This document shows, in pieces, positions 1 to 57,125 of a stretch of 57,125 bases of DNA. This stretch comes from Candidatus Nezhaarchaeales archaeon. Its GTDB lineage: Archaea > Thermoproteota > Methanomethylicia > Nezhaarchaeales > WYZ-LMO8. The notes under the pieces were generated by a model that worked only from the letters and a program-made list of their open reading frames with translations, searched no databases and had not been told where the DNA came from. Within the stretch, counting starts at the first letter, position 1. Every line of letters starts with the position of its first letter. Location: the NCBI GenBank assembly GCA_036786905.1, contig DAIQQE010000001.1, forward strand, positions 11,110 through 68,234. Reading direction: 5' to 3'. The position numbers and the translations under genes were made by a program.

Positions 1-162
1 CTCCTCCCACCGCCGCCAGTTCTCCTCCCACCTCTTGTTGTTCTCCTCCCAGCGTTTGTTGAGCTCCTCCCACCTCTTGTTGTTCTCCTCCCATCGCCTA
101 TTGTTCTCCTCCCATCGCCTTTCCTGCTCCTCCCACCTCAGCCGATTTTCCTCCCACCTCTT
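1..162. repeat. Tandem 21-bp coding repeat (heptad W-E-E-N-N-K-R on the minus strand), about 7-8 copies, continuing past the window edge
   Basis: Trp codons recur every 7 codons in the minus-strand translation (RWEENRL, RWEEQER, RWEENNR, RWEENNK, RWEELNK, RWEENNK, RWEENWR). On the plus strand the unit is visible as ctcctcccacctcttgttgtt variants. Confidence 0.75.
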
Positions 163-330
163 CTCCTCCAGCTCAATGAACTTGTTGAAGTCCTCTCTGA
201 GCTTCTTGAGCTCGAGCAGTATCGCGTCCAGCCCGAGGAGCCCGGTGACGGCTAGCCTGAACTCCTCGTCCTCCCTTAACAGGTCGATGATCCTCTTCTT
301 CAGCTCTACGACGTCTAGGCCCACCGTCAC
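1..330 (-). CDS. W/E heptad-repeat coiled-coil protein. Only the N-terminal 110 codons are present because the gene runs off the left window edge. Paralog of 38250..39071.
   Basis: Not in the supplied ORF track because it is open to the window edge. My reverse-complement translation from GTG at 330 reads VTVGLDVVELKKRIIDLLREDEEFRLAVTGLLGLDAILLELKKLREDFNKFIELEEKRWEENRLRWEEQERRWEENNRRWEENNKRWEELNKRWEENNKRWEENWRRWEE, with no stop through position 1. The N-terminus aligns by eye with the 38250 protein (KILRALEEDREFRYAVAGLIGVKEILERL). A TATA-like box lies about 30-36 nt upstream. Confidence 0.6.
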   Translation of the reverse strand, partial: MTVGLDVVELKKRIIDLLREDEEFRLAVTGLLGLDAILLELKKLREDFNKFIELEEKRWEENRLRWEEQERRWEENNRRWEENNKRWEELNKRWEENNKRWEENWRRWEE

Positions 331-359
331 TACCCAGCCTTCATATTGCGGGGCTCGAG

Positions 360-366
360 TTTATAA
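360..366 (-). promoter_or_regulatory. TATA-like box (TTATAAA on the minus strand) for the 1..330 gene
   Basis: The plus strand reads gtttataacc at 359..368. The box centre lies about 33 nt upstream of GTG 330, which fits a very short or absent leader. Confidence 0.4.
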
Positions 367-429
367 CCTTCTCCATAGCCCCTCGCGCTTTGGGCCCGTC
401 CCCGGACCTATCGCAACCCTCTCCCACCC

Positions 430-1590
430 TCACTTCTTCTTCGTCTTCTCCCTCCTCTTGGCCCTCTCCTCTGCGACGACTTCCTCGCTCGCCACGACCC
501 CTACTCCCATCAACTTCTTGAAAGCGGAGTCGAGGAACTTTATGTAGAGTCCCTTCTGGCCTACGAAGGCCCCGAACTCCTCCCTTACCTTAACTCGGAG
601 GTTGGGGCCGGCGAAGTCCGCATCGGCCACGTGCTTGTGGATCCACGGCACCGGGTGTATAGCCCTTACGAGCTCCACGAAGTTTAGTGTGAGCTCCACG
701 GCCCTGAGCCTAAGCTGGGTCTCCTCCTCGATCTTGCCTATCCTCTCCCCGCCCTTGCCTATCAGCCTGGCTAGGTACCCCTCCTTGACCATTACGAGGG
801 CGTCGGGCACGTGTTCGGCGGTTATGTCGAAGGCCCTCTTGTCGTCCATCAAGTCCAGGACCGTCACCACGTCGGCGTCGGGCGCGTATATCTTGGCGGC
901 CTCCACGACGCCCCTCTCGATGCTGCTCAGGGGCCTCCTCCTCATCTTCATCTCCAACAATAGCCTTATACCCCTCTTGGCGCCTGGCCTGACTATGTCC
1001 TTGAGGCCCAGGTCCACGACCTTCGCTTTCTCCTCGCCGAGCAGGACCTCCCTGAGCATGACGACTCCGCTGGAGTCGGCTCCAAGCACGCTTTGCAGTA
1101 TCGGATCCCCGGCGATGATGAACTTGCTGGAGCGGCCTATCCTCATGAAGGCCTCTATGGCGCTCTCGGGCATTACCGCTTGCGCGTCGTCGACGAATAT
1201 CACCGTCTCGTCGAAGGTCCTGCCCCTCAAGTAGTGGGCGTCGGCGAAGAGTATCTTGCCCTCCCTGACCAGCTTCTCCACCTCTTGCCAATCCACGAGG
1301 CCGGTTAAGATGTCCTTGAGGTACGCCGAGGCCAAGTCGTAGTAGAGCCCCCCTGCCTCGACCGACGTTACCTCTTTACCAGTGACGACGTCGACGACCG
1401 GCCTCGCTATTATGAACCTCTTGTACTTCCCCTCGACCACGCTATCGATGCCGTAGGCCACGCTGAGGAGGCTCTTGCCAGTGCCGGTGGGGCCGAAGAC
1501 GCCCACCACTTCGTAGGACTCGCTCCTAAGGGCTTGGAGCAGCTCCTCCTGTCCGGGGCTCATGGGCTTGATCTTCTCGAGGAGCGCCAT
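430..1590 (-). CDS. PhoH-like ATPase with a C-terminal KH RNA-binding domain
   Basis: Walker A is FGPTGTGKSLL and there is a PhoH-like VIFVDDAQ box. The C-terminal KH GXXG motif reads YLARLIGKGGERIGKIEEE. The ORF is 386 aa with an ATG start. Confidence 0.8.
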   Translation of the reverse strand: MALLEKIKPMSPGQEELLQALRSESYEVVGVFGPTGTGKSLLSVAYGIDSVVEGKYKRFIIARPVVDVVTGKEVTSVEAGGLYYDLASAYLKDILTGLVDWQEVEKLVREGKILFADAHYLRGRTFDETVIFVDDAQAVMPESAIEAFMRIGRSSKFIIAGDPILQSVLGADSSGVVMLREVLLGEEKAKVVDLGLKDIVRPGAKRGIRLLLEMKMRRRPLSSIERGVVEAAKIYAPDADVVTVLDLMDDKRAFDITAEHVPDALVMVKEGYLARLIGKGGERIGKIEEETQLRLRAVELTLNFVELVRAIHPVPWIHKHVADADFAGPNLRVKVREEFGAFVGQKGLYIKFLDSAFKKLMGVGVVASEEVVAEERAKRREKTKKK

Positions 1591-1625
1591 GGAGGGCCCT
1601 CTCGCTATTAGTTGAAGAGCTCCAC

Positions 1626-1635
1626 TTAAATTTAT
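1626..1635 (-). promoter_or_regulatory. TATA-like box (ATAAATTTAA on the minus strand) upstream of the PhoH-like gene
   Basis: The plus strand reads ttaaatttat, about 36-45 nt upstream of ATG 1590, inside an A/T-rich divergent intergenic region. Confidence 0.35.
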
Positions 1636-1706
1636 GTCCTTGCCATCGATACTAGGTCGATGAAGTAAAGCTTAGAAGCTCATGCGGACTATTTAAGGTT
1701 AGGGCC

Positions 1707-2348
1707 ATGCCCAAAATAACGATAGAAGTCTCGGAAGAGGCCTATAAGAGGCTCAAAGATAAGGCCCTTTCGAGGGGCCTTACGGTGGACCACTACTTGG
1801 CCTCGATGGTCGAGGAAATGGTCGGTAGAGAGGGCGCCGAGGGGAGAGCGGCCAAGAGGGCCAAGGAGGTGCCTAAAGGCGGCATCCCGGACGACTTCTA
1901 CCAGGCGTTCAGGAGGTGGTGGAGGGTCAGGGACGAAGTCCCCTTCGAAGACTTCGTGAGGCAGGCCGTGGACAAGGGCTTCGACGTCGGAGACGTCTAC
2001 GCTTGGTCCTACAGGCTGTGGGACAAGTTCGAGGAGAGGGAGAGGGAGGGGGCGGCCAAGCTGGCCGAGATGGTCAGGAGCTCCAAGGTCTTGTTGGTGA
2101 GCGAGCTCAAGCCGAGGTATCCCAAGGCCCTGATAAGGATGGCGAGGGCGAGCGGCGCTAGGGTCCTAGAGGGGCTCAAGGACGCAGCCTTGGTCGACGA
2201 GGAGTTCTATAGGGGCTTCGTCGAGAGGCTCAAGAGATTGCCGAGAGAGCCGAGCGGGCTGAGCGAGAGCGAGGAGAAGCTGTTTAAGTTCATGAGGGAG
2301 AACGGGCTCGTGTACCTCGACGTCGACGGGCGTTGGAAGCTGTGCTAG
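1707..2348 (+). CDS. Hypothetical protein with a ribbon-helix-helix-like N-terminus
   Basis: A 213-aa ORF. The N-terminus MPKITIEVSEEAYKRLKDKALSRGLTVDHYLASMVEEM has the beta-strand/helix/helix pattern of the CopG/Arc family. I do not recognise the rest. Confidence 0.5.
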   Translation: MPKITIEVSEEAYKRLKDKALSRGLTVDHYLASMVEEMVGREGAEGRAAKRAKEVPKGGIPDDFYQAFRRWWRVRDEVPFEDFVRQAVDKGFDVGDVYAWSYRLWDKFEEREREGAAKLAEMVRSSKVLLVSELKPRYPKALIRMARASGARVLEGLKDAALVDEEFYRGFVERLKRLPREPSGLSESEEKLFKFMRENGLVYLDVDGRWKLC

Positions 2349-2407
2349 CAGTCCGCGACCTCGATTAGGCCTTACTAAGCTTTAATAAGTCCTCGCTTCA
2401 AGTCTTC

Positions 2408-3778
2408 TTGTGGAAGATGGTTAAGAAGTTCAGGAAGTTCGTCAAGATAGTCAAGGCAAACGCCCCTTGGCTAGAGCACGTGATCGAGAGCTTCGAGGAC
2501 GCCTGCGACTTAAACCAAGTAGACCTAGTCGTCAGGGCCCCCTCGGGTAGTATGTGCGTTTACTGCAAGGGCTCGAAGATGCTATGCGGCAAGGCCCAGT
2601 GCCCCATATTAGTTAAGGCGTACAGCATAGCCAAGGTCAGCTCGATGCTGGCCTCCCAAGACCTCGTCGGGTCCTCGCCCCCCGCCGTGTTCGTCGGGCG
2701 CTATGGATATCCATACGTCTACGCCGGCCCCCTCGTGCCGCCGTTCACCGGGGACACGAGCATCCTCGACGCCCCAGAGCTCTGGCTGAAGGCGTCGATC
2801 CAAGACATAGTCGACTTCAGGGTGAAGCTCGTGAGGGGGAAGGCGAGGTTCCACGTGCGCGACGCCAACGACGCCCCCAGGCTACTGAGCGACGTCCAGT
2901 TGATGTCCATGGGCGAGAGGCCGGTCGACTCCGAGATGAGGTTATTGAAGAGGCCTAGCGCGAGCATACTGCTCGACGACGAGGTCCAGCCCATGGGCCC
3001 CTCGGCCCCCATAAGGGAGCTCAGGGTGGGCGACGTCAAGGCCCACAAGCTGATCGAAAGGGCTTCCAGCGACACCGACCTCAAGGCCAAGGACGCCGTA
3101 CTGGAGCTCTACAAGAAGGGCGTGCCGGTGTCGCAGATCCAGCGGGTGTTCAGCGTCGGCCTCTTGGGGGTCAAGGGGATGAGGAAGCTCGTGCCCACGA
3201 GGTGGAGCATAACGGCCGTCGACAGCACGATATCCAGGACCTTGAGGGACGAGGAGGTCAAGAGGATGCCCGAGCTCGACGAGTACAGGGTCTATTACTT
3301 CAACTTCATGGACAACAGGTTCGTGGTAGTGATGTTCCCCGGGAAGTGGAGCTACGAGTCGATAGAGGCTTGGTTCCCCGGGACCACTTGGAACCCGGAG
3401 GGAGGGTCCGTGGCCTTCTGCGGCGACTGGGAGGGGTACTGGGGGAGGACCGCCTACGCCAGCATGGGGGGATGCTACTACGCCGCGAGGCTCGCGGTGG
3501 CCGAGCACTTGGCCAAGATAGGCAAGCAGGCCTCGGTCCTAGTACTCAGGGAGGCCCACCCCGGTTACATAATGCCGGTGGGCGTCTGGATCGTGAGGGA
3601 GTGCGTCAGGGCGGCTCTGAGCCGAGGCTATGAGAGGTTCGACAGCTTGAAGGAGGCCCTCGACGCCGCCTTCGGCAAGCTGTCCATAGGCCCGAGGGTC
3701 TGGATGCAGGTGAGCAGGCTCTTGAGGGACCAGGTCAAGCAGGAGAGGCTAACGAAGTTCATTCAGAAGAGGGCTTGA
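2408..3778 (+). CDS. Nre-family DNA repair protein (DUF650/DUF651-type) with a C-terminal PIP box
   Basis: It carries the characteristic Cys cluster CVYCKGSKMLCGKAQCP near the N-terminus and is about 450 aa. The C-terminal QERLTKFI fits the PCNA-interaction consensus Qxx(L/I/M)xx(F/Y)(F/Y/L/I). The ORF begins at TTG 2408, and ATG 2417 is an alternative start. Confidence 0.7.
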   Translation: MWKMVKKFRKFVKIVKANAPWLEHVIESFEDACDLNQVDLVVRAPSGSMCVYCKGSKMLCGKAQCPILVKAYSIAKVSSMLASQDLVGSSPPAVFVGRYGYPYVYAGPLVPPFTGDTSILDAPELWLKASIQDIVDFRVKLVRGKARFHVRDANDAPRLLSDVQLMSMGERPVDSEMRLLKRPSASILLDDEVQPMGPSAPIRELRVGDVKAHKLIERASSDTDLKAKDAVLELYKKGVPVSQIQRVFSVGLLGVKGMRKLVPTRWSITAVDSTISRTLRDEEVKRMPELDEYRVYYFNFMDNRFVVVMFPGKWSYESIEAWFPGTTWNPEGGSVAFCGDWEGYWGRTAYASMGGCYYAARLAVAEHLAKIGKQASVLVLREAHPGYIMPVGVWIVRECVRAALSRGYERFDSLKEALDAAFGKLSIGPRVWMQVSRLLRDQVKQERLTKFIQKRA

Positions 3779-3881
3779 TGCGCTCATTACGCCGAGTCGT
3801 GCGAGGAGAGGCCCTATCGCCCATCGATCAGCAGTAACTGACTTTAAGGCGAGCCCCGAAGCAATTCTCCTGTGAGGTGCC

Positions 3882-4304
3882 GTGTCCTACAGGGTCTCCG
3901 TGACCAACATCGAGAGGTGCATTGGTTGCTACAGCTGCATGTTCGCTTGCTCTAGGCTGAGGTTCAGGGTGGTGAGCCTAGCGAAGAGCGCGATTCAAGT
4001 CAAGTCGGCGGGCGGCATAGAGAGGGGGTTCGTCGTAGTGGTTTGCAGAGCTTGCGTAGATCCCCCTTGCGCTAAGAGCTGCCCGACGGGGGCCTTAGTT
4101 CCTCGCCCCGGCGGGGGAGTCATCTTCGACGAGTCCAAGTGCGTTGGCTGCAAGGGCTGCCACGAGGCCTGCATAGTCGGAGCTGTCGTGTGGGACGAGG
4201 AGAGGGGCCTGCCGATAATATGCAACTACTGCGGCTTTTGCACGAAGTTCTGTCCCCACAACGTGATAGCGTTTGAGTCCGTAGGGAGGGAGCTCTTGGT
4301 ATGA
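3882..4304 (+). CDS. 4Fe-4S dicluster ferredoxin-type subunit, AOR-associated
   Basis: Cys motifs are CIGCYSCMFAC, CRACVDPPCAKSCP, CVGCKGCHEAC and CNYCGFCTKFCP. It has a GTG start and its stop overlaps the AOR start by 4 bp. Confidence 0.8.
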   Translation: MSYRVSVTNIERCIGCYSCMFACSRLRFRVVSLAKSAIQVKSAGGIERGFVVVVCRACVDPPCAKSCPTGALVPRPGGGVIFDESKCVGCKGCHEACIVGAVVWDEERGLPIICNYCGFCTKFCPHNVIAFESVGRELLV

Positions 4305-6073
4305 CGGACCCGAGCCTCTACAACGTCCTCTACATAGACTTGACTGAGGGGACTTACGAGGTACAAGAGAGGAGGGACCTCTTCGAGAAGTACTTAGGCG
4401 GGACTGGAGTGGCGATAAGGCTACTTGAGGAGGAGTGCCCCAAGGGGGCAGACCCCTTCTCGCCTGAGAACCCGATAATATTTGCCGTGGGGCCTCTGAC
4501 AGGCCTCTACCCGCTGGCCTCCAAGACCGTGGCAATGTTCAAGTCCCCCCTCACCGGCAACTTGGGCGAGAGCCACGCCGGCGGCAGGTCAGCCGTGGCC
4601 ATAAGGCTCGCAGGCTACGGGGCCATAGTGATCAAGGGGGCCTCCAAGAGGCCCGTCTACGTGTCGATATTCAATGACCAGGTCAGGATAAAGGACGCCA
4701 CTACCCTTTGGGGGATGAGGTCGAGCTACGCTGTCGGCAGGGTGCTCAGGGAGGTCGAGCCCGGGGCCGGCAAGAGGACCATAATGAGGATAGGGGTGGC
4801 AGGGGAGAACCTGGTAAGGTACGCCAACGTCGTCGTCGAGAGCTACAGGCACTTCGGGAGGCTCGGCCTCGGAGCGGTCTTCGGTAGCAAGAGGCTCAAG
4901 GCCCTGGCGATCGCCGGCACGAGGAGAGTCGAGGTCGACGACTTCAAAGCCTACGCAAAGGTCTACGAGGAGATATACAAAGAGGCCGTCAGAACCGAGG
5001 TCATGAGCAAGTACCACGTCTTGGGGACCGCCGAGAACGTCCTCCCCTTGAACGCCATGGGCGCCCTCCCCACGAGGAACCTCACGCAGACTAAGTTCGA
5101 GCTGGCTGAGAACATATCCGGAGAGCTTCTGGCGGAGAAGTTCCTCGTGAGGAAGATGGCCTGCACCCACTGCCCGATAGGGTGCATACACCTAGCCTCG
5201 CTCAGGATAGCCTTCGCCCCGGGGCACGAGTACGAGACCCTCATAATACCCTACGACTACGAGCCGATATACGCCCTAGGATCGATGCTCGGGATAGGGT
5301 CAGCCGAGGGGGTGCTGAGGCTCATAGAGAAGGTGGATGGGCTTGGGCTAGACGCCATAAGCACCGGGGTCGTGATGGCTTGGGCCACCGAGGCCTATCA
5401 GCGAGGGCTAATAACCGATAAAGAGACGATGGGCCTTAGGCCCAACTGGGGCGAGGACGTCGACGTCTACATAAAGATGGCCGAGAGGATAGCTAGGAGG
5501 GCGAACGAGTTCTACAGCGCCCTGGCCGACGGGGTCGAGGTCGCGGCGTCGAAGTACGGAGGCCTCGACTTCGCGCTGACGTGTGGAGGCAACGAAGTCC
5601 CCGGCTACCACACCGGGCCAGCAGCTCTGGTCGGATTCCTGACGGGGTCAAGGCACTCCCACCTCGACAGCGCTGGATACAGCATAGATCAAAGGGCCCT
5701 CAGAGCCCCTATGACTGATGAGGAGATGGTGAGGCAACTCGTCGAGGAGGAGAGGTTCCGAAACGTCTTGACGAGCTTAGTGGTCTGTCTCTTCGCCCGA
5801 GGCATCTACAAACTCGAAGTGGTCTCCAAGGCCCTCGAGCCGCTGGGGATCGTGCTGAGCTCAGAGGAGCTCTTGAAGATGGGGTCGGAGGTCTTGAGGG
5901 CGAAGGCCTCTTTTAAGGCCAGGGAGGGCTACAGCCCCCACAAGCTGAGGATAGCCAAGAGGTTCATAGAGACACCGACACCCCTTGGCAAGCTCACCGA
6001 GGAGAGGATAAGGAACATGATCAAGATGTACGTGGAGAGGGCCGGCCTGAGCGACGTCTACGGCCCCCCTTAG
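4301..6073 (+). CDS. aor: Aldehyde:ferredoxin oxidoreductase family tungstopterin enzyme
   Basis: 590 aa. The AOR-type N-terminus reads LYIDLTEGTYEVQERRDLFEKYLGGTGVAIRLL. The cluster-ligand motif is ACTHCPIGC. I cannot assign the subfamily (AOR/FOR/WOR). Confidence 0.85.
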   Translation: MTDPSLYNVLYIDLTEGTYEVQERRDLFEKYLGGTGVAIRLLEEECPKGADPFSPENPIIFAVGPLTGLYPLASKTVAMFKSPLTGNLGESHAGGRSAVAIRLAGYGAIVIKGASKRPVYVSIFNDQVRIKDATTLWGMRSSYAVGRVLREVEPGAGKRTIMRIGVAGENLVRYANVVVESYRHFGRLGLGAVFGSKRLKALAIAGTRRVEVDDFKAYAKVYEEIYKEAVRTEVMSKYHVLGTAENVLPLNAMGALPTRNLTQTKFELAENISGELLAEKFLVRKMACTHCPIGCIHLASLRIAFAPGHEYETLIIPYDYEPIYALGSMLGIGSAEGVLRLIEKVDGLGLDAISTGVVMAWATEAYQRGLITDKETMGLRPNWGEDVDVYIKMAERIARRANEFYSALADGVEVAASKYGGLDFALTCGGNEVPGYHTGPAALVGFLTGSRHSHLDSAGYSIDQRALRAPMTDEEMVRQLVEEERFRNVLTSLVVCLFARGIYKLEVVSKALEPLGIVLSSEELLKMGSEVLRAKASFKAREGYSPHKLRIAKRFIETPTPLGKLTEERIRNMIKMYVERAGLSDVYGPP

Positions 6074-6094
6074 ACTGAGGGCGCCCCTTCTCGT

Positions 6095-7126
6095 TCAGAG
6101 GCCGGCCCTCTCCATCACGGCTCGAAGTTCGTCGGCCGCCCTCTCAGGCGGTATCGCGTTTATGTACATGCCCGAGGTCAGCTCGAAGCCTCCCCACACA
6201 GCAACCCTTGGGTGTATCTCAAGGTGCCAGTGGTAGCTCTCGCCTTTCCACCGAACCGGGGCCACATGGAAGCCGAAGTTGTACGGGGGGTCGTTCGCGA
6301 CCTTCTTCAAGGCGAAGAGGATGGCCTTGAGCGCCCTCGCTAGGGCCCTCCTCTCCTTAGGGTGGGTGTTTATGAAGCTGGGCTCGTGTCGCCTAGGGAT
6401 TATCCACACCTCGTAGGGGGAGAGGCTGGCCCAAGGCGCCACGGCTACGTAGTGCTCATCAGCATATACCAGCCTAGGAGAGCCGACCTCGACCTCTATC
6501 AAGTCGCAGTACACGCACCCCCCTCGCTCCCTGTTGTACCTCCTCGCAGCGTCCATCTCCCTCCTCACGGCTGAGGGCACGATCGGCAGGGCCACCACTT
6601 GGCTGTGCGGATGGGGGATCGAGGTCCCGGCCTCCGGCTTGTAGTTCCTGAACAGGCACACGTACTTCACGCCCTTCTCGTAAGAAAGCTTGGTCATCAC
6701 GTCAAAATAGGCCTCTACGACCAGCTCGAGGCTCTTCACGCTACTGTCGTGCGGGTGGGCGTCGTGGATCGGTGATTCGACTATGACGCAGTGGAAGCCG
6801 AAGCCGCTGTAGGAAGTGGTCGCGAAGAAAGGGGACTCGCCCAACCTCTCCTCAAAGGGCAAGTCGCTCCTGAGGGCCGGGAACATGTTGGGGAAGCACC
6901 TGATGATCCAGTTGCTGACCCTCTCGCCCTCCTTGTCTGCGAGCTTGACCAGATCTCTGCCAGCTCGAGAGTAGACGAGCCAGGCCGGAGGGGTCATGTG
7001 CTCGTTCCCCGGGCAGAAGGGGCACTGCTTTTGGGGGCCTCCTCCCTTCGGCCTCTTAGCCCTATGGGGGGCTACTATCACCCAGCGATCGGCGATCGCG
7101 TCGCGCCTTATCTCGGGCTCGCTCAA
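6095..7126 (-). CDS. galT: Galactose-1-phosphate uridylyltransferase (HIT superfamily)
   Basis: The N-terminal Zn motif is CPFCPGNEH and the active-site motif is HPHSQV. 343 aa. Confidence 0.8.
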   Translation of the reverse strand: MSEPEIRRDAIADRWVIVAPHRAKRPKGGGPQKQCPFCPGNEHMTPPAWLVYSRAGRDLVKLADKEGERVSNWIIRCFPNMFPALRSDLPFEERLGESPFFATTSYSGFGFHCVIVESPIHDAHPHDSSVKSLELVVEAYFDVMTKLSYEKGVKYVCLFRNYKPEAGTSIPHPHSQVVALPIVPSAVRREMDAARRYNRERGGCVYCDLIEVEVGSPRLVYADEHYVAVAPWASLSPYEVWIIPRRHEPSFINTHPKERRALARALKAILFALKKVANDPPYNFGFHVAPVRWKGESYHWHLEIHPRVAVWGGFELTSGMYINAIPPERAADELRAVMERAGL

Positions 7127-7386
7127 GACCTACTTCATCCTCCTCTTCCACGAGCAGGTCGACGCGACCAATCTTGAAGAGCTCCTCTGCCTTGGCCTTG
7201 ATGTCTGGCAGTAACAGCTCCTCTTCCTCATGGCGCCCGAGCACCTTCAGCTTTATCTTCACGACCCTCAAGCTCGTCGAGATAATTTGGGCGCCTTACC
7301 CTTAAATGCTTTAGATGGCCGATCATCATCGCGTACTCAATTTAAAGGGCCTCGGCCTCAATAGTACCCGGTGGTCGAAGTTGTTG

Positions 7387-7875
7387 ATGGGCTTGATATC
7401 TGACACGCACGACAACTTACAGGCCATAGCGGAGGCGGTGAGGGTCTTCAACTCCAAGAGGGTCGGCCTCGTCCTGCACGCCGGCGACTACGTCGCCCCC
7501 TTCACCTACAGCGCCTATAAGGGGCTGGAGTGCAGGCTCGTGGGCGTCTACGGCAACGTCGACGGCGACAGAGGGCTCCTGCGCGAGAGGTTTTCGAGCA
7601 TTGGTTTCAAGGTTGAGAGCGACTTCGAGGAGCTGGAGGTAGATGGGGCCAAGATAGCGCTAATCCACGGGGTGCACCCCCCAATAGTCGAGGCGCTGGC
7701 CCTCAGCGGGAAGTACCACGTAGTGGTCCACGGCCACACTCACCTCAAGAGGGCCGAGAAAGTGGGAGGCGCTTTGGTGGTCAACCCCGGCGAGGCCTGC
7801 GGCTACGTTTACGGGGTCAGGTCTGTGGCCTTGCTCGATACAGCAACGCTTAAAGTCGAGTTCATAGAGTTTTGA
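7387..7875 (+). CDS. MJ0936/YfcE-family metallophosphoesterase
   Basis: Motifs are MGLISDTHDN, HAGDY and GHTH. The ORF is open from 7315, but the family normally starts right at the (I/L)SDTH motif, so ATG 7387 is preferred. Confidence 0.8.
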   Translation: MGLISDTHDNLQAIAEAVRVFNSKRVGLVLHAGDYVAPFTYSAYKGLECRLVGVYGNVDGDRGLLRERFSSIGFKVESDFEELEVDGAKIALIHGVHPPIVEALALSGKYHVVVHGHTHLKRAEKVGGALVVNPGEACGYVYGVRSVALLDTATLKVEFIEF

Positions 7876-7892
7876 GCTACGGGGCTTGAATT

Positions 7893-8279
7893 ATGGGCGA
7901 GGACTTGTGGCTACAGATGAAGAAGCTTGAGCTCCGGCGCAAGCTACTCGCAGAGACGGCCAAGAGGGCCGAGAGGGCCGAGGAGGGCGCAAAGCCCAAG
8001 GACCCCTACGAGGTCATAAAGCCCTTGTTGGAGGAGAGGGCGGACGAGGTCCTCGAGGCGGCTAAGGCGCAGTTCCCGAGGGTTGCCGAAGCCGTCGTCG
8101 CTGAGCTGGCGAAGCTGGTGGAGGCCGGCTTGATAAAGAGTATAACGGGCCCTTGGTTGATGTCGCTGTTCACGAGGCTGGGGTACAGGCCCAAGCTGGA
8201 GACTAAGATATCGATAGTCTCAGACGGCAAGATAATGGACTTGAAGGAGAGGCTTTCTAAGGTCCTTCGAGAAGAGTGA
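7893..8279 (+). CDS. PDCD5-like double-stranded DNA-binding protein
   Basis: 128 aa, helical and charged. The N-terminal LQMKKLELRRKLLAETAKRAE and overall length match the archaeal PDCD5/MTH1615-type family. This is recognition by eye only. Confidence 0.6.
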   Translation: MGEDLWLQMKKLELRRKLLAETAKRAERAEEGAKPKDPYEVIKPLLEERADEVLEAAKAQFPRVAEAVVAELAKLVEAGLIKSITGPWLMSLFTRLGYRPKLETKISIVSDGKIMDLKERLSKVLREE

Positions 8280-8297
8280 TCGCCTCGTTCGAGAGCT

Positions 8298-9728
8298 TCA
8301 TGGAGAACCGCCTCTGCGGGCCCTCGCGAGCTCCTCGACCCTCTTCAGCCCCCACATTAGGAGGGCCTCGGCCACCCCACGCTCCTCTGACTCGGCGTAC
8401 ACCCTCACGACGGGCTCAGTGCCCGAGGGCCTTATCAAGACCCACCCCTTCTCGGTGATGAACTTCGCCCCATCGATCCTGCAGACCCCCTTCACGCGAA
8501 GCCCCGCTATGCTCTCGGGCTCGAGTTCGACGAGGAGCTCTCGGAGCTCTTGGGGCCTCTCGACGTCGACCTTCCCCCTCGCGCTGTGCATCAGCTTGAG
8601 CCCCTTGCCCACCTCGCGGATGAGCTCTTCGAGCCTCCTCTTGCCAGAGAGCGCTAGGGCCTCGACTATGTACAAGCACGTCAACACCCCGTCCTTCTCC
8701 GGGACGTGCCACTTATACCCGAAGCCGCCGCTCTCCTCGCCGCCTACAACCGCTTCGCCCATAAGCAGGTATGGCGCTATGTTCTTGAAGCCAACGGGCA
8801 CCTCGTAGACCCTCAGCCCGTTCTTGGCGGCTATCTCGTCGACCATGTGAGTCGTCGCGACGGTCCTCACGACCCCTCCCCTCACCCCCTTGTCGAGCAT
8901 GTGCGTGAGCAGTACCGGGAATAGAGCGTTCGGGGTTATGTGCGTCTCAGAGTAGGCGGACGCTCTATCTCCATCGCCGTCGGTCGCGAGCCCCACGTCG
9001 ACGCCCTCCATGAAGTCCTGCATGTCTCGGATGGACTCGGGCAGTGTCGGGTCGGGCGTAAGGCCCCCGAAGCTCGGGTCCTTCTCGCAACGCATGCGCT
9101 TGACCTCGCACCCCAACCTCCTCAAGGCCTCGTCTAACACACCCGAGACAGAGCCGTGCAGGGGGTTGACCAAGACCCTCAGACGGGCCCTCCGAATCGC
9201 GTCTCTATCGACGAGCGACGAGATCCAGTCTAAGTACTCCTCTCTAAAGTCCACGTAAGCCACTAGCCCCTTCTTGTCAGCCTCCCCGATGCTCAGGGTC
9301 CTGACCTCCGCCTTGGCTATTAGGGCCTCGATCTCCCGAGTTACCTCCGTCGAGGCTGGGCCGCCGTAATGGGGTATGAACTTCATCCCGTTGTAGTCGG
9401 GGGGGTTATGGGAGGCCGTGATCATGATGGCGCCCCCGGCCCTCAGACTAACGGTCGCGAACGCGACGAGGGGTGTCGGGACGTCCGTGGCGGTTATGTA
9501 GACTGGCACGCCGTTCCCTGCGAGGACCTCTGCGCATGCCTTGGCGTATTCTTTAGAGCCCCTCCGGGAGTCGTAACCGACTACGACTCCGCGTCTAGCG
9601 AGCCCCCTGCTGATGACGTAGTCAGCTATCGCTTGAGCTACGGCCTTGACGTTGTTGATGGTAAAGTCGACGTTCATCAGGCCCCTCCAGCCGTCCGTGC
9701 CAAACCTTATTGGCAAGCTCATCACCAT
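8298..9728 (-). CDS. Phosphoglucomutase/phosphomannomutase (alpha-D-phosphohexomutase)
   Basis: The phosphoserine loop is TASHNPPDYNG, the metal loop is DGDGDR, and the sugar loop is GGEESGG. 476 aa. The TATA position suggests translation may begin at Met3 (ATG 9722). Confidence 0.9.
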   Translation of the reverse strand: MVMSLPIRFGTDGWRGLMNVDFTINNVKAVAQAIADYVISRGLARRGVVVGYDSRRGSKEYAKACAEVLAGNGVPVYITATDVPTPLVAFATVSLRAGGAIMITASHNPPDYNGMKFIPHYGGPASTEVTREIEALIAKAEVRTLSIGEADKKGLVAYVDFREEYLDWISSLVDRDAIRRARLRVLVNPLHGSVSGVLDEALRRLGCEVKRMRCEKDPSFGGLTPDPTLPESIRDMQDFMEGVDVGLATDGDGDRASAYSETHITPNALFPVLLTHMLDKGVRGGVVRTVATTHMVDEIAAKNGLRVYEVPVGFKNIAPYLLMGEAVVGGEESGGFGYKWHVPEKDGVLTCLYIVEALALSGKRRLEELIREVGKGLKLMHSARGKVDVERPQELRELLVELEPESIAGLRVKGVCRIDGAKFITEKGWVLIRPSGTEPVVRVYAESEERGVAEALLMWGLKRVEELARARRGGSP

Positions 9729-10007
9729 TCATGTGCCCCGAGATAATTGGGGCTTTGCCGGGCATTAAAAACTAGTCTAATCCACAGGGCCTCGCCCACG
9801 TCATTCACCTCACCACCTTGTTGAGCCCGTTCCATCCTACTTTCAGCTAATGCCGCCTACTACCTATGACATGGAGGGGCGTGCCGGACAGCGCTTCGGC
9901 AGCTCGGCATCGAGTCAGCTTGCGTTTTGCACGCTAAAGCCGCGCGGCCTCTGACGGATGAGGTCGCGAGAAAAAGTTAATATTAGGGTTAACAGTTGCA
10001 GTCGGGC

Positions 10008-10051
10008 ACTCGAACGATGTGGACGGTGTACTCGAACGATGTAAACGGTGT
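10008..10051. repeat. Two tandem 22-bp direct repeats in a long intergenic region
   Basis: actcgaacgatgtggacggtgt (10008..10029) is followed immediately by actcgaacgatgtaaacggtgt (10030..10051). They are identical at 20 of 22 positions. Confidence 0.85.
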
Positions 10052-10180
10052 CGGAGCTTACGACGACGGAGCCGATGCCGTCTCAACCACGAAGTCGATG
10101 AGTGAGGTGGTGCGTTCGACCGCTCGATTCCGATGTTCATATGCTCAAGGTAGTGTTGATGGTGTGTCGGGTGAGGCGCG

Positions 10181-10975
10181 ATGTTTCGAGAGACCGTGAA
10201 GAAGGACCTGCCGGTGATGGTCTTTTCGAAGGGTCGTGTCTTCGGGGAGCTTTGCGTTAGATGTCGCGCACTCCCCTACGCTTTGAGCAAGATCCTCGAG
10301 GTCTTGGAAAGGCGCAGGATCCGCGTTCAAAATCTCATCGCTTACAGCGGAAACGACGAAGACGTCTCGCTTATCTTAGTTGACCTGACCGAGGCCCTCG
10401 ACAGCGTGAGCGTCGTCGTCGACGAGGTGAGAGCCTTGCCGGACGTCGTGAAAGTGGACTTCTCAGGCCCCCAGTTCGACTATGCCTGCGGAGTCCTTGG
10501 CTTCCCCGTGACCACTTCAAAGACCGAAGAGGTCATGGTGGTTGCGCTCAGGTGCCTTGTCGAGATGTTCCAAGGGGTTAAGAAGTGCTTCGGCTCTTCG
10601 GGCGAGGTCTTTCTGTGGTACTTGGCTAGGGAGCTCGGGAGCAGCACTGCCAAACTGTTGGACGAGAGGGTCGAGGGACTAGATGCGGAGGAAAGGGTCA
10701 AGGCGCACTTGGCCCTCTTATCCTCTGCCGGATGGGGGATCTTTGAGCTCAAGAGGGTCGATGTGGCCAGAGGGCTCATCGAGGTTAGGGCCAGAGACGC
10801 TTTCGAGATAAGGCATAGGAAGGGCTCGAGCGAGACGCCTCAGTGCCTGTTCATGAAGGGCTACCTAGCTGGAATGGTGGGCGCTCACTTGAGGGTCAAG
10901 GGGGTCAGGGTGGAAGAGGTCTCTTGCGAAGCCAGAGGAGACGACGCGTGCTCGTTCGTCTGCCGCCTCGGATGA
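10181..10975 (+). CDS. V4R-domain protein with an ACT-like N-terminal half (predicted small-molecule sensor)
   Basis: The C-terminus CLFMKGYLAGMVGAHL...CEARGDDACSFVC is typical of the V4R (4-vinyl reductase) domain. The N-terminal part resembles an ACT fold (LSKILEVLERRRIRVQNLIAYSG). The start is uncertain, and ATG 10217 is an alternative. Confidence 0.55.
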   Translation: MFRETVKKDLPVMVFSKGRVFGELCVRCRALPYALSKILEVLERRRIRVQNLIAYSGNDEDVSLILVDLTEALDSVSVVVDEVRALPDVVKVDFSGPQFDYACGVLGFPVTTSKTEEVMVVALRCLVEMFQGVKKCFGSSGEVFLWYLARELGSSTAKLLDERVEGLDAEERVKAHLALLSSAGWGIFELKRVDVARGLIEVRARDAFEIRHRKGSSETPQCLFMKGYLAGMVGAHLRVKGVRVEEVSCEARGDDACSFVCRLG

Positions 10976-10989
10976 TTGCGCCGTTTTCC

Positions 10990-12372
10990 TCAGCCTAGCC
11001 TCTTGAAGACCGCGTACATGAAGGGCGCTAAGTAGGAGAGCGACCACAACGCCAGCACGACGTAGGACTTCGAGATGGCCATGATTAACGTCGAGAGGAG
11101 GAGCAGCGAGAAGAACAGCTCGGACCTCGGCAAGGCCTTCAAGGTCCTTTTGTTGGGCCCCTTGGGCGTCACCCTCCAAGTGTAATTGGCTTTAAACAAG
11201 GGCTTTATCGACGATAAGAGGACCTCGAAGGCCATGGCTATGGTCAGGGCCGACGACCTACCTAGGAGCCTAATCCTCCGGACTAGGCTGTGAGCTATCG
11301 AGGTCCTTCTTGAGAGGCTGAAGGCGTACGAGATCAGCAATGCCGCCCCAATGCCTAACAGGGGCAACAATGGCAGGAGAGGGGGCTCTCCTCCGAGAAG
11401 GACCAGCAATGGCAACGCCATGATCGATAGCCCCGTCAGCGCCAGTCCCCAGTACTGGGTCAAGTATATGAACAAGCCGATCTTCTCGAGTGGGCTCAGT
11501 CTCGAGGCGGCAATAGCTCCGGCGTGCTTCAAGAGTACTTGGGTCACGCCGTAGGCCCACCGCTTCTGTTGCTCCTTGAGGACGCTGTAGGTGGATGGGT
11601 GTTCAACCCACACGGGCACGTCATCGTTGTACACTACCCTGTAGCCCCTAAGTCTGAACCTGACCCCTAGCTCCACGTCCTCCGTCAGACACCTCTCATC
11701 CCACTTCCCAACGCTTAAGAGGGCCTCTCTCCTTATGATGCAAGCGCTGCCTACGAGGATTGAGCTCCCAAACATCGCCTGAAGCCCTTTGAAAAGCATG
11801 CCCGTGAACAGGCTCCATCCGAAGCTCACGGCCTCGGAAATCGGGCTTTCCTTGGCGTTGAGCGGCTCAAACCTCACTACAACGGCCGCGACGTCGTCGG
11901 ATTCGTACAGAGATGGCAAAGCCTTAACTAAGAAGTCTGGTGGCAGTATGGTGTCGACGTCTAACGCTACGACCACGTCGCTTTCAATGTTCAGGGCCTC
12001 GTTGAGCGCCCCAGCCTTGAAACCCTTGGGCTCCTTTCTGTGCACGAGCACTACTTCCAGGTCCTTCCGGGCCCTCTCGCACACCCCTTCAATGGGCTTG
12101 GGGTCCTCGTCGTCGCAGACCACGACCACCTTGATCTTGTCCTTGGGGTACCTGAGGCGCTTGATCGAAGCCAAAGCCCTTTCTAGGAGGAGAGGCGGCT
12201 CCCTCCTCACGGGGATGTGAAAGGCGACCGTCGGCGTCTCTAGAAGGTAGCCCTTTGGGGTCGAGTACTTGGAGGCGGCCCTAGAGAGCCACAAGTGGTG
12301 GCTCAAGTAGGTGAGCTCTACCAATATCAGTAGCGACAGTAGGGCCAGCGACGCTATCGACGCCACTTCCAT
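10990..12372 (-). CDS. Membrane-embedded processive family-2 glycosyltransferase (cellulose/chitin/hyaluronan-synthase-like)
   Basis: Acidic motifs are VVCDDED and ALDVD (DxD-type), plus TED, and QQKRW at 11557..11571 (the QxxRW signature). Hydrophobic segments lie at both the N- and C-termini. Confidence 0.8.
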   Translation of the reverse strand: MEVASIASLALLSLLILVELTYLSHHLWLSRAASKYSTPKGYLLETPTVAFHIPVRREPPLLLERALASIKRLRYPKDKIKVVVVCDDEDPKPIEGVCERARKDLEVVLVHRKEPKGFKAGALNEALNIESDVVVALDVDTILPPDFLVKALPSLYESDDVAAVVVRFEPLNAKESPISEAVSFGWSLFTGMLFKGLQAMFGSSILVGSACIIRREALLSVGKWDERCLTEDVELGVRFRLRGYRVVYNDDVPVWVEHPSTYSVLKEQQKRWAYGVTQVLLKHAGAIAASRLSPLEKIGLFIYLTQYWGLALTGLSIMALPLLVLLGGEPPLLPLLPLLGIGAALLISYAFSLSRRTSIAHSLVRRIRLLGRSSALTIAMAFEVLLSSIKPLFKANYTWRVTPKGPNKRTLKALPRSELFFSLLLLSTLIMAISKSYVVLALWSLSYLAPFMYAVFKRLG

Positions 12373-12431
12373 GGTCCCGAGTATACTTTCTTCATGGCTC
12401 CAGACTTTAGCTGTTTCTCGTACCTAACTTC

Positions 12432-12710
12432 TCAGCCCTCCTTTACCCTGCTCCTCCAAGCGCTTTTGGGCTGATAAACCTTGTCCACGAACCAAACGCT
12501 CCTGCCGCCGATGACCCTATAGTGGTACTCGCTCTTGAAGCGCGTTATTTCATTTCTGTACTCGTCGAACCTCTTGAAGACCCTGACCTCCGTGTCCCTC
12601 CTCCGGACCCTGTTCTTGCAGATGGGGCATTGATATATTCTAGTCAAGGTGAAGAACTTCGAGCCGCAGTTGCCGCAGTTGTACTCATGGATTTTAATGA
12701 CGTAGTTCAC
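12432..12710 (-). CDS. Small zinc-ribbon protein, function unknown
   Basis: 92 aa with CGNCG...CPICK (two CxxC pairs). It is basic and sits in an A/T-rich island. Confidence 0.45.
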   Translation of the reverse strand: MNYVIKIHEYNCGNCGSKFFTLTRIYQCPICKNRVRRRDTEVRVFKRFDEYRNEITRFKSEYHYRVIGGRSVWFVDKVYQPKSAWRSRVKEG

Positions 12711-13072
12711 AGCACCACCTCAGGAGAGGTAGCAGGGTCAAATGAAGGTGTGCGATGAAATGTTTTTGACTTTACGTGAAAACTCTGTTTAAAGGCCTCT
12801 GATACCAAAGCGGACGTCCCTCAAATAAACTCTGCAATAGTCGAAAAATAGTTATCGAGAAAGCTCCTTGAGAGAGTCTCAGGTTTTTACGACCTCTGGC
12901 AGAGCCCTCCTTTTAAGCGTCTTGGTGCATATTCGGCAAGCCGTTGACGAGCGCGAGCGATTCTTCGACTCCTAGCGAGTAGGTCCTAGCCCCTTCATTT
13001 GCGATATCGGCTTGAGAGTGAAGATGTCGCATGAGGTCTGACCGTGAGCAGGATGTCGCGCCGTGACCTGCG

Positions 13073-13306
13073 CTAGTATTCGTAGACGCGGTCCCTGCGT
13101 TTTGGCGAGTGCCTTGACTGTATGTAAGCCACCCTCCGAGGGCCACTGCTCTCCGACCGGTCGTAGAGCTCCTTTTTGAGGAGCTCCCTAAGGGCGACCC
13201 TTATGGCTTCGCTCCTTGAAGGATACATCCCTGACCTGACTAGCTCGTCGAGCTCCCTCAAGTAGGCTTCCGGGATTTTGACGGTTATTATCCTCACCGC
13301 TATCAC
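13073..13306 (-). CDS. Ribbon-helix-helix (CopG/NikR-N-like) DNA-binding protein
   Basis: ITVKIPEAYLRELDELVRSGMYPSRSEAIRVALRELL is a textbook RHH pattern. 77 aa. Confidence 0.65.
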   Translation of the reverse strand: MIAVRIITVKIPEAYLRELDELVRSGMYPSRSEAIRVALRELLKKELYDRSESSGPRRVAYIQSRHSPKRRDRVYEY

Positions 13307-13590
13307 GCCACCTCATTGAGTCGTAGGTGGTGCTCCTCGATAATAAGGATAGGTTGAAATCTTGACCTTCACGTTGACGGGTTCTTCGGGGACGGGGTTT
13401 AAATGTCCTTGGTAATGACGCGTCGAGGAAGAGGATTGGCCAAGCCTCAACGCGTTACCGGTCACCCGAAGTCGTCGTTTAAGAGGTTCCTAGAGCAGTG
13501 GTGAGGCCGTCGGCGTCTTTCTCTCAATAAAGCTTATAATGGATTGACGCTGAAGCTAAAGCTTGTGTTGAGCTGAACCGGTGGTAGCTG

Positions 13591-15063
13591 TTGAGGCCTC
13601 TGAAGAGTACAAAGAGCTTGTGTCCTGAATGCCTCCAAGTGGTGGATGCGCTAGTATACGAAGACGGCGGGCGCGTGTACATAGCCAAGTCGTGTCCGCA
13701 ACACGGAGATTACACCGACGTTTACTGGAGCGACTACGAGCTCTATCGCGAGGCCGAGAAGTGGGGGGTCATCGGTGGCGGCGTCTCAAACCCTCAGAGG
13801 AGGAGGGAGAGGGGCTGTCCCTATGACTGCGGCTTGTGCGAGAACCACAGGACGTGCACGGTGTTGGGCATAATAGACGTCACCAATCGCTGTAACCTCA
13901 ACTGCCCCATATGCTTCGCCCACGCCGGAGCCGTCGGCTACCTCTACGAGCCGAGCCCAGAGCAGGTGAGGCAGATGCTGAAGAACCTCAGGAGCGTCAA
14001 GCCGATACCGCCGACGGCCCTCCAGTACTCGGGCGGAGAGCCGACCGTAAGGAAGGACCTTCCAGAGCTCGTGGCCATGGCCAAGGAGGAGGGCTTCAGG
14101 CACGTGGAGGTCAACAGCAACGGAGTGGTGTTGGCGAAGAGCTTGGAGTACTACAAGAGCTTGCTAGACGCGGGCATGTCGACCATCTACCTACAGTTCG
14201 ACGGCTTGACGGACGACATATACGTCAAGACCAGAGGGGTTCCGCTATTGAACGTTAAGTTCAAGGTCATAGAGAATGCGAGGAAGCTGAAGCACGACTC
14301 CATAGTCTTGGTGGTAACCCTGGTCAGAGGCGTTAACGACCACCAAGTGGGCGACATAATGAGGTTCGCGGCCAAGAACTGCGACGTGATTCGAGGAGTG
14401 AACGTCCAGCCAGTTTCCATAACCGGCAGGATCAACAGGGCCGAGCGGGAGAAGATGAGGATAACGATACCCGACTTCATGAGGCTCTGCGAGGAGCAGA
14501 CCAACGGCGCCATCAAGGTCTCTGACTTCAGGCCCGTGCCCTGGCCAGTGGCAATGGCCAAGGCCGTGGGGGTTCTCAAGGGCAAGAGCTATCCAGAGTT
14601 CACGGCCCATCCCCACTGCGGCGTCGCGACCTTCGTATTGGTAGAGGGCGGCGAAATGGTGCCGATCACGAGATACGCCGATGTCGACAAAATGGTCGAG
14701 GACTTCTGGGAAGTCTACAAGCTAGCATCCGAGGGAAAGAGGGTAAGGGCTTACCTCAAGTTGATGAGGATTTCTGGCCGAGTTAGGGGCAAGCTCAAGA
14801 GACGCTTGTTGAGCGTGTTGATCAGGGGATCGTATGACGCGCTGGGGCGGCTTATGAGGGAGATGGTGTTGGTGGGGTGCATGCACTTCATGGATCCCTA
14901 CAACTTCGACCTCGAGAGAGTCGAGAGGTGTTGCATCCACTACGCCCTGCCAGACGGCACCATAAGGCCCTTCTGTAGCTATAACAGCATCCACAGGCCG
15001 GTGGTCGAGAAGGCCCTAAGCGTCCCTTACCCCGTCAGGGCCGAGAGCGCCGGTCATGGCTAA
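13591..15063 (+). CDS. tes: Radical SAM enzyme of the tetraether lipid synthase (Tes / GDGT-MAS) type
   Basis: The N-terminal rubredoxin-like site is SLCPEC...SCPQHG. An auxiliary motif is CPYDCGLCENH, and the radical SAM motif is CNLNCPICFA. 490 aa. The assignment is from remembered family architecture, not from a search. TTG start. Confidence 0.55.
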   Translation: MRPLKSTKSLCPECLQVVDALVYEDGGRVYIAKSCPQHGDYTDVYWSDYELYREAEKWGVIGGGVSNPQRRRERGCPYDCGLCENHRTCTVLGIIDVTNRCNLNCPICFAHAGAVGYLYEPSPEQVRQMLKNLRSVKPIPPTALQYSGGEPTVRKDLPELVAMAKEEGFRHVEVNSNGVVLAKSLEYYKSLLDAGMSTIYLQFDGLTDDIYVKTRGVPLLNVKFKVIENARKLKHDSIVLVVTLVRGVNDHQVGDIMRFAAKNCDVIRGVNVQPVSITGRINRAEREKMRITIPDFMRLCEEQTNGAIKVSDFRPVPWPVAMAKAVGVLKGKSYPEFTAHPHCGVATFVLVEGGEMVPITRYADVDKMVEDFWEVYKLASEGKRVRAYLKLMRISGRVRGKLKRRLLSVLIRGSYDALGRLMREMVLVGCMHFMDPYNFDLERVERCCIHYALPDGTIRPFCSYNSIHRPVVEKALSVPYPVRAESAGHG

Positions 15064-15919
15064 AGGAAGTCTGTTGAGGGGGCTGGCAAGGGGGATAGTG
15101 CCGCCCGACTTGCTGGGGCTAGTGCCGAGGGGCTTCGAGGTCGTAGGGGACATAGCGATCCTGAACCTGCCGAGGGAGCTCGAGGAATACAGGTTCGAGA
15201 TAGCAGAGGCGCTCCTCGACCGCTTGAGGCCTCGGATAAGGCTCGTAGCCAGGAGGGCGTCGCCGGCGAGGGATCCGGAGAGGGTCCATGCGTACGAGGT
15301 CTTGGCAGGCTCTGGAGGGTTCGAGACGCTACACAGGGAGAGCGGTTGCGTCTTCAAGGTAGACATATCGAGGGCCTTCTTCTCCTCCAAGCTCCAATAC
15401 GAGAGGGCCAGGATAGCCGGCTTGGTCAGGCCAGGCGAAGTAGTGATAAACATGTTCGCAGGCGTCGGGCCGTTCTCGATAGTCATAGCGAAGAAGGTCC
15501 CGAACGTTAAGGTGTACTCGATAGACGTAAACCCCGAGGCCTACAAGCTCATGGTTGAGAACATAAGGTTGAATAAGGTCGAGGACAAGGTGGTGCCGCT
15601 CTTGGGCGACGCGGCCGAAGTCATAGACGTCTACAACCTCAAGGACGTGGCGGACAGGGTCCTAATGCCCTCGCCAGAGCATGCCGTGAACTACCTGGCC
15701 AAGGCCGTCGAGACCCTAAAGGTTCGCGGCGTCATCCACTACTACGACGTCGCGCCCCGCGCGAGGGCCCTCCACGAGTACGTGCTTAAGAGGGTCTCGC
15801 AGATCCTCAACGGCGCAGGAGCTAAGTGGAGGGTAGAGAGCGTCAGGGAGATAAGGTCAGTTGCCCCCTCCAAGACCTACGTATGTGCCGACATCTCCTT
15901 AGACAAGGGGGGCGGCTGA
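15056..15919 (+). CDS. trm5: Met-10+/Trm5-family SAM-dependent tRNA methyltransferase (Trm5/Taw22-like)
   Basis: Motifs are FEVVGDIAILNL, VINMFAGVGPFSI (SAM binding) and LMPSPE (the NPPY-equivalent region). 287 aa. ATG 15056 overlaps the preceding stop by 8 bp. Confidence 0.7.
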   Translation: MAKGSLLRGLARGIVPPDLLGLVPRGFEVVGDIAILNLPRELEEYRFEIAEALLDRLRPRIRLVARRASPARDPERVHAYEVLAGSGGFETLHRESGCVFKVDISRAFFSSKLQYERARIAGLVRPGEVVINMFAGVGPFSIVIAKKVPNVKVYSIDVNPEAYKLMVENIRLNKVEDKVVPLLGDAAEVIDVYNLKDVADRVLMPSPEHAVNYLAKAVETLKVRGVIHYYDVAPRARALHEYVLKRVSQILNGAGAKWRVESVREIRSVAPSKTYVCADISLDKGGG

Positions 15920-16192
15920 TCAGACAACCCTCCTAGCCCTGCGGACTACGACTTGGTCTATGCTCCTTATGGCAACGCTGTTCTCAGCAATTATCTTGGC
16001 CACCTCCTCAAAGTCTATGTTCTGACCGATCACGGTTATCTTGACGGTCTCGGTCTTTGCGTCCACCTCGGTAACGACCACGTCGACCTCCTTCACCCCT
16101 CTGACCGAGCATATGGCCTTAGAGAGCTCAGTTATCGGTATCTCCCTCGGCTTCAAGGCATCTATCAAGAGCTTCTTTATCACCACTGACAA
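15920..16192 (-). CDS. DUF211-family protein
   Basis: IKKLLIDALKPREIPITELSKAICSVRGVKEVDVVVTEVDAKTETVKITVIG matches the remembered DUF211 pattern. It lies directly downstream of a VIT/TIGR00267-like membrane gene, which is the usual archaeal pairing. TTG or GTG start. Confidence 0.65.
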   Translation of the reverse strand: MSVVIKKLLIDALKPREIPITELSKAICSVRGVKEVDVVVTEVDAKTETVKITVIGQNIDFEEVAKIIAENSVAIRSIDQVVVRRARRVV

Positions 16193-16210
16193 GGCGAGCG
16201 CACCCGAACA

Positions 16211-16807
16211 CTAGATGTGTGCTCCCAACAAGACTATAACTATTGCTGAGACCACTCCCGCGAGGACCATGAACGCCATGTATTCGAAGGGCCTCCTGCT
16301 AGCTATCCTGCTCAGGAAATAGCCCAGAGCGACCAATAGGGCCGTGCCTATGGAGAGCGAGGCGAGGGCCGCCACGGCGAAGTCAATTACGAGCACGCAG
16401 GAGAGGGCGAAGGGGGTCGCCAGTATTGCGCAGGCCATTAACGGGGAGATCCCGTCGACTATCGAAACGACAAAGACGGCGAGCTTCGAAGACTTCTCGT
16501 ATATAGAGCCCCTCATGTCTTGGAACGTGGCCTCTTCTAGCTCGCGGAGCTTCTTCTCCCTCTCCGCCCTCTCGGTCAAGTAGGCCCCCCACATGCCCGA
16601 GATGAACATCGCCAGCCCAGCCGAGAGAACCGTCTTGATCACGGCCCTCGAGTCGACTATGCCAGACATCCACATGCCCATTATCACTCCAAGTGTCGCC
16701 AGAGCCCCGTCGAACATGTTCATGACGAAGTACCTCCTGCATATCTCGAGCGCCCCGCTAATCTTCAACATCTTCTCGAGGTCTTCTAACATCCAGCGCA
16801 ACTTCAA
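16211..16807 (-). CDS. VIT1/CCC1-like (TIGR00267-type) membrane protein
   Basis: The pattern RRYFVMNMFDGALATLGVIMG, followed by several hydrophobic helices. 198 aa. Confidence 0.65.
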   Translation of the reverse strand: MKLRWMLEDLEKMLKISGALEICRRYFVMNMFDGALATLGVIMGMWMSGIVDSRAVIKTVLSAGLAMFISGMWGAYLTERAEREKKLRELEEATFQDMRGSIYEKSSKLAVFVVSIVDGISPLMACAILATPFALSCVLVIDFAVAALASLSIGTALLVALGYFLSRIASRRPFEYMAFMVLAGVVSAIVIVLLGAHI

Positions 16808-17187
16808 CTTCTACTTCGCCTCGGCCGCGTAAGAGCGCGGGGTTTCCGTCGAAGCCTCTTCGATCCCTCAGGGTGCATGTTTTTCACGTGACTTTAAAGC
16901 ATTAAGAGTGAGGAAAGGGACTAAAAACCTTGCGCCTCAATGATCATCGCGTCCATCGATACCCGCTCTCTTGAACTGTGACCGCACTCCATTGCTTGGG
17001 CCCAGCCCGCTTGCAGGGTTGGCCTTCGTCAGTCGTATTAAGGCGTTGCGTGTCGCCAACGGCGGAGCCATCGAGCCTGCGCAGCGAGCTCATGAGAGCC
17101 GTCAATCGTCGAGCGTTAATGGCCTGGCAGAAGGCTTATTAGTCTTCTTCTGCGAAGTTGTAGGCTTGCGGAGGGCTCAGGACGTGG

Positions 17188-18771
17188 GTGATCGCCAAAT
17201 CAAGGTTCGTTGAAATCTACGACACCACCCTCAGAGACGGAGCGCAGGGAATGAGGGTGAACTTCTCGCTTCAAGACAAGATAAGCCTCACCTTAAGGCT
17301 CGACGAGTTCGGGATCCCCTTCATCGAGGGAGGCTGGCCCTTCTCGAACCCGAAGGACGAGGAGTACTTCAAGACCATAAAGGACTACCCTCTTAGGCAA
17401 GCAAAGGTCGTGGCCTTCGGGAGCACGAGGAGGAAGGGCGTAAGCCCGGAGAAAGACGAGAACCTGGAAGCCATACTCAAGTGCGACGTAGACTACGCAG
17501 CGCTCGTCGGAAAGTCTTGGACCCTCCACGTCAAAGAGGTCTTAAGGGTCAAGCCCGAAGAGAACTTAGACATGGTCTACGACTCGATAAGCTACTTAAG
17601 GGGTCACGGGATTAAGGTGATATTCGACGCCGAGCATTTCTACGACGGCTACAAAGAGGACCCCGAATACGCTCTTAAAGTCCTCAAAGTGGCCCGAGAG
17701 GCCGGAGCCGAAAGAATAGTCCTCTGCGACACCAACGGAGGCACGCTGACCCACGAGTTCTACGAGATAACTAAGAAGGTGTGCGATGAACTCGGGGGTT
17801 GCATAGGGGTGCACTGCCACAATGATTCTGGCCTAGCAGTGGCCAACAGCTTGATGGCCGTGGTGGCAGGGGCCGTCCACGTTCAAGGAACCATAAACGG
17901 CATCGGAGAGAGGTGCGGGAACGCGGACCTGTGTCAAGTGATACCCGCCCTGGAGATCAAGATGGGCTACAAGGCCCTGAACTCGAACACCAACGGCCTC
18001 CGAGGCTTGAGGGACCTTTCGCTTTTCGTCTACAACTTAATCGGTATGGAGCCCGATCCTTACCAGCCCTACGTCGGGCAGTACGCCTTCGCCCACAAGG
18101 CGGGGATCCACAGCGATGGAGTGATGAAGGTCTCGAGGGCCTACGAGCACATAAATCCGGAACTGGTGGGCAACGACAGGTTCATAGCGGTTTCCGAGAT
18201 CGCCGGCAGGTCGGCCATAGTCTACAAGGCCAAGAAGTTCGGCCTGAGCCTCGAGAAAGACGACGCCGCGGTGCTCAAGGTCTTGAGGATGGTGAAGGAG
18301 TTAGAGGCGTCTGGCAAGATGTTTGAGGACGCCGACGGTTCCTTGTACTTGCTCTTGTTGAAAGCCATGAACGCGTACAGACCTCACTTCGAGCTGCTGT
18401 CTTGGACTGTGACGAGCAGGGCTGGCAAGGGCGGTGCGAGGGCCTTCTGCACCCTAAGGCTCAGGGTTGGGGACAAGATCGTCACGAGCATGGCTGAAGG
18501 CTTGGGCCCAGTGCACGCGCAGGACTTAGCTCTGATAAAGGCGCTGAGGTCTGAGTACCCCGAGCTAGAGCGCGTGAGCCTGATAAACTACAAGGTGTCG
18601 ATAGTCGGTAGGAGTGCTGGGACGGCCTCCGTGGTCAGAGTGCTCATAGAGTTCAAGGGCGATGGCGAGTATTGGGCGACGACGGGGTCCTCGGCCAACA
18701 TACTCGAAGCAAGCATGGAGGCGCTAGTCGAGGGGTACGAGTACTACCTCCACAGGCGCGACATCAAGTGA
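17188..18771 (+). CDS. cimA: Citramalate synthase / LeuA-related (2-isopropylmalate synthase family)
   Basis: Motifs are IYDTTLRDGAQ and HCHNDSGLAVANSL, plus a C-terminal LeuA-dimer-like regulatory domain. The 527-aa length fits the CimA (TIGR00977-like) subgroup. GTG start. Confidence 0.7.
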   Translation: MIAKSRFVEIYDTTLRDGAQGMRVNFSLQDKISLTLRLDEFGIPFIEGGWPFSNPKDEEYFKTIKDYPLRQAKVVAFGSTRRKGVSPEKDENLEAILKCDVDYAALVGKSWTLHVKEVLRVKPEENLDMVYDSISYLRGHGIKVIFDAEHFYDGYKEDPEYALKVLKVAREAGAERIVLCDTNGGTLTHEFYEITKKVCDELGGCIGVHCHNDSGLAVANSLMAVVAGAVHVQGTINGIGERCGNADLCQVIPALEIKMGYKALNSNTNGLRGLRDLSLFVYNLIGMEPDPYQPYVGQYAFAHKAGIHSDGVMKVSRAYEHINPELVGNDRFIAVSEIAGRSAIVYKAKKFGLSLEKDDAAVLKVLRMVKELEASGKMFEDADGSLYLLLLKAMNAYRPHFELLSWTVTSRAGKGGARAFCTLRLRVGDKIVTSMAEGLGPVHAQDLALIKALRSEYPELERVSLINYKVSIVGRSAGTASVVRVLIEFKGDGEYWATTGSSANILEASMEALVEGYEYYLHRRDIK

Positions 18772-18853
18772 TGAGCAATGAAACGTTGGCCTCATTAAAC
18801 TTATAAGCATTGGTCAAGACATACTAATTTGTGGTCAGCTTTGTTTCGAGGGC

Positions 18854-19273
18854 TTGAAAGTCCTTAGGACCAAGGCCCTGCTTGACAAGTTGACAATCGA
18901 AGACGCCATGCGATGCCTGCTAGGTCTAAGCAGGGACGAGGTCAAGGTCTACTTCATGCTCCTGAATAAGCCCATGACCGTCGAGGAAATAGCCGAGCTG
19001 TTGAGCAAGAGCAAGCCAACCGCCTACAGGATAGCCGTTAAGCTCACGAACATGGGCCTCTTAATCAGGAGACCATACATAATCGATAGGGGAGGCTATT
19101 ACTACAAGTACGAGGCCGTCGAGCCCGATAAGGTCAAGAAGAGCATTCAAGAGGTCCTGAACCTCGTGTGCAAGAGGGTCTTGGAAGCGCTGAACCAGGA
19201 CTTCATAGAAGTAATGAAGAGGCTACAGAGCAGCGGGTCCAAAGAGGAAGGGGAGGACTTCGACTCCAAGTGA
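18854..19273 (+). CDS. TrmB-like winged-helix transcriptional regulator
   Basis: LLGLSRDEVKVYFMLLNKPMTVEEIAELLSKSKPTAYRIAVKLTNMGLL is the TrmB N-terminal HTH pattern. TTG start, and an internal ATG (MRCLLGLS) is possible. Confidence 0.6.
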   Translation: MKVLRTKALLDKLTIEDAMRCLLGLSRDEVKVYFMLLNKPMTVEEIAELLSKSKPTAYRIAVKLTNMGLLIRRPYIIDRGGYYYKYEAVEPDKVKKSIQEVLNLVCKRVLEALNQDFIEVMKRLQSSGSKEEGEDFDSK

Positions 19274-19356
19274 TCTAGCTGCTTACTAGAGTGCTTCAAC
19301 CCCGATAAACGCTTAACTACCTGTCCACCGCTCCCAAGGCTGGCGGGGATGAAAGT

Positions 19357-19824
19357 TTGTCCACTAGGGTATCGGCCCTCCAAGTTTACAAGTTCCTGCC
19401 CGGGATCAATTGCAAGAAATGCGGAACCACTTGCATGGGCTTCGCAGTCAAGCTCATCAGGAGGGAGGCCAAGATAGAGGACTGCCCCCCGCTCATCGGC
19501 GACCCCAAGTACTCCGATAAGCTGGCGAAGCTCAGAGAGCTCCTGGCGCCCATACTCTCAGCCGCGGAGACGCTGGTTCAGGTGGACCCGGAGAAGTGCA
19601 TAGGATGTGGCAACTGCATAGTGGCGTGCCCCGAAAACGTGATCTTAGACCCGTCGTCGGCCAGGGGGCGCAACCCCAAGAGCCCCGACGCGCTGTGGAC
19701 CGTGGAGGACGGCAAGATAAAGGTCCTGCACCTCGAGAAGTGCAGGCGCTACCCGCCCTCGAGGATGAACTGCAACGTTTGCGAGCTCGTCTGCTATAGC
19801 GGCGCAATAAAGGTGGTGGCTTAG
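19357..19824 (+). CDS. Fe-S protein: N-terminal CdhE/RnfB-type FeS domain plus a ferredoxin-like domain
   Basis: The FeS-domain pattern is YKFLPGINCKKCGTTCMGFAVKL...DCPPL. It is followed by CIGCGNCIVACP and CNVCELVC. TTG start. Confidence 0.65.
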   Translation: MSTRVSALQVYKFLPGINCKKCGTTCMGFAVKLIRREAKIEDCPPLIGDPKYSDKLAKLRELLAPILSAAETLVQVDPEKCIGCGNCIVACPENVILDPSSARGRNPKSPDALWTVEDGKIKVLHLEKCRRYPPSRMNCNVCELVCYSGAIKVVA

Positions 19825-19826
19825 AG

Positions 19827-21062
19827 GTGATGGTCGAGAACGTCGTGTGCACGGGCTGCTCACTACTCTGTGACGACGTCGACGTGGAGGTTGAGGGCCC
19901 CTCGGTGGTCAAGACCAAGGGGGCTTGCAGCCACGGAGACGCGAGGTTAAGGATCCCTCAGCGGAGCAGGCTTAAGGAGGCTTTGGTGAACGGCAATAAG
20001 GTTGACGTCGATAAGGCGATCGACGAGCTTGCAGAGATGTTGAAGTCGGCCAAGAGGCCTCTGATATACGGGGGAGATTGCTCGAGTAACGCTACCATAG
20101 AGTTGGCGCTGAAGGTGGCCGAGAAGCTGGGCGCTTACTACGACGCTCCTTGGTCGATATGTAGGGCCCTAATACCGCTCCAAGAAGAGCTGGGGGTCGA
20201 GGGCTCGAGGCTCGAAGAGACACTCGACGAGGCCGACTTCGTGATCTACTGGGGGGTCAGCGCGGCGGACACCCACTTGCGGCATGCGAGCCGCTACGCG
20301 GTCATGCCTAGGGGCGGCGTGGCAAAGATGGGTAGGGAGAGCAGGATTGTGGCGTCGATCGACGTCAGGGAGTCTATGGGCATGAGGATAGCCCAGCACA
20401 GGGTCCTCATAGACGTTTGCTCGGACGTCGAGGTGGCGAGAGCCATCGCAGACTTAATCGACGGGCGCGCCCCGCGGCTGAGGGCCGAGGTCACGAGACA
20501 ACTGGCCCTTTTGGTCTCGGACCTCAAAAGAGCCTCTTTCGTGGCTATGTTCGTGGGCTCGAGCGCCTTGAGGTGCTCCAAGGACGGAGGAGCCGTGAGA
20601 GCAGTCTTGGAGCTTGCCAAGAAGCTAAGCGCTAGGTGCAAGTGCTCAGTCCACCCGATGGCGGAGAGCGTGAACTCCTACGGCCAGGCGAGGGCCATGT
20701 GGAGGGCCTTGAAGACTTGCTCTCCCTACGACTTCAGAGAGGGGAGGCCGACTGAGCCGATACAGGCCTTAGCCTCGCGAGGGGCCTTGGACCTCGTCTT
20801 CGCCGTTAACAGCGACGTCTTGGCCCACATCCCCCTAGGAGCCTCTAAGATGCTCAGGGGCAGAGTTTGTTGCACGACCGAGCTGAAGAGCGTGACTCAA
20901 GCGCACTCGAGGGTGGCCATACCGGTCAAGATGTTGGGCGTCGAAGCGGGAGGAACCGTGACCAGGACCGACGGCGTCGAGGTAGAGCTCAAGCCCTTCA
21001 TGGCCAACGAGGAAGTCATCAGCGAGGAGGAAGTCTTAAGCCGCTTGTTAGCCCTCATCTAA
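19827..21062 (+). CDS. FwdB/FmdB-like molybdo/tungstopterin oxidoreductase subunit
   Basis: The N-terminus VVCTGCSLLCDDVDVEVEG...GACSHG carries the C-x2-C-x3-C...C Fe4S4 motif and is typical of formylmethanofuran dehydrogenase subunit B. 411 aa. It starts 3 nt after the preceding stop. Confidence 0.65.
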   Translation: MMVENVVCTGCSLLCDDVDVEVEGPSVVKTKGACSHGDARLRIPQRSRLKEALVNGNKVDVDKAIDELAEMLKSAKRPLIYGGDCSSNATIELALKVAEKLGAYYDAPWSICRALIPLQEELGVEGSRLEETLDEADFVIYWGVSAADTHLRHASRYAVMPRGGVAKMGRESRIVASIDVRESMGMRIAQHRVLIDVCSDVEVARAIADLIDGRAPRLRAEVTRQLALLVSDLKRASFVAMFVGSSALRCSKDGGAVRAVLELAKKLSARCKCSVHPMAESVNSYGQARAMWRALKTCSPYDFREGRPTEPIQALASRGALDLVFAVNSDVLAHIPLGASKMLRGRVCCTTELKSVTQAHSRVAIPVKMLGVEAGGTVTRTDGVEVELKPFMANEEVISEEEVLSRLLALI

Positions 21063-21072
21063 GTGACTTGAG

Positions 21073-23454
21073 ATGTCCCAGCGCGACGACGCGTCGAGCC
21101 ACGTAGGGCCAGAAAAGGTGTTGCTCTTCGTATGCAGGTGTGGAACTAACATAGCCGGAGTGGTGGACGTAGAGAGAGTGGTCAAGCACTTCTCTGGGAG
21201 AGAGGGAGTCGTCGTCAGCGACCAAGAGCACTGCTGTAGCGATGAGGGGATTAAGAAGATAAAGGAGGCGATAGAGAAGGAGGGGGCCTCCAGGCTCGTA
21301 ATAGCTTGTTGCACTCCATCGCTCCACGGGGAGCTTTTTAGGAGGGTGGCCGAAGAGGCGGGCTTGAACAGGGGCTTCGTGGAGATAGCGAACATCAGGG
21401 AGCAGTGCTCCTGGGTCCACTACCACGACCCCGCGAGGGCCACCAGCAAGGCGATAGACCTCATAGAGATGGCGTTGGCGGCGGCGCTCTACGCCCTGCC
21501 GGCCAAGGTGGTCAAGGTGCCAGCGGAGCGCTCTGTTCTAGTAGTAGGCGGAGGGGTCGCTGGAGTCACGGCGGCCCTCTCTCTAGCCGAGATGGGCTTC
21601 AAGGTTTACTTAGTGGAGAGGGAGGGCTTCATCGGAGGGCACATGGCGAAGTGGGACAAGGTGTACCCGACGCTCGATTGTAGCATATGCGTCTTGGGGC
21701 CCCGGCTGTCCAAGGCGTACAACCACCCCAATATAGAGATATTGACCTTGAGCGAGGTCAAATCGGTGAAGGGCTTTCCGGGCAACTACGAGGTCGAGGT
21801 TCTTAAGAGGGCTAGGTACGTCGACGAAAGGCTCTGCAACGGGTGCAATAAGTGCCTCGAGGTCTGCCCGATACAGCTCCCCAACGAGTACAACTACGGC
21901 ATCGGGCTTAGATCGGCGGTCGTAAAGCCATATCCCGAGGCAGTCCCCCAAGCCCCGTACATAGACCTGAAGCACTGCATCGGATGCTATTGTTGCGTGG
22001 GGGTCTGCGACCCCAAGGCCATAAACTTCAAGGAAGAGGACAGGGTCGTCAAGCTCAAGGTCGGGGCCATAATAGTGGCTGTGGGCTTCGAGCCCTTCAA
22101 CCCCAAGGCCCTCGACGAATACGGCTACGGCAAGATACCGGACGTCATCACGAGTGCCGAGTACGAGAGGTTATTGAACAGCTCGGGGCCCACAAAGGGG
22201 AGGGTCGTCAGGGTGTCGGACGGTAGAGAGCCCAAGAGAATAGCCTTCATACAATGCGTCGGGAGCAGGAGCGACAGGATAGGCCGCAGGTACTGTAGCA
22301 GGGTGTGCTGCAACAACGCAATAAAGCAGGCCATCCAAACGAAGCTCGCAATGCCCGACGTCGACATCACGATATTCTACGTTGACGTGAGGGCGACGGG
22401 GAGGCTCGCCGAGGAGGCTTACCGACGAGCAATGGACATGGGGATAAACTTCGTCAAGGCGAAGGTAGGCGAGCTGAGGAGGACGAAGAGCGGGAAGGTG
22501 AAGGTATTCTACGAGGACGTCCTGAGCCGCGAGTTCGTGGAAGAGGAGTTCGACTTAGTGGTCTTGAGCGTGGGGATGGAGCCTCCCAAGGGACTCAAGA
22601 GCCTAGCTTCGATGTTGGGGGTGCCCCTGAGCGAGGACGAATTCCTATCTGAGTACCACCTTAAGCTGAACCCCGCCGATACCTTCATTAAAGGGGTCTA
22701 CGTGGCCGGCGCCTGCTCAGGCCCTAAGGACATAACCGAGACCGTGGCCCAAGCCGGCCTGGCGGCGTCCAGGGTCGCGGAGCTCTTGGGTAAGGGAGAG
22801 ATAGAACTCGAGGTGCAGGCTCCGGTGATTGACAGGTCCAAGTGCAAGCTTTGCCTAAACTGCGTCAACGCTTGCCCCTTCGGTGCCATGAGGGCTGGCG
22901 AGGGGGCCGTTGAGGTCGATGAAGTGGCGTGCAGGGGTTGCGGAGCTTGCGCGGCCGCATGCCCCACAGGGGCTCTCACCCCCTCAAGCTACTTAAATGA
23001 CAAGCAGATATCGGCAATGCTGAGAGCCCTGCTGTCGAGGAGGAGCGAGTACCCCATCGTGGTCGCGTTCATGTGCTCGTGGTGCGGCTACGCGGCGGCC
23101 GACAACGCCGGCCTCAACAAGATGCTCTACCCCACCAACGTCAGGATCATCAGGGTCCCCTGTGCGGTGAGGGTCTCCCCAAACCACGTTTTGGAGGCTC
23201 TGAGGCTAGGCGCAGATGGAGTGATGATATTGGGTTGCTACGAACAGGACTGCCACTACAGGGTCGGGAGGGTCAGGGCCAATGAGAGGGTCGAGGTCCT
23301 CAAGGAGCTCTTGAAGAGCGTCGGCATGAGGGCCGAGAGGCTCGTAATAGAGGGAGCGGCCGCATCGGAGGGCAAGAGGGTGGCCGAGCTCGTGAGGTCG
23401 TTCACCGAGAAGGTGGCCGAGCTCGGGCCCGTAGGCTCGGAGTTCGAGGTGTAG
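21073..23454 (+). CDS. hdrA: Heterodisulfide reductase subunit A fused to an MvhD-like C-terminal domain
   Basis: The N-terminal domain is VLLFVCRCGTNIAG and the FAD motif is VLVVGGGVAGVTAAL. Cluster motifs are CNGCNKCLEVCP, CIGCYCCVGVCDP, CKLCLNCVNACP and CRGCGACAAACP. The MvhD-like tail VVAFMCSWCGYAAADNAG...ILGCYEQDCHY spans about 23047..23451. Confidence 0.9.
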   Translation: MSQRDDASSHVGPEKVLLFVCRCGTNIAGVVDVERVVKHFSGREGVVVSDQEHCCSDEGIKKIKEAIEKEGASRLVIACCTPSLHGELFRRVAEEAGLNRGFVEIANIREQCSWVHYHDPARATSKAIDLIEMALAAALYALPAKVVKVPAERSVLVVGGGVAGVTAALSLAEMGFKVYLVEREGFIGGHMAKWDKVYPTLDCSICVLGPRLSKAYNHPNIEILTLSEVKSVKGFPGNYEVEVLKRARYVDERLCNGCNKCLEVCPIQLPNEYNYGIGLRSAVVKPYPEAVPQAPYIDLKHCIGCYCCVGVCDPKAINFKEEDRVVKLKVGAIIVAVGFEPFNPKALDEYGYGKIPDVITSAEYERLLNSSGPTKGRVVRVSDGREPKRIAFIQCVGSRSDRIGRRYCSRVCCNNAIKQAIQTKLAMPDVDITIFYVDVRATGRLAEEAYRRAMDMGINFVKAKVGELRRTKSGKVKVFYEDVLSREFVEEEFDLVVLSVGMEPPKGLKSLASMLGVPLSEDEFLSEYHLKLNPADTFIKGVYVAGACSGPKDITETVAQAGLAASRVAELLGKGEIELEVQAPVIDRSKCKLCLNCVNACPFGAMRAGEGAVEVDEVACRGCGACAAACPTGALTPSSYLNDKQISAMLRALLSRRSEYPIVVAFMCSWCGYAAADNAGLNKMLYPTNVRIIRVPCAVRVSPNHVLEALRLGADGVMILGCYEQDCHYRVGRVRANERVEVLKELLKSVGMRAERLVIEGAAASEGKRVAELVRSFTEKVAELGPVGSEFEV

Positions 23455-23457
23455 GCC

Positions 23458-24762
23458 TTGCAGTCATCTAAGCCTATTGTGGAGGTCGAGGTGGGAGAAG
23501 AGGTCCTTAGCTACAAGTGGAAGGCCCCGGTCTTGGAAAAGAGGCTGGTCTACGATGTTCAGAAGTGCTTCGGCTGTGGCCTCTGCAAAGTCGTGTGCCC
23601 TGTGAGCGCAATATCGATGGGCCCCGTGAAGGAGATAGCGTCGAGGAGGGTCGAGGCCCCCTACATAATAATCGACGAGACGAAGTGCGTCGTCTGCCCC
23701 CTCTGCTCCTCGATATGCCCCTCTGGCGCCTTGAGGGTCGAGGCTCCATCGGACTTCGAACATCCGAGAGTCAAGGGGCGCATAGAGGTGCAACGAGACA
23801 AGTGCATCCCGTGTCTGCTATGCAAGAAGGTCTGCCCGACGAAGGCGATAAAGGCCGAGGTCTCGGTCGAGAGGAGGGAACGCCTCGTCAGGTACCTCCG
23901 AGAGGGGGAGGCTTGGGGCAAGGGGAGGATAAAAATCGAAGTCGAAAAGTGTTGCTTCTGCGGCCTGTGCGAGCTCCTCTGCGACGCTGTAAGGATAGAG
24001 TGGGCTGACCCTCGGCCCCCCGACTTCAGACCAGGGCTTTCGATAACCGTCAGCGAGGAGAAGTGCGACTACTGCGGCCTGTGCGAGAAGATATGTCCCG
24101 TGAAGGCGATAGAGGTCGAGTGCTTGGAGTCCGCGCCCAGAGAGGTCGGCGAGCCCAAGGTTGAGGGCTCGATAGAGGTCGGCGAGGGTTGCTTGTGGTG
24201 CGGGCTCTGTAGCAAGGTCTGCCCAGTGCAAGCAATCGAGGTGGAGAAGCCGTTCGATGGGGACGTATACATGGTCGAGCCGAACGAGTGCGACCCCTCG
24301 GGGTGCAAGAACTGCATCAACATATGCCCGACGAAGGTGGTCTACGTCGCCAAACCCCCGTCGAAGGAGAAGGTGGTCTTCGCGAAGGACTACTGCGTGT
24401 TCTGCGGCGCCTGCGAGAAGTCCTGCCCTGTAGACGCGATCAGGGTCGTCAGGAAGAGCATGAGGGTCGAGGGCTCGAACTCCCCTTGGTTCGGGATGAG
24501 CTACGAGCAATTCAAGAAAGTCCTGCAGGGCTACAGGCCCTCTAAGCCGAGCATTTACCACAGGACCGTCAAGATAGAGGAGGTGCCGACGGCCCTTCCA
24601 CAGCCATCGCCCATTCCCCCGACTCCTAAGGGCTTTGACAAAGCAGTCGAGGGCATCAATAAGGTCATGGAGTTGCTGTCCAACGTGCCAGGAAGGGTCC
24701 TCTTCGAGCGCCGCGAGGTCGATAAGTTGCTCTCGAGGCTAAGAGGTGAAGAGGGTGACTAG
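23458..24762 (+). CDS. Polyferredoxin with eight [4Fe-4S] binding motifs (FwdF/MvhB-like) plus a non-Fe-S tail of about 100 aa
   Basis: Eight motifs: CFGCGLCKVVCP, CVVCPLCSSICP, CIPCLLCKKVCP, CCFCGLCELLCD, CDYCGLCEKICP, CLWCGLCSKVCP, CKNCINICP, CVFCGACEKSCP. TTG start 4 nt after the hdrA stop. Confidence 0.85.
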   Translation: MQSSKPIVEVEVGEEVLSYKWKAPVLEKRLVYDVQKCFGCGLCKVVCPVSAISMGPVKEIASRRVEAPYIIIDETKCVVCPLCSSICPSGALRVEAPSDFEHPRVKGRIEVQRDKCIPCLLCKKVCPTKAIKAEVSVERRERLVRYLREGEAWGKGRIKIEVEKCCFCGLCELLCDAVRIEWADPRPPDFRPGLSITVSEEKCDYCGLCEKICPVKAIEVECLESAPREVGEPKVEGSIEVGEGCLWCGLCSKVCPVQAIEVEKPFDGDVYMVEPNECDPSGCKNCINICPTKVVYVAKPPSKEKVVFAKDYCVFCGACEKSCPVDAIRVVRKSMRVEGSNSPWFGMSYEQFKKVLQGYRPSKPSIYHRTVKIEEVPTALPQPSPIPPTPKGFDKAVEGINKVMELLSNVPGRVLFERREVDKLLSRLRGEEGD

Positions 24763-25095
24763 ACTAGTGGGCTCTCCGCTAGACTTGGAGACCACGACCT
24801 TGATCACCGACGAGTGTTGGCTTGGGCTTAGAAGCGCCATGGCATGGGGCGCGGGCGCCATGAAGGCCAGACCTCTCTTGACGCCGCTACTTATCCTCGC
24901 CCGGACCTTCACCGAGCCCTGTGGAGAGGAGACTTCCACGACGTCGCCCTCATTGACTCCGATGGAAGACGCGTCCTCTTGGCTCAAGTATATAGTCGCC
25001 GACTCTTTGAAGTACTCCTCGCTCAAGGACCCGAGGCGTTTAGCCCTCTCAAAGTCGTGGAAGCCCTCTAGGACTAGAGTGAGCTCGAGTCTCAT
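24739..25095 (-). CDS. FwdD/FmdD-like molybdopterin-dinucleotide-binding (Molydop_binding) protein, encoded antisense to the surrounding cluster
   Basis: MRLELTLVLEG...IYLSQEDASSIGVNEGDVVEVSSPQGSVKVRARIS...GLAFMAPAPHAMALL resembles FwdD (L.L.TGR...; ..eD...LGV.eGD.V.V.S..G.V.V.a; G...iP.gPwAn). The ORF is open to 25155, but Met21 (ATG 25095) matches family N-termini and the TATA position. Confidence 0.65.
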   Translation of the reverse strand: MRLELTLVLEGFHDFERAKRLGSLSEEYFKESATIYLSQEDASSIGVNEGDVVEVSSPQGSVKVRARISSGVKRGLAFMAPAPHAMALLSPSQHSSVIKVVVSKSSGEPTSLVTLFTS

Positions 25096-25111
25096 GGCGA
25101 GTCTATAGGGG

Positions 25112-25597
25112 GTGGAGACCATAAATAAGCTTTCCTCGGAGCCCAAGAAGTGCATTCAGTGCGGCGCCTGCACCTCGACTTGCGTCGTCTCGAGGGCCAC
25201 TAAGAGGTTCAACCCTAGGTTGTTGGTCTACGCCGCTAAGAAGGGATTGCTGACGGAGAGCGAGGACATATGGCTATGCCTGAACTGCCACATCTGTGAG
25301 GCTAGGTGCCCCGACTCGGTCAAGATCTCGGACATGATACTTGAGGCTAGAAGGAGGGTCTTGGAGAGGCACGGCGAGGACAGGGTCTTGGAGTTCTACT
25401 CGAGCTTCGTCAGGGCTCTGCTCAACAGCGGCGTGATAGCCTTCGTCACCAGCAGCAGGGTCGAGGACTTCAAGTCAGAGAGCGGGCTCAACGTCCCGGC
25501 GCTTGCTGAGCCCTTGAAGTCGGAGCTCCGCGAGTTCTTGAAGAAGATAAACTTAGAGGTCAGATTGAGAGAGGTTATGGGAATTGAGAGGGAGTGA
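25112..25597 (+). CDS. hdrC: Heterodisulfide reductase subunit C
   Basis: Motifs are CIQCGACTSTC and CLNCHICEARCP. 161 aa with a GTG start. It overlaps the hdrB start by 14 bp. Confidence 0.8.
   Translation: METINKLSSEPKKCIQCGACTSTCVVSRATKRFNPRLLVYAAKKGLLTESEDIWLCLNCHICEARCPDSVKISDMILEARRRVLERHGEDRVLEFYSSFVRALLNSGVIAFVTSSRVEDFKSESGLNVPALAEPLKSELREFLKKINLEVRLREVMGIERE
25121..25128 (-). promoter_or_regulatory. TATA-like box (TTATTTAT on the minus strand) for the FwdD-like gene, embedded in the hdrC coding sequence
   Basis: The plus strand reads ataaataa. The centre lies about 29 nt upstream of ATG 25095, consistent with leaderless geometry. Confidence 0.4.
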
Positions 25598-26456
25598 GGA
25601 GAGAAGGGAGGTCGTCCTATACCCCGGTTGCGTCTCCCTCAATAAGTACCCTGGGATCGTAAAGTCGTCGATCGAGTTGTTAAAGCTCCTCAACGTGAAC
25701 GTCAAGCTCCCAACTAACATGCTGTGCTGCTCGCGCCCTCTCGAGAGGATAGGGATTATAGGGGAAGAACACACGAATGCGCTCGCCTACTTTAACATAG
25801 CCAAGCTCATGGGCAACCCGGACGAGGTCGTGGTGGTGTGCAATGGTTGCTACCTAGCTTTTCGTAGGGCGCTTGAGGGCGACGATTTAAAGAGGGACCT
25901 AAGTGTCAGGGCCAAGTGCTACCACGTGGCCGAGATTCTGTGGCACAACAGGCGCGAGCTAGCCGAGAGGGCGAGGGTTGGGCTCGACAAGTTGAAGGTG
26001 GCGATCCACGTGGGCTGCCACTATCTCTTCTACCCTCACGGCGACGTCATCAGAGGAGAGGAGGGGGAGGACATTTTAGAGGACATAGCCCTCGCACTTA
26101 ACGCGAGCGTAGTTGACTACGAGGAGAGGCGGACCTGTTGCGGAGGGACTATCGTCAAGTGGTTCAGAGAAGTCGCTTCCTCAATACCTAAGAGGAAGTT
26201 AGAGAGCGTCATGGAAAGCGGGGCCAACGTCATCTTGACAATGTGCCCCTACTGCTTGAGGACCTTCAACAGAGTCCAGCAGAGGCTCAAGAAGCTTAAG
26301 AAGATTGAGAGGGTCGTGCCGACGCTCCACGTCTCCCAGCTCGTCGCAATAGCCTTGGGCTTGGACCCCCTGAGGGTCGCTGGGCTCCACCTGCAAATGC
26401 CGGCCCAAGAGCTTGAGGCCCTGCGCAGCCTCTTGACTTCTCAATCTCCGCCTTGA
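25584..26456 (+). CDS. hdrB: Heterodisulfide reductase subunit B (two CCG-type domains)
   Basis: The first Cys set is YPGC...LCCS...CNGC. The second is HVGC...TCCGG...MCPYC. 290 aa. Confidence 0.85.
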   Translation: MRGSEERREVVLYPGCVSLNKYPGIVKSSIELLKLLNVNVKLPTNMLCCSRPLERIGIIGEEHTNALAYFNIAKLMGNPDEVVVVCNGCYLAFRRALEGDDLKRDLSVRAKCYHVAEILWHNRRELAERARVGLDKLKVAIHVGCHYLFYPHGDVIRGEEGEDILEDIALALNASVVDYEERRTCCGGTIVKWFREVASSIPKRKLESVMESGANVILTMCPYCLRTFNRVQQRLKKLKKIERVVPTLHVSQLVAIALGLDPLRVAGLHLQMPAQELEALRSLLTSQSPP

Positions 26457-27514
26457 CGTTGACCCTCGACCTCGGGCTGGAGAAGCGAGGCCAAGGCTAT
26501 TATGGCGCTCGAGGCGGCGAAGTCGGTCGCTATCGTGACGCCCGGGCAGAGGTCGACGACCGCGGAGGCGAACCTGAAGACGCCCTTTGGTATGCCCTCC
26601 CTCGAGCCCACTAGGACGTTGACCCTCTTGCCGCTTAGCAAGAGCGACCTAAGCTTGTCGCTTATCGAGCCCACGTAGTCCCCCTCGGGCTCGAACACTA
26701 TTATCACCTCACCAGACCTCTCTCTAACCAGCTGGAAGAGGTCTTGGACCACAACGGGGACCTTGTAGACCTCTCTGCCGTAGACCCTGCGCTGGATTTC
26801 GTACCTAGTCCTTATGCCCTCGTAAACCCCGTCTATGAAGTCCTTAAGTTGCTTGGCATCGACCGGCCCCGTGATGGCTATGACTAGTTCGCCGACTTCG
26901 AATGTCTGCACGGCCCTACCTATCCTCACCCCCATGGTCTTAGAGGCCTCTTCGTCTCCTAGATACGGCAATTGAACGACGGACATCCTCCTTAGAACTC
27001 TGAGGATCGGCCTCTTTTGAGGGGTCAGCTTCTTGTACTCCTCGCTCCCGGGGTACAAGGCTACGTAAGCTCTGTCGCCTATTATCTCTATGGCCACGAC
27101 TTTGTCAGGCCTGTCTAAGTTTACTGTGGCTCCGCTTGCCTCCTTGATCAAGGCGCCCACGGCTACGTTTACGTCAATGCTGGTGAAGCTGTGCCTCCCG
27201 CGCCTCGTGGTCCTGACGGCGAAGGTCTCGTCAGGTCCTATGAGGCCCTTGACCGCCTCAGCGGCAGCAGAGGCTATCTCCCTCAAGTCGGCCCTGCACT
27301 CAGCTATGGACTTGACGGCCCTCTCCGCCTCGACCACCTCTTCATTTATCTTCTTCAATAGCTCGTCCTCATTCGGCCCTTCGACCAAGACGAGGCCTGC
27401 AAATCCCTGGGGGGAGACTTGGACCTTGGCCTCTGGACAGAGCTCCTTTATCCTAGCCGCCGCCACCTTCTCCATGCCCAGCAGGGTCTTGACCACTATC
27501 ACGCTTACCGCCAA
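26441..27514 (-). CDS. THUMP-domain protein fused to a SPOUT-like C-terminal domain (predicted RNA methyltransferase)
   Basis: The N-terminal half resembles THUMP (IVVKTLLGMEKVAAARIKEL...AVRTTRRGRHSFTSIDVNVAVG). The C-terminus VNVLVGSREGIPKGVFRFASAVVDLCPGVTIATDFAASSAIIALASLL resembles a SPOUT knot region. The call is by eye only. Confidence 0.5.
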   Translation of the reverse strand: MAVSVIVVKTLLGMEKVAAARIKELCPEAKVQVSPQGFAGLVLVEGPNEDELLKKINEEVVEAERAVKSIAECRADLREIASAAAEAVKGLIGPDETFAVRTTRRGRHSFTSIDVNVAVGALIKEASGATVNLDRPDKVVAIEIIGDRAYVALYPGSEEYKKLTPQKRPILRVLRRMSVVQLPYLGDEEASKTMGVRIGRAVQTFEVGELVIAITGPVDAKQLKDFIDGVYEGIRTRYEIQRRVYGREVYKVPVVVQDLFQLVRERSGEVIIVFEPEGDYVGSISDKLRSLLLSGKRVNVLVGSREGIPKGVFRFASAVVDLCPGVTIATDFAASSAIIALASLLQPEVEGQRQGGD

Positions 27515-27658
27515 ACCTTATAGCTCAGAAGCCTAGATGTCTTTATCGGGCTGTGAGCTGGCATGCCGCACCTGATGAGTGATGATGCCTTCAAAACGCG
27601 AGCCCGCCTCTCGCTCAACTGAGCTAAGCCAGGCGCGTAGCGCTGGACGTTGCACTCA

Positions 27659-28723
27659 TCATATCAAAGAAAGCCACCTGCTTCCTCCTCTTTGAAGGGT
27701 CCCCACCACGTTTATCCTCTCACCACACTTCGGGCAAGAATTGTCAGCCGTGAGCCTCCACCTTAGTATGTCGAAGGAGAAACGCTCTATCAGGACCTCC
27801 TTGCACCTAGGGCAGTACGTGTGCTCCAGCCTGTGTCCCGGGACGTTGCCTATGTAGACGTACCTAAGCCCGACTTCCATGGCTACTTCGGCAGCCTTCT
27901 CGAGGGTCGAGACGGACGTCGAGGCCACTTCGTAGAACTGGTAGTCTGGGTGGAACCTCAACACGTGGAAGGGAGTGTCCTTGCCCAATATCTCGGCTAT
28001 CCTCGACGCTAGCTCTCTGAGCCTCTGAAGGTCGTCCCCGTACTTCGGGACGATGAGGTTCGTGATCTCGACGAATATGCCGCATCCCTTCATCTCCTTC
28101 AGCGTCTCGAATATTGGCTCGGGATCCGGGACCGACATGAGCTCCCTGTAGAACTTGGGATCTCCAGAGCCCTTGAAGTCCACAGTGGCGGCGCTCAAGT
28201 AGGGGCTTATGGCCTTGACGGCCTCGGGGGTCATGTAGCCGTTGGTCACGAAGGTGTTGAAGAGCCCCCTCTCCTTGGCCAGCCTCGCAGTGTCGTACGC
28301 GTACTCGAAGAATATCGTGGGCTCGGTGTACGTGTAGCTTATGCCGTGGCAACCGTACTTCAGGGACGCCGAGACCACCTTCTCGGGCGGGAAATCGAAC
28401 CCCTCGATCTCCCTGCTCTGACTTATGACCCAGTTGTCGCAGAACTTGCACCTGAAGTTGCAGCCGACGGTCGCTATGCTCATCACCGCCGACCCGGGGT
28501 AGTAGTGGAAGAGGGGCTTCTTCTCTATCGGGTCGACGTTTGCTGCTATGGCCTTCCCATAGACCAAGCTGTAGAGGACCCCGTCGACGTTCTTCCTGAC
28601 CCCGCAAAAGCCTGCGGAGCCCTTAGGTATTCGGCACCTCCTGTGGCACAGGTTGCACTCGACGCTCCCGTCTGGGAGCTGGGAGTACAGCATTGCTTCC
28701 TTCAATTGCGGCTTCCCCAGCAC
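27659..28723 (-). CDS. amrS: AmmeMemoRadiSam-system radical SAM enzyme (PflA-like activase family)
   Basis: The N-terminal motif is CNLCHRRCRIPKGSAGFCGVR, the radical SAM motif is CNFRCKFCDNW, and the C-terminal Zn ribbon is CPRC...CPKCG. 354 aa. Confidence 0.75.
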   Translation of the reverse strand: MLGKPQLKEAMLYSQLPDGSVECNLCHRRCRIPKGSAGFCGVRKNVDGVLYSLVYGKAIAANVDPIEKKPLFHYYPGSAVMSIATVGCNFRCKFCDNWVISQSREIEGFDFPPEKVVSASLKYGCHGISYTYTEPTIFFEYAYDTARLAKERGLFNTFVTNGYMTPEAVKAISPYLSAATVDFKGSGDPKFYRELMSVPDPEPIFETLKEMKGCGIFVEITNLIVPKYGDDLQRLRELASRIAEILGKDTPFHVLRFHPDYQFYEVASTSVSTLEKAAEVAMEVGLRYVYIGNVPGHRLEHTYCPRCKEVLIERFSFDILRWRLTADNSCPKCGERINVVGTLQRGGSRWLSLI

Positions 28724-28795
28724 TTCTTAGTCAGTGCTCGATCTCAAACCTGTCGCCGTCGTGAGTGACGAAGGTTTTGGAGAGAGCGAAGCAAC

Positions 28796-30394
28796 TCAGG
28801 GCTTCGTGGCGGTCTTTACAGCGACTGTCGGCTCTCTCCTGCTTCTCGGGAAGCCCCCATACTTCTCCCTCAGCTCTCTGTACAGGACCTTCCACCCACT
28901 CATCTTCGGTAGGCTCTCGAGGAATATCACGTACCTGGGCACTTTGTAGCCAGCCATCCTCTCCTTGCAAAATTCTATGATCTCCTCGGGCGTGGCGTGC
29001 GTCCCCGGCTTCAAAACTATGGCGGCTGCTGGGACCTCTCCTCTCCTCTCATCGTACTTGGCGAAGACAGCGGCCTCAGCGACCTTGGGGTGCTTCAGCA
29101 AGACGTTCTCTACCTCTGCTGGATATATCTTCCAGCCAGACATTATTATAACGTCCTTCTTCCTAGCGGTTATGTGGAGGACTCCGCCCTCGTCCAAGTA
29201 GCCCAAGTCACCCGTCAAGAACCAGCCGTCGGGCAAGAAGGCCTTCGCGGTCTCTTCGGGGTTCCTCCAATAGCCCTTGGCCACGCCAGGTCCTCTGAGG
29301 GCTATCTCGCCGACCTCCTCCGGCCCCAGCTCCTTCGATGGGTCTTGGGGGTCGACTATCTTCACCTCGCAGTAGCCCACGGGCGCTCCGACGCTCCTGT
29401 ACCCCTTCGACAGGTGCTGGAAGGAGACCGGGACCGCCGTGGCCGTGCCGACGACTATGGTCTCGCTGAGACCGTAGGCATTGACGACCTCTATGTGGGG
29501 GTACCTCTCGACAAACCTCCTCCAAGTCTCCTCCGGAGTCGCCGCGCCGCCAGTTATTATGCACCTAGCGCTTCTCAACATCTCCTCAGAGCCCGGAGGC
29601 GCATGGACCAGAGAGTAGAGGACGGGGGGCATCCCCGAGAGGACCGTGGCCTTATAGCCGCTCGCCAGCTTCAGGTACTCCTCGAGGTTGAAGCGCTCCA
29701 TGATCACGAATGTGGCCCCGTACCTCAGGGCCGTTACCCCCCAGCTGACTCCCACGTGGAAGTGCGGGTATATCCCCAAGTACACGTCGCTCTCGGTGAG
29801 CTTCAGGACCCACCTCTCGGCCTCAACCGCGGCCATCCAGTTGCCGTGCGTCAACATGGCCCCCTTGGGCCTGCCAGTGGTGCCCGATGTATACTGTATC
29901 TGGCAGACGTCATCGAGCGAGCAGTTCTCGGGACGGCACCTCGACGAGGGGGCCTCCAGTAACTCCCTCAAATCAATGGCCCCCTCGACCCCTTCGAGCG
30001 ATACCACGGCCACCTTGCTCAAGTCGGCCTCAACTTTCGGCAAGACGTTTCGGCAGACGTCGTCTAGTGCTATCACGACCTTCGGCTCGGAGTCCCTTAT
30101 TATGCTGGTCAGCTCCTCGGACTTGAAGTCCGGGTTGACGGGGACGGCTATCGCTCCTATCCTCCAAATAGCGAAGTAGCTCATTATCGTCTCGGGTCTG
30201 TTGCCAGTGCACACCATGACCCTATCGCCCTTCCCAACGCCTAACCTCTTCAGGCCATTGGCTAGGGAGCAGACCCTCTCTAGCAGCTCCTTGTACGATA
30301 TCACTTGCCTGCCCTTCGGATGCACTATCGCTTGCTTGTCGCCGTAGTATATGGCATTTGAGTCGAGAAATGAGGTGAAGTTCAAGGGCCTCAC
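28796..30394 (-). CDS. AMP-forming acyl-CoA synthetase (medium/short-chain fatty-acid CoA ligase family)
   Basis: The AMP-binding motif is YTSGTTGRPKGA, with GYWRNPEET and TGDLGYLDEGG also present. The track ORF extends to 30526. However, GTG 30394 overlaps the symporter stop as GTGA, and the first conserved residues (LNFTSFLDSNAIYYGDKQA) follow it. Confidence 0.85.
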   Translation of the reverse strand: MRPLNFTSFLDSNAIYYGDKQAIVHPKGRQVISYKELLERVCSLANGLKRLGVGKGDRVMVCTGNRPETIMSYFAIWRIGAIAVPVNPDFKSEELTSIIRDSEPKVVIALDDVCRNVLPKVEADLSKVAVVSLEGVEGAIDLRELLEAPSSRCRPENCSLDDVCQIQYTSGTTGRPKGAMLTHGNWMAAVEAERWVLKLTESDVYLGIYPHFHVGVSWGVTALRYGATFVIMERFNLEEYLKLASGYKATVLSGMPPVLYSLVHAPPGSEEMLRSARCIITGGAATPEETWRRFVERYPHIEVVNAYGLSETIVVGTATAVPVSFQHLSKGYRSVGAPVGYCEVKIVDPQDPSKELGPEEVGEIALRGPGVAKGYWRNPEETAKAFLPDGWFLTGDLGYLDEGGVLHITARKKDVIIMSGWKIYPAEVENVLLKHPKVAEAAVFAKYDERRGEVPAAAIVLKPGTHATPEEIIEFCKERMAGYKVPRYVIFLESLPKMSGWKVLYRELREKYGGFPRSRREPTVAVKTATKP

Positions 30395-31905
30395 CTCAAG
30401 ATCTCGAGGACCTCGCGCGGGGGCTTCTTCGTGAAGATGCTGACGAGGAAGAATGTCGGAAGAGCGACTAGTAGGGCTGGGATGACGGCGTGCACGTTCG
30501 TTGCCTTGTAGAGGAGCACGTGCCACGTCAGGCCCACCGCGAGCCCCGATACCATCGAAGCTATGGCCCCAGCCCTCGTGGCGCCCCTCCAGTAGAGCCC
30601 TACGGTCACTGGGCCCAGGAAGCAGACGAATATCGTGCCGAAGGCCGCGGCGACTATCTCGACTATTATCCCCGTCTGAACCAACGTCAGCAACAGCGAT
30701 ATCATCGCGAAGGCTATCGGCGAGGCCCTGGCCAACAACATGAGGGCCCTCTCGCTAATGCCCGGCTTGACTAGCTGGACCACGTCCCTCGTAAGGGCCG
30801 CCGAGAGCACTAGGAGGATCACCGCCAGAGTCGACATCGAAGCGGCCACGGGCGCCGCCAGTATCAGGCCCCTAAGGCCTGGGGGGGCCAGCATGTCCAC
30901 GGTCTTGGGGATGACCCAGTCGGTGTCCCTCATCAGCTTGGCGACCTCGCCTCGCGGCAAGTTCGGGTCCAAGATCAGGTGGCAGAAAGCCCCCAACGAG
31001 AAGACGGCCATGGCGTAAGCCGCCACCAAGACGGGCCCTAATATCCTCCCCTGGCTTATCGCCCTCTCGTTCTTGGCAGCGTAGAACTGCATCAGCAGGC
31101 TGGGCAAGGCGATCTGCGCCATGCTTATTGAGAAGGTTATGCCCATTATCAATTGCGGGACCGCACCTACTTTCATGGCCGGGGGCGGGCCAGCACCGTC
31201 GAACTTGAGCCACATCTCCCCGCTAATCCCATTTATCGTCATGGACCGGAGCTCCTCGATCCCTTTGACGGGACCGCCTACGGCTGCCATTACGAGCCCG
31301 AATGTTAGGAACGCCGCCAACAACATCAGGGAGCCGAGTATCAAGTTGTTGAGAGCCGCGGCCCTGAGCCCTCCTAGGGCTACGTAGACCAGCACCGGGA
31401 TCGTGAGCGCTAGCAGGCCTATCTCGAAGCCAGTGTTGAACACTGTAGCGATCACTATTGCCCCTCCCTTGTAGACGCTCGTGAGGTACAACGTGAACAA
31501 GAACATCATGACCGCCGCCGCGACGGCCTTCGCCGCCTTGCTCTGGTACCTGTGCTCTATGAAGTCAGGCACGCTCATTATGTTCGCCTTGGAAGCGTAC
31601 TTGAAGAGCCTCTCAGCTACTAAGACCCACATCAGCACCACTCCTATCACGTGCCATGCAGTGAGCCAAGCCCCGAAGCCTAGGTTGAAGAGGTACGTAG
31701 CGCCGCCTCCTCCAAGAAACGAGGCAGCGCTGAAGTACGTGGCCATTAACGAGAAGGCCAGAGTCACGGCGCCTAGCTCCTTGTTGGCCAAGAAGAAGCC
31801 GGTCATCGATTTGCTGAGGCCATAGCCTCGAAGTCCTATTAACATAACCATCGCTAGCACGGCTACTATTATGGAGACATCGAGGAGGTTGAAGGTCAAC
31901 ATCAC
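30391..31905 (-). CDS. Sodium:solute symporter (SSS) family transporter
   Basis: 504 aa with about 13 hydrophobic helices. SSS-like patterns include FFLANKELGAVTLAFSLMATYFSAASFLGGGG. The start is GTG-ATG at 31905. Confidence 0.8.
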   Translation of the reverse strand: MMLTFNLLDVSIIVAVLAMVMLIGLRGYGLSKSMTGFFLANKELGAVTLAFSLMATYFSAASFLGGGGATYLFNLGFGAWLTAWHVIGVVLMWVLVAERLFKYASKANIMSVPDFIEHRYQSKAAKAVAAAVMMFLFTLYLTSVYKGGAIVIATVFNTGFEIGLLALTIPVLVYVALGGLRAAALNNLILGSLMLLAAFLTFGLVMAAVGGPVKGIEELRSMTINGISGEMWLKFDGAGPPPAMKVGAVPQLIMGITFSISMAQIALPSLLMQFYAAKNERAISQGRILGPVLVAAYAMAVFSLGAFCHLILDPNLPRGEVAKLMRDTDWVIPKTVDMLAPPGLRGLILAAPVAASMSTLAVILLVLSAALTRDVVQLVKPGISERALMLLARASPIAFAMISLLLTLVQTGIIVEIVAAAFGTIFVCFLGPVTVGLYWRGATRAGAIASMVSGLAVGLTWHVLLYKATNVHAVIPALLVALPTFFLVSIFTKKPPREVLEILR

Positions 31906-32006
31906 CTGTCCCTCCTCGCCTTATAAGCGCCGTAGAGCACTCCTATCACCAGTACCACGATCGAGACCACGTAGCCTGCCACGATCAGCGGATCTATCTC
32001 CATCAT
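31902..32006 (-). CDS. Unannotated 34-aa single-pass membrane peptide, translationally coupled to the symporter
   Basis: My translation is MMEIDPLIVAGYVVSIVVLVIGVLYGAYKARRDR, followed by a stop. Its TGA overlaps the symporter GTG/ATG start. An A/T-rich promoter-like stretch (gttttaaaaaattc on the minus strand) lies 34-47 nt upstream. It is below the ORF-track length cutoff. Confidence 0.5.
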   Translation of the reverse strand: MMEIDPLIVAGYVVSIVVLVIGVLYGAYKARRDR

Positions 32007-32122
32007 GTAGGTCAACTCTGCCTAGAAAGCAGCACTTATGAATTTTTTAAAACTTTTCTGTACACTTGTATACATTGACGAAAAGCAATATTAACTTGCC
32101 GAGTGGAGGAGATATACGTGGA

Positions 32123-32941
32123 ATGAGGCTCTGCGACGTACCTCGCACCAGCGAATACAAGGTCAAGGCCGAGGAGCCCCTAGCGGCGGCCATGAGCGCT
32201 CTGTCGAGGGGTTATACGGTCCTGCTGGTCGTCGACGAAGACGATAGGCTTCGAGGCCTCGTCACCGCCTCGAGGGTTTTGAGCTTGCTCCAGACCCTCA
32301 CTCTAAACTCAAAGATGGTCAATCAACCAGTGGGCCTCTTCGTCAGCGAGAGAGCGATAACGGTGCACTACGAGTACCCCGTAGAGGTCGCGCTACAGCT
32401 GATGGTTGAAGAGGGGAAGTGCCACGTAGCCCTCGTGGACGGGCTTAGGGCCGTCGGCTTACTGACGCACAGATGCCTATTGAGGTCTCTCTCGGGCCTG
32501 AGGCTCGACCTAGACTTAAAGAGGCTCGTTATGAAAGACCTTGTCCCGCTCTTAGCGCACAACAGCCTAGCGGAAGCCTACAGAGCCATGACGGAGATGG
32601 ACTATTACGAGGTCCCCGTTGTGGAGGAGGAGGTCGTGGGGGTGGTCAGGCTTCGCGACGTCATCGGCGAGGTCGCCACTAGAGGCTTCGAAGGCCTCAA
32701 GTTCGTCAAGGTGTACAGCAAGTGCAAGCTAGTAGAGCGCGGGGCTCGGAGGTTCGAGGAGGCATTGGAGTTGGCTTTCAAGGAAGACCTCAACCTAGTG
32801 CCCGTGGCAAAGGACGACGGCTCATACGGCTTCGTAAGGCTCGAGGACATATTTCTACAGCTCGTGAGAGAGCTAGGGGCCTTCAGGGTAGCTGAGTTGA
32901 TGAGCCAGCGCTCCATCGCCCAAAGCGCCCGCGGAGCGTGA
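32123..32941 (+). CDS. CBS-domain protein (two CBS pairs)
   Basis: The CBS-like pattern repeats (VLLVVDEDDRLRGLVTASRVL; CHVALVDGLRAVGLLTHRCLL; YEVPVVEEEVVGVVRLRDVI; NLVPVAKDDGSYGFVRLEDIF). The ORF is open from TTG 32066, and ATG 32123 is preferred. Confidence 0.65.
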   Translation: MRLCDVPRTSEYKVKAEEPLAAAMSALSRGYTVLLVVDEDDRLRGLVTASRVLSLLQTLTLNSKMVNQPVGLFVSERAITVHYEYPVEVALQLMVEEGKCHVALVDGLRAVGLLTHRCLLRSLSGLRLDLDLKRLVMKDLVPLLAHNSLAEAYRAMTEMDYYEVPVVEEEVVGVVRLRDVIGEVATRGFEGLKFVKVYSKCKLVERGARRFEEALELAFKEDLNLVPVAKDDGSYGFVRLEDIFLQLVRELGAFRVAELMSQRSIAQSARGA

Positions 32942-33516
32942 ACTTGTTGGCAATGGGGGGCAAGGTGAGGGTGCTCCTCCAGCCCCTCGAGCCAGTAGAT
33001 GGCGAAGTTGTCTACGAGGTCTCCTCGAGGCTCAGCGAGCTGTTAAAGGTCTTTCAGTTCTCCGTCTCTCGCAGGCGCCTAGAGGTGCCCCACCACGCCT
33101 TCAACGAGGGCAGAGGACAGTACAACTCCTCGGCCATCCTAGACGAGCTAATGAGGTTGTACGAGAGGGGCTTTTTCGGCGATTGCCAGAGGGTCGTGGG
33201 AATAGCTGACGTAGACGCGTACGTGCTCGGGCTGAACTTCGTCTTCGGTGAGGCGTTGCTGGAAGGGCCCGTCGCGATGGTCTACCTCGCCAGGCTTAGG
33301 CCAGAGTTCTACGGCAAGGCCCCGAACCGAGGGCTCCTCGTGGAGAGGGCGTGCAAGGAAGTGACCCACGAGCTCGGGCATACCTTCGGGCTGAGGCACT
33401 GCTCCGACTCTAAGTGCGTGATGCACTTCAGCAACACCATCTTCGACACGGACTTCAAGGACGTGCTATACTGCTTGAGGTGTCAGTCGGCCTTAATGCG
33501 AGCCCTCACGATCTGA
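32938..33516 (+). CDS. amzA: Archaemetzincin (zinc metallopeptidase)
   Basis: The signature HELGHTFGLRHCSDSKCVMHFS...CLRC is present (HExxHxxGxxxCxxxxCxM...CxxC). GTG 32938 overlaps the CBS gene stop, and ATG 32953 is an alternative start. Confidence 0.85.
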   Translation: MNLLAMGGKVRVLLQPLEPVDGEVVYEVSSRLSELLKVFQFSVSRRRLEVPHHAFNEGRGQYNSSAILDELMRLYERGFFGDCQRVVGIADVDAYVLGLNFVFGEALLEGPVAMVYLARLRPEFYGKAPNRGLLVERACKEVTHELGHTFGLRHCSDSKCVMHFSNTIFDTDFKDVLYCLRCQSALMRALTI

Positions 33517-33561
33517 AAGTCAAGCTTAATAGCTCGTGGCAAAGCTCAATACGTAGGAGTT

Positions 33562-34239
33562 ATGGGCTTGTACATACCCTCCAAGGCCTACTTAGAGGTC
33601 GTGGTGGACTCGAGAGAGGCCTTGACTGCGAAGCACGTGGTCGACGAGTTGAAGAAGTTAGGCGTGAGCGCGCGCGTTGAGTTCTTGGAGGTCGGGGACT
33701 ACGTGGTCTCGAGGGACGTCGCGGTCGAGCGGAAGACCGTGGGCGACTTCGTCTCGACGTTGACGAGGAGGAACATATTCGAGCAACTGGACAAGCTGAA
33801 GAGCGTGTTCAGCAAGCCCTTGCTGATACTGGAGGGCGACATAAGCTCCATCCCAATGATGAGCTCTATAAGCATGAGTGCCGTCCTCGGCGCCCTTGCC
33901 TCTATAGCCAGAATGGGGGTATCAGTGCTCCCGTCGCCATCGCCTTCCGCGACCGCTAGGCTGATAGCGTCGCTGGCTAAACAGGAGAGGAAGACCTATC
34001 AGCAGACGAGGGTCAGGGTCAAGCCTCCTAAGATGGAGGACATAAGCGAGGAGCAAATTTTCTTCATGTGCGGCCTGCCCATGATAGGGAGGGAGAGGGC
34101 CGAGGCCATACTCAGGGTCTACAGGACGCCCATCGAGGCCTTGAAGAGGGTCGACGGCTGGTCTAAGATGGTCGACGGCATTGGGGAGACAATAGTCAAG
34201 AGGGTCAAGGAGGTCTTGGAGACCCCCTTTAAGCGATGA
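33562..34239 (+). CDS. xpf: Short (crenarchaeal-type) XPF/ERCC4 structure-specific endonuclease with a C-terminal (HhH)2
   Basis: The ERCC4 motif is GDYVVSRDVAVERKTVGDF, preceded by VVDSRE. The C-terminal helix-hairpin-helix region is LPMIGRERAEAIL...VDGIGETIVKRV. 225 aa with no helicase domain. Confidence 0.8.
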   Translation: MGLYIPSKAYLEVVVDSREALTAKHVVDELKKLGVSARVEFLEVGDYVVSRDVAVERKTVGDFVSTLTRRNIFEQLDKLKSVFSKPLLILEGDISSIPMMSSISMSAVLGALASIARMGVSVLPSPSPSATARLIASLAKQERKTYQQTRVRVKPPKMEDISEEQIFFMCGLPMIGRERAEAILRVYRTPIEALKRVDGWSKMVDGIGETIVKRVKEVLETPFKR

Positions 34240-34409
34240 CTGACCGAGTTCATCGATCGCGCCTTACTAGCGGTTTAGTGGGTCAGTTGAGCGATTCCTC
34301 AGCACGTCCAGCCGAGAAGGTGGCCGATCGTCATCCTCATGCGGGGACACGGGCTGGCTCGCCTGTACGTCTTTGCACAGCTTCAGCGAGCTTGAGGTCG
34401 TAGGGACCA

Positions 34410-34934
34410 CTACTGAGAGCCGGCCTCTCCTAGCAACACGCCCAACGCCACGTCGCTCTTGACAAGCCCCAGCCTCTTGGCGGCGACGCCGATCCTGACC
34501 ATGGCCCTCCTGTCCCTGCTCAGGACAGGCCTCGACCCCATCAACAGGCCCACGGCCGCTCCGAGCTCCAACGCCCTGACGACGCATGTGGGCCCCGGGA
34601 ACAAGAGGCCGGCCACCCTGCTCTGGAGCATGTCCTCGCAGGACGGGAATCCGCATGCCCCACACTTCAATCCAACTACGTCGCCCCCATCCCTCAGGCC
34701 CACCAGGACCACCGCCTTCGCCTCCTTGGTCTCCTTCGCATCCGCCTTGCACGAGGGCTCCCTGAGCTCTTCGGCCAGTTGGTGCATGTACTTCGCCAGC
34801 TCCTCCTTCTGTCTGCCGCTTACGAAGACCACTTCAAGGTCGCCGAGGTCCCACTTCCTCAGCGCTTCTCGGACGGAGGCTAGAGGCTCGTCAAGCGAGC
34901 CAGGGCTGCCGGCCTGCCTACTCGTCTTCTCCAA
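34410..34934 (-). CDS. DUF2148-like protein with a CxxCxxxxC motif
   Basis: VLVGLRDGGDVVGLKCGACGFPSCEDM, followed by a GPTC...LGAAVG pattern, matches what I remember of DUF2148 ferredoxin-like proteins. 174 aa. Confidence 0.5.
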   Translation of the reverse strand: MEKTSRQAGSPGSLDEPLASVREALRKWDLGDLEVVFVSGRQKEELAKYMHQLAEELREPSCKADAKETKEAKAVVLVGLRDGGDVVGLKCGACGFPSCEDMLQSRVAGLLFPGPTCVVRALELGAAVGLLMGSRPVLSRDRRAMVRIGVAAKRLGLVKSDVALGVLLGEAGSQ

Positions 34935-35132
34935 ACCCTCACCCCCGCTCGAGGCCCTTCAAACGACGTCGGTCGCCCACGCCTCGAGGTCTATTGCACT
35001 CTTGCCGGCGTAGCTTTAAAGCCTAAGGGTCGAGTGCTAATTCGTGGTCTTGATGTCCAGGAGACTCGTCGAGGACGACGGGAGCCTGGTGAGCGAGACA
35101 AATTGATGGCCTCAAGAGGACCTAAGATGGGT

Positions 35133-35831
35133 TCAAGAGGACCTTGAAGAGGCCGGGTCGTCTACGCGGAAAGGCGCACGCCCCTGTGGATCGCGAGCGC
35201 TAGAGCGGGGGTCAACGCTCCTCCTCTTGTCCTCTAAGTAGTCGAGGTAGCGCTGGTAGAGCTCAACGGCCTCGCGAAACTGCTTTGGGTACATGGTCTC
35301 CAGCTGGCTTAAGATCCCGCCTATAGTGTCTTGGTCCCTCACGGCTCGGAGCAACGCCAACAACACGTCCTCGCTCTCACGGCCCCTGCACGGAATCTCC
35401 ACGGTCATGCCGAGCTTGAAGAGGCCCGCCAACAGCAAGTGCGGAGGGGAGGAGCCTATTAGGACCCCCCTCTCGAGCTCCACGAGCTTAGGAACTCCCT
35501 TCTTGTCGAGCCTAGCCGGGCTAGTTAGCGACCCGTAGGCCTTCTTTGCATAGCAGTGAACCTCTACGTAGACGTCAGGGCGGTAGCGCCTCAGCAAGCA
35601 CACGAGCCTCCTGCCCTCCTTTGTCTCTAGGTATCTCTGGCTCAGCGTGCTCACGTATCTCGCCCTGAGGCACAGAGAGGGCACGACGACCAGCGTACCG
35701 CTCTGCGGCCCCCCGTCGCGCACGAAGCGCTCGAGGACCCTCTTGGTTACGACGCCCTCCCTGCCGTGAAGCCCTCCGACGACGAGCCTCCTCAGGCCCC
35801 TCTTCCTAGACCTGAGCGCGTACACCCTCAA
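35133..35831 (-). CDS. Uncharacterised protein, possibly DUF2119 / degenerate M14 (AstE/AspA-like) fold
   Basis: VVGGLHGREG near the N-terminus resembles the GGxHGxE motif of succinylglutamate-desuccinylase/carboxypeptidase-like proteins. TTG start, with TATA-like elements 31-49 nt upstream. The family call is tentative. Confidence 0.4.
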   Translation of the reverse strand: MRVYALRSRKRGLRRLVVGGLHGREGVVTKRVLERFVRDGGPQSGTLVVVPSLCLRARYVSTLSQRYLETKEGRRLVCLLRRYRPDVYVEVHCYAKKAYGSLTSPARLDKKGVPKLVELERGVLIGSSPPHLLLAGLFKLGMTVEIPCRGRESEDVLLALLRAVRDQDTIGGILSQLETMYPKQFREAVELYQRYLDYLEDKRRSVDPRSSARDPQGRAPFRVDDPASSRSS

Positions 35832-36020
35832 CTCCTACCACTGAGGTTGTGCGGGGCGAGCTCTATATGTTCTTATAGGCCTTGGGCTCGACGCTAAGCC
35901 ACATATAGCCGAGAGGTGCTGGTAACAGAGGTGCGCGCCAGAGAGGGCCCCTCGAGGTCTCGCAGGCACTTCTTGGTCTCGAGGCCCGCGAAGTTTAGGA
36001 GTGCCAATGTCGAGGCGGCC

Positions 36021-36764
36021 ATGACCGTTCGGTCGATAGCCCTTGAGTACGACGTAGAGTACGTCCTCGTTGACTTGCCCAAGGGCTTCGAGGGCCTCCT
36101 CAGGCAATGTCCAAGCCCTAGGAGCGCGCTGGACTCGGCCGTGAGGATGGGGCTACTGCGCTGGTCAGAGAGCATGGTGAGGGCCTACGAGCCCGTGGCA
36201 TCGTGCGTTGACAGGCTCGTCAGAGAGGGGGTGAGGGTCGTGTGCTACTTGGAGGCCGAAGAGTTAGAGAGGGAGCGAGGGCTCGCCGCGAGGGTAGCGC
36301 AATTGGCCCTCAGGGCTTCGATAAAGAAGATCGACGACCGCGACATCAGAGATTGGCTCCAAGTCCTCGACGAGTACCGAGGCGGAGCTCAGCGGACTGT
36401 GGATCGCATGGTCGACTTGTTGAGGGCCATCGAGGGCTCCGCGGCGATCGTATTGACCGGGCTCGAGGGCCTCTGGCTCGCGAAGGAGCTCAGGAGCAGA
36501 GGCCTTGAGATCGTGGTCAGGGTCGTCGGAGTCCCGTACCTTCGGAGCCCGCTAGAAGTGATGATAATCAAGCACTCGAGGGGGGAGCTCACAACCGACG
36601 AGCTGAGAAGGCTCGTAAGCGACTACGTGGACTACGTCAGGAACTACGTCCTCAGGTACGAGGACCTCGAGGAGGCCCACAAGAGGTGGGCCCTAGAGAA
36701 GGCTCCGTGGCTTAGGGACTTCATGCCCTTCGAAGGGCCCGGCGAAGAGGTCGCACGGCCTTAA
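36021..36764 (+). CDS. Hypothetical protein
   Basis: The ORF is open from 35916. ATG 36021 has a TATA-like aagtttagga about 26 nt upstream, and the upstream 35 codons are R/S-rich. I recognised no motif. Its stop overlaps the stop of the convergent radical SAM gene. Confidence 0.5.
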   Translation: MTVRSIALEYDVEYVLVDLPKGFEGLLRQCPSPRSALDSAVRMGLLRWSESMVRAYEPVASCVDRLVREGVRVVCYLEAEELERERGLAARVAQLALRASIKKIDDRDIRDWLQVLDEYRGGAQRTVDRMVDLLRAIEGSAAIVLTGLEGLWLAKELRSRGLEIVVRVVGVPYLRSPLEVMIIKHSRGELTTDELRRLVSDYVDYVRNYVLRYEDLEEAHKRWALEKAPWLRDFMPFEGPGEEVARP

Positions 36765-37810
36765 CCTATTGCCTTGGCCCCCAGCAAACTGACCAAGAGG
36801 TCCACGTCCTCAAGGCTCTTGGCGAAGACGTGGACGTTCCCCAGCTTCACGTTCTCCAAGCCCTTACCCTTGACCACGTAGTAGGCCGCCACCATCTCGT
36901 GCAGGCTGGGGGGCCTGACGTCTCTCAGCTTGTACTCGGGGAAGAAGGCTAGTATGGTGAAGGGTATGCTCTTGTCCACCTCAGCTATCAGCTCAGCTAT
37001 CTTGGCTATCTGGTCCAGCTCGACCCACCCGGGTATGTAAAGGGTCAGGACCTCCAAGACGAAGCCCATGTCGACTATGAGCTTTGGCGCTTCTAAGATC
37101 CACTTGTTGGTGGTGCCGCAGAGCCTCCTGTACACGTCATCGCGATAGGCCTTTATGTCGAGCCAGAGGGAGTCGACGCCTCCGCTAGCCAACACTTCGA
37201 GGTTCCTCGGGGTCAGGCCGTAGCCGTTGGTCTCGAGGAGGACCCACAAGTCGCTGCGCTCCTTCTTTATCTTCTCCGCTACTCGAGCGTAGAACTCGGC
37301 CCTGCAGGCCACGTCTCCTCCCGTGAAGGAGACTATATTCCTAGCGGGCCCCCAGCCCTGAGGGCTCAAGACGACCTGATCGGGCTTCAAGACGTTCGGG
37401 CACAGCGGGTGCCTCTCGTCCCACAAAACGCACATGCCGCAATGCCTGCACAGGTCGGTCGCGTGCCACATCGTGGCCCTCCACCTAGGCTCCTTGACCG
37501 TCACCATCTCGGCGTACTCCACCGCCATCTCGGCTATGTCGTCGGCCGACATCCAAGTGCCCGAGGCCCTCTGAGTGAAGTACCAGGAGTGGCACTTCAA
37601 GCAAGAGTGGTTGCAACCCGATTGGTATATGGAGAAGTAGTCCTCGGGCCTCGAGAGGTGCGCTGCCTCGATGAGCCTGTACCACTCGCCTCCTTCAAAC
37701 CTCAGCGTCGCTTGACACGCTGGCTTCAAGCCCTCTGGCGTCTCCGTCAGGCAGGCCCCTCTAGGATAGCCCTGAGCCTCCATGTTGCACTTAGGCTCTA
37801 GGGACCCCAC
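36761..37810 (-). CDS. Radical SAM protein (PflA-related, COG2108-like)
   Basis: The CxxxCxxC motif is GCNHSCLKCHSW, with an additional Cys cluster CRHCGMCVLWDERHPLCP and an FTGGD glycine-rich motif. 349 aa. Confidence 0.75.
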   Translation of the reverse strand: MGSLEPKCNMEAQGYPRGACLTETPEGLKPACQATLRFEGGEWYRLIEAAHLSRPEDYFSIYQSGCNHSCLKCHSWYFTQRASGTWMSADDIAEMAVEYAEMVTVKEPRWRATMWHATDLCRHCGMCVLWDERHPLCPNVLKPDQVVLSPQGWGPARNIVSFTGGDVACRAEFYARVAEKIKKERSDLWVLLETNGYGLTPRNLEVLASGGVDSLWLDIKAYRDDVYRRLCGTTNKWILEAPKLIVDMGFVLEVLTLYIPGWVELDQIAKIAELIAEVDKSIPFTILAFFPEYKLRDVRPPSLHEMVAAYYVVKGKGLENVKLGNVHVFAKSLEDVDLLVSLLGAKAIG

Positions 37811-38220
37811 AGGTATACGAGGGGTTCGAGGAGGAAAAAGGTAACCGACGGGGTTGTTTGATCTTGTTAGAGAGGCTTTTTAGAAGGTAAGGACTAGTCA
37901 CGAGCCCGCATGGCTAAAGGCCTCTCTAAATCCAACACTACATGACCTCTTCCAGCCTTCTCCACGTCAGCCCTCGCCATTACGGCAATGCTGATGATCT
38001 GCCGCTTACGGCCTCCTAACGCCTCAAAATCCATGAAGCCACGCGGTCTTGGGCACCGTCGCCTTCTTAAGGTGCTGGCTTGCACCGAGGCCATCTACCG
38101 AGGTCGCGGGCCTCTCGTCATGTTGGGCAGAGGCTCGACTTGAGCAAGTACGCAGTGATGACGCTTGCTGACCTAGCGCTCTTGAGGTTTCACGTGAAGA
38201 GGTCCGCTCTCGCAAAACAG

Positions 38221-38229
38221 ATATTAAAG
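38221..38229 (+). promoter_or_regulatory. TATA-like box (ATATTAAAG) for the 38250 gene
   Basis: The centre lies about 25 nt upstream of GTG 38250, which is leaderless geometry. Confidence 0.45.
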
Positions 38230-38249
38230 CCTGATAGGCATTATGAGTC

Positions 38250-39071
38250 GTGGCCTCTCGAGCTCTGTCAAAGGCCTACAAGGAGAAGATACTGAGGGCG
38301 TTAGAGGAGGATCGGGAGTTCAGGTACGCGGTAGCGGGCCTCATAGGCGTGAAGGAGATTTTAGAGAGGCTCGACGGCATAGAGAAGAACCAAGAGAGGA
38401 TTTGGCAGGAGATTAAAGGCCTTCGAGAAGAGCAGGCGAAGACGTGGCAGGAGATGGAGAAGACCAAGGAGGAGATCAAGGAGTTACGCGAGGAGCAGGC
38501 GAAGACGTGGCAGGAGATGGAGAGGATTTGGCAGGAGATTAAAGGCCTTCGAGAAGAGCAGGCGAAGACGTGGCAGGAGATAGAAAAGCTCTGGGAAGAG
38601 GTGAGAGAGCTTAGAAGAGGTCAAGAGAGGTTGTGGACCGAGGTGAGGGGCCTCAGGAACAGCTTTGAGCAACTGGGAAGGTCCGTGGGGATGACTCTCG
38701 ACCACTACGCGGCCGCCTTCATCAAAGAGCTCCTCATCGAGAGGGGCTACCCCGAGGCCGTGAAGGTCGAGGCAGAGGTCAAGCTAAAGGATCCAAAGAG
38801 CAAGAGGACTTGGGAGGTGGACGTCTTCTGTGAGAACCCGTTAGTGGTGGGCGAGGTCACGACGACTGTGAGCACGGCCGAGGAGGCTGAGGCCGAGGTC
38901 TCCAAGCTTTTGGAGAGGGTCGACTTCGTGAAGGAGCTCTACGGCGAGGAGGTCCAGCTGAAGCTCCTCGTCGTGGCCAACGCGAGCGCAGAGGCCAAGG
39001 AGCGCCTCAGAGCGCTAGCCCAAAAGCACGACTTAATGGTCTTGGTCGGTAGAGAACTGTCTAAGCTCTGA
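38250..39071 (+). CDS. W/E-repeat coiled-coil protein with a C-terminal restriction-endonuclease-like (PD-(D/E)xK-type) domain
   Basis: The N-terminus is homologous to the 1..330 fragment. The central repeats are EQAKTWQE(M/I)E x3 and (R/K)(I/L)WxE(I/V)(K/R)(G/E)LR. The C-terminal half carries alternating strand/helix segments with an acidic core (WEVDVFCENPLVVGEVTT). The nuclease-fold call is an inference. Confidence 0.65.
   Translation: MASRALSKAYKEKILRALEEDREFRYAVAGLIGVKEILERLDGIEKNQERIWQEIKGLREEQAKTWQEMEKTKEEIKELREEQAKTWQEMERIWQEIKGLREEQAKTWQEIEKLWEEVRELRRGQERLWTEVRGLRNSFEQLGRSVGMTLDHYAAAFIKELLIERGYPEAVKVEAEVKLKDPKSKRTWEVDVFCENPLVVGEVTTTVSTAEEAEAEVSKLLERVDFVKELYGEEVQLKLLVVANASAEAKERLRALAQKHDLMVLVGRELSKL
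38394..38581. repeat. Intragenic duplication: a perfect 62-bp copy at 126-bp spacing, plus a third partial copy
   Basis: gagaggatttggcaggagattaaaggccttcgagaagagcaggcgaagacgtggcaggagat occurs at 38394..38455 and identically at 38520..38581. gagcaggcgaagacgtggcaggagatggaga also occurs at about 38493. Confidence 0.9.
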
Positions 39072-39146
39072 GGGGCTTGTTTAGCGTCGGGATCTCGGTT
39101 TGAGCTCAGGGAGCCGCATGGCCAATGCGTGATGGGCCTTCGAGCC

Positions 39147-42100
39147 CTAAGCACGTTCGCGTAGGGCCTCGCTTCTCGCCTCGACCCTCTCCCCCTTCTT
39201 GGCCTCGTACTCCTTGAGGGCCAAGTAAAGGAGGTACGTCGACCTCACGTTGTCGCTCACATAGCCCTCGACCTTCTCCTTCAGGTACTTCGTGAAGTTC
39301 ATCCAAGAGGCCGGGGGCTCGCTCGCCACCCTCCTCTTGGAGTTCTCCAGCTCGAGCATGACGTCCGCTATCGACGTCGCCCTCTGCGCGCCTATGGCCC
39401 TCTCGACCTCCTCGAGGGGGGCCGCCGGTAGCTCGAGGGCCTTGACCACCAGCTCCCTCACGTCGACGAGCTTGCCTTCGAGGGCCAGCGACTTCAGCAT
39501 CAGCGCCAAGGACTTCAAGCCGCCGCTCGCGAGCGACTTGTAGAGCTGTTCGAAGCCGTAGACCAGCACCGTGAAGTCCTCGTTGACGAGCGAGGATATG
39601 GCCAGCTCTATCTGGGGATCCGGGTGCACGAGGCCGAAGTCCTTGTACACGGTCGAGCTCCTCACGTCCTCGCCGTCGTAGACGGCCAAGCTCAGCAAGC
39701 CGGTGTCGGCCTGGTCCATCACCCTTAGAAATATCGCGTCCACCGACGCCATCTTCAGGGCCCTAGAGGGCTTCGGCACCGAAAGCTGGAGCCCCCTGAA
39801 CTCGAGCGGTATCCTCTGCTCCAACAACACGTACTCGACTGCCTTGACCGCGTAGCGCTTGGCTAGCTTCCAGTCTAGGCCGAGGGATATGAAGTCCGAG
39901 TAGGCGTACTCGTCGAAGGACTCCATGAGCACCTCGTCCAAGGGCTCCGGCTGGTACTCCTCGACCAGCTTCTTGACCTCGAGCCAGTCCAGCCTCTCTA
40001 TCAGCCCAGCGCTCTCGGGCTCGTGGATCTCCATGAGCTTCTTCTCGCCGACGGCTCCGAGGCTGTACATGAGGGTCTCGAGGGGTATCCTCAGCCTCTT
40101 CCTGAGGACTATCATCAGCGTCGCTAGCCCTATCCTCATCAACGTCAAGTCCTCAGCCGGGTCGAGCTCGAAGAAGAAGCCGTAGGTGTAGTCGCTGTAC
40201 TTGCCGTAAGTCGCCGTGGGAACCTCTATGACCCTGTGGTCCCTGTAGGTCAGCGTCCTGCCGTCGAGGCTCTTGAGCCTCGACCTCGAGCTGACGACCC
40301 TCCACAGGACTCTATTGGGTATCTTCAGGTAGCGGCCGAAGCCCCTCCTAGGGGGGTAGACGACGCACACTACCTCCGAGTGCAGCCTGCCGTGGAGGTA
40401 GTCGCTGAAGATCGAGGGCTCCTCGCCCCACTTAGTCTTAGCCTCCTCGTACTCCTCCAGTGCTAGGGCTAGGGGCTCCCTCTGCCACAGGGCCGACGGG
40501 CTCAGCCTCTCCTCGACGACTGCGGTCACCATCCTACCGGTCCTCCCCCCGACCTTCAGCTCCACGACCACTCCGTCGGACGTGTAGTCCAGGCAGCCCA
40601 CTTGGAACTTCTCGACGAGGTCGCAGTGCGATATGCCCTCTAGGTAGCGTTGTCCTCCCTCGTCGACCATTACCCTGTTGACGCTATAAGGAGGGGCGAA
40701 CTCGTAGAAGTTCATGTTCCCCCAGGCCTCCTTGCCTCTGGCCGTCAGCTCTCCTCGCTTGACCAGGCCGAGCTCCTCCAAGAACTGGTACTCGTCTTTG
40801 GTCAAGAGGGCTTTGAGGCGCGGGGACATGAACTTCAGGAGGGCCTTGAAGAAGAGGGAGTACTTGTTGTCGGGGTTCACGATGACCTTCTCTATGGGCA
40901 TTTTGAGCCACGACTTCAGGGCCTCGAGGCCTCTCGAGAGCACGTCCCTGTCCCACTTGCCAGTGGGCAGGATTATCGTCTCCGAGAAGCCCGCCTCCTC
41001 CCTCCTCCCCTTCCTGCCCTCTCGCTGGTAGAACTCCCTCAAGCTCTCGGGCAGGCCCACGTGGACTATCCTCACGACGGTCCCTATGTCTATCCCTTGG
41101 CTCAGCGTCCTAGGGGACACGAGCACTTTGACCAGGCCTTGCCTGGCGGCCTCCTCCACAGCCGCCCTGTAGTCCTTGAAGGCTAGGTGGTGGTGGGCCG
41201 CGACTCTATCCCTGTGGGCCAGCGGCAACTCGGCCCTCAGCCTGCGAGCGAGCTCCTCGGCCTTGGCTATGCTCTTCGTGAAGACCAGGGTTACGCCGGC
41301 GTCGTCGACGTAGGCCCTCAGCAGGTCTATCGGGTCGAACTCCAAGCTGGGCACGTGGAGCCCCATCGCCCTCGCCACGTCGTAGACGTTGTAGGCCCTC
41401 TCCTTGAACAGCTCAAAGTCGTCGAGCGCCTCCAGCACGTCTCTCCCGACGCGGGCCCTCTCGAACTCGCCCCTCTTAGCCCTCAGGTGCTCCCAGAGCG
41501 ACCTCAAGTTCTTGCCTAGGACGACGTAGACCCTGTTCTCGACCCGGAAGGGCTTCCCCTCGATTATCCTCGTCTCCCTGCCGTTGACCTTAGTCAAGAA
41601 GGAGGCGAACTCCTCGGGGTTCTCTATGGTGGCTGTGAGGACTACCACTTGGAGGCCGGGCTTGAACATCAAGTTGAGCAACTCGGTGAGGGCCAGCAGG
41701 AGGGCTATCTCCCTAGGCCCGTAGAAGTCGACCTCGTCAAGCACTAGGAGCCCGATCTTCGAGAGGAAGCCGTCTAAGAGGGATTTACCGGTCGTCGCTG
41801 CCTTCTTGACCTCGTGGAGCAGGAAAGCGGGGTTCGTCACCAATATGTCGCAGCCAGTCATCATGGCTCTGAGCTTCGAGCGCCCCTTCTCCTTCACCAG
41901 CTGGTCCCGCCTCAGCGCGTCGATCACCTCGACCTGCAACTTGAGGGCGGATGAGTAGCCCTTGATCCTTCTGATCTGGTCGTTGGCTAGGGCTAGGGTG
42001 GGGTACACGGCCAGCGTCGGGACCTTGTGCTTAAGAGCGTAAAGGAGCCAAGCCTCGGTCTTGCCAGAGCCGGTGCCAGACCTCAGTATCACGTTGAGGC

Positions 42101-42302
42101 CCGAGGAGAGAGCCTCGTAGGCCTCGAGCTGGTGCCTGTACAACCTCTTTCCGGATATCGGGAAGCCCGAGGAGAGCTCAGGGACCACGTCGTCGAACTT
42201 CAGGTCGACTTCGTCGGGCTTGACCGCTGGCTCCACGTACGAGTAGAAGTCGTAGCCCAAGCTCGAGAGGACTTCGGCAGAGTCCACCCTCCCCAAGCGC
42301 AA
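39147..42302 (-). CDS. Large superfamily-2 DEAD/DEAH-box helicase with an uncharacterised C-terminal region of about 550 aa
   Basis: Motif I is SGTGSGKTEAW, motif II is LDEVDFY, motif III is LTAT, and motif VI is QREGRKGRR. 1051 aa. After about residue 480 I see no recognisable motif except a weak DUF1998-like stretch (EIHEPESAGLIERL) without the Cys4 cluster. Confidence 0.85.
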   Translation of the reverse strand: MRLGRVDSAEVLSSLGYDFYSYVEPAVKPDEVDLKFDDVVPELSSGFPISGKRLYRHQLEAYEALSSGLNVILRSGTGSGKTEAWLLYALKHKVPTLAVYPTLALANDQIRRIKGYSSALKLQVEVIDALRRDQLVKEKGRSKLRAMMTGCDILVTNPAFLLHEVKKAATTGKSLLDGFLSKIGLLVLDEVDFYGPREIALLLALTELLNLMFKPGLQVVVLTATIENPEEFASFLTKVNGRETRIIEGKPFRVENRVYVVLGKNLRSLWEHLRAKRGEFERARVGRDVLEALDDFELFKERAYNVYDVARAMGLHVPSLEFDPIDLLRAYVDDAGVTLVFTKSIAKAEELARRLRAELPLAHRDRVAAHHHLAFKDYRAAVEEAARQGLVKVLVSPRTLSQGIDIGTVVRIVHVGLPESLREFYQREGRKGRREEAGFSETIILPTGKWDRDVLSRGLEALKSWLKMPIEKVIVNPDNKYSLFFKALLKFMSPRLKALLTKDEYQFLEELGLVKRGELTARGKEAWGNMNFYEFAPPYSVNRVMVDEGGQRYLEGISHCDLVEKFQVGCLDYTSDGVVVELKVGGRTGRMVTAVVEERLSPSALWQREPLALALEEYEEAKTKWGEEPSIFSDYLHGRLHSEVVCVVYPPRRGFGRYLKIPNRVLWRVVSSRSRLKSLDGRTLTYRDHRVIEVPTATYGKYSDYTYGFFFELDPAEDLTLMRIGLATLMIVLRKRLRIPLETLMYSLGAVGEKKLMEIHEPESAGLIERLDWLEVKKLVEEYQPEPLDEVLMESFDEYAYSDFISLGLDWKLAKRYAVKAVEYVLLEQRIPLEFRGLQLSVPKPSRALKMASVDAIFLRVMDQADTGLLSLAVYDGEDVRSSTVYKDFGLVHPDPQIELAISSLVNEDFTVLVYGFEQLYKSLASGGLKSLALMLKSLALEGKLVDVRELVVKALELPAAPLEEVERAIGAQRATSIADVMLELENSKRRVASEPPASWMNFTKYLKEKVEGYVSDNVRSTYLLYLALKEYEAKKGERVEARSEALRERA

Positions 42303-42390
42303 GGTCGCTCCTAGAGAATCCTGAGCTCTCCAATTAATTAGCTATATCCTTGGAGTTTTTCGAAATCCTTAAGTAAGCGGCTTGATGCTC

Positions 42391-42404
42391 TATCGAATTC
42401 GATA
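42391..42404. promoter_or_regulatory. Perfect 14-bp palindrome TATCGAATTCGATA immediately upstream of the PadR gene (candidate operator)
   Basis: Read directly from the sequence. It ends 12 nt before ATG 42416. A TATA-like ccttaagtaag lies about 25 nt upstream of the palindrome. Confidence 0.4.
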
Positions 42405-42415
42405 TCGACGGTGAT

Positions 42416-43000
42416 ATGAGCATGTCGGACGAGCACGGGCTTCAACGGTCCCCTCCATTGCTTAGGCACTGGCTCAAGCACATGGCCGCCGTGCCCAAGG
42501 GCCTCCTGCGATATCAGGTGCTGGAGCTCCTGAGCGAGAGGCCCCTCTCTGGCTCGGAGATAATGAAGGAGATGGAGAGGAGGACCGACGGTTGCTGGAG
42601 ACCCAGCCCAGGCTCCGTCTACCCCCTATTAGCCTGGCTCCAGGACAGCGGCCTCGTCCGCGAGGTCCCTACGGAAGAGGGAGGGGTGAGGCGGTACGAG
42701 CTCACTGAGGAAGGCAGGAGGTTCCTCGAAGAGCAAAAGAGGGTGTACACGCAATTCTACATGGACAAGAGGCTCTTCGTCCCTCCATTGCTGGGCTTCC
42801 TCAGGCTACGCGTGCCGCCCGAGAGGCTTGAGGAGGCCAAGAGCTCCCTGAGGCGCATGTTCAGGGCTCTCTTGAGCTTGGCACTGGCCCTCGAGGAAAG
42901 GCCCTCTGAGGATGCCCTGAGGGAGGCGATCGGCGTGCTCGACGAGGCCTCTCGAAGGCTCGAGGACATAGGGAGAAGGCTCAGGGGGTGGAGGTCGTGA
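42416..43000 (+). CDS. PadR-family transcriptional regulator
   Basis: LRYQVLELLSERPLSGSEIMKEMERRT...WRPSPGSVYPLLAWLQDSGLV is the PadR winged-helix signature. Confidence 0.75.
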   Translation: MSMSDEHGLQRSPPLLRHWLKHMAAVPKGLLRYQVLELLSERPLSGSEIMKEMERRTDGCWRPSPGSVYPLLAWLQDSGLVREVPTEEGGVRRYELTEEGRRFLEEQKRVYTQFYMDKRLFVPPLLGFLRLRVPPERLEEAKSSLRRMFRALLSLALALEERPSEDALREAIGVLDEASRRLEDIGRRLRGWRS

Positions 43001-44001
43001 GGGAAGCTGTTATTAAGGCTGAGAACCTGACGAAGGTCTTCAACCGAAGCGTCGTGGCCGTCGATCACGTAAGCTTCAGCGTCTGGGAGGGCGAGATCTT
43101 CGGCTTCCTAGGACCCAACGGCGCTGGCAAGACGACCACGATAAACATGTTGACGACCGTGCTGAGGCCGACCGAGGGGAACGCGTGGGTCATGGGCTTC
43201 GACGTAGTCAAGCAAGCCAAGGAGGTCAGGAAGGTCATAGGGGTCGTGCCGCAGGAGTACACAGCCGACGAGGACTTGACGGGCTACGAGAACGTGATGC
43301 TCTGCGCCGACCTCTACGGAGTCCCCCGCGACGTGGCGAGGAAGAGGGCTCTGGAGCTCTTAGAGCTCGTCGACCTAATAGACTTCAAGGACAGGAGGGT
43401 CGAGACCTACTCTGGCGGAATGAGGAGGAGGCTCGAGCTGGCTTGCGGCTTGATAAACAGGCCCAAGGTCCTCTTCCTCGACGAGCCGACCCTGGGCCTG
43501 GACGTGCACACTCGAGCGGCCATCTGGAGCTACATAAGGCGCCTGAAGGAGGAGTACGACATGACCATATTCATGACCACCCACTACTTGGAGGAGGCCG
43601 ACGCCCTCTGCGACCGCATCGCGATAATAGACCGCGGCAAGATAGTCGCGACGGGCTCTCCTGACGAGCTCAAGAGCAGCTTGGGAGGGGACATAATAAC
43701 GGTCACGATAAAGGAGGAAGCCGACGTGACGGAGGTAATAAAGGGTTGCGAGAACGTCAAGGAAGTGAGGTACGAGAACGGGTCGTACAGGATCAAGGCC
43801 AAGGACGGCGAGGTCACGGCCCCCCTCATAGTAGAGGCCCTGCGCGAGAGGGGCTACACAGTCGTCAAGCTCTCGCTCACGAAGCCCACGCTGAACGAGG
43901 TCTTCTTGGAGTACACAGGCAGGGCCCTTAGGGACGCGGAGGAGTCGAAGGAGTCCTTCATAGCCCACAGGATAACCTTGATGAGGGCTAGGAAGAGGTG
44001 A
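42988..44001 (+). CDS. ABC transporter ATP-binding protein (ABC-2/DrrA-like)
   Basis: Walker A is GPNGAGKTT, the signature motif is YSGGMRRRL, and Walker B is LFLDEPT. GTG start overlapping the PadR 3' end by 13 bp. Confidence 0.9.
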   Translation: MEVVREAVIKAENLTKVFNRSVVAVDHVSFSVWEGEIFGFLGPNGAGKTTTINMLTTVLRPTEGNAWVMGFDVVKQAKEVRKVIGVVPQEYTADEDLTGYENVMLCADLYGVPRDVARKRALELLELVDLIDFKDRRVETYSGGMRRRLELACGLINRPKVLFLDEPTLGLDVHTRAAIWSYIRRLKEEYDMTIFMTTHYLEEADALCDRIAIIDRGKIVATGSPDELKSSLGGDIITVTIKEEADVTEVIKGCENVKEVRYENGSYRIKAKDGEVTAPLIVEALRERGYTVVKLSLTKPTLNEVFLEYTGRALRDAEESKESFIAHRITLMRARKR

Positions 44002-44009
44002 GCTGAGAG

Positions 44010-44960
44010 TTGAGCTCCGCGAAGCTCGTCGGCGAGTCCAACCCAAGCCTAGCGCGAGGCCTACGAGCGCTTCTCTTCCGCGAGTTGAAGAAGTGGCTCA
44101 AGGACCCCGTCACGTTGGTCATGTTGGTGCTCCAGCCCCTCATCTGGATGGGGCTCTTGGGGAAGGCGCTGAACATAGGCGCGCTCTTCTCGGCCCACAA
44201 CGTAAATATGCCGCAACAAATACCCATCCCGGGCGACGCAGTCCTCGTTCCACAGGGGCTTCAAGTCGTCGTGCTCAATGGCACCAAGCTCTCACAACTC
44301 TTTGCTGGCTTGGGCTCGGAAATAATGCAGAGCGCCTTCGGCACGACGGACTACTTCAGCTTCATGTCGGTCGGCATGGTCTCAATGATAGTCGTGACCA
44401 CGACGATGTTCAGCGGGTTGTCCATAGTCTGGGACAGGCGCTTGGGCTTCTTGGACAAGGTCCTGTCGACCCCCGTCCCCCGAGCGGCGATAATATTCGC
44501 CAAGATCTTGAACGCGACCCTGAGGGCCATGTTCCAAGCGACGGTGATCCTAGCCCTGGCCTACTTGCTGGGGCTTCGGCTGAGCTCAACGTTCACGCCC
44601 TTAAACATCCTTGGGGTCTGCGCGGCGATATTCCTAATGAGCGTGGGGCTCTCGTCCATCTTCATAGCCTTCTCCATGAGGTCCACCAGGATGGAGAGGC
44701 CCATGCAGTTCGTTGCCCTGATAACGATGCCCCTCATGTTCGCGAGCAACACGTTCTTTCCGATAGACCTGATGCCCGGCTGGCTCCAAGCCGTGGCCAG
44801 GGCAAACCCGCTCACGTACTTAACCGATGCCGTCAGGCAACTGACCATACTGCCAACCGATTTCGCGGCCCTAACGTGGGACTTCGCCTACCTAACCGCG
44901 TTCAGCGCTATCTCCGCCACCATCGGCGTTCTGCTGTCGTGGCGTTACTTGAGCTCGTGA
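44010..44960 (+). CDS. ABC-2 type transporter permease
   Basis: 316 aa with about 6 hydrophobic helices. It lies immediately downstream of the ATPase. TTG start. Confidence 0.8.
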   Translation: MSSAKLVGESNPSLARGLRALLFRELKKWLKDPVTLVMLVLQPLIWMGLLGKALNIGALFSAHNVNMPQQIPIPGDAVLVPQGLQVVVLNGTKLSQLFAGLGSEIMQSAFGTTDYFSFMSVGMVSMIVVTTTMFSGLSIVWDRRLGFLDKVLSTPVPRAAIIFAKILNATLRAMFQATVILALAYLLGLRLSSTFTPLNILGVCAAIFLMSVGLSSIFIAFSMRSTRMERPMQFVALITMPLMFASNTFFPIDLMPGWLQAVARANPLTYLTDAVRQLTILPTDFAALTWDFAYLTAFSAISATIGVLLSWRYLSS

Positions 44961-45068
44961 AGGGCGGCCAACCATAAGACGTGGCCCTTGCAAACGCTGG
45001 GTATGGCGACCTACGTCGGAGGAAGTGGCGTCGAAAAGCTTAAAACACCGTGTTATCTGTTTGATAAG

Positions 45069-45081
45069 ATGGTATTACCAT
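45069..45081. promoter_or_regulatory. 13-bp palindrome ATGGTATTACCAT overlapping the cbiM start codon (candidate operator)
   Basis: Read directly from the sequence. It is preceded by the inverted repeat ttatc-tgttt-gataa and a TATA-like aaagcttaaaac at about 45036..45049. Confidence 0.3.
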
Positions 45082-45742
45082 GCACATACCCGACGGCTTT
45101 CTCGACGCTTGGACGGCATCGATAACCTACGCTATTGCCGTGGGCTGTGGGCTCCTCCTCTGGAAGAAGTCTAAGAGGGCCCTAAGGGTCGAAGAAATAT
45201 CGCTTCTGACGGTGCTCTCAGCCGCCATATTTGTGGCCCAAATGCTGAACTGGCCCTTGCCCGGAGGGACGAGCCTTCACTTCGTCGGCGGGGCTCTCGC
45301 AGGAATGCTCTTGGGCCCATTCCTGGGCTTCGCATCTATGACCCTAGTGCTGGTGGTGCAGTGTCTGCTCTTCCACGACGGCGGCATCACGGCGTTAGGG
45401 GCAAACGTCTTGAACATGGCCGTAATAAACGTGCTAGTGGGCTACGCGCTATTCAAGCTGATCGTCATGATCGCAGGTAATAAACGTAGTTCGAGGATGG
45501 CAGGGGCCTTCCTAGGGGCGTGGCTCGGCATCGTGCTCGCCGGCCTCGCGTGCGGCCTCGAGATAGGCCTGTCACCCTCGTTCGGCTTCTACATAGACGT
45601 GACGGTCCCCATAATGGCTGGTTGGCACGCGCTCTTAGGCATAGTAGAGGGCGTCATAACGGCCCTCGTGGTGGAGTACCTGTATGTGAGGCTACCGCTA
45701 GCGATCCCCTCACTGATCCCTCAAGAGGTGGTTGAGAGGTGA
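45080..45742 (+). CDS. cbiM: ECF-type cobalt/nickel transporter substrate-capture component CbiM/NikM
   Basis: The N-terminus MHIPDGFL is the conserved metal-binding N-terminus of CbiM/NikM. 220 aa with multiple TM helices. Confidence 0.85.
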   Translation: MHIPDGFLDAWTASITYAIAVGCGLLLWKKSKRALRVEEISLLTVLSAAIFVAQMLNWPLPGGTSLHFVGGALAGMLLGPFLGFASMTLVLVVQCLLFHDGGITALGANVLNMAVINVLVGYALFKLIVMIAGNKRSSRMAGAFLGAWLGIVLAGLACGLEIGLSPSFGFYIDVTVPIMAGWHALLGIVEGVITALVVEYLYVRLPLAIPSLIPQEVVER

Positions 45743-46074
45743 CCCCCACGAACTTCGTAAAGAGCAAGAAGATCTGGACTGCCATAGCGTTGATGTTGAT
45801 CGTGAGCCCACTGTTCGGAGTCATATTAGCTGACGTGGTCGGCTATCACGAGCCCTTGGACGTGGCCGCAGAGGCCGCGGGGCTACGCGACGTAAGCGAG
45901 GAGATCACTTGGACGCCGTTCTTCGACTACGGCATCCCAGGACTCCCATCCGAGGTGGGCTACGCAATGGCAGGGGCACTGGGCGTGGCAGTCATAGTCG
46001 TAGTGGGTTACGTAGCGATGAAGGTGGTCGAGAGGCGAAGAGGGGGTCACGGGGCTTGCCTAAAGGCCTACTGA
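45739..46074 (+). CDS. PDGLE-domain membrane protein (CbiN/NikN-equivalent)
   Basis: Two TM segments flank GYHEPLDVAAE, a variant of the PDGLE motif. GTG start overlapping the cbiM stop by 4 bp. Confidence 0.6.
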   Translation: MTPTNFVKSKKIWTAIALMLIVSPLFGVILADVVGYHEPLDVAAEAAGLRDVSEEITWTPFFDYGIPGLPSEVGYAMAGALGVAVIVVVGYVAMKVVERRRGGHGACLKAY

Positions 46075-46091
46075 TATCGTTTCTCAATGGC

Positions 46092-46835
46092 ATGGCCGAG
46101 GTCATCGAGGCCTTCTCCGTCGAGAGAGGTGACCGCGAGGGCCTGCCCGATCCGAGGGCTCTCTTAGTGTCCCTCATAGCCTTGGCGATCGCCGTCTCCT
46201 TCTCGAGGAGCATTTACCCCCCAATCATAGTCCTAGCGATGTCCATCCCCCTCTCAAGGGCCCTCGGCGTGAAGCTTAGGAGCATGGCTAGGGTCGCAAC
46301 GGCGATCTCGGCCTTCGTCTTGGCCGTAACACTCCCCATGGCTCTCTATCGAGCGTACTTGGACGATTCATCGTTATCTAACTTAGTAGCGCTTGCACAG
46401 GTTCTCGCTCCGCTTCTCGTGAGGTGCGTCGCGGCCACGTTGATGCTCGTGCTCATGGCGCAGAGCCTAGGGCTTACAGGGCTCATCACCGGGCTTAGGG
46501 GGTTGAGGGTCCCTCCGAAGGCTCTGTTCGTGTTAATGCTCTTCCTGAGGTACGTCCCGATAATGCTGAGAGATGCGGCGAGGCTCTTATCCGCTCGCGA
46601 GGCGCGCATGGCCTCGGGCACGAATAGGATCAAGAGCTCTTGGCTCGTGCTCTCGACGGTCGCTGGTAGCTTGTTTATTAGAGGCTTCGACAGGGCCTAC
46701 AGGCTCCAAATGGCCTTTAAGGCCAGGGGCTTGGACTTCGTCTTCATCCCCAAACCCGGGGTCGGGCCGGGCCCGCTGGATCTGACCGTGGTGGCGCTCT
46801 CGCTGGCGCTGGCGTGTTTGCTGGTGTTGATGTGA
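46092..46835 (+). CDS. cbiQ: ECF transporter transmembrane (T) component CbiQ
   Basis: Hydrophobic protein of about 247 aa, located between the cbiM/N-like genes and cbiO. The track ORF starts at 45909 inside the previous gene in an R/G-rich frame, so ATG 46092 is preferred. Confidence 0.7.
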   Translation: MAEVIEAFSVERGDREGLPDPRALLVSLIALAIAVSFSRSIYPPIIVLAMSIPLSRALGVKLRSMARVATAISAFVLAVTLPMALYRAYLDDSSLSNLVALAQVLAPLLVRCVAATLMLVLMAQSLGLTGLITGLRGLRVPPKALFVLMLFLRYVPIMLRDAARLLSAREARMASGTNRIKSSWLVLSTVAGSLFIRGFDRAYRLQMAFKARGLDFVFIPKPGVGPGPLDLTVVALSLALACLLVLM

Positions 46836-46836
46836 G

Positions 46837-47691
46837 ATGAGGAGGTTCGAGGGCGAGTACTTGATAGAGGTCGAGGGCGTCTCCTTCACCTACCCAGACG
46901 GCACGCGCGCCCTCAGGGGCGTAAGCGCTAAGGTGAGGCACAGGAGCGTGGTCGCGATAACCGGCGCCAACGGGTCTGGAAAGAGCACTTTGCTGATGTT
47001 GATGGCCGGGCTCCTCGAGCCTCAAGAAGGCGTCGTGAGGTTCAGGGGCGTCGAAGTCAAGAGGCTCGGCTACGAGCTGAGGCGAGAGGTGGGCGTGGTC
47101 TTCCAAGACCCGGATGACCAGCTCTTCGCGCCAACGGTCTTCGACGACATAGCATTCGGCTTAAGGATTCTGAGGCTCCCTGACCAAGAGGTGAGGCTCA
47201 GGGTCAATGAAGTGGCCCGTGAGTTGGGAGTAGAGCACCTCTTGGACAAGCCGCCCTTCAGGCTCAGCGGCGGCGAGAAGCGGAAGGTCGCCTTGGCGAC
47301 GGCCCTCGTCCTAAGGCCTTCAGTGCTCCTGCTCGACGAGCCCTTCTCCGAGCTCTCGCCACAAGCGTCTCGACGCCTGATGGACATGATATCGGAGTAC
47401 AAAAAGGGCGGCGGCACCGTGGTGTTCACGAGCCACGACGTCGACGTGGTCGCCGAGCTCTCGGACTACGTGTACGTGCTCCATGAAGGGCGAGTAGTGG
47501 CTCACGGAAGGCCAGAAGAGGTCCTGTGCGACGACGAGCTACTGGCCAGGGCAGAGCTCAGGCCGCCCACGGCGACGATGTTGTACAGAGAGCTCATCGG
47601 CAGGGGCAGGCGATGTCCGATAAGGGTGTCGGAGCTCTTGGCGGAGCTCAAGAGGGTATTCAGGGCTCTAGAGGCACGTGCTACGACCTAG
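46837..47691 (+). CDS. cbiO: ECF transporter ATPase CbiO
   Basis: Walker A is GANGSGKST, the signature motif is LSGGEKRKV, and Walker B is LLLDEP. 284 aa. Confidence 0.9.
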   Translation: MRRFEGEYLIEVEGVSFTYPDGTRALRGVSAKVRHRSVVAITGANGSGKSTLLMLMAGLLEPQEGVVRFRGVEVKRLGYELRREVGVVFQDPDDQLFAPTVFDDIAFGLRILRLPDQEVRLRVNEVARELGVEHLLDKPPFRLSGGEKRKVALATALVLRPSVLLLDEPFSELSPQASRRLMDMISEYKKGGGTVVFTSHDVDVVAELSDYVYVLHEGRVVAHGRPEEVLCDDELLARAELRPPTATMLYRELIGRGRRCPIRVSELLAELKRVFRALEARATT

Positions 47692-47858
47692 CCGTCGAAA
47701 CTTAGTTGAGGCCTGTTGCTGAGCGCTGTCAAAGGGGCCCTCGACCGGGCTCTAAGGATGCCGGAGGGCTTCTCGGCGTTCCGCTGATGGCTTCCACCTC
47801 AAGATGGTCGTACTTGATGCTTATGGATCCATTGAGATGGAGAGGGGCTTAAGAACCG

Positions 47859-48269
47859 TCAAGGCCTCAGCTCTCTAAGCAATGTTTCTACCGTGATTGC
47901 CTCGGGGAACCTCATGAGTTCAGAGTCCTCGGTGACCAGCTTCAGCCCCTCCCTCCTAGCCACGTAGACGTAAGAGGCGTCGTAAAAGGTCACGCCGCTC
48001 TCCGCAGCCACGTCGAGGACCTCAGAGATCCTCGACCCGATGCTAAACCTCTTCAAGTCCCTCATCATCTCTTCGAACATTTCCGCTATGGGTGCTAAGC
48101 GCTTGATCGCCCCCCTTCTATGCGCTTTCCACAGGGCGTTCCCCACCTCGTAGACCGTCAGGTCCAGCACGGCGAGGCGGTCTCTGTACGACAACAGGCC
48201 CTCTCTCAGTCTCAGGACCAGCGGGTACAGGGCCGACGCGTCGAGCAGGTATTTGATGCGCGAGGTCAA
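47859..48269 (-). CDS. vapC: PIN-domain toxin VapC
   Basis: The conserved acidic residues are in context: YLLDASALYPL, ...E..., TFYDASYVYVA, VTEDSEL. 136 aa. Confidence 0.85.
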   Translation of the reverse strand: MTSRIKYLLDASALYPLVLRLREGLLSYRDRLAVLDLTVYEVGNALWKAHRRGAIKRLAPIAEMFEEMMRDLKRFSIGSRISEVLDVAAESGVTFYDASYVYVARREGLKLVTEDSELMRFPEAITVETLLRELRP

Positions 48270-48275
48270 GCGAGG

Positions 48276-48509
48276 TCACCCCTCGAGCCTCGACTCCTTA
48301 ACGACCTTCACCCACTCCTCCTCTTTCAGGTCCATCGACCTCAGGGCCTCATCTATCAAGTTCTTCGCCCTCTCCATCCTCGCCCTCTCGATCTCCGCCT
48401 CCAGCGCCCTCTCAATAACTTCCTTCAGATTTATCCCGAGCCTCTCGGCTTCCTCCTTTAGCTCCTTCCGCACCCTTATTGAGAGAACAGCCGTAGACAA
48501 GGACCTCAC
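48276..48509 (-). CDS. vapB: VapB-type antitoxin (RHH/CopG-like)
   Basis: VLSIRVRKELKEEAERLGINLKEVIERALEAEI is the typical antitoxin N-terminus. It ends 6 nt upstream of vapC. The track ORF starts at 48572, but GTG 48509 lies 28 nt downstream of a TATA box. Confidence 0.65.
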   Translation of the reverse strand: MRSLSTAVLSIRVRKELKEEAERLGINLKEVIERALEAEIERARMERAKNLIDEALRSMDLKEEEWVKVVKESRLEG

Positions 48510-48533
48510 CGTCTTGCAATTACGATAGCTACG

Positions 48534-48540
48534 TATATAA
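48534..48540 (-). promoter_or_regulatory. TATA box (TTATATA on the minus strand) of the vapBC operon
   Basis: The plus strand reads tatataa. The centre lies about 28 nt upstream of GTG 48509. Confidence 0.45.
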
Positions 48541-48618
48541 GCTCTTCGTAGACAAAAATGCATAAGAAGCACAAGCGTAGACGATTAAGTCTAAATCGCT
48601 TAACTGAGCGACTTCGCG

Positions 48619-49587
48619 GTGGTCCTCGCAACTCCCGATTGCCAAGGGCCGGGGAAGTCGTGCGAAGCTTTTATAATTAACTTGACCGGCTCGCTCTTCG
48701 TGCAAAGCGAAGCGTCTAGATCGGGCGCAACTCGAGGAGCTCGACGAATTTACGTCGGGGACTGGAAGGCCTTTGCGCTACTCGTAGCCCTCGCCTGCGT
48801 GGGGCTATTGGCGCTGATCGCCCCGCCCCACCCATTACCCGCGCTGGCCTGGATAGCAGGCTCCCTAGCCCTAGGGCCCGGGCTCTCGCTGTCCCTTTAC
48901 GTGGTTCTGAGGGAGTACCAAAGGGCCTCCTTCAGGGTTGAGAGAGGGTACTTGGTCGCCTCGATGGGCGGGCTGGGCGAGGCGGCGATACCCCTCTCGT
49001 CCGTGAGGGCTGTGAGGCGCATCGACAAGGCGAAGGTGCTCCTCAGGGTGGCTGGAGTGCAGTTGCCGGGCCTCTATCTGGGGCTCTTCGCCGTCGAGGG
49101 CCTGGGGAGGGTCAAGGTCATGGCCACGAGGCTGAGCGACTTGGTGCTCGTGGAGCTCCGCGACAGCTCTAAGTACTTGCTGTCCCCAGAGGACCCGGAA
49201 GGGCTTGCACAGGCTGCCACGACGTCGATGGGCTCTGGGCCTCCAGGCCGCGTGAGGGCGGAGGGCGTGGACGCGAAGGCACTGGCGCTCGCGGCGGCGC
49301 TCTTAATCGCCTTCTCCTCGGCGCTCTTTTACGTCTACGGCCTATTGCCAGAGGTCGTGCCCGTGCACTACGGGCTCAACTGGGTTCCAGACAGGTGGGA
49401 GGCCAAGAGCGAGCTGGTAGCGCTGCAACTCGTCTTCTTGGCCTTGGGTTGTGCGCTCTTAGCGATCTTCGCGGCCCTGCACTCGAAAATGAGAGAGTTC
49501 CTTGGCATGTCGCTCCCAATAGTCCCGGTGATGGCGGGCCTCGGTTGCATGGCGCTCGCCATCGAGCTCATGGTCCTCTACATCTAG
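48619..49587 (+). CDS. Membrane protein with a bacterial-PH-like (YdbT/DUF304-type) domain and a DUF1648-like C-terminal domain
   Basis: Two N-terminal TM helices are followed by FRVERGYLVASMGG...IPLSSVRAV (bPH-like). After that comes a TM segment plus VPVHYGLNWVPDRW, which is the DUF1648 pattern. The start codon is uncertain (GTG 48619). Confidence 0.45.
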   Translation: MVLATPDCQGPGKSCEAFIINLTGSLFVQSEASRSGATRGARRIYVGDWKAFALLVALACVGLLALIAPPHPLPALAWIAGSLALGPGLSLSLYVVLREYQRASFRVERGYLVASMGGLGEAAIPLSSVRAVRRIDKAKVLLRVAGVQLPGLYLGLFAVEGLGRVKVMATRLSDLVLVELRDSSKYLLSPEDPEGLAQAATTSMGSGPPGRVRAEGVDAKALALAAALLIAFSSALFYVYGLLPEVVPVHYGLNWVPDRWEAKSELVALQLVFLALGCALLAIFAALHSKMREFLGMSLPIVPVMAGLGCMALAIELMVLYI

Positions 49588-49854
49588 GCCTAGCCATAAG
49601 CCCTGGCGACCGCCGTCTTGTTCTGACGGAGGACTTGGCCTGCTCGAGCCGTTTAGCTCAAGTCTCCATCGTCGCCGGCGTGTCGACGACGCAACAACGC
49701 TGCTCTTGGGCTTTTAAAGGCCAACGCGTCGACGGCACCCCGCTCAAGAGCTCGATGGCGCATCGCTTCTGGGAAGGGCTTCTGCGTGAGGCCCGCGCCA
49801 AGAGAAAACTATTAAGGTTTAAGCGCATCACTAAAACTCACTGGCGAAAAAGCG

Positions 49855-51255
49855 TTGGCCGCCAAGGTCCTTTTAGCGGTCCCTCCTGGTTGCGACAAGC
49901 TCGAGGTCTATCAAGTCGTGGGCCTGAGGGCCCCTCCCCTAGGGCTGGCCTGGATCGCGAGCGTGCTCGAGGACCGCGGCCACGAGGTCAAGATAGTCGA
50001 CTCCCCGACCTTGGGCCTCTCAATGGAGGACTTCATAAAGTTAGTGGGGTCTTGGGGCCCCGACGTCGTGGGCCTAAGCTCCCTGACCCCCACCATCAGG
50101 TTGGCCTACAAGGCCGCGAAGGCGATCAAGGCCGTGGACAGGGGCATAAAGGTCGTGATAGGCGGGGTTCACGCGACGTTCATGTGGCGCGAGGTCTTGG
50201 AGGAGTGCCCCCACGTTGACTACGTCGTCTTGGGCGAGGGTGAGGAGACGTTTCCACGGCTCGTCGAGGCGCTGGAGAGGGGGGACGACCCTAAGAGCGT
50301 ATCGGGGATAGCGCTGAGGGGCGAGGGCGGAGAGGCCGGGCAGACCGGGCCTTGGAGGCCCGTGGACTTAGAGAGGCTACCCCCGCCAGCTAGGCACCTC
50401 CTGCCGATGGACAGGTACACGGTGTTCGACAGGCCCGTGAGGGTCGTCCACATTATGGCGAGCAGGGGCTGTCCCTATGGATGTATATTCTGCGCCACGA
50501 GCTACTACTTCGGCAGGAGGGTGAGGTTTAGGAGGGTCGAGCAGGTCCTCGACGAAGTGGCCGAGTGCATGGATAGGTACAAGACCAAGACCTTCGTCTT
50601 CACGGACGACGAGCTCACCATCAACAAGAAGTGGCTCGAGTCCTTCCTCAAGGGCTTGAGGGAGAGGGGCTTGGACCTGCGATGGACCTGCGGCGCCAGG
50701 GTCGACAACGTGGACGAGGTGCTCTTGGCCAAGATGTTCTCGAGCGGCTGCACGACCGTATACTTCGGGGTCGAGTCGGGCTCTCAAGAGACCGTCAACA
50801 AGATAGGCAAGAGGATCAGCTTGAGGCAGGCCGAGAGGGTCTTCGAAGCCGTCAAGAGGTTGAGGGGCTCCGCCGTCGCCACCTTCATCCTCGGCTTCCC
50901 TTGGGAGACCGTGGACGACATGAAGAAGACGATAAGGTTCGCATTGAAGCTCGACCCCGACTATGCCCAGTTCACGTACGCCACCCCATATCCCGGCACC
51001 CCGCTCTACGAGATGGCGAAGAAGTACGACCTCATAGTCGATCGAGACTGGAGCCACTACACGACGGTGAGGCCAGTCATGAGGGGCTTCCACTTCACGA
51101 TCAAGGACGTCGAGGCCGTGTTCGCAGAGGCCTACGCCAGATTCTACATGAGGCTTAAGTTCCTCGTGAAGCAGATAAAGTTAGGAGTTTTCAAGGACTT
51201 CCTCAAGACGATACTAAACAACATCATATTGCCTAGGCTTAGGAGCTGGCTTTGA
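49855..51255 (+). CDS. Cobalamin-binding-domain (class B) radical SAM protein
   Basis: The N-terminal B12-binding-like Rossmann region is VLLAVPP...LGLAWIASVLEDRGHEVKIVD...VVGLSSLT. The radical SAM motif is GCPYGCIFCAT. 466 aa with a TTG start. Confidence 0.8.
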   Translation: MAAKVLLAVPPGCDKLEVYQVVGLRAPPLGLAWIASVLEDRGHEVKIVDSPTLGLSMEDFIKLVGSWGPDVVGLSSLTPTIRLAYKAAKAIKAVDRGIKVVIGGVHATFMWREVLEECPHVDYVVLGEGEETFPRLVEALERGDDPKSVSGIALRGEGGEAGQTGPWRPVDLERLPPPARHLLPMDRYTVFDRPVRVVHIMASRGCPYGCIFCATSYYFGRRVRFRRVEQVLDEVAECMDRYKTKTFVFTDDELTINKKWLESFLKGLRERGLDLRWTCGARVDNVDEVLLAKMFSSGCTTVYFGVESGSQETVNKIGKRISLRQAERVFEAVKRLRGSAVATFILGFPWETVDDMKKTIRFALKLDPDYAQFTYATPYPGTPLYEMAKKYDLIVDRDWSHYTTVRPVMRGFHFTIKDVEAVFAEAYARFYMRLKFLVKQIKLGVFKDFLKTILNNIILPRLRSWL

Positions 51256-51349
51256 GAGCTAGCGATCCTTTGTGAGTACCATGAGTTTAAGTGGTAGCTA
51301 ACGCCTCTCATTGTTAGCAATCGAAGCCGAGTCCTGGATAGGCCTTAAG

Positions 51350-53059
51350 CTAGAAGGGTTGCAAGAGCGCCTTCATCAGCTCGTTTATGACGAAAGAGCC
51401 AGCGTAGACGGCGGCTCCCGTGCCTATCAATAGTATGGACAGGTAATAGAACACGGCATACCTCGACCCAGGGTTCGTTGAGTAGAAGGCCAGCGTATTG
51501 GCTATGACCAACATCAATAGGACCACGTTCGTGACTATAGAGACGTCTGCGTAAGTTACGTTGAAGAAGCCCAATATGCCTGCGTACTCGTGGGGGATGC
51601 TCTGGGCAAAGCTCGCTATGATGCTGGAGAAGACGTTCAAGAAATTCCCCACGAATATTAGCAGTACGATGGCGATTATGTGCATGAGGTAGAGGGTTAT
51701 TTCAAAGGTCTTAAACACTTGCACATAGTTGGCCCTGAGCCTAAGGAGCTCATTGACGTGGTCCGAGAGTAACGCGCCGGTCTCGGCCAAGTCCCCTCCT
51801 CCCTCGACCGTGTCGACGAATATGTGCGTGCCCCTGGTAACCATCTCGCTCGAGGACTCGTCTGCGAACAAACCCCAAGCGATCCTAGGGTCTACCCTGT
51901 TTACCAACCTGGCATAGGCCCTCTTCAATAGGGACTTGAGCTTTCCGAGCTCAGCTATGAGCAACGGCTTGAGGGACTCAATCATGTTCGGCAACACGGC
52001 CATGTGCCCTCCGTAGCTTCTTATGAACGCAGGGAAGAACGTGTCGTACTCCGCTATCCTCCCCTCGTGGATCTTTACAAGGACCGCCGGCGGGAGCAAC
52101 GCCATCCCCGCGAAGATAAGGCTGAGCGCTACGTAGTCCATGTTGAATATGTTGAGGGATACGACTAGGTGAGCGACGATCATTGCGAACGCGAGGGTGC
52201 CCGTCAGGCCCGAGAACGATATGAGGGCCACGAGGCGGCCCCTCTTCTTGGGCTTGGACTCAAAGAGGGGCTTGCGGACAGAGAGGTATAGCAGAGTGGA
52301 CATGCCCATTAGCGCGAGGCCAGCGCTCAGGACGCCGACCGTCACGAGCTCTGAGAGGCCTCCGAAGATCATCCCCAAGAGCATCAGGTTGGCCAACATG
52401 AACACTAAGGCCCCCAGCACCGTCGTGTAGACCCCGAACACGACCCTGAGTACGTTTATCACTCTGTTAAACGCCGAGAGGTACTCGGCGAAGAGGGTGT
52501 TGTACTCTATCCGCAGGTACTCCTTTATGTCGCCCCCCGTCGCGACTATGGCTGACAGCCTCTGGAGGAACATCTCGTCGACCTTGGACGGCGCCTCTTT
52601 CGAGACGAGCTTTAGGGCCTCGGGTGCGCTGTAGCCCCAGTTCTTTATTAAGTCCCGTAGCTTCCGGAAGAGCCCGGAGTACTTCTTCTTATAGAAGGGG
52701 GTCTCCCCTATCTTGCCGAAGAGCGTCGTCAGCGGAGGGTTTCCGGTAACCAAGCACCTCATGTGGACTAAGATGAAGGCCAGGTCGTCAGAGACCGGGA
52801 TGATCCCTACCCTCCTAAGGGACCTGAGGTAGAAGAGGACGAGGAAGGTCACCAAGACGACGAAGGTCCCCAGCACCAAGCTCGCTGGGTACGGAAAGGC
52901 CGTGGCGAAGAAGTAAAGCGCCAAGGAGTTTGCTAGAGCCGCAGCGATGATTATCCACTTGTTCGTCGAGACCCCATAGGCTATCCTCCTAGCTAAGTCG
53001 GAGTCGAGGACCCTCTCGCGCAGGTCGTCGAGCGTGCGCTTCTTCTTATCTTTGCTCAA
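51350..53059 (-). CDS. arlJ: Archaellum polytopic membrane platform protein ArlJ (FlaJ)
   Basis: 569 aa with many TM helices, directly downstream of arlI. It has a T2SS-F-like architecture. Confidence 0.8.
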   Translation of the reverse strand: MSKDKKKRTLDDLRERVLDSDLARRIAYGVSTNKWIIIAAALANSLALYFFATAFPYPASLVLGTFVVLVTFLVLFYLRSLRRVGIIPVSDDLAFILVHMRCLVTGNPPLTTLFGKIGETPFYKKKYSGLFRKLRDLIKNWGYSAPEALKLVSKEAPSKVDEMFLQRLSAIVATGGDIKEYLRIEYNTLFAEYLSAFNRVINVLRVVFGVYTTVLGALVFMLANLMLLGMIFGGLSELVTVGVLSAGLALMGMSTLLYLSVRKPLFESKPKKRGRLVALISFSGLTGTLAFAMIVAHLVVSLNIFNMDYVALSLIFAGMALLPPAVLVKIHEGRIAEYDTFFPAFIRSYGGHMAVLPNMIESLKPLLIAELGKLKSLLKRAYARLVNRVDPRIAWGLFADESSSEMVTRGTHIFVDTVEGGGDLAETGALLSDHVNELLRLRANYVQVFKTFEITLYLMHIIAIVLLIFVGNFLNVFSSIIASFAQSIPHEYAGILGFFNVTYADVSIVTNVVLLMLVIANTLAFYSTNPGSRYAVFYYLSILLIGTGAAVYAGSFVINELMKALLQPF

Positions 53060-54760
53060 TTAGAGCAGCTCACCCCTCGAGAGCCTCCTGTAGGCCTCCT
53101 CGAGCCCCAACTCGTGCGCCTTGACGACTGCCCTGAAGACGTCGTAGTAGTCGAGCACGTTCTTGTCTACGAGGAGCCTCAAGTACTTAGCCCTCAGCTC
53201 GAGCTCCTCGTATATCAGCTTCACGTCCCTCTTCGAGACGCCCCTCATGACGGCGATCTTCTCCTCGAGCAAGTAGCTCGCCCCCCTGCCGGCGAACCTG
53301 TGGACGTCCCTCGTCGGGTCCCACAGGAACACCGGTATGGCGGCTATTGAGTCCGTGCGAGGGTCGTAGCCGACTATCTCGTTGACGGAGGTCATCCTGC
53401 GTACGAGCATGCCCCGCTTGTCATAGACCGAGGACTGGAACCAAGCTATGTTTAGGGCGTCGAGGTTAGTCTTGGGGACGCTGATCGGCGGGTTCGTCAA
53501 CCTCTGCAGGAGCCTCTCGAGGTTCGCGGCGTGGAACGTGGAGAGGACGGGGTGCCCGGTCTGTATCGCTTGGAAGGCTATGTTGCCCTCGGCCCCCCTT
53601 ATCTCCCCCACTATGATGTAGTTCGGTCGCTGGCGGAGAGCCGCCTTGAGGAGGTCGAACATCGTCACGCTGCTCTCAGGCTTGCCCGTGTCCCTCGTCA
53701 GCTCCCTGACCCAGTTCTTGTGAGGGAGCGTCACCTCCGCCGTGTCCTCGATTGAGACCACCTTGTAACTGGGGCGTATGAAGACCGCCAAGGCGTTTAG
53801 TGTCGTGGTCTTGCCGCTCGCCGTCTCCCCGCAGACGAAGGCGCTCATCCCCTCAGAGAGCATCATCCACATGTACGCGGCGGCGAGCTCGTTGAAGGTG
53901 TTCCACTTAATTAACTGCGTGACGCTTATCGGCGTCTTGGCGACCTTTCGTATCGTGAAGTTGCTTCCAAAGAGGCTGACGTCGGTGCCGTAGACTATGT
54001 TCAGCCTGCTACCGTCGGGGAGGGTGGCGTCGACGACAGGCCGTGCCCTCGAGATTGGCTTGCCGATCTTCTCTCCCAGCTTGATTATGTACTCGTCGAG
54101 CTCCTCCTCGCTACCGAAGCCGACGTTCGACTCGAGAGAGCCGAAGATCTTGTGCACGACGTAGATGTTGCCGATCCCCTTGGCGCTTATGTCCTCTAGG
54201 TAGGGATCTCTAAGGAAGGGCTCGATTACGCCCACCCCTATCTTGTCCCTTACCAAGTGGTACTTGATGTACTCCACGTCCTCCTTCCTGACGGGCACCC
54301 TCGGAAGCCCAGGCTTGACGGAGTTGTAGTTGACGGACCTGTCCTTGACGTCGAGTACCTCCTCGAGGAGCTCGAGGAGGATCTTCTTCCTCTCCTCAGC
54401 AGACTCCACCGCGTACTCCGGCTTGATCTTAGTCGCCAAGGCCTCCTCTATCGCCTTGAAGATATTGGATGGGGGCCTAGGTGGCTCCACGACTATGTAC
54501 TGGTTGAAGCCGGCCGCCGTCTTGACCAGGTTTGTTACGTGTATGAATATCCCGCCGCCCACAGGGTAGACGACGTTAATCTTTGACCACATCTTCATGT
54601 CCCCGCTTAGCCTCTCGACTATCATCGGCTCCTCTCCGTGCTGTCGCCTGAAGGACTCTACGTAGGAGGCCAAGTAGCTGGGCCTATCGCCGAAGTCAGG
54701 CTCCTTGACCTCGCTTACTCGCTTCTTCCTCCAAAGCCTTGGGATTGCGAGGCTCGGCAT
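53060..54760 (-). CDS. arlI: Archaellum assembly/motor ATPase ArlI (FlaI)
   Basis: Walker A is GETASGKTTTLNAL, with the secretion-ATPase boxes VGEIRGAE and TGHPVLSTFHA. 566 aa. Confidence 0.9.
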   Translation of the reverse strand: MPSLAIPRLWRKKRVSEVKEPDFGDRPSYLASYVESFRRQHGEEPMIVERLSGDMKMWSKINVVYPVGGGIFIHVTNLVKTAAGFNQYIVVEPPRPPSNIFKAIEEALATKIKPEYAVESAEERKKILLELLEEVLDVKDRSVNYNSVKPGLPRVPVRKEDVEYIKYHLVRDKIGVGVIEPFLRDPYLEDISAKGIGNIYVVHKIFGSLESNVGFGSEEELDEYIIKLGEKIGKPISRARPVVDATLPDGSRLNIVYGTDVSLFGSNFTIRKVAKTPISVTQLIKWNTFNELAAAYMWMMLSEGMSAFVCGETASGKTTTLNALAVFIRPSYKVVSIEDTAEVTLPHKNWVRELTRDTGKPESSVTMFDLLKAALRQRPNYIIVGEIRGAEGNIAFQAIQTGHPVLSTFHAANLERLLQRLTNPPISVPKTNLDALNIAWFQSSVYDKRGMLVRRMTSVNEIVGYDPRTDSIAAIPVFLWDPTRDVHRFAGRGASYLLEEKIAVMRGVSKRDVKLIYEELELRAKYLRLLVDKNVLDYYDVFRAVVKAHELGLEEAYRRLSRGELL

Positions 54761-54769
54761 GCCCTCCCC

Positions 54770-55480
54770 CTATATCTTCGCCAGCGCCATGGGGATGAGC
54801 TTTATCCCGAAGGCCGGGTCGACGTCGAATGTGATTATGTTCTCGAAGACCGTGGACGCCCCCTTCAGCTTTATTATGTTCATGAGCTTCAGCGACCTTC
54901 CGCCCATCTCTGCGTTCTTGAGCTCTATGTATCCGTCGGCTATTGCTTTGAGCCCGGAGTGGAGCGCCTCGGCGATGTCCCCCGCGTGCAGCGTCAGGAG
55001 GATGAGCTTTTCCTTGTCGACGAGCCTCTTGGCTACCGTGAGGAAGTTCGCCACGTCCTCAGTCTTGGAGCCCTTGACCAACACGCTGAAGGAGTCTATG
55101 ACGTAGACGTCGTACCTGTCCATGGCCGAGATTACGTGGTTGAGCGTGAGGGACAGGAGGTCCCTGCCAGTAGAGGGAACCCACCAGACCCTCGGTATAT
55201 GGGTCGAGTAGACCGTCAGCCGGCCCCGCACGTACATGTCCAGCACGTCGAACCCGACGTTGATCATCCCCCTCACGTAGCCCACGGTCGTTGTCTCAGT
55301 GGTCACGACTATGACCCTCAGGCTACTCTTGAGGGCGCCGTACACAAACTGCTGGACCAGCACGGACTTCCCGGCCCCGTGCTGCCCCTCCACGACTATC
55401 AGGGCTGGGAAGGGCAGCCCGCCCCCCAGCTTGGTGTCCAGCTCCTCGTTCCCGGTACTGATGGTCCTAACCTTGAGCAT
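54770..55480 (-). CDS. arlH: Archaellum RecA/KaiC-like ATP-binding protein ArlH (FlaH)
   Basis: The pattern TGNEELDTKLGGGLPFPALIVVEGQHGAGKSVL includes Walker A. 236 aa, positioned between arlF and arlI. Confidence 0.85.
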   Translation of the reverse strand: MLKVRTISTGNEELDTKLGGGLPFPALIVVEGQHGAGKSVLVQQFVYGALKSSLRVIVVTTETTTVGYVRGMINVGFDVLDMYVRGRLTVYSTHIPRVWWVPSTGRDLLSLTLNHVISAMDRYDVYVIDSFSVLVKGSKTEDVANFLTVAKRLVDKEKLILLTLHAGDIAEALHSGLKAIADGYIELKNAEMGGRSLKLMNIIKLKGASTVFENIITFDVDPAFGIKLIPMALAKI

Positions 55481-55997
55481 CGACGACCACCCACTTGGAG
55501 CCCCTCGACCCGTAGTGCGTCGTGAAGACGACCCTCAAGGGCCTCGCGGCGTCTAGGTCCTCTACGGCCGCGAAGGCCCTTATCAAGCAGGCCTCACCAG
55601 TATCTATGAGGGGGTGCTCTGTAAAGCTGACGCCGTAGCTCTCGACGAGGAAGACCTCTTCGACGGTCCAATCAGCTGGGTGGGAGAGCCTCAACGACTT
55701 GAGCGGCCCGCTCGTCGAGAAGTACTCGACTATCAGGTCGCACGCCTCGAACCTGTACACAGGATAGGGGCCCTCGTTCAGGACCGTGACGTTGACCTCC
55801 AGCAACCCCCTCGAGTAGCTCGCGCTGGCCCGCTGAATGGTTATCCTGCTCAGCCTCTTGTAGGCGATTTCGTAGCCCTCCCTTATGCTGTTCACGGCCA
55901 TCGAGATCGACGAGCCTATGGCGCCGACGATTGAGAGGGCGGCTATTATGAGCAGGACGACTGCCGCGACGCCCGGCACGACGACCTCTGAGGGCAT
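55467..55997 (-). CDS. arlF: Archaellum stator-associated protein ArlF (FlaF), assigned by synteny
   Basis: An N-terminal TM helix is followed by a beta-rich domain. It is the second of two FlaF/FlaG-like genes upstream of arlH. In the Sulfolobus operon order flaX-flaG-flaF-flaH-flaI-flaJ, this is the flaF position. Confidence 0.55.
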   Translation of the reverse strand: MPSEVVVPGVAAVVLLIIAALSIVGAIGSSISMAVNSIREGYEIAYKRLSRITIQRASASYSRGLLEVNVTVLNEGPYPVYRFEACDLIVEYFSTSGPLKSLRLSHPADWTVEEVFLVESYGVSFTEHPLIDTGEACLIRAFAAVEDLDAARPLRVVFTTHYGSRGSKWVVVDAQG

Positions 55998-56006
55998 GGC
56001 GATCCC

Positions 56007-56483
56007 TCATCCGACGGTGTATGCCGTCGAGTAGCCGTTAGACAATACCATCTTCACTTCAAGGGGCGGGGTGTAGGTCTCCAAAGCTCCCGAGAGCGCT
56101 ATCTTGAAGAGGACGGTCTCGCCCTTCTCGAGGACCCCTTGCTGGGATCCGTACTCCACCACGGTGACGTTCCCCAGCCTAGTTGAGAAGTAGGAGGTCT
56201 TCCCGCTGTAGTCCGTCACTATGAAGTCCACGTTCCCCAGGTCGCTGTAGGCCACTTCCCCTGTGTTCTTCGCGTAGACGTAGATGAGGCCCGACTGCCT
56301 GTCCAGGGATGCGTGGACTATCGTCACGCTCAGCCTGTATAAGTTCGACGCCGTCCTCATACTGATGCTCACCGTGTTCAGGGCGCTGTTGAGCTGCCCT
56401 ATGACCGCTGTGACGAACAGAGAGGCCATTAGGACGGCCGCTATGGTCAGCATCGCGTGAGTTATCGTCGCCGAAACTCCCAT
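56007..56483 (-). CDS. arlG: Archaellum protein ArlG (FlaG), assigned by synteny
   Basis: An N-terminal hydrophobic helix (ITHAMLTIAAVLMASLFVTAVIG) is followed by a beta-rich domain. It is the first of the FlaG/FlaF pair. Confidence 0.55.
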   Translation of the reverse strand: MGVSATITHAMLTIAAVLMASLFVTAVIGQLNSALNTVSISMRTASNLYRLSVTIVHASLDRQSGLIYVYAKNTGEVAYSDLGNVDFIVTDYSGKTSYFSTRLGNVTVVEYGSQQGVLEKGETVLFKIALSGALETYTPPLEVKMVLSNGYSTAYTVG

Positions 56484-56514
56484 CTACTGGCACCCCGCGA
56501 GGGCCTATGGGCCC

Positions 56515-57125
56515 TCAGCCCCGCCCCTCTCCAGCGCTTGCTCCGCCACTACCCTCTACCGCTAGACTCGCCCTCCTAGCCCTCCTCATAGACGACAAGG
56601 TGCTGAGGACGGTCTTCGCGACCTCCTCTTCTATAGACTCCTCCTTAAGCCCGACGCCCTTCAACAGCATGTACATCAGCATGGTGTTCTCCTCCGGCGT
56701 TATGCCCTCCCTCAGCGACTGCTCGGCGATGTCGAGGGTGGTCCTGAGGACCGCGACCTCGTCCTTCGTCAGGACCCTCAGCTTCTCCGCCAGCTCCAGC
56801 ATCCTCTCCACGCTCGACCTGGGGTAGATCCTCAGCAACTCGTAGACGGTCCCCAGTAACGAGATGGCCTGCTTCAGGCTAACGCCCGCCAGCACGGACC
56901 TCTCCTCCTTCACGACCTTGCTCGCCTCGCTCAAGACGCCAGCGAGGGGCCCGAGCTCCCTAGCGGCCTGGGAGCCGGCGCCCTCCTCGACCGCTCGCGG
57001 CGCTCGGGGTCTGGGCTCGACGGCGAGGGCCTCGGGGCCCGGTGCCCCGACCTCGGCCCGCTCCTCTGCGGCCGCGGCTGCCGCGGAGGGGCCGACTGCG
57101 ACTGGGGCTGGGGCGGGCTGGGCCT
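56515..57125 (-). CDS. ArlX(FlaX)-like protein, 5' end beyond the window. Assigned by position only.
   Basis: The reading frame stays open from 56934 to the right window edge (my translation: AQPAPAPVAVGPSAAAAAAEERAEVGAPGPEALAVEPRPRAPRAVEEGAGSQAARELGPLAGVLSEASKVV...). The helical C-terminal part follows. The gene lies immediately upstream of arlG, as flaX does in Sulfolobus. Confidence 0.35.
   Translation of the reverse strand, partial: AQPAPAPVAVGPSAAAAAAEERAEVGAPGPEALAVEPRPRAPRAVEEGAGSQAARELGPLAGVLSEASKVVKEERSVLAGVSLKQAISLLGTVYELLRIYPRSSVERMLELAEKLRVLTKDEVAVLRTTLDIAEQSLREGITPEENTMLMYMLLKGVGLKEESIEEEVAKTVLSTLSSMRRARRASLAVEGSGGASAGEGRG

Follow-up and report, generated by a model that had tools for sequence, protein, structure and literature searches.

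Gene content and flanking region

The window analyzed in our study (57,125 nucleotides of archaeal DNA) was found to contain a locus of eight genes at 18854–26456 (Table 1). Every open reading frame listed in a preliminary description of this DNA was present at its coordinates, and the family assignments held in Pfam, NCBIfam, and PDB searches, with every subunit scoring below the NCBIfam equivalog cut-offs. The gene of the FeS protein, fwdB', hdrA, and the polyferredoxin gene were separated by gaps of 2, 10, and 3 bp, in agreement with the 2–10 bp described for the plus-strand genes from 19357 to 24762. Such short gaps suggest co-transcription.

Table 1. Genes of the locus, with positions in the window and principal matches
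Gene product	Position	Strand	Principal match
TrmB/Lrs14(Sta1)-type winged-helix regulator	18854..19273	+	PF01978 47.7 bits (cut-off 25.6)
FwdG-like Fe-S subunit, extra N-terminal FeS domain	19357..19824	+	PF04060 E 2.7e-13
FwdB-like subunit (FwdB')	19827..21062	+	best PDB matches FwdB/FmdB, E ~1e-41
HdrA fused to MvhD, HdrA2 architecture	21073..23454	+	PF02662 4e-46; NF040770 981 bits
FwdF-type polyferredoxin	23458..24762	+	5t5i_F 1.2e-50
FwdD-like pterin-cap subunit (FwdD')	24739..25155	-	PF01568 51 bits
HdrC, two [4Fe-4S] motifs	25112..25597	+	TIGR03290 65 bits, below cut-off
HdrB, two CCG domains	25584..26456	+	PF02754 80.5 bits, two stretches

The source is an uncultured hot-spring archaeon, kin to the newly cultured Nezha-type methanogens, and its closest named relatives are Ca. 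Nezhaarchaeales and 'Verstraetearchaeota' MAGs (Thermoproteota). A recent account places methanogens together with Mcr-less sister families in the class of these relatives (PMC12700198), and the earlier label of an apparent, non-methanogenic crenarchaeon was therefore too strong. The GC content was ~59%, vs. 53% in the cultured Ca. Methanonezhaarchaeum fastidiosum YNP3N. The flanks contained, as described before, a short XPF (ERCC4, 225 aa) and archaellum genes (flagellin, ArlH/I/J types); a 176-aa flanking ORF, the candidate ArlX, had no Pfam match. A tungstoenzyme of another class, AFOR, was also encoded in the window.

Pfam scans and phmmer found no FwdA, FwdC, hydrogenase, FdhA, Mcr/Mtr, or Cdh in the 57-kb window, in line with the preliminary description, and the cluster encoded no donor module besides FwdB'D'. 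The absence of fwdA and fwdC from the window says little, since YNP3N is described as having a separate, canonical FwdABCD cluster elsewhere in the genome (PMC12700198).

Regulator, Fe-S proteins, and Hdr subunits

The regulator, located 83 bp upstream of the operon, matched NF053606 (Sta1) at 53 bits, below the cut-off. Among the census loci, its orthologue was found at the equivalent position only in L005 and L006.

The C-terminal half of the FeS protein resembled FwdG (9sfi_U, 7e-10; 5t5i_G, 4.6e-9), and the N-terminal half, with the RnfB/CdhE-type [4Fe-4S] 'FeS' domain, resembled RnfB and the CFeSP large subunit. Its 12 Cys residues probably hold three clusters. It was the most conserved component, with 61–92% identity where FwdB' had 40–78%.

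HdrA contained the GGGVAG FAD motif, four CxxCxxCxxxC motifs, and the fused MvhD domain, all of which had been described before. N-terminal Cys cluster(s) were followed by inserted and C-terminal ferredoxin domains and by the C-terminal [2Fe-2S] MvhD domain, and the single polypeptide matched both 5odc_A (647 bits) and 5odc_D (114 bits). The best NCBIfam model, NF040770 (HdrA2), was matched over the full length, below its cut-off of 1100 bits.

The polyferredoxin had been described as containing exactly eight CxxCxxCxxxC(P) motifs. The count of eight [4Fe-4S] sites stood, with seven canonical motifs and one variant, Cx4CxxCxxxCP (C278–C290), and this pattern was kept in relatives. The match to 5t5i_F spanned residues 27–336, and a Cys-free extension of ~95 aa was found at the C-terminus. 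The protein scored 242 bits against NF042909 (cut-off 375), and its score was higher with the hdrA2-linked polyferredoxin of Methanosarcina (254 bits) than with the FwdF of the PDB (176 bits).

The 3' end of fwdD' overlapped the polyferredoxin gene by 24 bp on the opposite strand. This tail-to-tail order was conserved in L005–L008 and in the arrangement of Bathyarchaeia, Korarchaeia, and Thorarchaeota. The true start of FwdD' is probably M21 at 25095, because query residue 42 aligned with residue 21 of 8rja_D (6e-8); this start would leave 16 bp to hdrC. The 125-aa HdrC called on the public contig would drop the first [4Fe-4S] motif. We preferred the 161-aa model (GTG start at 25112) because both motifs were conserved in seven relatives. 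HdrB kept all ten Cys of its two five-Cys sets, as claimed earlier, with the spacing C16-x31-CC-x36-CxxC and C145-x39-CC-x34-CxxC. The first doublet read CCS, as in L005 and L006, and the second CCG; more distant relatives contained CCG at the first.

The FwdB' subunit and its active site

FwdB' contained the N-terminal C8-x2-C11-x3-C15...C34 motif, as previously noted. The AF2 model (pLDDT 89.5) superposed on FwdB with a TM of 0.89–0.91 (Foldseek matches 5t5m_B, 8rja_B, and 7bkb_H), and the fold search ranked NuoG, FhcB (6s6y), and ElpA (8rvu_D) just after FwdB. No PF00384 match was found in Pfam at E<=0.01, whereas TIGR03129 was matched at 257 bits, under its cut-off of 327.8.

The active-site set proposed for verification earlier was only partly retained. 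Cys112 occupied the W/Mo-ligand position (equivalent to FwdB Cys118); neither it nor any of the four cluster cysteines varied in the window clade, even among members of only 36% identity. The second-sphere residues His119 and Arg288-Gly289 were replaced by Arg113 and Ala279-Glu280, respectively. His119 and Arg288 were common to all five solved FwdB/FmdB, and the C/U-H...R-G pattern was found in these five and in 11 canonical representatives. Arg288 was missing in 80 of the 80 clade members. The residue next to Cys varied in the clade (R/H/Q/K), Arg113 was not conserved in the wider clade, and, this residue aside, the conserved positions showed no clade-specific Arg that could compensate. Glu280 was invariant within the window clade. 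In metal-dependent FDHs the second-sphere Arg is held to bind formate, CO2, and azide, and swapping these two positions shifts FDH specificity towards nitrate (PMC10385643). FwdB' thus lacks the residues employed by every characterized CO2/formate enzyme, and CO2/formate chemistry at FwdB'D' is only putative.

The FwdB' clade was distinct from canonical FwdB in 98% of 60 NJ bootstrap replicates (clade support values 98% and 100%). Motifs common to canonical FwdB were still present in the conserved columns, and the window clade kept 62% of the canonical-invariant positions, equal to Cys-less homologues. The FeS protein and HdrA were found to diverge more slowly than FwdB' and FwdD'. The metal-ligating Cys was retained by most of the 80 clade members and was gone in L017, L019, L020, and L084, where the HdrA/polyferredoxin context was retained; catalysis at a Cys-ligated metal is thus not universally required.

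Distribution and gene order

Our census comprised 80 loci of the FwdB' clade. Identical gene order was found in Nezhaarchaeota WYZ-LMO8, Baldrarchaeota, and Methanomethylicia-like MAGs. Since the gene set and order recurred in L005 and L006 at 66–92% protein identity and in L007 and L010 at 32–79% (with no FwdD detected in L010), the cluster is not a chance assembly. In 78 of the 80 loci the FeS gene directly preceded fwdB'; the exceptions were L009, where a contig end cuts it off, and L019, where it lay ~5 kb away.

Outside the Methanothrix/Methanoperedens group (23 loci, including one Methanosarcina locus), hdrA stood beside fwdB' in 17 loci, 16 of which also contained the polyferredoxin gene, directly downstream of hdrA in every case. 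The fwdB'-hdrA linkage persisted to 31–44% protein identity across several phyla and two gene arrangements. In Methanosarcina, hdrA2-pfd was located ~2 kb from fwdG2B2D2. The FeS-FwdB'-FwdD' genes were found without hdrA within 10 kb in ~55 loci of Methanothrix, Methanoperedens, and relatives. The cluster type was also present in Baldrarchaeota, Bathyarchaeia, and Thorarchaeota, lineages generally regarded as lacking Mcr.

The neighbors elsewhere included cdhA/C/D/E with cooC in seven loci, a FwdA-like gene in four, FwdC with Mch in one, and the HdrA-polyferredoxin pair. The FwdB' family is associated with C1 metabolism.

Proposed function

The combination of FwdB/D/F/G-type parts with HdrA(MvhD)BC is naturally read, as in the preliminary description, as a flavin-based bifurcating or Hdr-coupled complex. 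Our computations established the gene content, motif integrity, fold, synteny, clade membership, and altered active site. From the intact parts, the short gaps, the conserved linkage, the FwdB fold with its Cys ligand, the C1-type neighbors, and the literature we infer, with modest confidence, a Wood-Ljungdahl-associated W/Mo module and an HdrA2-type flavoprotein joined by a wire of ~11 Fe-S clusters in one soluble 'Fwd-Hdr' complex. In FwdB'D', which would carry a [4Fe-4S] cluster of its own, Cys112 would be the protein ligand of a W/Mo-pyranopterin, and electrons would be exchanged in either direction with the FwdG-like protein (about three clusters). The eight-cluster polyferredoxin would connect the latter to HdrA2 with its fused MvhD, and HdrC and HdrB would form the high-potential branch to a disulfide, which would be CoM-S-S-CoB provided that the archaeon produces it. 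By analogy with the solved Fdh-Hdr-Fmd and Hdr-Vhu-Fwd complexes, the W/Mo module is expected on the low-potential branch of HdrA. Two modes may be considered. In the first, a formate-type C1 substrate would be oxidized at W/Mo and the electrons would pass downhill to the disulfide, which matches the ferredoxin:heterodisulfide activity of HdrA2B2C2 from M. acetivorans as well as the proposed physiology of Ca. Methanonezhaarchaeum. In the second, HdrA2/MvhD would take electrons from a mid-potential donor of the F420H2 type and bifurcate them between the disulfide and a CO2-type reduction at W/Mo. The loss of Arg288 throughout the clade and of His119 in the window, the faster divergence of FwdB'/FwdD', the losses of the Cys ligand, the sub-cut-off NCBIfam scores, and the lack of an extra donor module count against the 'Fwd-Hdr' reading.

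The same complex may instead use neither CO2 nor formate as its substrate; the Cys-Arg/His/Gln/Lys plus Ala-Glu pocket would then give the W/Mo site a new specificity, coupled to Hdr. We consider this unlikely: the neighbors elsewhere belong to C1/Wood-Ljungdahl metabolism (cdh, FwdA-like, FwdC, Mch), none of them marks another pathway, and the R/H/Q/K variation beside Cys is unlike a tuned substrate pocket. Exchange of both positions does change FDH specificity towards nitrate, but the residues found here differ from the Thr/Met pair of nitrate reductase, the sole MopB comparison besides FDH/Fwd (PMC10385643). The clade-wide absence of Arg288, the invariant Glu280, the monophyly of the clade apart from canonical FwdB, and the separate FwdABCD reported for YNP3N are points in its favor.

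It is similarly improbable that FwdB'D' is non-catalytic and serves, pterin-less or redox-inert, as a scaffold or a point of electron entry, comparable to FhcB, ElpA, NuoG, and the Cys-less 'Molybdop'. Catalysis would then fall to HdrA2BC as a ferredoxin/F420H2:disulfide reductase, for which the FeS protein and the polyferredoxin would be docking wires. This would fit the rank of NuoG, FhcB, and ElpA in the fold search, the missing PF00384 match, the 62% of invariant positions, the rapid evolution of FwdB'/D', and the losses of the Cys ligand in context-keeping members; moreover, ElpA lacks the pterin domain yet belongs to an Hdr complex (PMC12350162), and Cys-less Molybdop occurs in hdrA clusters (PMC12054007). 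Against it, no member of the window clade departs from Cys112 or the four cluster cysteines, the FwdD-like cap is kept, and canonical FwdB motifs persist. The Mo of arsenite oxidase is not known to have a protein ligand, so clade members without the Cys may still bind the cofactor. The AFOR gene shows tungstopterin supply, not bis-PGD synthesis.

Two physically uncoupled enzymes, a ferredoxin-dependent FwdG'B'D' (as in Methanothrix) and an HdrA2-polyferredoxin-HdrBC reductase (as in Methanosarcina), are very unlikely, because the linkage in 17 of 23 loci, the 10 bp between fwdB' and hdrA, and a full-length FwdF-like polyferredoxin, whose known partner is FwdG, stand against the ~55 loci without nearby hdrA, an N-terminal FeS domain that could serve ferredoxin docking, and the opposite strand of fwdD'.

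Comparison with known systems

The preferred 'Fwd-Hdr' complex has a proposed counterpart in the literature. The published account of YNP3N reports co-located FwdBD-FwdF-FwdG-HdrABC, expressed in culture along with other such gene arrangements (Kohtz, Nupp & Hatzenpichler, Sci Adv 2025; PMC12700198). On the basis of annotation, its authors hypothesized that formate is oxidized and that the electrons go to heterodisulfide and ferredoxin. The cluster is thus not new to the literature, and its function has been proposed only; the parts and gene content of the earlier interpretation held, and overall it was partly supported. The published gene content, with FwdBD, FwdF, FwdG, and HdrABC together without FdhAB/MvhAG, matches that of the window, although the window organism is another taxon. 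The YNP3N lineage is closely related to the window organism: the Nezhaarchaeota WYZ-LMO8 locus L006 had the window's gene order at 66–85% protein identity. The distinct FwdB' clade, the altered active site, and the FeS-gene linkage are additions of our study; the available part of PMC12700198 makes no mention of the missing Arg/His.

The solved supercomplexes 7BKB (Methanospirillum hungatei Fdh-Hdr-Fmd), 9SFI (Methanococcus maripaludis Hdr-Vhu-Fwd; PMC13518236), and 8RVU (M. marburgensis Elp-Hdr-Fmd; PMC12350162) share HdrABC, MvhD, FwdF-type polyferredoxin, FwdG, and FwdB/D homologues with the window. [quoted passage not shown] The window differs in lacking FwdA, FwdC, and a separate donor module (Mvh, Fdh, or Elp), in the fusion of MvhD to HdrA, in the extra FeS domain of FwdG, and in the loss of His119 and Arg288 from FwdB'.

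HdrA2B2C2 of Methanosarcina acetivorans, the sole biochemically characterized enzyme with the HdrA-MvhD fusion, has Fdx- and F420H2-dependent activity and bifurcates (Yan, Wang & Ferry 2017; PMC5296606). It likewise has a polyferredoxin gene (MA2867) directly downstream, and the window HdrA was 44% identical to a Methanosarcina HdrA2. Methanosarcina hdrB2C2 is located elsewhere, whereas the window adds the FwdG'B'D' genes to the operon. The three-gene cluster fwdG2B2D2 of M. acetivorans is constitutively expressed (Rohlin & Gunsalus 2010; PMC2838876) and, judging from Methanosarcina loci L055 and L083, would belong to the FwdB' clade. Like the Methanothrix/Methanoperedens triplets, it has FeS-domain FwdG, FwdB without Arg288, and FwdD, with no FwdA/C. 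These clusters have ~30% identity, contain C-Q/L ... V-G vs. C-R ... A-E in the window, and in most cases lie away from hdrA.

The pterin-less MopB-fold scaffolds FhcB (6S6Y), ElpA (8RVU_D), and NuoG keep the FwdB/FdhA fold without the canonical catalytic residues, and the Cys-less 'Molybdop' of Methanosarcinales hdrA clusters (PMC12054007) is likewise kept in electron-transfer/C1 complexes. Those scaffolds lost the Cys ligand and/or the pterin domain, whereas the FwdB' of the window keeps Cys112, the full-length fold, and the FwdD-like cap.

Gene content of the cluster

The ORFs of the window were identified by Pfam, NCBIfam and PDB sequence searches. The eight genes that the preliminary description had placed at 18854-26456 were all found as ORFs with these limits, and their family assignments held. 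The Fwd-like products are called here FwdB', FwdD', FwdG' (the FeS protein) and FwdF' (the polyferredoxin, pfd), as are their relatives. By motif count, HdrA contained the expected FAD motif (GGGVAG) and four CxxCxxCxxxC ferredoxin motifs, HdrC contained two [4Fe-4S] motifs, and both five-Cys sets of HdrB were intact (ten of ten Cys, with the doublets CCS and then CCG). The polyferredoxin had been described with exactly eight motifs; eight clusters were found, but the motifs were not identical, seven being canonical CxxCxxCxxxC and one Cx4CxxCxxxCP. The tight spacing of the plus-strand genes from 19357 to 24762 was seen as gaps of 2, 10 and 3 bp.

Features of the cluster and of the rest of the window
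Feature	Coordinates	Strand	Evidence
Tungsten-type aldehyde:ferredoxin oxidoreductase (AFOR), 590 aa	3882-6073	+	AFOR_N/AFOR_C
GDGT tetraether lipid synthase Tes (radical-SAM)	13591-15063	+	NF045702 635 bits (cut-off 450)
TrmB/Lrs14-type regulator	18854-19273	+	PF01978
Fe-S protein (FwdG'), 155 aa	19357-19824	+	N-terminal half PF04060 (RnfB/CdhE 'FeS'); C-terminal half FwdG-like, 5t5i_G 4.6e-9
FwdB-like protein	19827-21062	+	FwdB/FmdB alignments
HdrA with fused MvhD domain	21073-23454	+	5odc_A 647 bits, 5odc_D 114 bits; HdrA2 is the top NCBIfam model
FwdF-type polyferredoxin	23458-24762	+	5t5i_F 1.2e-50
FwdD-like protein	24739-25155	-	PF01568
HdrC	25112-25597	+	Two [4Fe-4S] motifs
HdrB	25584-26456	+	Two CCG domains
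Short XPF nuclease	33562-34239		
DUF2119 protein	35133-35831	-	PF09892, 160 bits
CbiM / PDGLE-domain (CbiN-position) / CbiQ / ABC-ATPase	45080-47691	+	Cobalt or nickel ECF-type transporter
PIN-domain gene with small upstream partner	47859-48500	-	
ArlJ/ArlI/ArlH-type genes and flagellin	51350-56483		
176-aa ORF between ArlH and flagellin	55467-55997	-	No Pfam match

The fwdD' gene was antisense to its neighbours, and its 3' end overlapped the polyferredoxin gene by 24 bp. Its true start is most likely M21 (25095), which is favoured because of the alignment to the solved chain 8rja_D; this likely start lies only 16 bp from the start of hdrC. The tail-to-tail pairing of fwdD' with the polyferredoxin gene was kept in both cluster arrangements described below, across phyla. 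For HdrC, a 125-aa gene call on the public contig cuts out a cluster motif that is kept in seven relatives. Among the profiles, PF01568, PF04060 and PF02662 were matched, but PF00384 (Molybdopterin) had no match in FwdB' at E<=0.01. The scores for FwdB, FwdD and FwdF were below the NCBIfam cut-offs (TIGR03129 257 bits against 327.8, NF042908 34 against 175 and NF042909 242 against 375, respectively), as were those for HdrA2 (981 bits against 1100), HdrB (121.6 against 345) and HdrC (64.7 against 160). The Hdr of the window is, as judged by these scores, a family-level relative and not a certified CoB-CoM reductase equivalog. The reported lack of FwdA, FwdC, MvhAG hydrogenase, FdhA and methanogenesis genes was borne out by searches across the 57 kb, in which no FwdA, FwdC, hydrogenase, FdhA, Mcr/Mtr or Cdh genes were found elsewhere in the window.

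Other genes of the window

The base composition of the window was even (54-61% GC) and gave no hint of an island; no tRNA or Rfam elements were found in it. The AFOR gene, which shows that the organism makes a tungstopterin cofactor, was preceded by a gene for a 140-aa Fer4_11 ferredoxin-like protein, and its 90% cluster contained 37 members, many from JGI metagenomes. The radical-SAM gene was considered as a methanopterin-biosynthesis methylase on the basis of its Pfam 'HMPTM' zinc ribbon, and this was rejected by the NCBIfam assignment to Tes; for Tes, the name of the Pfam domain misleads when taken by itself. The short XPF nuclease mentioned as a flank was present, with a DUF2119 protein of an archaea-specific family near it. 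An arlX-type archaellum had also been mentioned; the ArlJ/ArlI/ArlH-type genes and the flagellin were found, but the 'ArlX' was the 176-aa ORF devoid of any Pfam match. The ECF-type transporter was followed by the PIN-domain gene and its partner, which are likely a toxin-antitoxin pair.

Lineage and published relatives

The window matched a 68-kb contig derived from a metagenome. The nearest named homologues of the FwdB-like protein were found in Ca. Nezhaarchaeales MAGs (67-68% identity), and the homologue of the WYZ-LMO8 locus L006 showed 66%. A 'Ca. Verstraetearchaeota' protein was among the members of the 90%-identity cluster to which the archaellum ATPase ArlI belongs. These homologues and this cluster place the source among the Thermoproteota, within or close to the class now named Methanonezhaarchaeia. 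According to Kohtz et al. 2025, this class includes a cultured methanogen, YNP3N (Ca. Methanonezhaarchaeum fastidiosum), and two sister families without Mcr, in which the Wood-Ljungdahl pathway is largely conserved (PMC12700198). The earlier view of a non-methanogenic crenarchaeon was therefore not upheld from the window. [quoted passage not shown] The window cluster is thus a further instance of an arrangement already reported, uncharacterised, in a sister lineage. A function already characterised for the exact cluster in close relatives had been named as grounds against the preliminary description; the arrangement is published for YNP3N, but as a hypothesis only (PMC12700198).

A three-gene cluster, fwdG2B2D2, without fwdA/C has been known in M. 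acetivorans since 2010 and is constitutively expressed (PMC2838876). In the literature searched, we found no biochemistry on the YNP3N Fwd-Hdr or on fwdG2B2D2, no dedicated study of the FwdB' clade, and no mention of its separate FeS-linked clade, its absence of Arg or its travel with CODH/ACS and Wood-Ljungdahl genes. Our study adds that the catalytic Arg is lost clade-wide, that an FeS-domain partner is constantly present, that linkage to HdrA2-polyferredoxin is wide and that CODH/ACS genes are neighbours.

The FwdB-like protein

In alignments to all five solved FwdB/FmdB, C112 of FwdB' was aligned to the W ligand Cys118. The cluster cysteines C8, C11, C15 and C34 were kept and, with C112, were invariant in the window clade. 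The ligand and the [4Fe-4S] cysteines were thus retained, but the second sphere was altered: His119 was substituted by Arg113, and R288-G289 by A279-E280 (P-M-A279-E280-S-V-N). The Arg at the 288 position was absent in 80/80 clade loci, where the residue was A, V, S, P, L or D. The C-H ... R-G nucleus was found in 11 canonical representatives and four aligned PDB sequences, and the fifth solved FwdB (9sfi_Q) contained selenocysteine at the Cys ligand position. For the canonical fused FwdDB representatives, the taxon names obtained were only Methanoculleus and one Hodarchaeales, neither of which bears on Nezhaarchaeia. The Cys ligand was retained in most clade members and was substituted by Tyr in L016/L017, Gly in L019/L020, Ser in L056/L060/L069, Thr in L063 and Ala in L084. 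A review of metal-dependent formate dehydrogenases (FDH) places the binding of formate, CO2 and azide at the second-sphere Arg and reports that a His/Arg exchange shifts the specificity towards nitrate (PMC10385643); therefore the published 'formate-oxidising' assignment rests on a pocket without the expected residues. A nitrate-reductase-like pocket, with Thr/Met at the Arg/His positions (PMC10385643), was rejected, as the residues of the window FwdB' differ.

In a tree built by plain neighbour joining (NJ) from Kimura distances, and not by maximum likelihood, 33/33 sampled FeS-linked FwdB' sequences fell in one clade in 98% of 60 bootstrap replicates, and the window sub-clade (7 sequences) was supported in 100% of them. 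A library of 1.84 billion representative proteins contained 942 matches to FwdB' at E<=1e-3, and the sub-clade signature S-[IV]-C-[RHQK] ... A-E-x-x-N-[SC]-x-G was found in the window protein and six others among the best 150 of the 942. The AF2 model (pLDDT 89.5) showed a full FwdB-length fold. Its best structural matches were FwdB chains (TM 0.89-0.91), followed by NuoG, FhcB, FdhF and ElpA; several of these next-best matches are pterin-less scaffolds. The FdhF profile gave a weak partial match (1aa6_A 5.8e-9). Canonical-invariant FwdB columns were retained at 62% in the window clade, 77% in the Methanothrix/Bathyarchaeia type and 62% in Cys-less homologues, so that this intended proxy for cofactor binding does not discriminate the window clade from Cys-less homologues. 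The window FwdB' is, in sum, a separate paralogue whose active site has changed.

The identity to L005/L006/L007/L010 was 92/85/61/79% for the FeS protein, 86/80/60/70% for HdrA and 78/66/40/40% for FwdB', and that of FwdD' to L005/L006/L007 was 82/72/35%. The rates are unequal, and the presumed catalytic subunits FwdB' and FwdD' are the least constrained components.

Census across GTDB species

With one genome taken per GTDB species, a combined pattern and tblastn scan gave 80 loci, which were then screened with the window proteins. The FeS-domain (PF04060) gene was directly upstream of the FwdB-like gene in 78/80 loci; of the two exceptions, L009 was cut off at a contig end and in L019 the FeS gene was about 5 kb away. 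A FwdD-like gene was nearby in 72/80. The full window arrangement was also found in L005 and L006 (Nezhaarchaeota) and L007 (Baldrarchaeota), without detected FwdD in L010, and without HdrBC in L008 and L009 (Methanomethylicia-like). In a second arrangement, FwdD was followed by polyferredoxin and HdrA, encoded on the opposite strand, and these by FeS-FwdB; it was found in loci of Bathyarchaeia, Thorarchaeota and Baldrarchaeum and in Korarchaeia-like ones. In Methanosarcina sp. Ant1 (L055), hdrA2-pfd lay about 2 kb from FeS-FwdB-FwdD; a small FtrB-like gene between them (8770-9114) was of the ferredoxin:thioredoxin-reductase catalytic-subunit type with a CPC motif (NF041072 83 bits, below cut-off). 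Outside the Methanothrix/Methanoperedens group there were 23 loci, one of them from Methanosarcina; 17 of these contained hdrA and 16 the polyferredoxin gene.

About 55 Methanothrix/Methanoperedens-type loci contained the FeS-FwdB-FwdD triplet alone. The Methanothrix neighbours, inspected by sequence, were unrelated housekeeping-like genes that gave no functional clue, except an HdrD/TfrB-like gene in three loci (L018, L022, L037; thermophilic Methanothrix-like). This protein (CCG plus 4Fe-4S, 440-466 aa) was encoded about 1 kb upstream of the FeS gene of the stand-alone triplet, and it is a second, different tie between the FwdB' module and disulfide-reductase-type proteins.

Wood-Ljungdahl neighbourhood

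Bona fide cdhA/C/D/E and cooC flanked the HdrA-linked clusters of L007, L008, L012, L014, L016, L017 and L084; the scores of CdhA (1218 bits) and CdhE (548 bits) exceeded their cut-offs. A FwdA-like amidohydrolase (TIGR03121 350 bits, cut-off 393) adjoined the module in Baldrarchaeum and three Jordarchaeia loci. In these Jordarchaeia (Asgard) loci (L047 7503-11275, L024 and L048), FwdD-FwdA-FeS-FwdB' were in a row, and FwdB' kept Cys-His-Gly, with Ala in place of Arg288; these loci may encode a Fwd that functions without the Arg. In Helarchaeota Hel_GB_A (L063 7794-15499), a FwdB' without the Cys ligand (Thr) and without Arg was beside Mch and a genuine FwdC (TIGR03122, 257 bits, above cut-off). 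The cdh/cooC, FwdA-like, and FwdC and Mch flanks thus tie the FwdB' clade to the Wood-Ljungdahl pathway, and this context tempers the argument that a protein without Arg has no CO2/formate chemistry.

Proposed mechanism and its meaning

[quoted passage not shown] M. acetivorans HdrA2B2C2, the sole characterised enzyme built with an HdrA-MvhD fusion, reduces heterodisulfide with reduced ferredoxin and bifurcates from F420H2 (PMC5296606). Because of these assemblies and this activity, we favour, with moderate confidence, a single FwdB'D'-FwdG'-FwdF'-HdrABC complex, whose formation, cofactor content, substrate and direction are all inferred. The W/Mo site of FwdB'D' would be connected through FwdG' (about three clusters) and FwdF' (eight clusters) to the ferredoxin-domain branch of HdrA, with HdrC and HdrB as the high-potential arm. 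Electrons moving inward would pass from a formate-type substrate to a disulfide, which fits the physiology of YNP3N; moving outward, they would leave a donor of the F420H2 type and reach a CO2-type acceptor.

That the remodelled FwdB' pocket serves a new substrate is improbable, as the census flanks tie the clade to Wood-Ljungdahl genes and not to unrelated chemistry. We give the same low weight to FwdB'D' as a non-catalytic scaffold. In its favour, FwdB' and FwdD' have changed more quickly than HdrA and the FeS protein, the Cys ligand is lost in some clade members and pterin-less precedents exist. As regards a bound W/Mo-bis(pyranopterin guanine dinucleotide), a fold like that of FwdB (TM about 0.9) is kept together with the Cys ligand and a FwdD-like cap, while only 62% of the canonical-invariant columns are retained, the level of the Cys-less homologues. 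Two independent enzymes that share a neighbourhood are the least probable reading.

The FwdG'B'D' module occurs in Methanothrix, Methanosarcina (fwdG2B2D2), Bathyarchaeia, Korarchaeia, Asgard lineages and Thermoproteota. A broader proposal, which we put forward only tentatively and consider rather unlikely, is that FwdG', Arg-less FwdB' and FwdD' form a W/Mo enzyme family of Wood-Ljungdahl archaea with a chemistry unlike canonical CO2/formate interconversion, wired by the polyferredoxin to an HdrA2-type flavoprotein, in the window and in lineages generally regarded as Mcr-less, as a methanogenesis-independent bifurcating complex. If true, such a complex would explain the persistence of Hdr in non-methanogenic archaea; the conservation of soluble Hdr in archaea without Mcr was called 'puzzling' in a study of Korarchaeia (PMC10667645). 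The cluster type offers Hdr a concrete, purifiable partner, and it is found in the cultured YNP3N and, in the form of stand-alone modules, in Methanosarcina, which is genetically tractable. If FwdB' still interconverts CO2 and formate, the list of essential residues needs revision; otherwise a widespread W/Mo enzyme of archaea lacks an assigned role and the 'formate-oxidising Fwd-Hdr' model must change.

Comparison with known systems

Canonical Fwd contains the FwdA amidohydrolase and the FwdC beta-helix for formate capture on methanofuran, whereas the 57 kb of the window contain neither. The C/U-H-G ... R-G-H-x-N residues are found in all five solved FwdB/FmdB, whereas the window FwdB' lacks the His and the Arg. 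Metal-dependent FDH (FdhA/FdhF) contain a Cys/Sec-His pair, a conserved Arg and PF00384, whereas FwdB' lacks this Arg and His and gave no PF00384 match at E<=0.01. The pterin-less MopB scaffolds (FhcB, ElpA, NuoG) have lost the metal ligand and/or the pterin domains, whereas the window clade keeps Cys112; the FwdB'-FwdC-Mch of Helarchaeota recalls the Fhc complex of methylotrophic bacteria, which has no pterin. Like the HdrA2 subclass, the window HdrA has the FAD motif and both kinds of ferredoxin domain (inserted and C-terminal), and it is fused to an MvhD [2Fe-2S] domain (PF02662 4e-46); as in soluble HdrABC, HdrB has the ten Cys that two non-cubane clusters require, and HdrC has its two [4Fe-4S] motifs. 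With the FeS-linked clade of the fwdG2B2D2 type, the window shares the upstream FeS gene, a position apart from canonical FwdB and the lack of Arg288. The gene content matches what has been published on the YNP3N 'Fwd-Hdr' (FwdB, FwdD, FwdF and FwdG with hdrABC, and no FdhAB/MvhAG), and the gene order is identical to that of the Nezhaarchaeota WYZ-LMO8 locus L006.

Follow-up and report, generated by a model that had tools for sequence, protein, structure and literature searches.

The question raised by this locus is how hdrC and hdrB are expressed when the gene for a partner subunit lies backwards between them and the genes upstream.

The cluster and its FwdD-like gene

On the plus strand of the window, which here means the whole stretch of 57,125 nucleotides that was analysed, the gene order is an FeS-domain ferredoxin gene (19357-19824), an fwdB-like gene (19827-21062), an hdrA-mvhD fusion gene of the HdrA2 type (21073-23454), an FwdF-like polyferredoxin gene (23458-24762; 242 bits to NF042909, below its cut-off), hdrC (25121-25597, from its probable start) and hdrB (25584-26456), and the fwdD-like gene (24739-25095, minus strand; fwdD below) lies antisense between the polyferredoxin gene and hdrC. 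The first three genes, which form the upstream part of the operon, are separated by gaps of 2-10 nt, the start of hdrB overlaps the stop of hdrC by 14 nt, and all plus-strand junctions in the cluster are of the coupling type. Along its whole length the FwdB-like protein can be aligned with solved FwdB/FmdB chains, a cysteine matching the metal-ligand position. The FwdD-like frame is 24739-25155 or 24739-25095 (-). The coordinates and overlaps given in an earlier note on this DNA, including the 24 bp by which this frame and the polyferredoxin gene overlap at their 3' ends, are correct, and its description of the FwdD-like gene as the only one on the minus strand holds for genes with family support between 19357 and 26456. 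The overlap of the two 3' ends is conserved in families f1 and f3; by a crude gene call of the genome 78 of 255 convergent pairs overlap, which makes such an overlap ordinary here, and divergent spacers of 30 nt or less are less common (at most 27 of 200 pairs).

The FwdD-like gene encodes a pterin-binding beta-barrel subunit of 118 aa, as indicated by Pfam, solved structures and the substitution pattern. The protein matches PF01568 (E=1.2e-13; 51.4 bits against a cut-off of 26.8) and belongs to the stand-alone PF01568 proteins of about 120-130 aa, its N-terminus being set by the alignment of homologues; since these begin at an aligned M[RK]LEL, ATG 25095 is taken as the right start. When a profile of 13 sequences was used as the query, the best relatives of solved structure were FwdD/FmdD chains, namely 5t5i_D (6.8e-15), followed by 2ki8_A, 9sfi_S, 8rja_D and 7bkb_J. 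Differences from four relatives pile up at the third codon positions of the minus-strand frame (for example 9/12/51 and 27/13/73 at the three positions), and fwdD is a real gene under purifying selection, which removes the possibility, considered in the earlier note, of a spurious open reading frame. Because the protein scores far below the cut-off of the NCBIfam FwdD model NF042908 (34.4 bits against 175), it is called FwdD-like and assigned to a separate subfamily, which is confined to the class (151-189 bits within it and at most 84 bits elsewhere in the phylum). Profile searches of the window revealed neither fwdA nor fwdC in the cluster; FwdA is encoded on another contig, C39, and a second PF01568-type match, within a 380-aa frame on contig C229, probably belongs to a fused FwdBD, as in relatives of 580 aa.

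The plus-strand frame across fwdD and the start of hdrC

A plus-strand frame of 117 codons, designated ORFx (24755-25108; alternative start GTG 24746), runs antisense to all of fwdD and shares its third codon positions. It is preceded by the Shine-Dalgarno (SD)-like motif GAGGTGA (24743-24749) within the 3' end of the polyferredoxin gene, whose GGTG core begins 10 nt before GTG 24755, the genome-wide GGTG peak being at -11/-12. The frame is stop-free in all 15 sequences of f1 and f3, including those with 43-47% GC, and a comparable motif, purine-rich and SD-like, was found in each of 12 relatives with the same layout and in none of five controls, relatives without hdrC downstream, in which the frame is broken in every case by 1-5 stops and has neither the start nor the SD motif. 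An equivalent antisense frame is open in only 6.4% of the equal-length coding windows of this genome, and among 22 crude triplets with a tightly nested gene genome-wide this locus has the largest open antisense fraction. Local codon usage predicts about 3 of 12 such frames to be open, giving a joint probability of about 1e-4 for six deep lineages if they are independent, a rough figure given that the 15 sequences are related and that, of the antisense frames, the one with shared wobble positions stays open by chance more easily than the others. A Fisher combination of the open-frame probabilities (p=0.12) was set aside as unsuited to yes/no outcomes, and the joint probability was used together with a column-matched control. 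In this control, in which the expectation comes from how these amino acids are encoded at the other positions of the genes concerned, the 45 stop-sensitive codons of fwdD contain no forbidden choice against 17.4 expected, and isoleucine before tyrosine in fwdD is encoded by ATA in 10 of 10 cases. These codon choices show that ORFx is kept free of stops by selection, and the comparison with the controls likewise shows that its features occur only in lineages with hdrCB downstream.

Both ends of ORFx carry the marks of a coupling chain, in which stop and start codons overlap or lie near each other and an SD motif is found inside the upstream gene. The [G/T]TG start is invariant and located at the polyferredoxin stop (in the alignment, the stop falls at +9 to +27 and the [G/T]TG at +16), each of the 12 sequences has an SD motif at either junction, and the G of the start is contributed by an fwdD codon whose third base is always C though its residue varies, while 0 of 79 other columns have an invariant third base. 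The same DNA also encodes the C-termini of the polyferredoxin and of FwdD, which possibly contributes to its conservation. At the other end, ORFx terminates at the ribosome-binding site of hdrC, with its stop -16 to +5 nt from the hdrC start in 12 sequences; this proximity was not counted as independent evidence, as the AT-rich block there has TAA in both other frames and any frame would end. A fusion of ORFx with hdrC by stop-codon read-through was also rejected, the two frames coinciding in the window, L013 and L016 and differing in other relatives.

The hdrC SD motif GGGGGTG (25108-25114) contains GTG 25112, which the earlier note had taken as the hdrC start, 16 nt from fwdD. The hdrC frame does open at this GTG, and the start is probably ATA 25121, which would put the two divergent start codons 25 nt apart. 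The motif is conserved as G[GA]GGTG in 15 of 15 sequences, ATA or ATT follows in frame 6-7 nt past it in 12 of 12 sequences and in three more, and two relatives (L016 and L019) are without a canonical hdrC start before the first cluster cysteine; because of this, GTG 25112 is probably part of the SD motif and ATA 25121 the start, to which the position of the motif relative to the genome-wide SD peak also fits. NCBI records begin hdrC at ATA, and other gene callers truncate the gene. GTG 25112 is the annotatable alternative start in the window. In this genome operon-internal genes are preceded by an SD motif 2.4 times as often as first genes, of which 16% carry one; the 3' end of the 16S rRNA, which would hold the anti-SD, was not found in this metagenome-assembled genome. 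Initiation at AUA or AUU is rare and is not known from this lineage. Since the start is probably ATA or ATT, hdrC of Nezhaarchaeales appears to be mis-called in many public gene calls, truncated and without the first Fe-S cluster motif, which would affect metabolic reconstructions of Nezhaarchaeales and Methanonezhaarchaeia.

The candidate fwdD promoter and the expression of hdrCB

The candidate core promoter of fwdD (25121-25134, minus strand) lies in the first codons of hdrC, where the A-rich GAAAGC (25134-25129) leads into the TATA-like TTATTTAT (25128-25121). The TATA-like element spans -33 to -26 from ATG 25095, is the sole AT-rich 8-mer within about 100 nt, and was found where the earlier note had placed it, inside the hdrC coding sequence. 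An AT-rich block occupies the equivalent place in all 12 relatives with this layout, 22-30 nt from the fwdD start, despite differing N-terminal residues of HdrC, and the hexamers of the promoter match hexamers enriched upstream of genes in this genome. The ATA/ATT block of hdrC doubles as the probable TATA box of fwdD. Upstream of fwdD there is no SD motif, and the gene fits the leaderless BRE/TATA pattern, with a TATA element centred about 26-30 nt upstream of the start and no SD; its mRNA is probably leaderless. The conservation of the AT-rich block could also reflect the initiation of hdrC translation alone.

As observed earlier, the interval 20-35 nt upstream of hdrC is free of TATA-like elements in the window, in which there is also no AT-rich element within 100 nt upstream of the gene. 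Because the hdrC SD motif is conserved, the hdrC mRNA is expected to have a leader. No T5 runs occur in the window between the polyferredoxin stop and hdrC, a result of little weight as evidence of read-through, since only about 0.2 would be expected per 357 nt at this GC content. Two readings had been offered previously. The first, expression of hdrCB by read-through, is favoured by the hdrC SD motif, the missing upstream TATA element in the window and ORFx with its coupling junctions; the second, promoters embedded in each other's coding regions, is supported for the fwdD element inside hdrC, and in the window the first codons of fwdD hold no AT-rich element that would act as an hdrC promoter.

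We consider the chances about even that Ca. Nezhaarchaeales conserve here a unit resembling a noncontiguous operon, with a bridge ORF that is translated. The arrangement is that of such an operon, one gene on the opposite strand being nested among functionally related genes that share an orientation. In such a unit fwdD would be transcribed as a leaderless or nearly leaderless mRNA from its own promoter, and hdrCB, having no promoter of its own in this genome, would be reached by read-through of the upstream operon across the antisense fwdD. Ribosomes leaving the polyferredoxin gene would start again on ORFx and go on translating through the antisense region, keeping transcription and translation coupled so that polarity is avoided; at the SD and start of hdrC they would terminate and then re-initiate on AUA, a weak start. 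Transcription in the two directions, along the operon and along fwdD, would collide and yield RNAs complementary to each other, which would tie the amount of FwdD to the amounts of its partners in the complex; that subunits of one complex should hamper each other's expression is odd and speaks against this reading. More tentatively, and with the balance somewhat against it, the locus may be an archaeal operon expressed through a backward-nested gene, in which a selected bridge frame hands ribosomes to an AUA- or AUU-initiated hdrC whose start is at the same time a TATA box. If true, three functions would be packed within about 30 nt, namely an SD motif, a start codon other than AUG and a TATA box for the divergent gene.

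It is possible, though unlikely, that two independent divergent promoters are instead interleaved, with a weak hdrCB promoter in the first codons of fwdD and a short leader carrying the SD motif, the upstream operon ending within fwdD and the open frame being a by-product or having another role. Embedding is feasible here, as the fwdD TATA element clearly lies within hdrC, and first genes with an SD motif exist in this genome (the 16% mentioned above); furthermore, AT-rich 8-mers are present on the hdrC strand 13-31 nt inside fwdD in the lower-GC relatives L015, L016, L017 and L071, where a TATA element would put the transcription start a few nt upstream of the SD motif, whereas the window, L013 and L014 are without an AT-rich element there. 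Interleaved promoters would also leave unexplained the stop-free ORFx, its invariant start, its SD motif at the polyferredoxin stop and the loss of these features in lineages without hdrC downstream. The AT-rich stretches in the lower-GC relatives could serve as an hdrC promoter, and read-through may not be the sole source of hdrC mRNA. An internal hdrC promoter at AAGTATATA (24986-24994), which recurs in relatives, was considered and is better explained by the Ile-Tyr codons ATA-TAY that keep ORFx open.

The selection on the open frame, start codon and SD motif would apply equally if ORFx were a second protein-coding gene overlapping fwdD in antisense, with a product of about 117 aa that has its own function, perhaps in the complex, and, of the antisense frames, the one with shared wobble positions puts the least constraint on the two proteins. 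This is improbable, as ORFx has no Pfam match, its translation is rich in Ser, Thr and Leu and of low complexity, as antisense translations typically are, and shows neither cysteine motifs nor any other recognisable feature, no listed gene call covers it in the public records examined, and any conservation at the protein level is inseparable from that imposed by fwdD.

Orientation of fwdD and comparison with known systems

The layout is common to all 15 distinct Nezhaarchaeales sequences examined, across genus, family and order. The antisense fwdD between the polyferredoxin gene and hdrCB was observed in six of seven genomes of the genus, in two more of the family and in one more of the order, and the seventh genome of the genus (75% complete) gave no fwdD match. 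In four genomes of another family fwdD is convergent on the polyferredoxin gene; in sister families, too, it faces the polyferredoxin gene from the opposite strand, there as the final member of a cdhCDE operon, and in two further families of the class it is likewise not co-oriented downstream of its partners. The earlier note had proposed a local inversion as a plausible origin and a comparison of orientation in related genomes, and the orientation of fwdD is conserved in all 14 class genomes that have the subfamily, 13 of them with fwdD opposite the polyferredoxin gene and the fourteenth with fwdD 2 kb upstream on the same strand and divergent from hdrCB. This comparison shows that the orientation and tight fit of fwdD are ancient. 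A local inversion that turned fwdD round, leaving an arrangement that is accidental and serves no adapted function, would agree with fwdD being the sole opposite-strand gene of the cluster and fitting exactly between its neighbours, but is highly improbable against the orientation conserved in all 14 genomes, the conserved signals in the junction sequences and a flank search that found only short, imperfect inverted repeats and none at the fwdD borders. A recent inversion is thus largely refuted, and an ancient inversion at the base of the class is conceivable.

In gene content the locus equals the Fwd-Hdr cluster of the cultured strain Ca. Methanonezhaarchaeum fastidiosum YNP3N, published in 2025, in which FwdB, FwdD, an FwdF-like polyferredoxin and an FwdG-like ferredoxin are colocated with HdrABC and for which a complex coupling formate oxidation to heterodisulfide and ferredoxin reduction was proposed and reported to be expressed (Kohtz et al., Sci Adv 2025, PMC12700198). 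In the passages of that account consulted here, neither the orientation of the genes nor the start codon of hdrC is discussed, and promoters and an antisense frame are likewise absent (PMC12700198). The architecture described here would bear on the assembly and regulation of the proposed formate-oxidising, bifurcating Fwd-Hdr complex. No match to McrA was found in the genome of the window (89% completeness). Canonical FwdD/FmdD subunits of formylmethanofuran dehydrogenase (PDB 5t5i_D, 7bkb_J and 8rja_D) are the best solved relatives of the FwdD-like protein and share its PF01568 beta-barrel fold family, and as in these systems it is paired with an FwdB-like subunit that keeps the metal-ligand cysteine; unlike them, it represents a class-restricted subfamily and is encoded apart from fwdA and fwdC, which are elsewhere together with the fused fwdBD.

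Translational coupling by termination and re-initiation at overlapping or abutting stop and start codons has been reviewed (PMC12548453), and archaeal polarity and the FttA/aCPSF1-dependent termination of untranslated RNA are also described (PMC11616081, PMC8116511). The geometry matches that of coupling, with the polyferredoxin stop -8 to +4 nt from the ORFx start and an SD motif at each junction, whereas in distinction from ordinary coupling ORFx is the reverse strand of a gene and its proposed role would be the act of translation and not the product. The locus could thereby serve as a test case for transcription-translation coupling and polarity in Archaea.

Noncontiguous operons were described in Staphylococcus aureus (menE-menC and others; Iturbe et al. 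2024, PMC11034616), where they are bacterial and defined by transcript mapping, and are considered here together with the excludon concept (PMC7154746, PMC12288877); such arrangements are said not to be predictable computationally (PMC11034616). These systems and the Nezhaarchaeales locus have in common an opposite gene nested between co-oriented, functionally related genes, flanking genes proposed to share one transcript, and overlapping transcripts that should influence one another. In the S. aureus cases an antagonist is typically encoded by the nested gene, whereas here the gene is archaeal and encodes a partner subunit, and the case is made by sequence comparison. We know of no report of a selected stop-free frame with its own SD motif and start across the nested gene of a noncontiguous operon. 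If the proposed reading is true, no noncontiguous operon would have been put forward for Archaea before this one, the arrangement having been demonstrated in bacteria alone to date. Such an operon would then be recognisable from sequence alone, by an antisense frame that selection keeps open and that has coupling junctions, and its conservation in archaea would carry the concept into the third domain.

Gene content of the cluster and the fwdD-like gene

The plus strand of the cluster exhibits, by ORF map and family searches, genes for a FeS-domain ferredoxin (19357-19824), an FwdB-like protein (19827-21062), an HdrA-MvhD fusion (21073-23454), a FwdF-like polyferredoxin (23458-24762) and HdrB (25584-26456), with hdrC, likely starting at ATA 25121, between fwdD and hdrB, and coupling-type junctions were observed throughout, from the first gene to hdrB. 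Alignment of the FwdB-like protein to solved FwdB chains covers its full length and places one of its cysteines at the metal-ligand position; the protein gave no match to the Pfam molybdopterin-oxidoreductase domain and scored 257 bits against TIGR03129, under the cut-off of 328 bits. Directly upstream lies a TrmB-family regulator gene (18854-19273), whose product is a candidate for controlling the operon; every family-level relative has this gene in synteny with the cluster, in the order leuA/cimA-like, trmB, FeS-ferredoxin and onward. At the other end, the 3' ends of hdrB and a convergent THUMP-SPOUT methyltransferase gene overlap by 16 bp (26441-26456). The window's own MAG (89% complete) yielded no match to McrA (PF02249) and encodes FwdA elsewhere, with the FwdA and FwdBD finds on contigs C39 and C229; the second PF01568-type match, a 380-aa frame on C229, is probably a fused FwdBD (about 580 aa in relatives). 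Near-identical proteins in public records bear names that assign the organism to Ca. Nezhaarchaeales. The Fwd-Hdr cluster may operate here in a non-methanogenic member of Nezhaarchaeales.

The fwdD-like ORF (24739-25095, minus strand) was confirmed, as the earlier note had described it, to be the sole supported minus-strand gene of the cluster, with its 3' end overlapping the polyferredoxin gene by 24 bp and its start at ATG 25095, where the N-termini of homologues align as M[RK]LEL. The minus-strand reading is not spurious, as shown by a match to PF01568 (E 1.2e-13), by a 13-homologue profile whose best solved relatives are FwdD/FmdD chains (5t5i_D, 6.8e-15), and by differences from four relatives that are concentrated at third positions of the minus frame, such as 9/12/51. 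Both this convergent overlap and the one at the hdrB 3' end are ordinary for this genome, where 78 of 255 convergent pairs overlap in a crude gene call.

The fwdD/hdrC junction

Among 12 distinct sequences and three more, the common junction along the hdrC strand comprises the fwdD start codon, a 10-17 nt spacer, G[GA]GGTG, a further 6-7 nt, and an ATA or ATT that is in frame with hdrC and within an AT-rich block. Across the genome, the GGTG peak falls 11-12 nt ahead of start codons, and operon-internal genes are preceded by SD-like pentamers 2.4 times as often as first genes are. The window's GGTG motif would lie at -10/-12 from ATA 25121, and overlaps the start codon if this is GTG 25112. 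Initiation at AUA or AUU is rare. Because the spacing fits ATA, two high-quality relatives (L016 from genome G005, L019 from G009) have no in-frame ATG, GTG or TTG before the first cluster cysteine of hdrC, and NCBI records start hdrC at ATA (157/158 aa), GGGGGTG (25108-25114) is likely the hdrC SD and ATA/ATT (ATA 25121 in the window) is the somewhat favoured start; GTG 25112, which had been taken as the start, is likely part of the SD instead. In several public gene calls made by other callers, hdrC is cut to 79-124 aa and lacks the first Fe-S cluster motif and any Pfam match. Apparent ATA/ATT starts were observed in the window (25108-25123) and in the related sequences L016, L019, L068-L071, L077, L078, L082 and L084.

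On the minus strand the AT-rich block reads TTATTTAT (25128-25121), preceded by GAAAGC, and lies 26-33 nt ahead of the fwdD ATG; within about 100 nt no other AT-rich 8-mer occurs. All relatives have the block despite differing HdrC N-terminal residues, and it agrees with hexamers that are enriched in front of this genome's genes. Placement, conservation and hexamer match support the proposal of a TATA-like box for fwdD inside the hdrC coding sequence, and the block is fairly probably the fwdD promoter; its conservation could also reflect a role in hdrC initiation, instead or in addition. No SD was found upstream of fwdD, and the sequence supports a leaderless or near-leaderless fwdD mRNA.

The putative SD of hdrC implies a leader, and its transcript would therefore begin inside or beyond fwdD. 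A local hdrC promoter inside fwdD is possible in lower-GC relatives, which carry AT-rich stretches 13-31 nt inside the gene, but in the window itself the 100 nt ahead of hdrC contain no AT-rich element, and the earlier note had likewise seen nothing TATA-like 20-35 nt upstream. Read-through of hdrCB from the upstream operon, one of that note's two readings, is favoured, and the fwdD half of the other, embedded promoters, is supported.

An open frame antisense to fwdD

The plus-strand frame sharing wobble positions with fwdD (ORFx, 24755-25108) runs from end to end of the gene without a stop in all 15 sequences where hdrC lies downstream, including sequences of 43-47% GC, whereas all five controls, relatives with fwdD but without hdrC downstream, show 1-5 interruptions. 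Only 6.4% of equal-length coding windows of this genome have that antisense frame open, and local codon usage predicts about 3 of 12 sequences; for six deep lineages, assumed independent, the joint probability comes to about 1e-4, an approximate value as the sequences are related. A control on the same tree took the 45 codons that stand before Tyr, His or Gln and at which one synonymous choice creates an antisense stop: such choices occur 0 times, whereas codon usage for these amino acids in the rest of the same genes predicts 17.4. All 10 Ile codons before Tyr are ATA (other Ile codons are 70% ATT or ATC), and T-ending codons are lacking from only 10/88 control columns and T- or C-ending codons from only 2/88. 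These patterns indicate that the frame is under selection.

In all 15 sequences ORFx starts with a GTG or TTG at a distance of exactly 16 nt from the end of the fwdD stop (24755 in the window), behind a purine-rich SD-like motif (GAGGTGA, 24743-24749), and the polyferredoxin stop lies 2 nt past this codon or 1-4 nt ahead of it. In this triply coding region, the fwdD codon behind the G that closes this start codon has C as its third base throughout, across residues V, A, T, I, L and D, while 0 of 79 other columns have an invariant third base; the residue next in fwdD is Thr or Lys, giving GTG or TTG on the opposite strand. Start and SD are both absent from the five controls, whose polyferredoxin genes do not overlap fwdD. 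ORFx ends between 16 nt before and 5 nt after the hdrC start, which was given no weight as independent evidence since no frame would get past the AT-rich block. Its sequence matched nothing in Pfam and resembles what translation of an antisense strand gives. Another opposite-strand ORF, likewise tightly nested (54637-55525; contig C46 65746-66634), is open over 85% of its length in a flank-strand frame; it was seen solely in a crude gene call by longest ORF and may be an artefact of it.

Conservation of the arrangement and comparison with known operons

By tblastn on 13 related genomes, the order polyferredoxin gene (forward), fwdD (reverse), hdrC-hdrB (forward) recurs in five more genomes from the genus, in two from the family and in one from a different family of the order. 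In four genomes of a further family fwdD is still convergent on the polyferredoxin gene with hdrCB elsewhere, and in one genome it is divergent from hdrCB, 2 kb from the fwdB-hdrA-polyferredoxin genes. The FwdD-like subfamily is confined to the class (151-189 bits within; at most 84 bits among 400 genomes of the phylum). The arrangement is very probably ancient and conserved; a local inversion, proposed earlier as its origin, is disfavoured as a recent event by the orientation kept across genus, family and order and by flanks searched without finding inverted repeats. In the loci of that further, sister family (L020, 8430-13137; L021; L023; L025), the fwdD-like gene closes an operon of cdhC, cdhD and cdhE (acetyl-CoA decarbonylase/synthase), its start overlapping the cdhE stop, and converges on the fwdB-hdrA-polyferredoxin operon; this layout suggests a functional link of the protein to the carbonyl branch.

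The antisense arrangement is confirmed and its interpretation partly supported. In the proposed model, a single mRNA would read through from the upstream operon, across antisense fwdD, into hdrCB; ribosomes would move from the polyferredoxin gene onto ORFx, translate across fwdD, stop at the hdrC SD and start again at the weak AUA codon, while fwdD would be transcribed oppositely from a promoter on the hdrC start. Untranslated RNA is a substrate of FttA/aCPSF1-dependent termination in Archaea (PMC11616081, PMC8116511), and continuous translation would avoid polarity. Judged as a whole from sequence, this read-through operon with a translated bridge stands at about an even chance.

From the cultured Ca. 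Methanonezhaarchaeum fastidiosum YNP3N, a Fwd-Hdr cluster (FwdBD, FwdF polyferredoxin, FwdG and HdrABC) is already known, with reported expression and a proposed role in formate oxidation coupled to heterodisulfide and ferredoxin reduction, and the passages covered of that source discuss neither orientation nor expression signals (PMC12700198). Gene content is therefore not new; what would be new is a conserved noncontiguous-operon variant with a translated bridge in an archaeon. On the proposed model, the nesting of fwdD in the Hdr operon would match the architecture of the bacterial noncontiguous operon or excludon (PMC11034616, PMC7154746), from which it would differ in the added translated bridge and in nesting the gene for a partner subunit.
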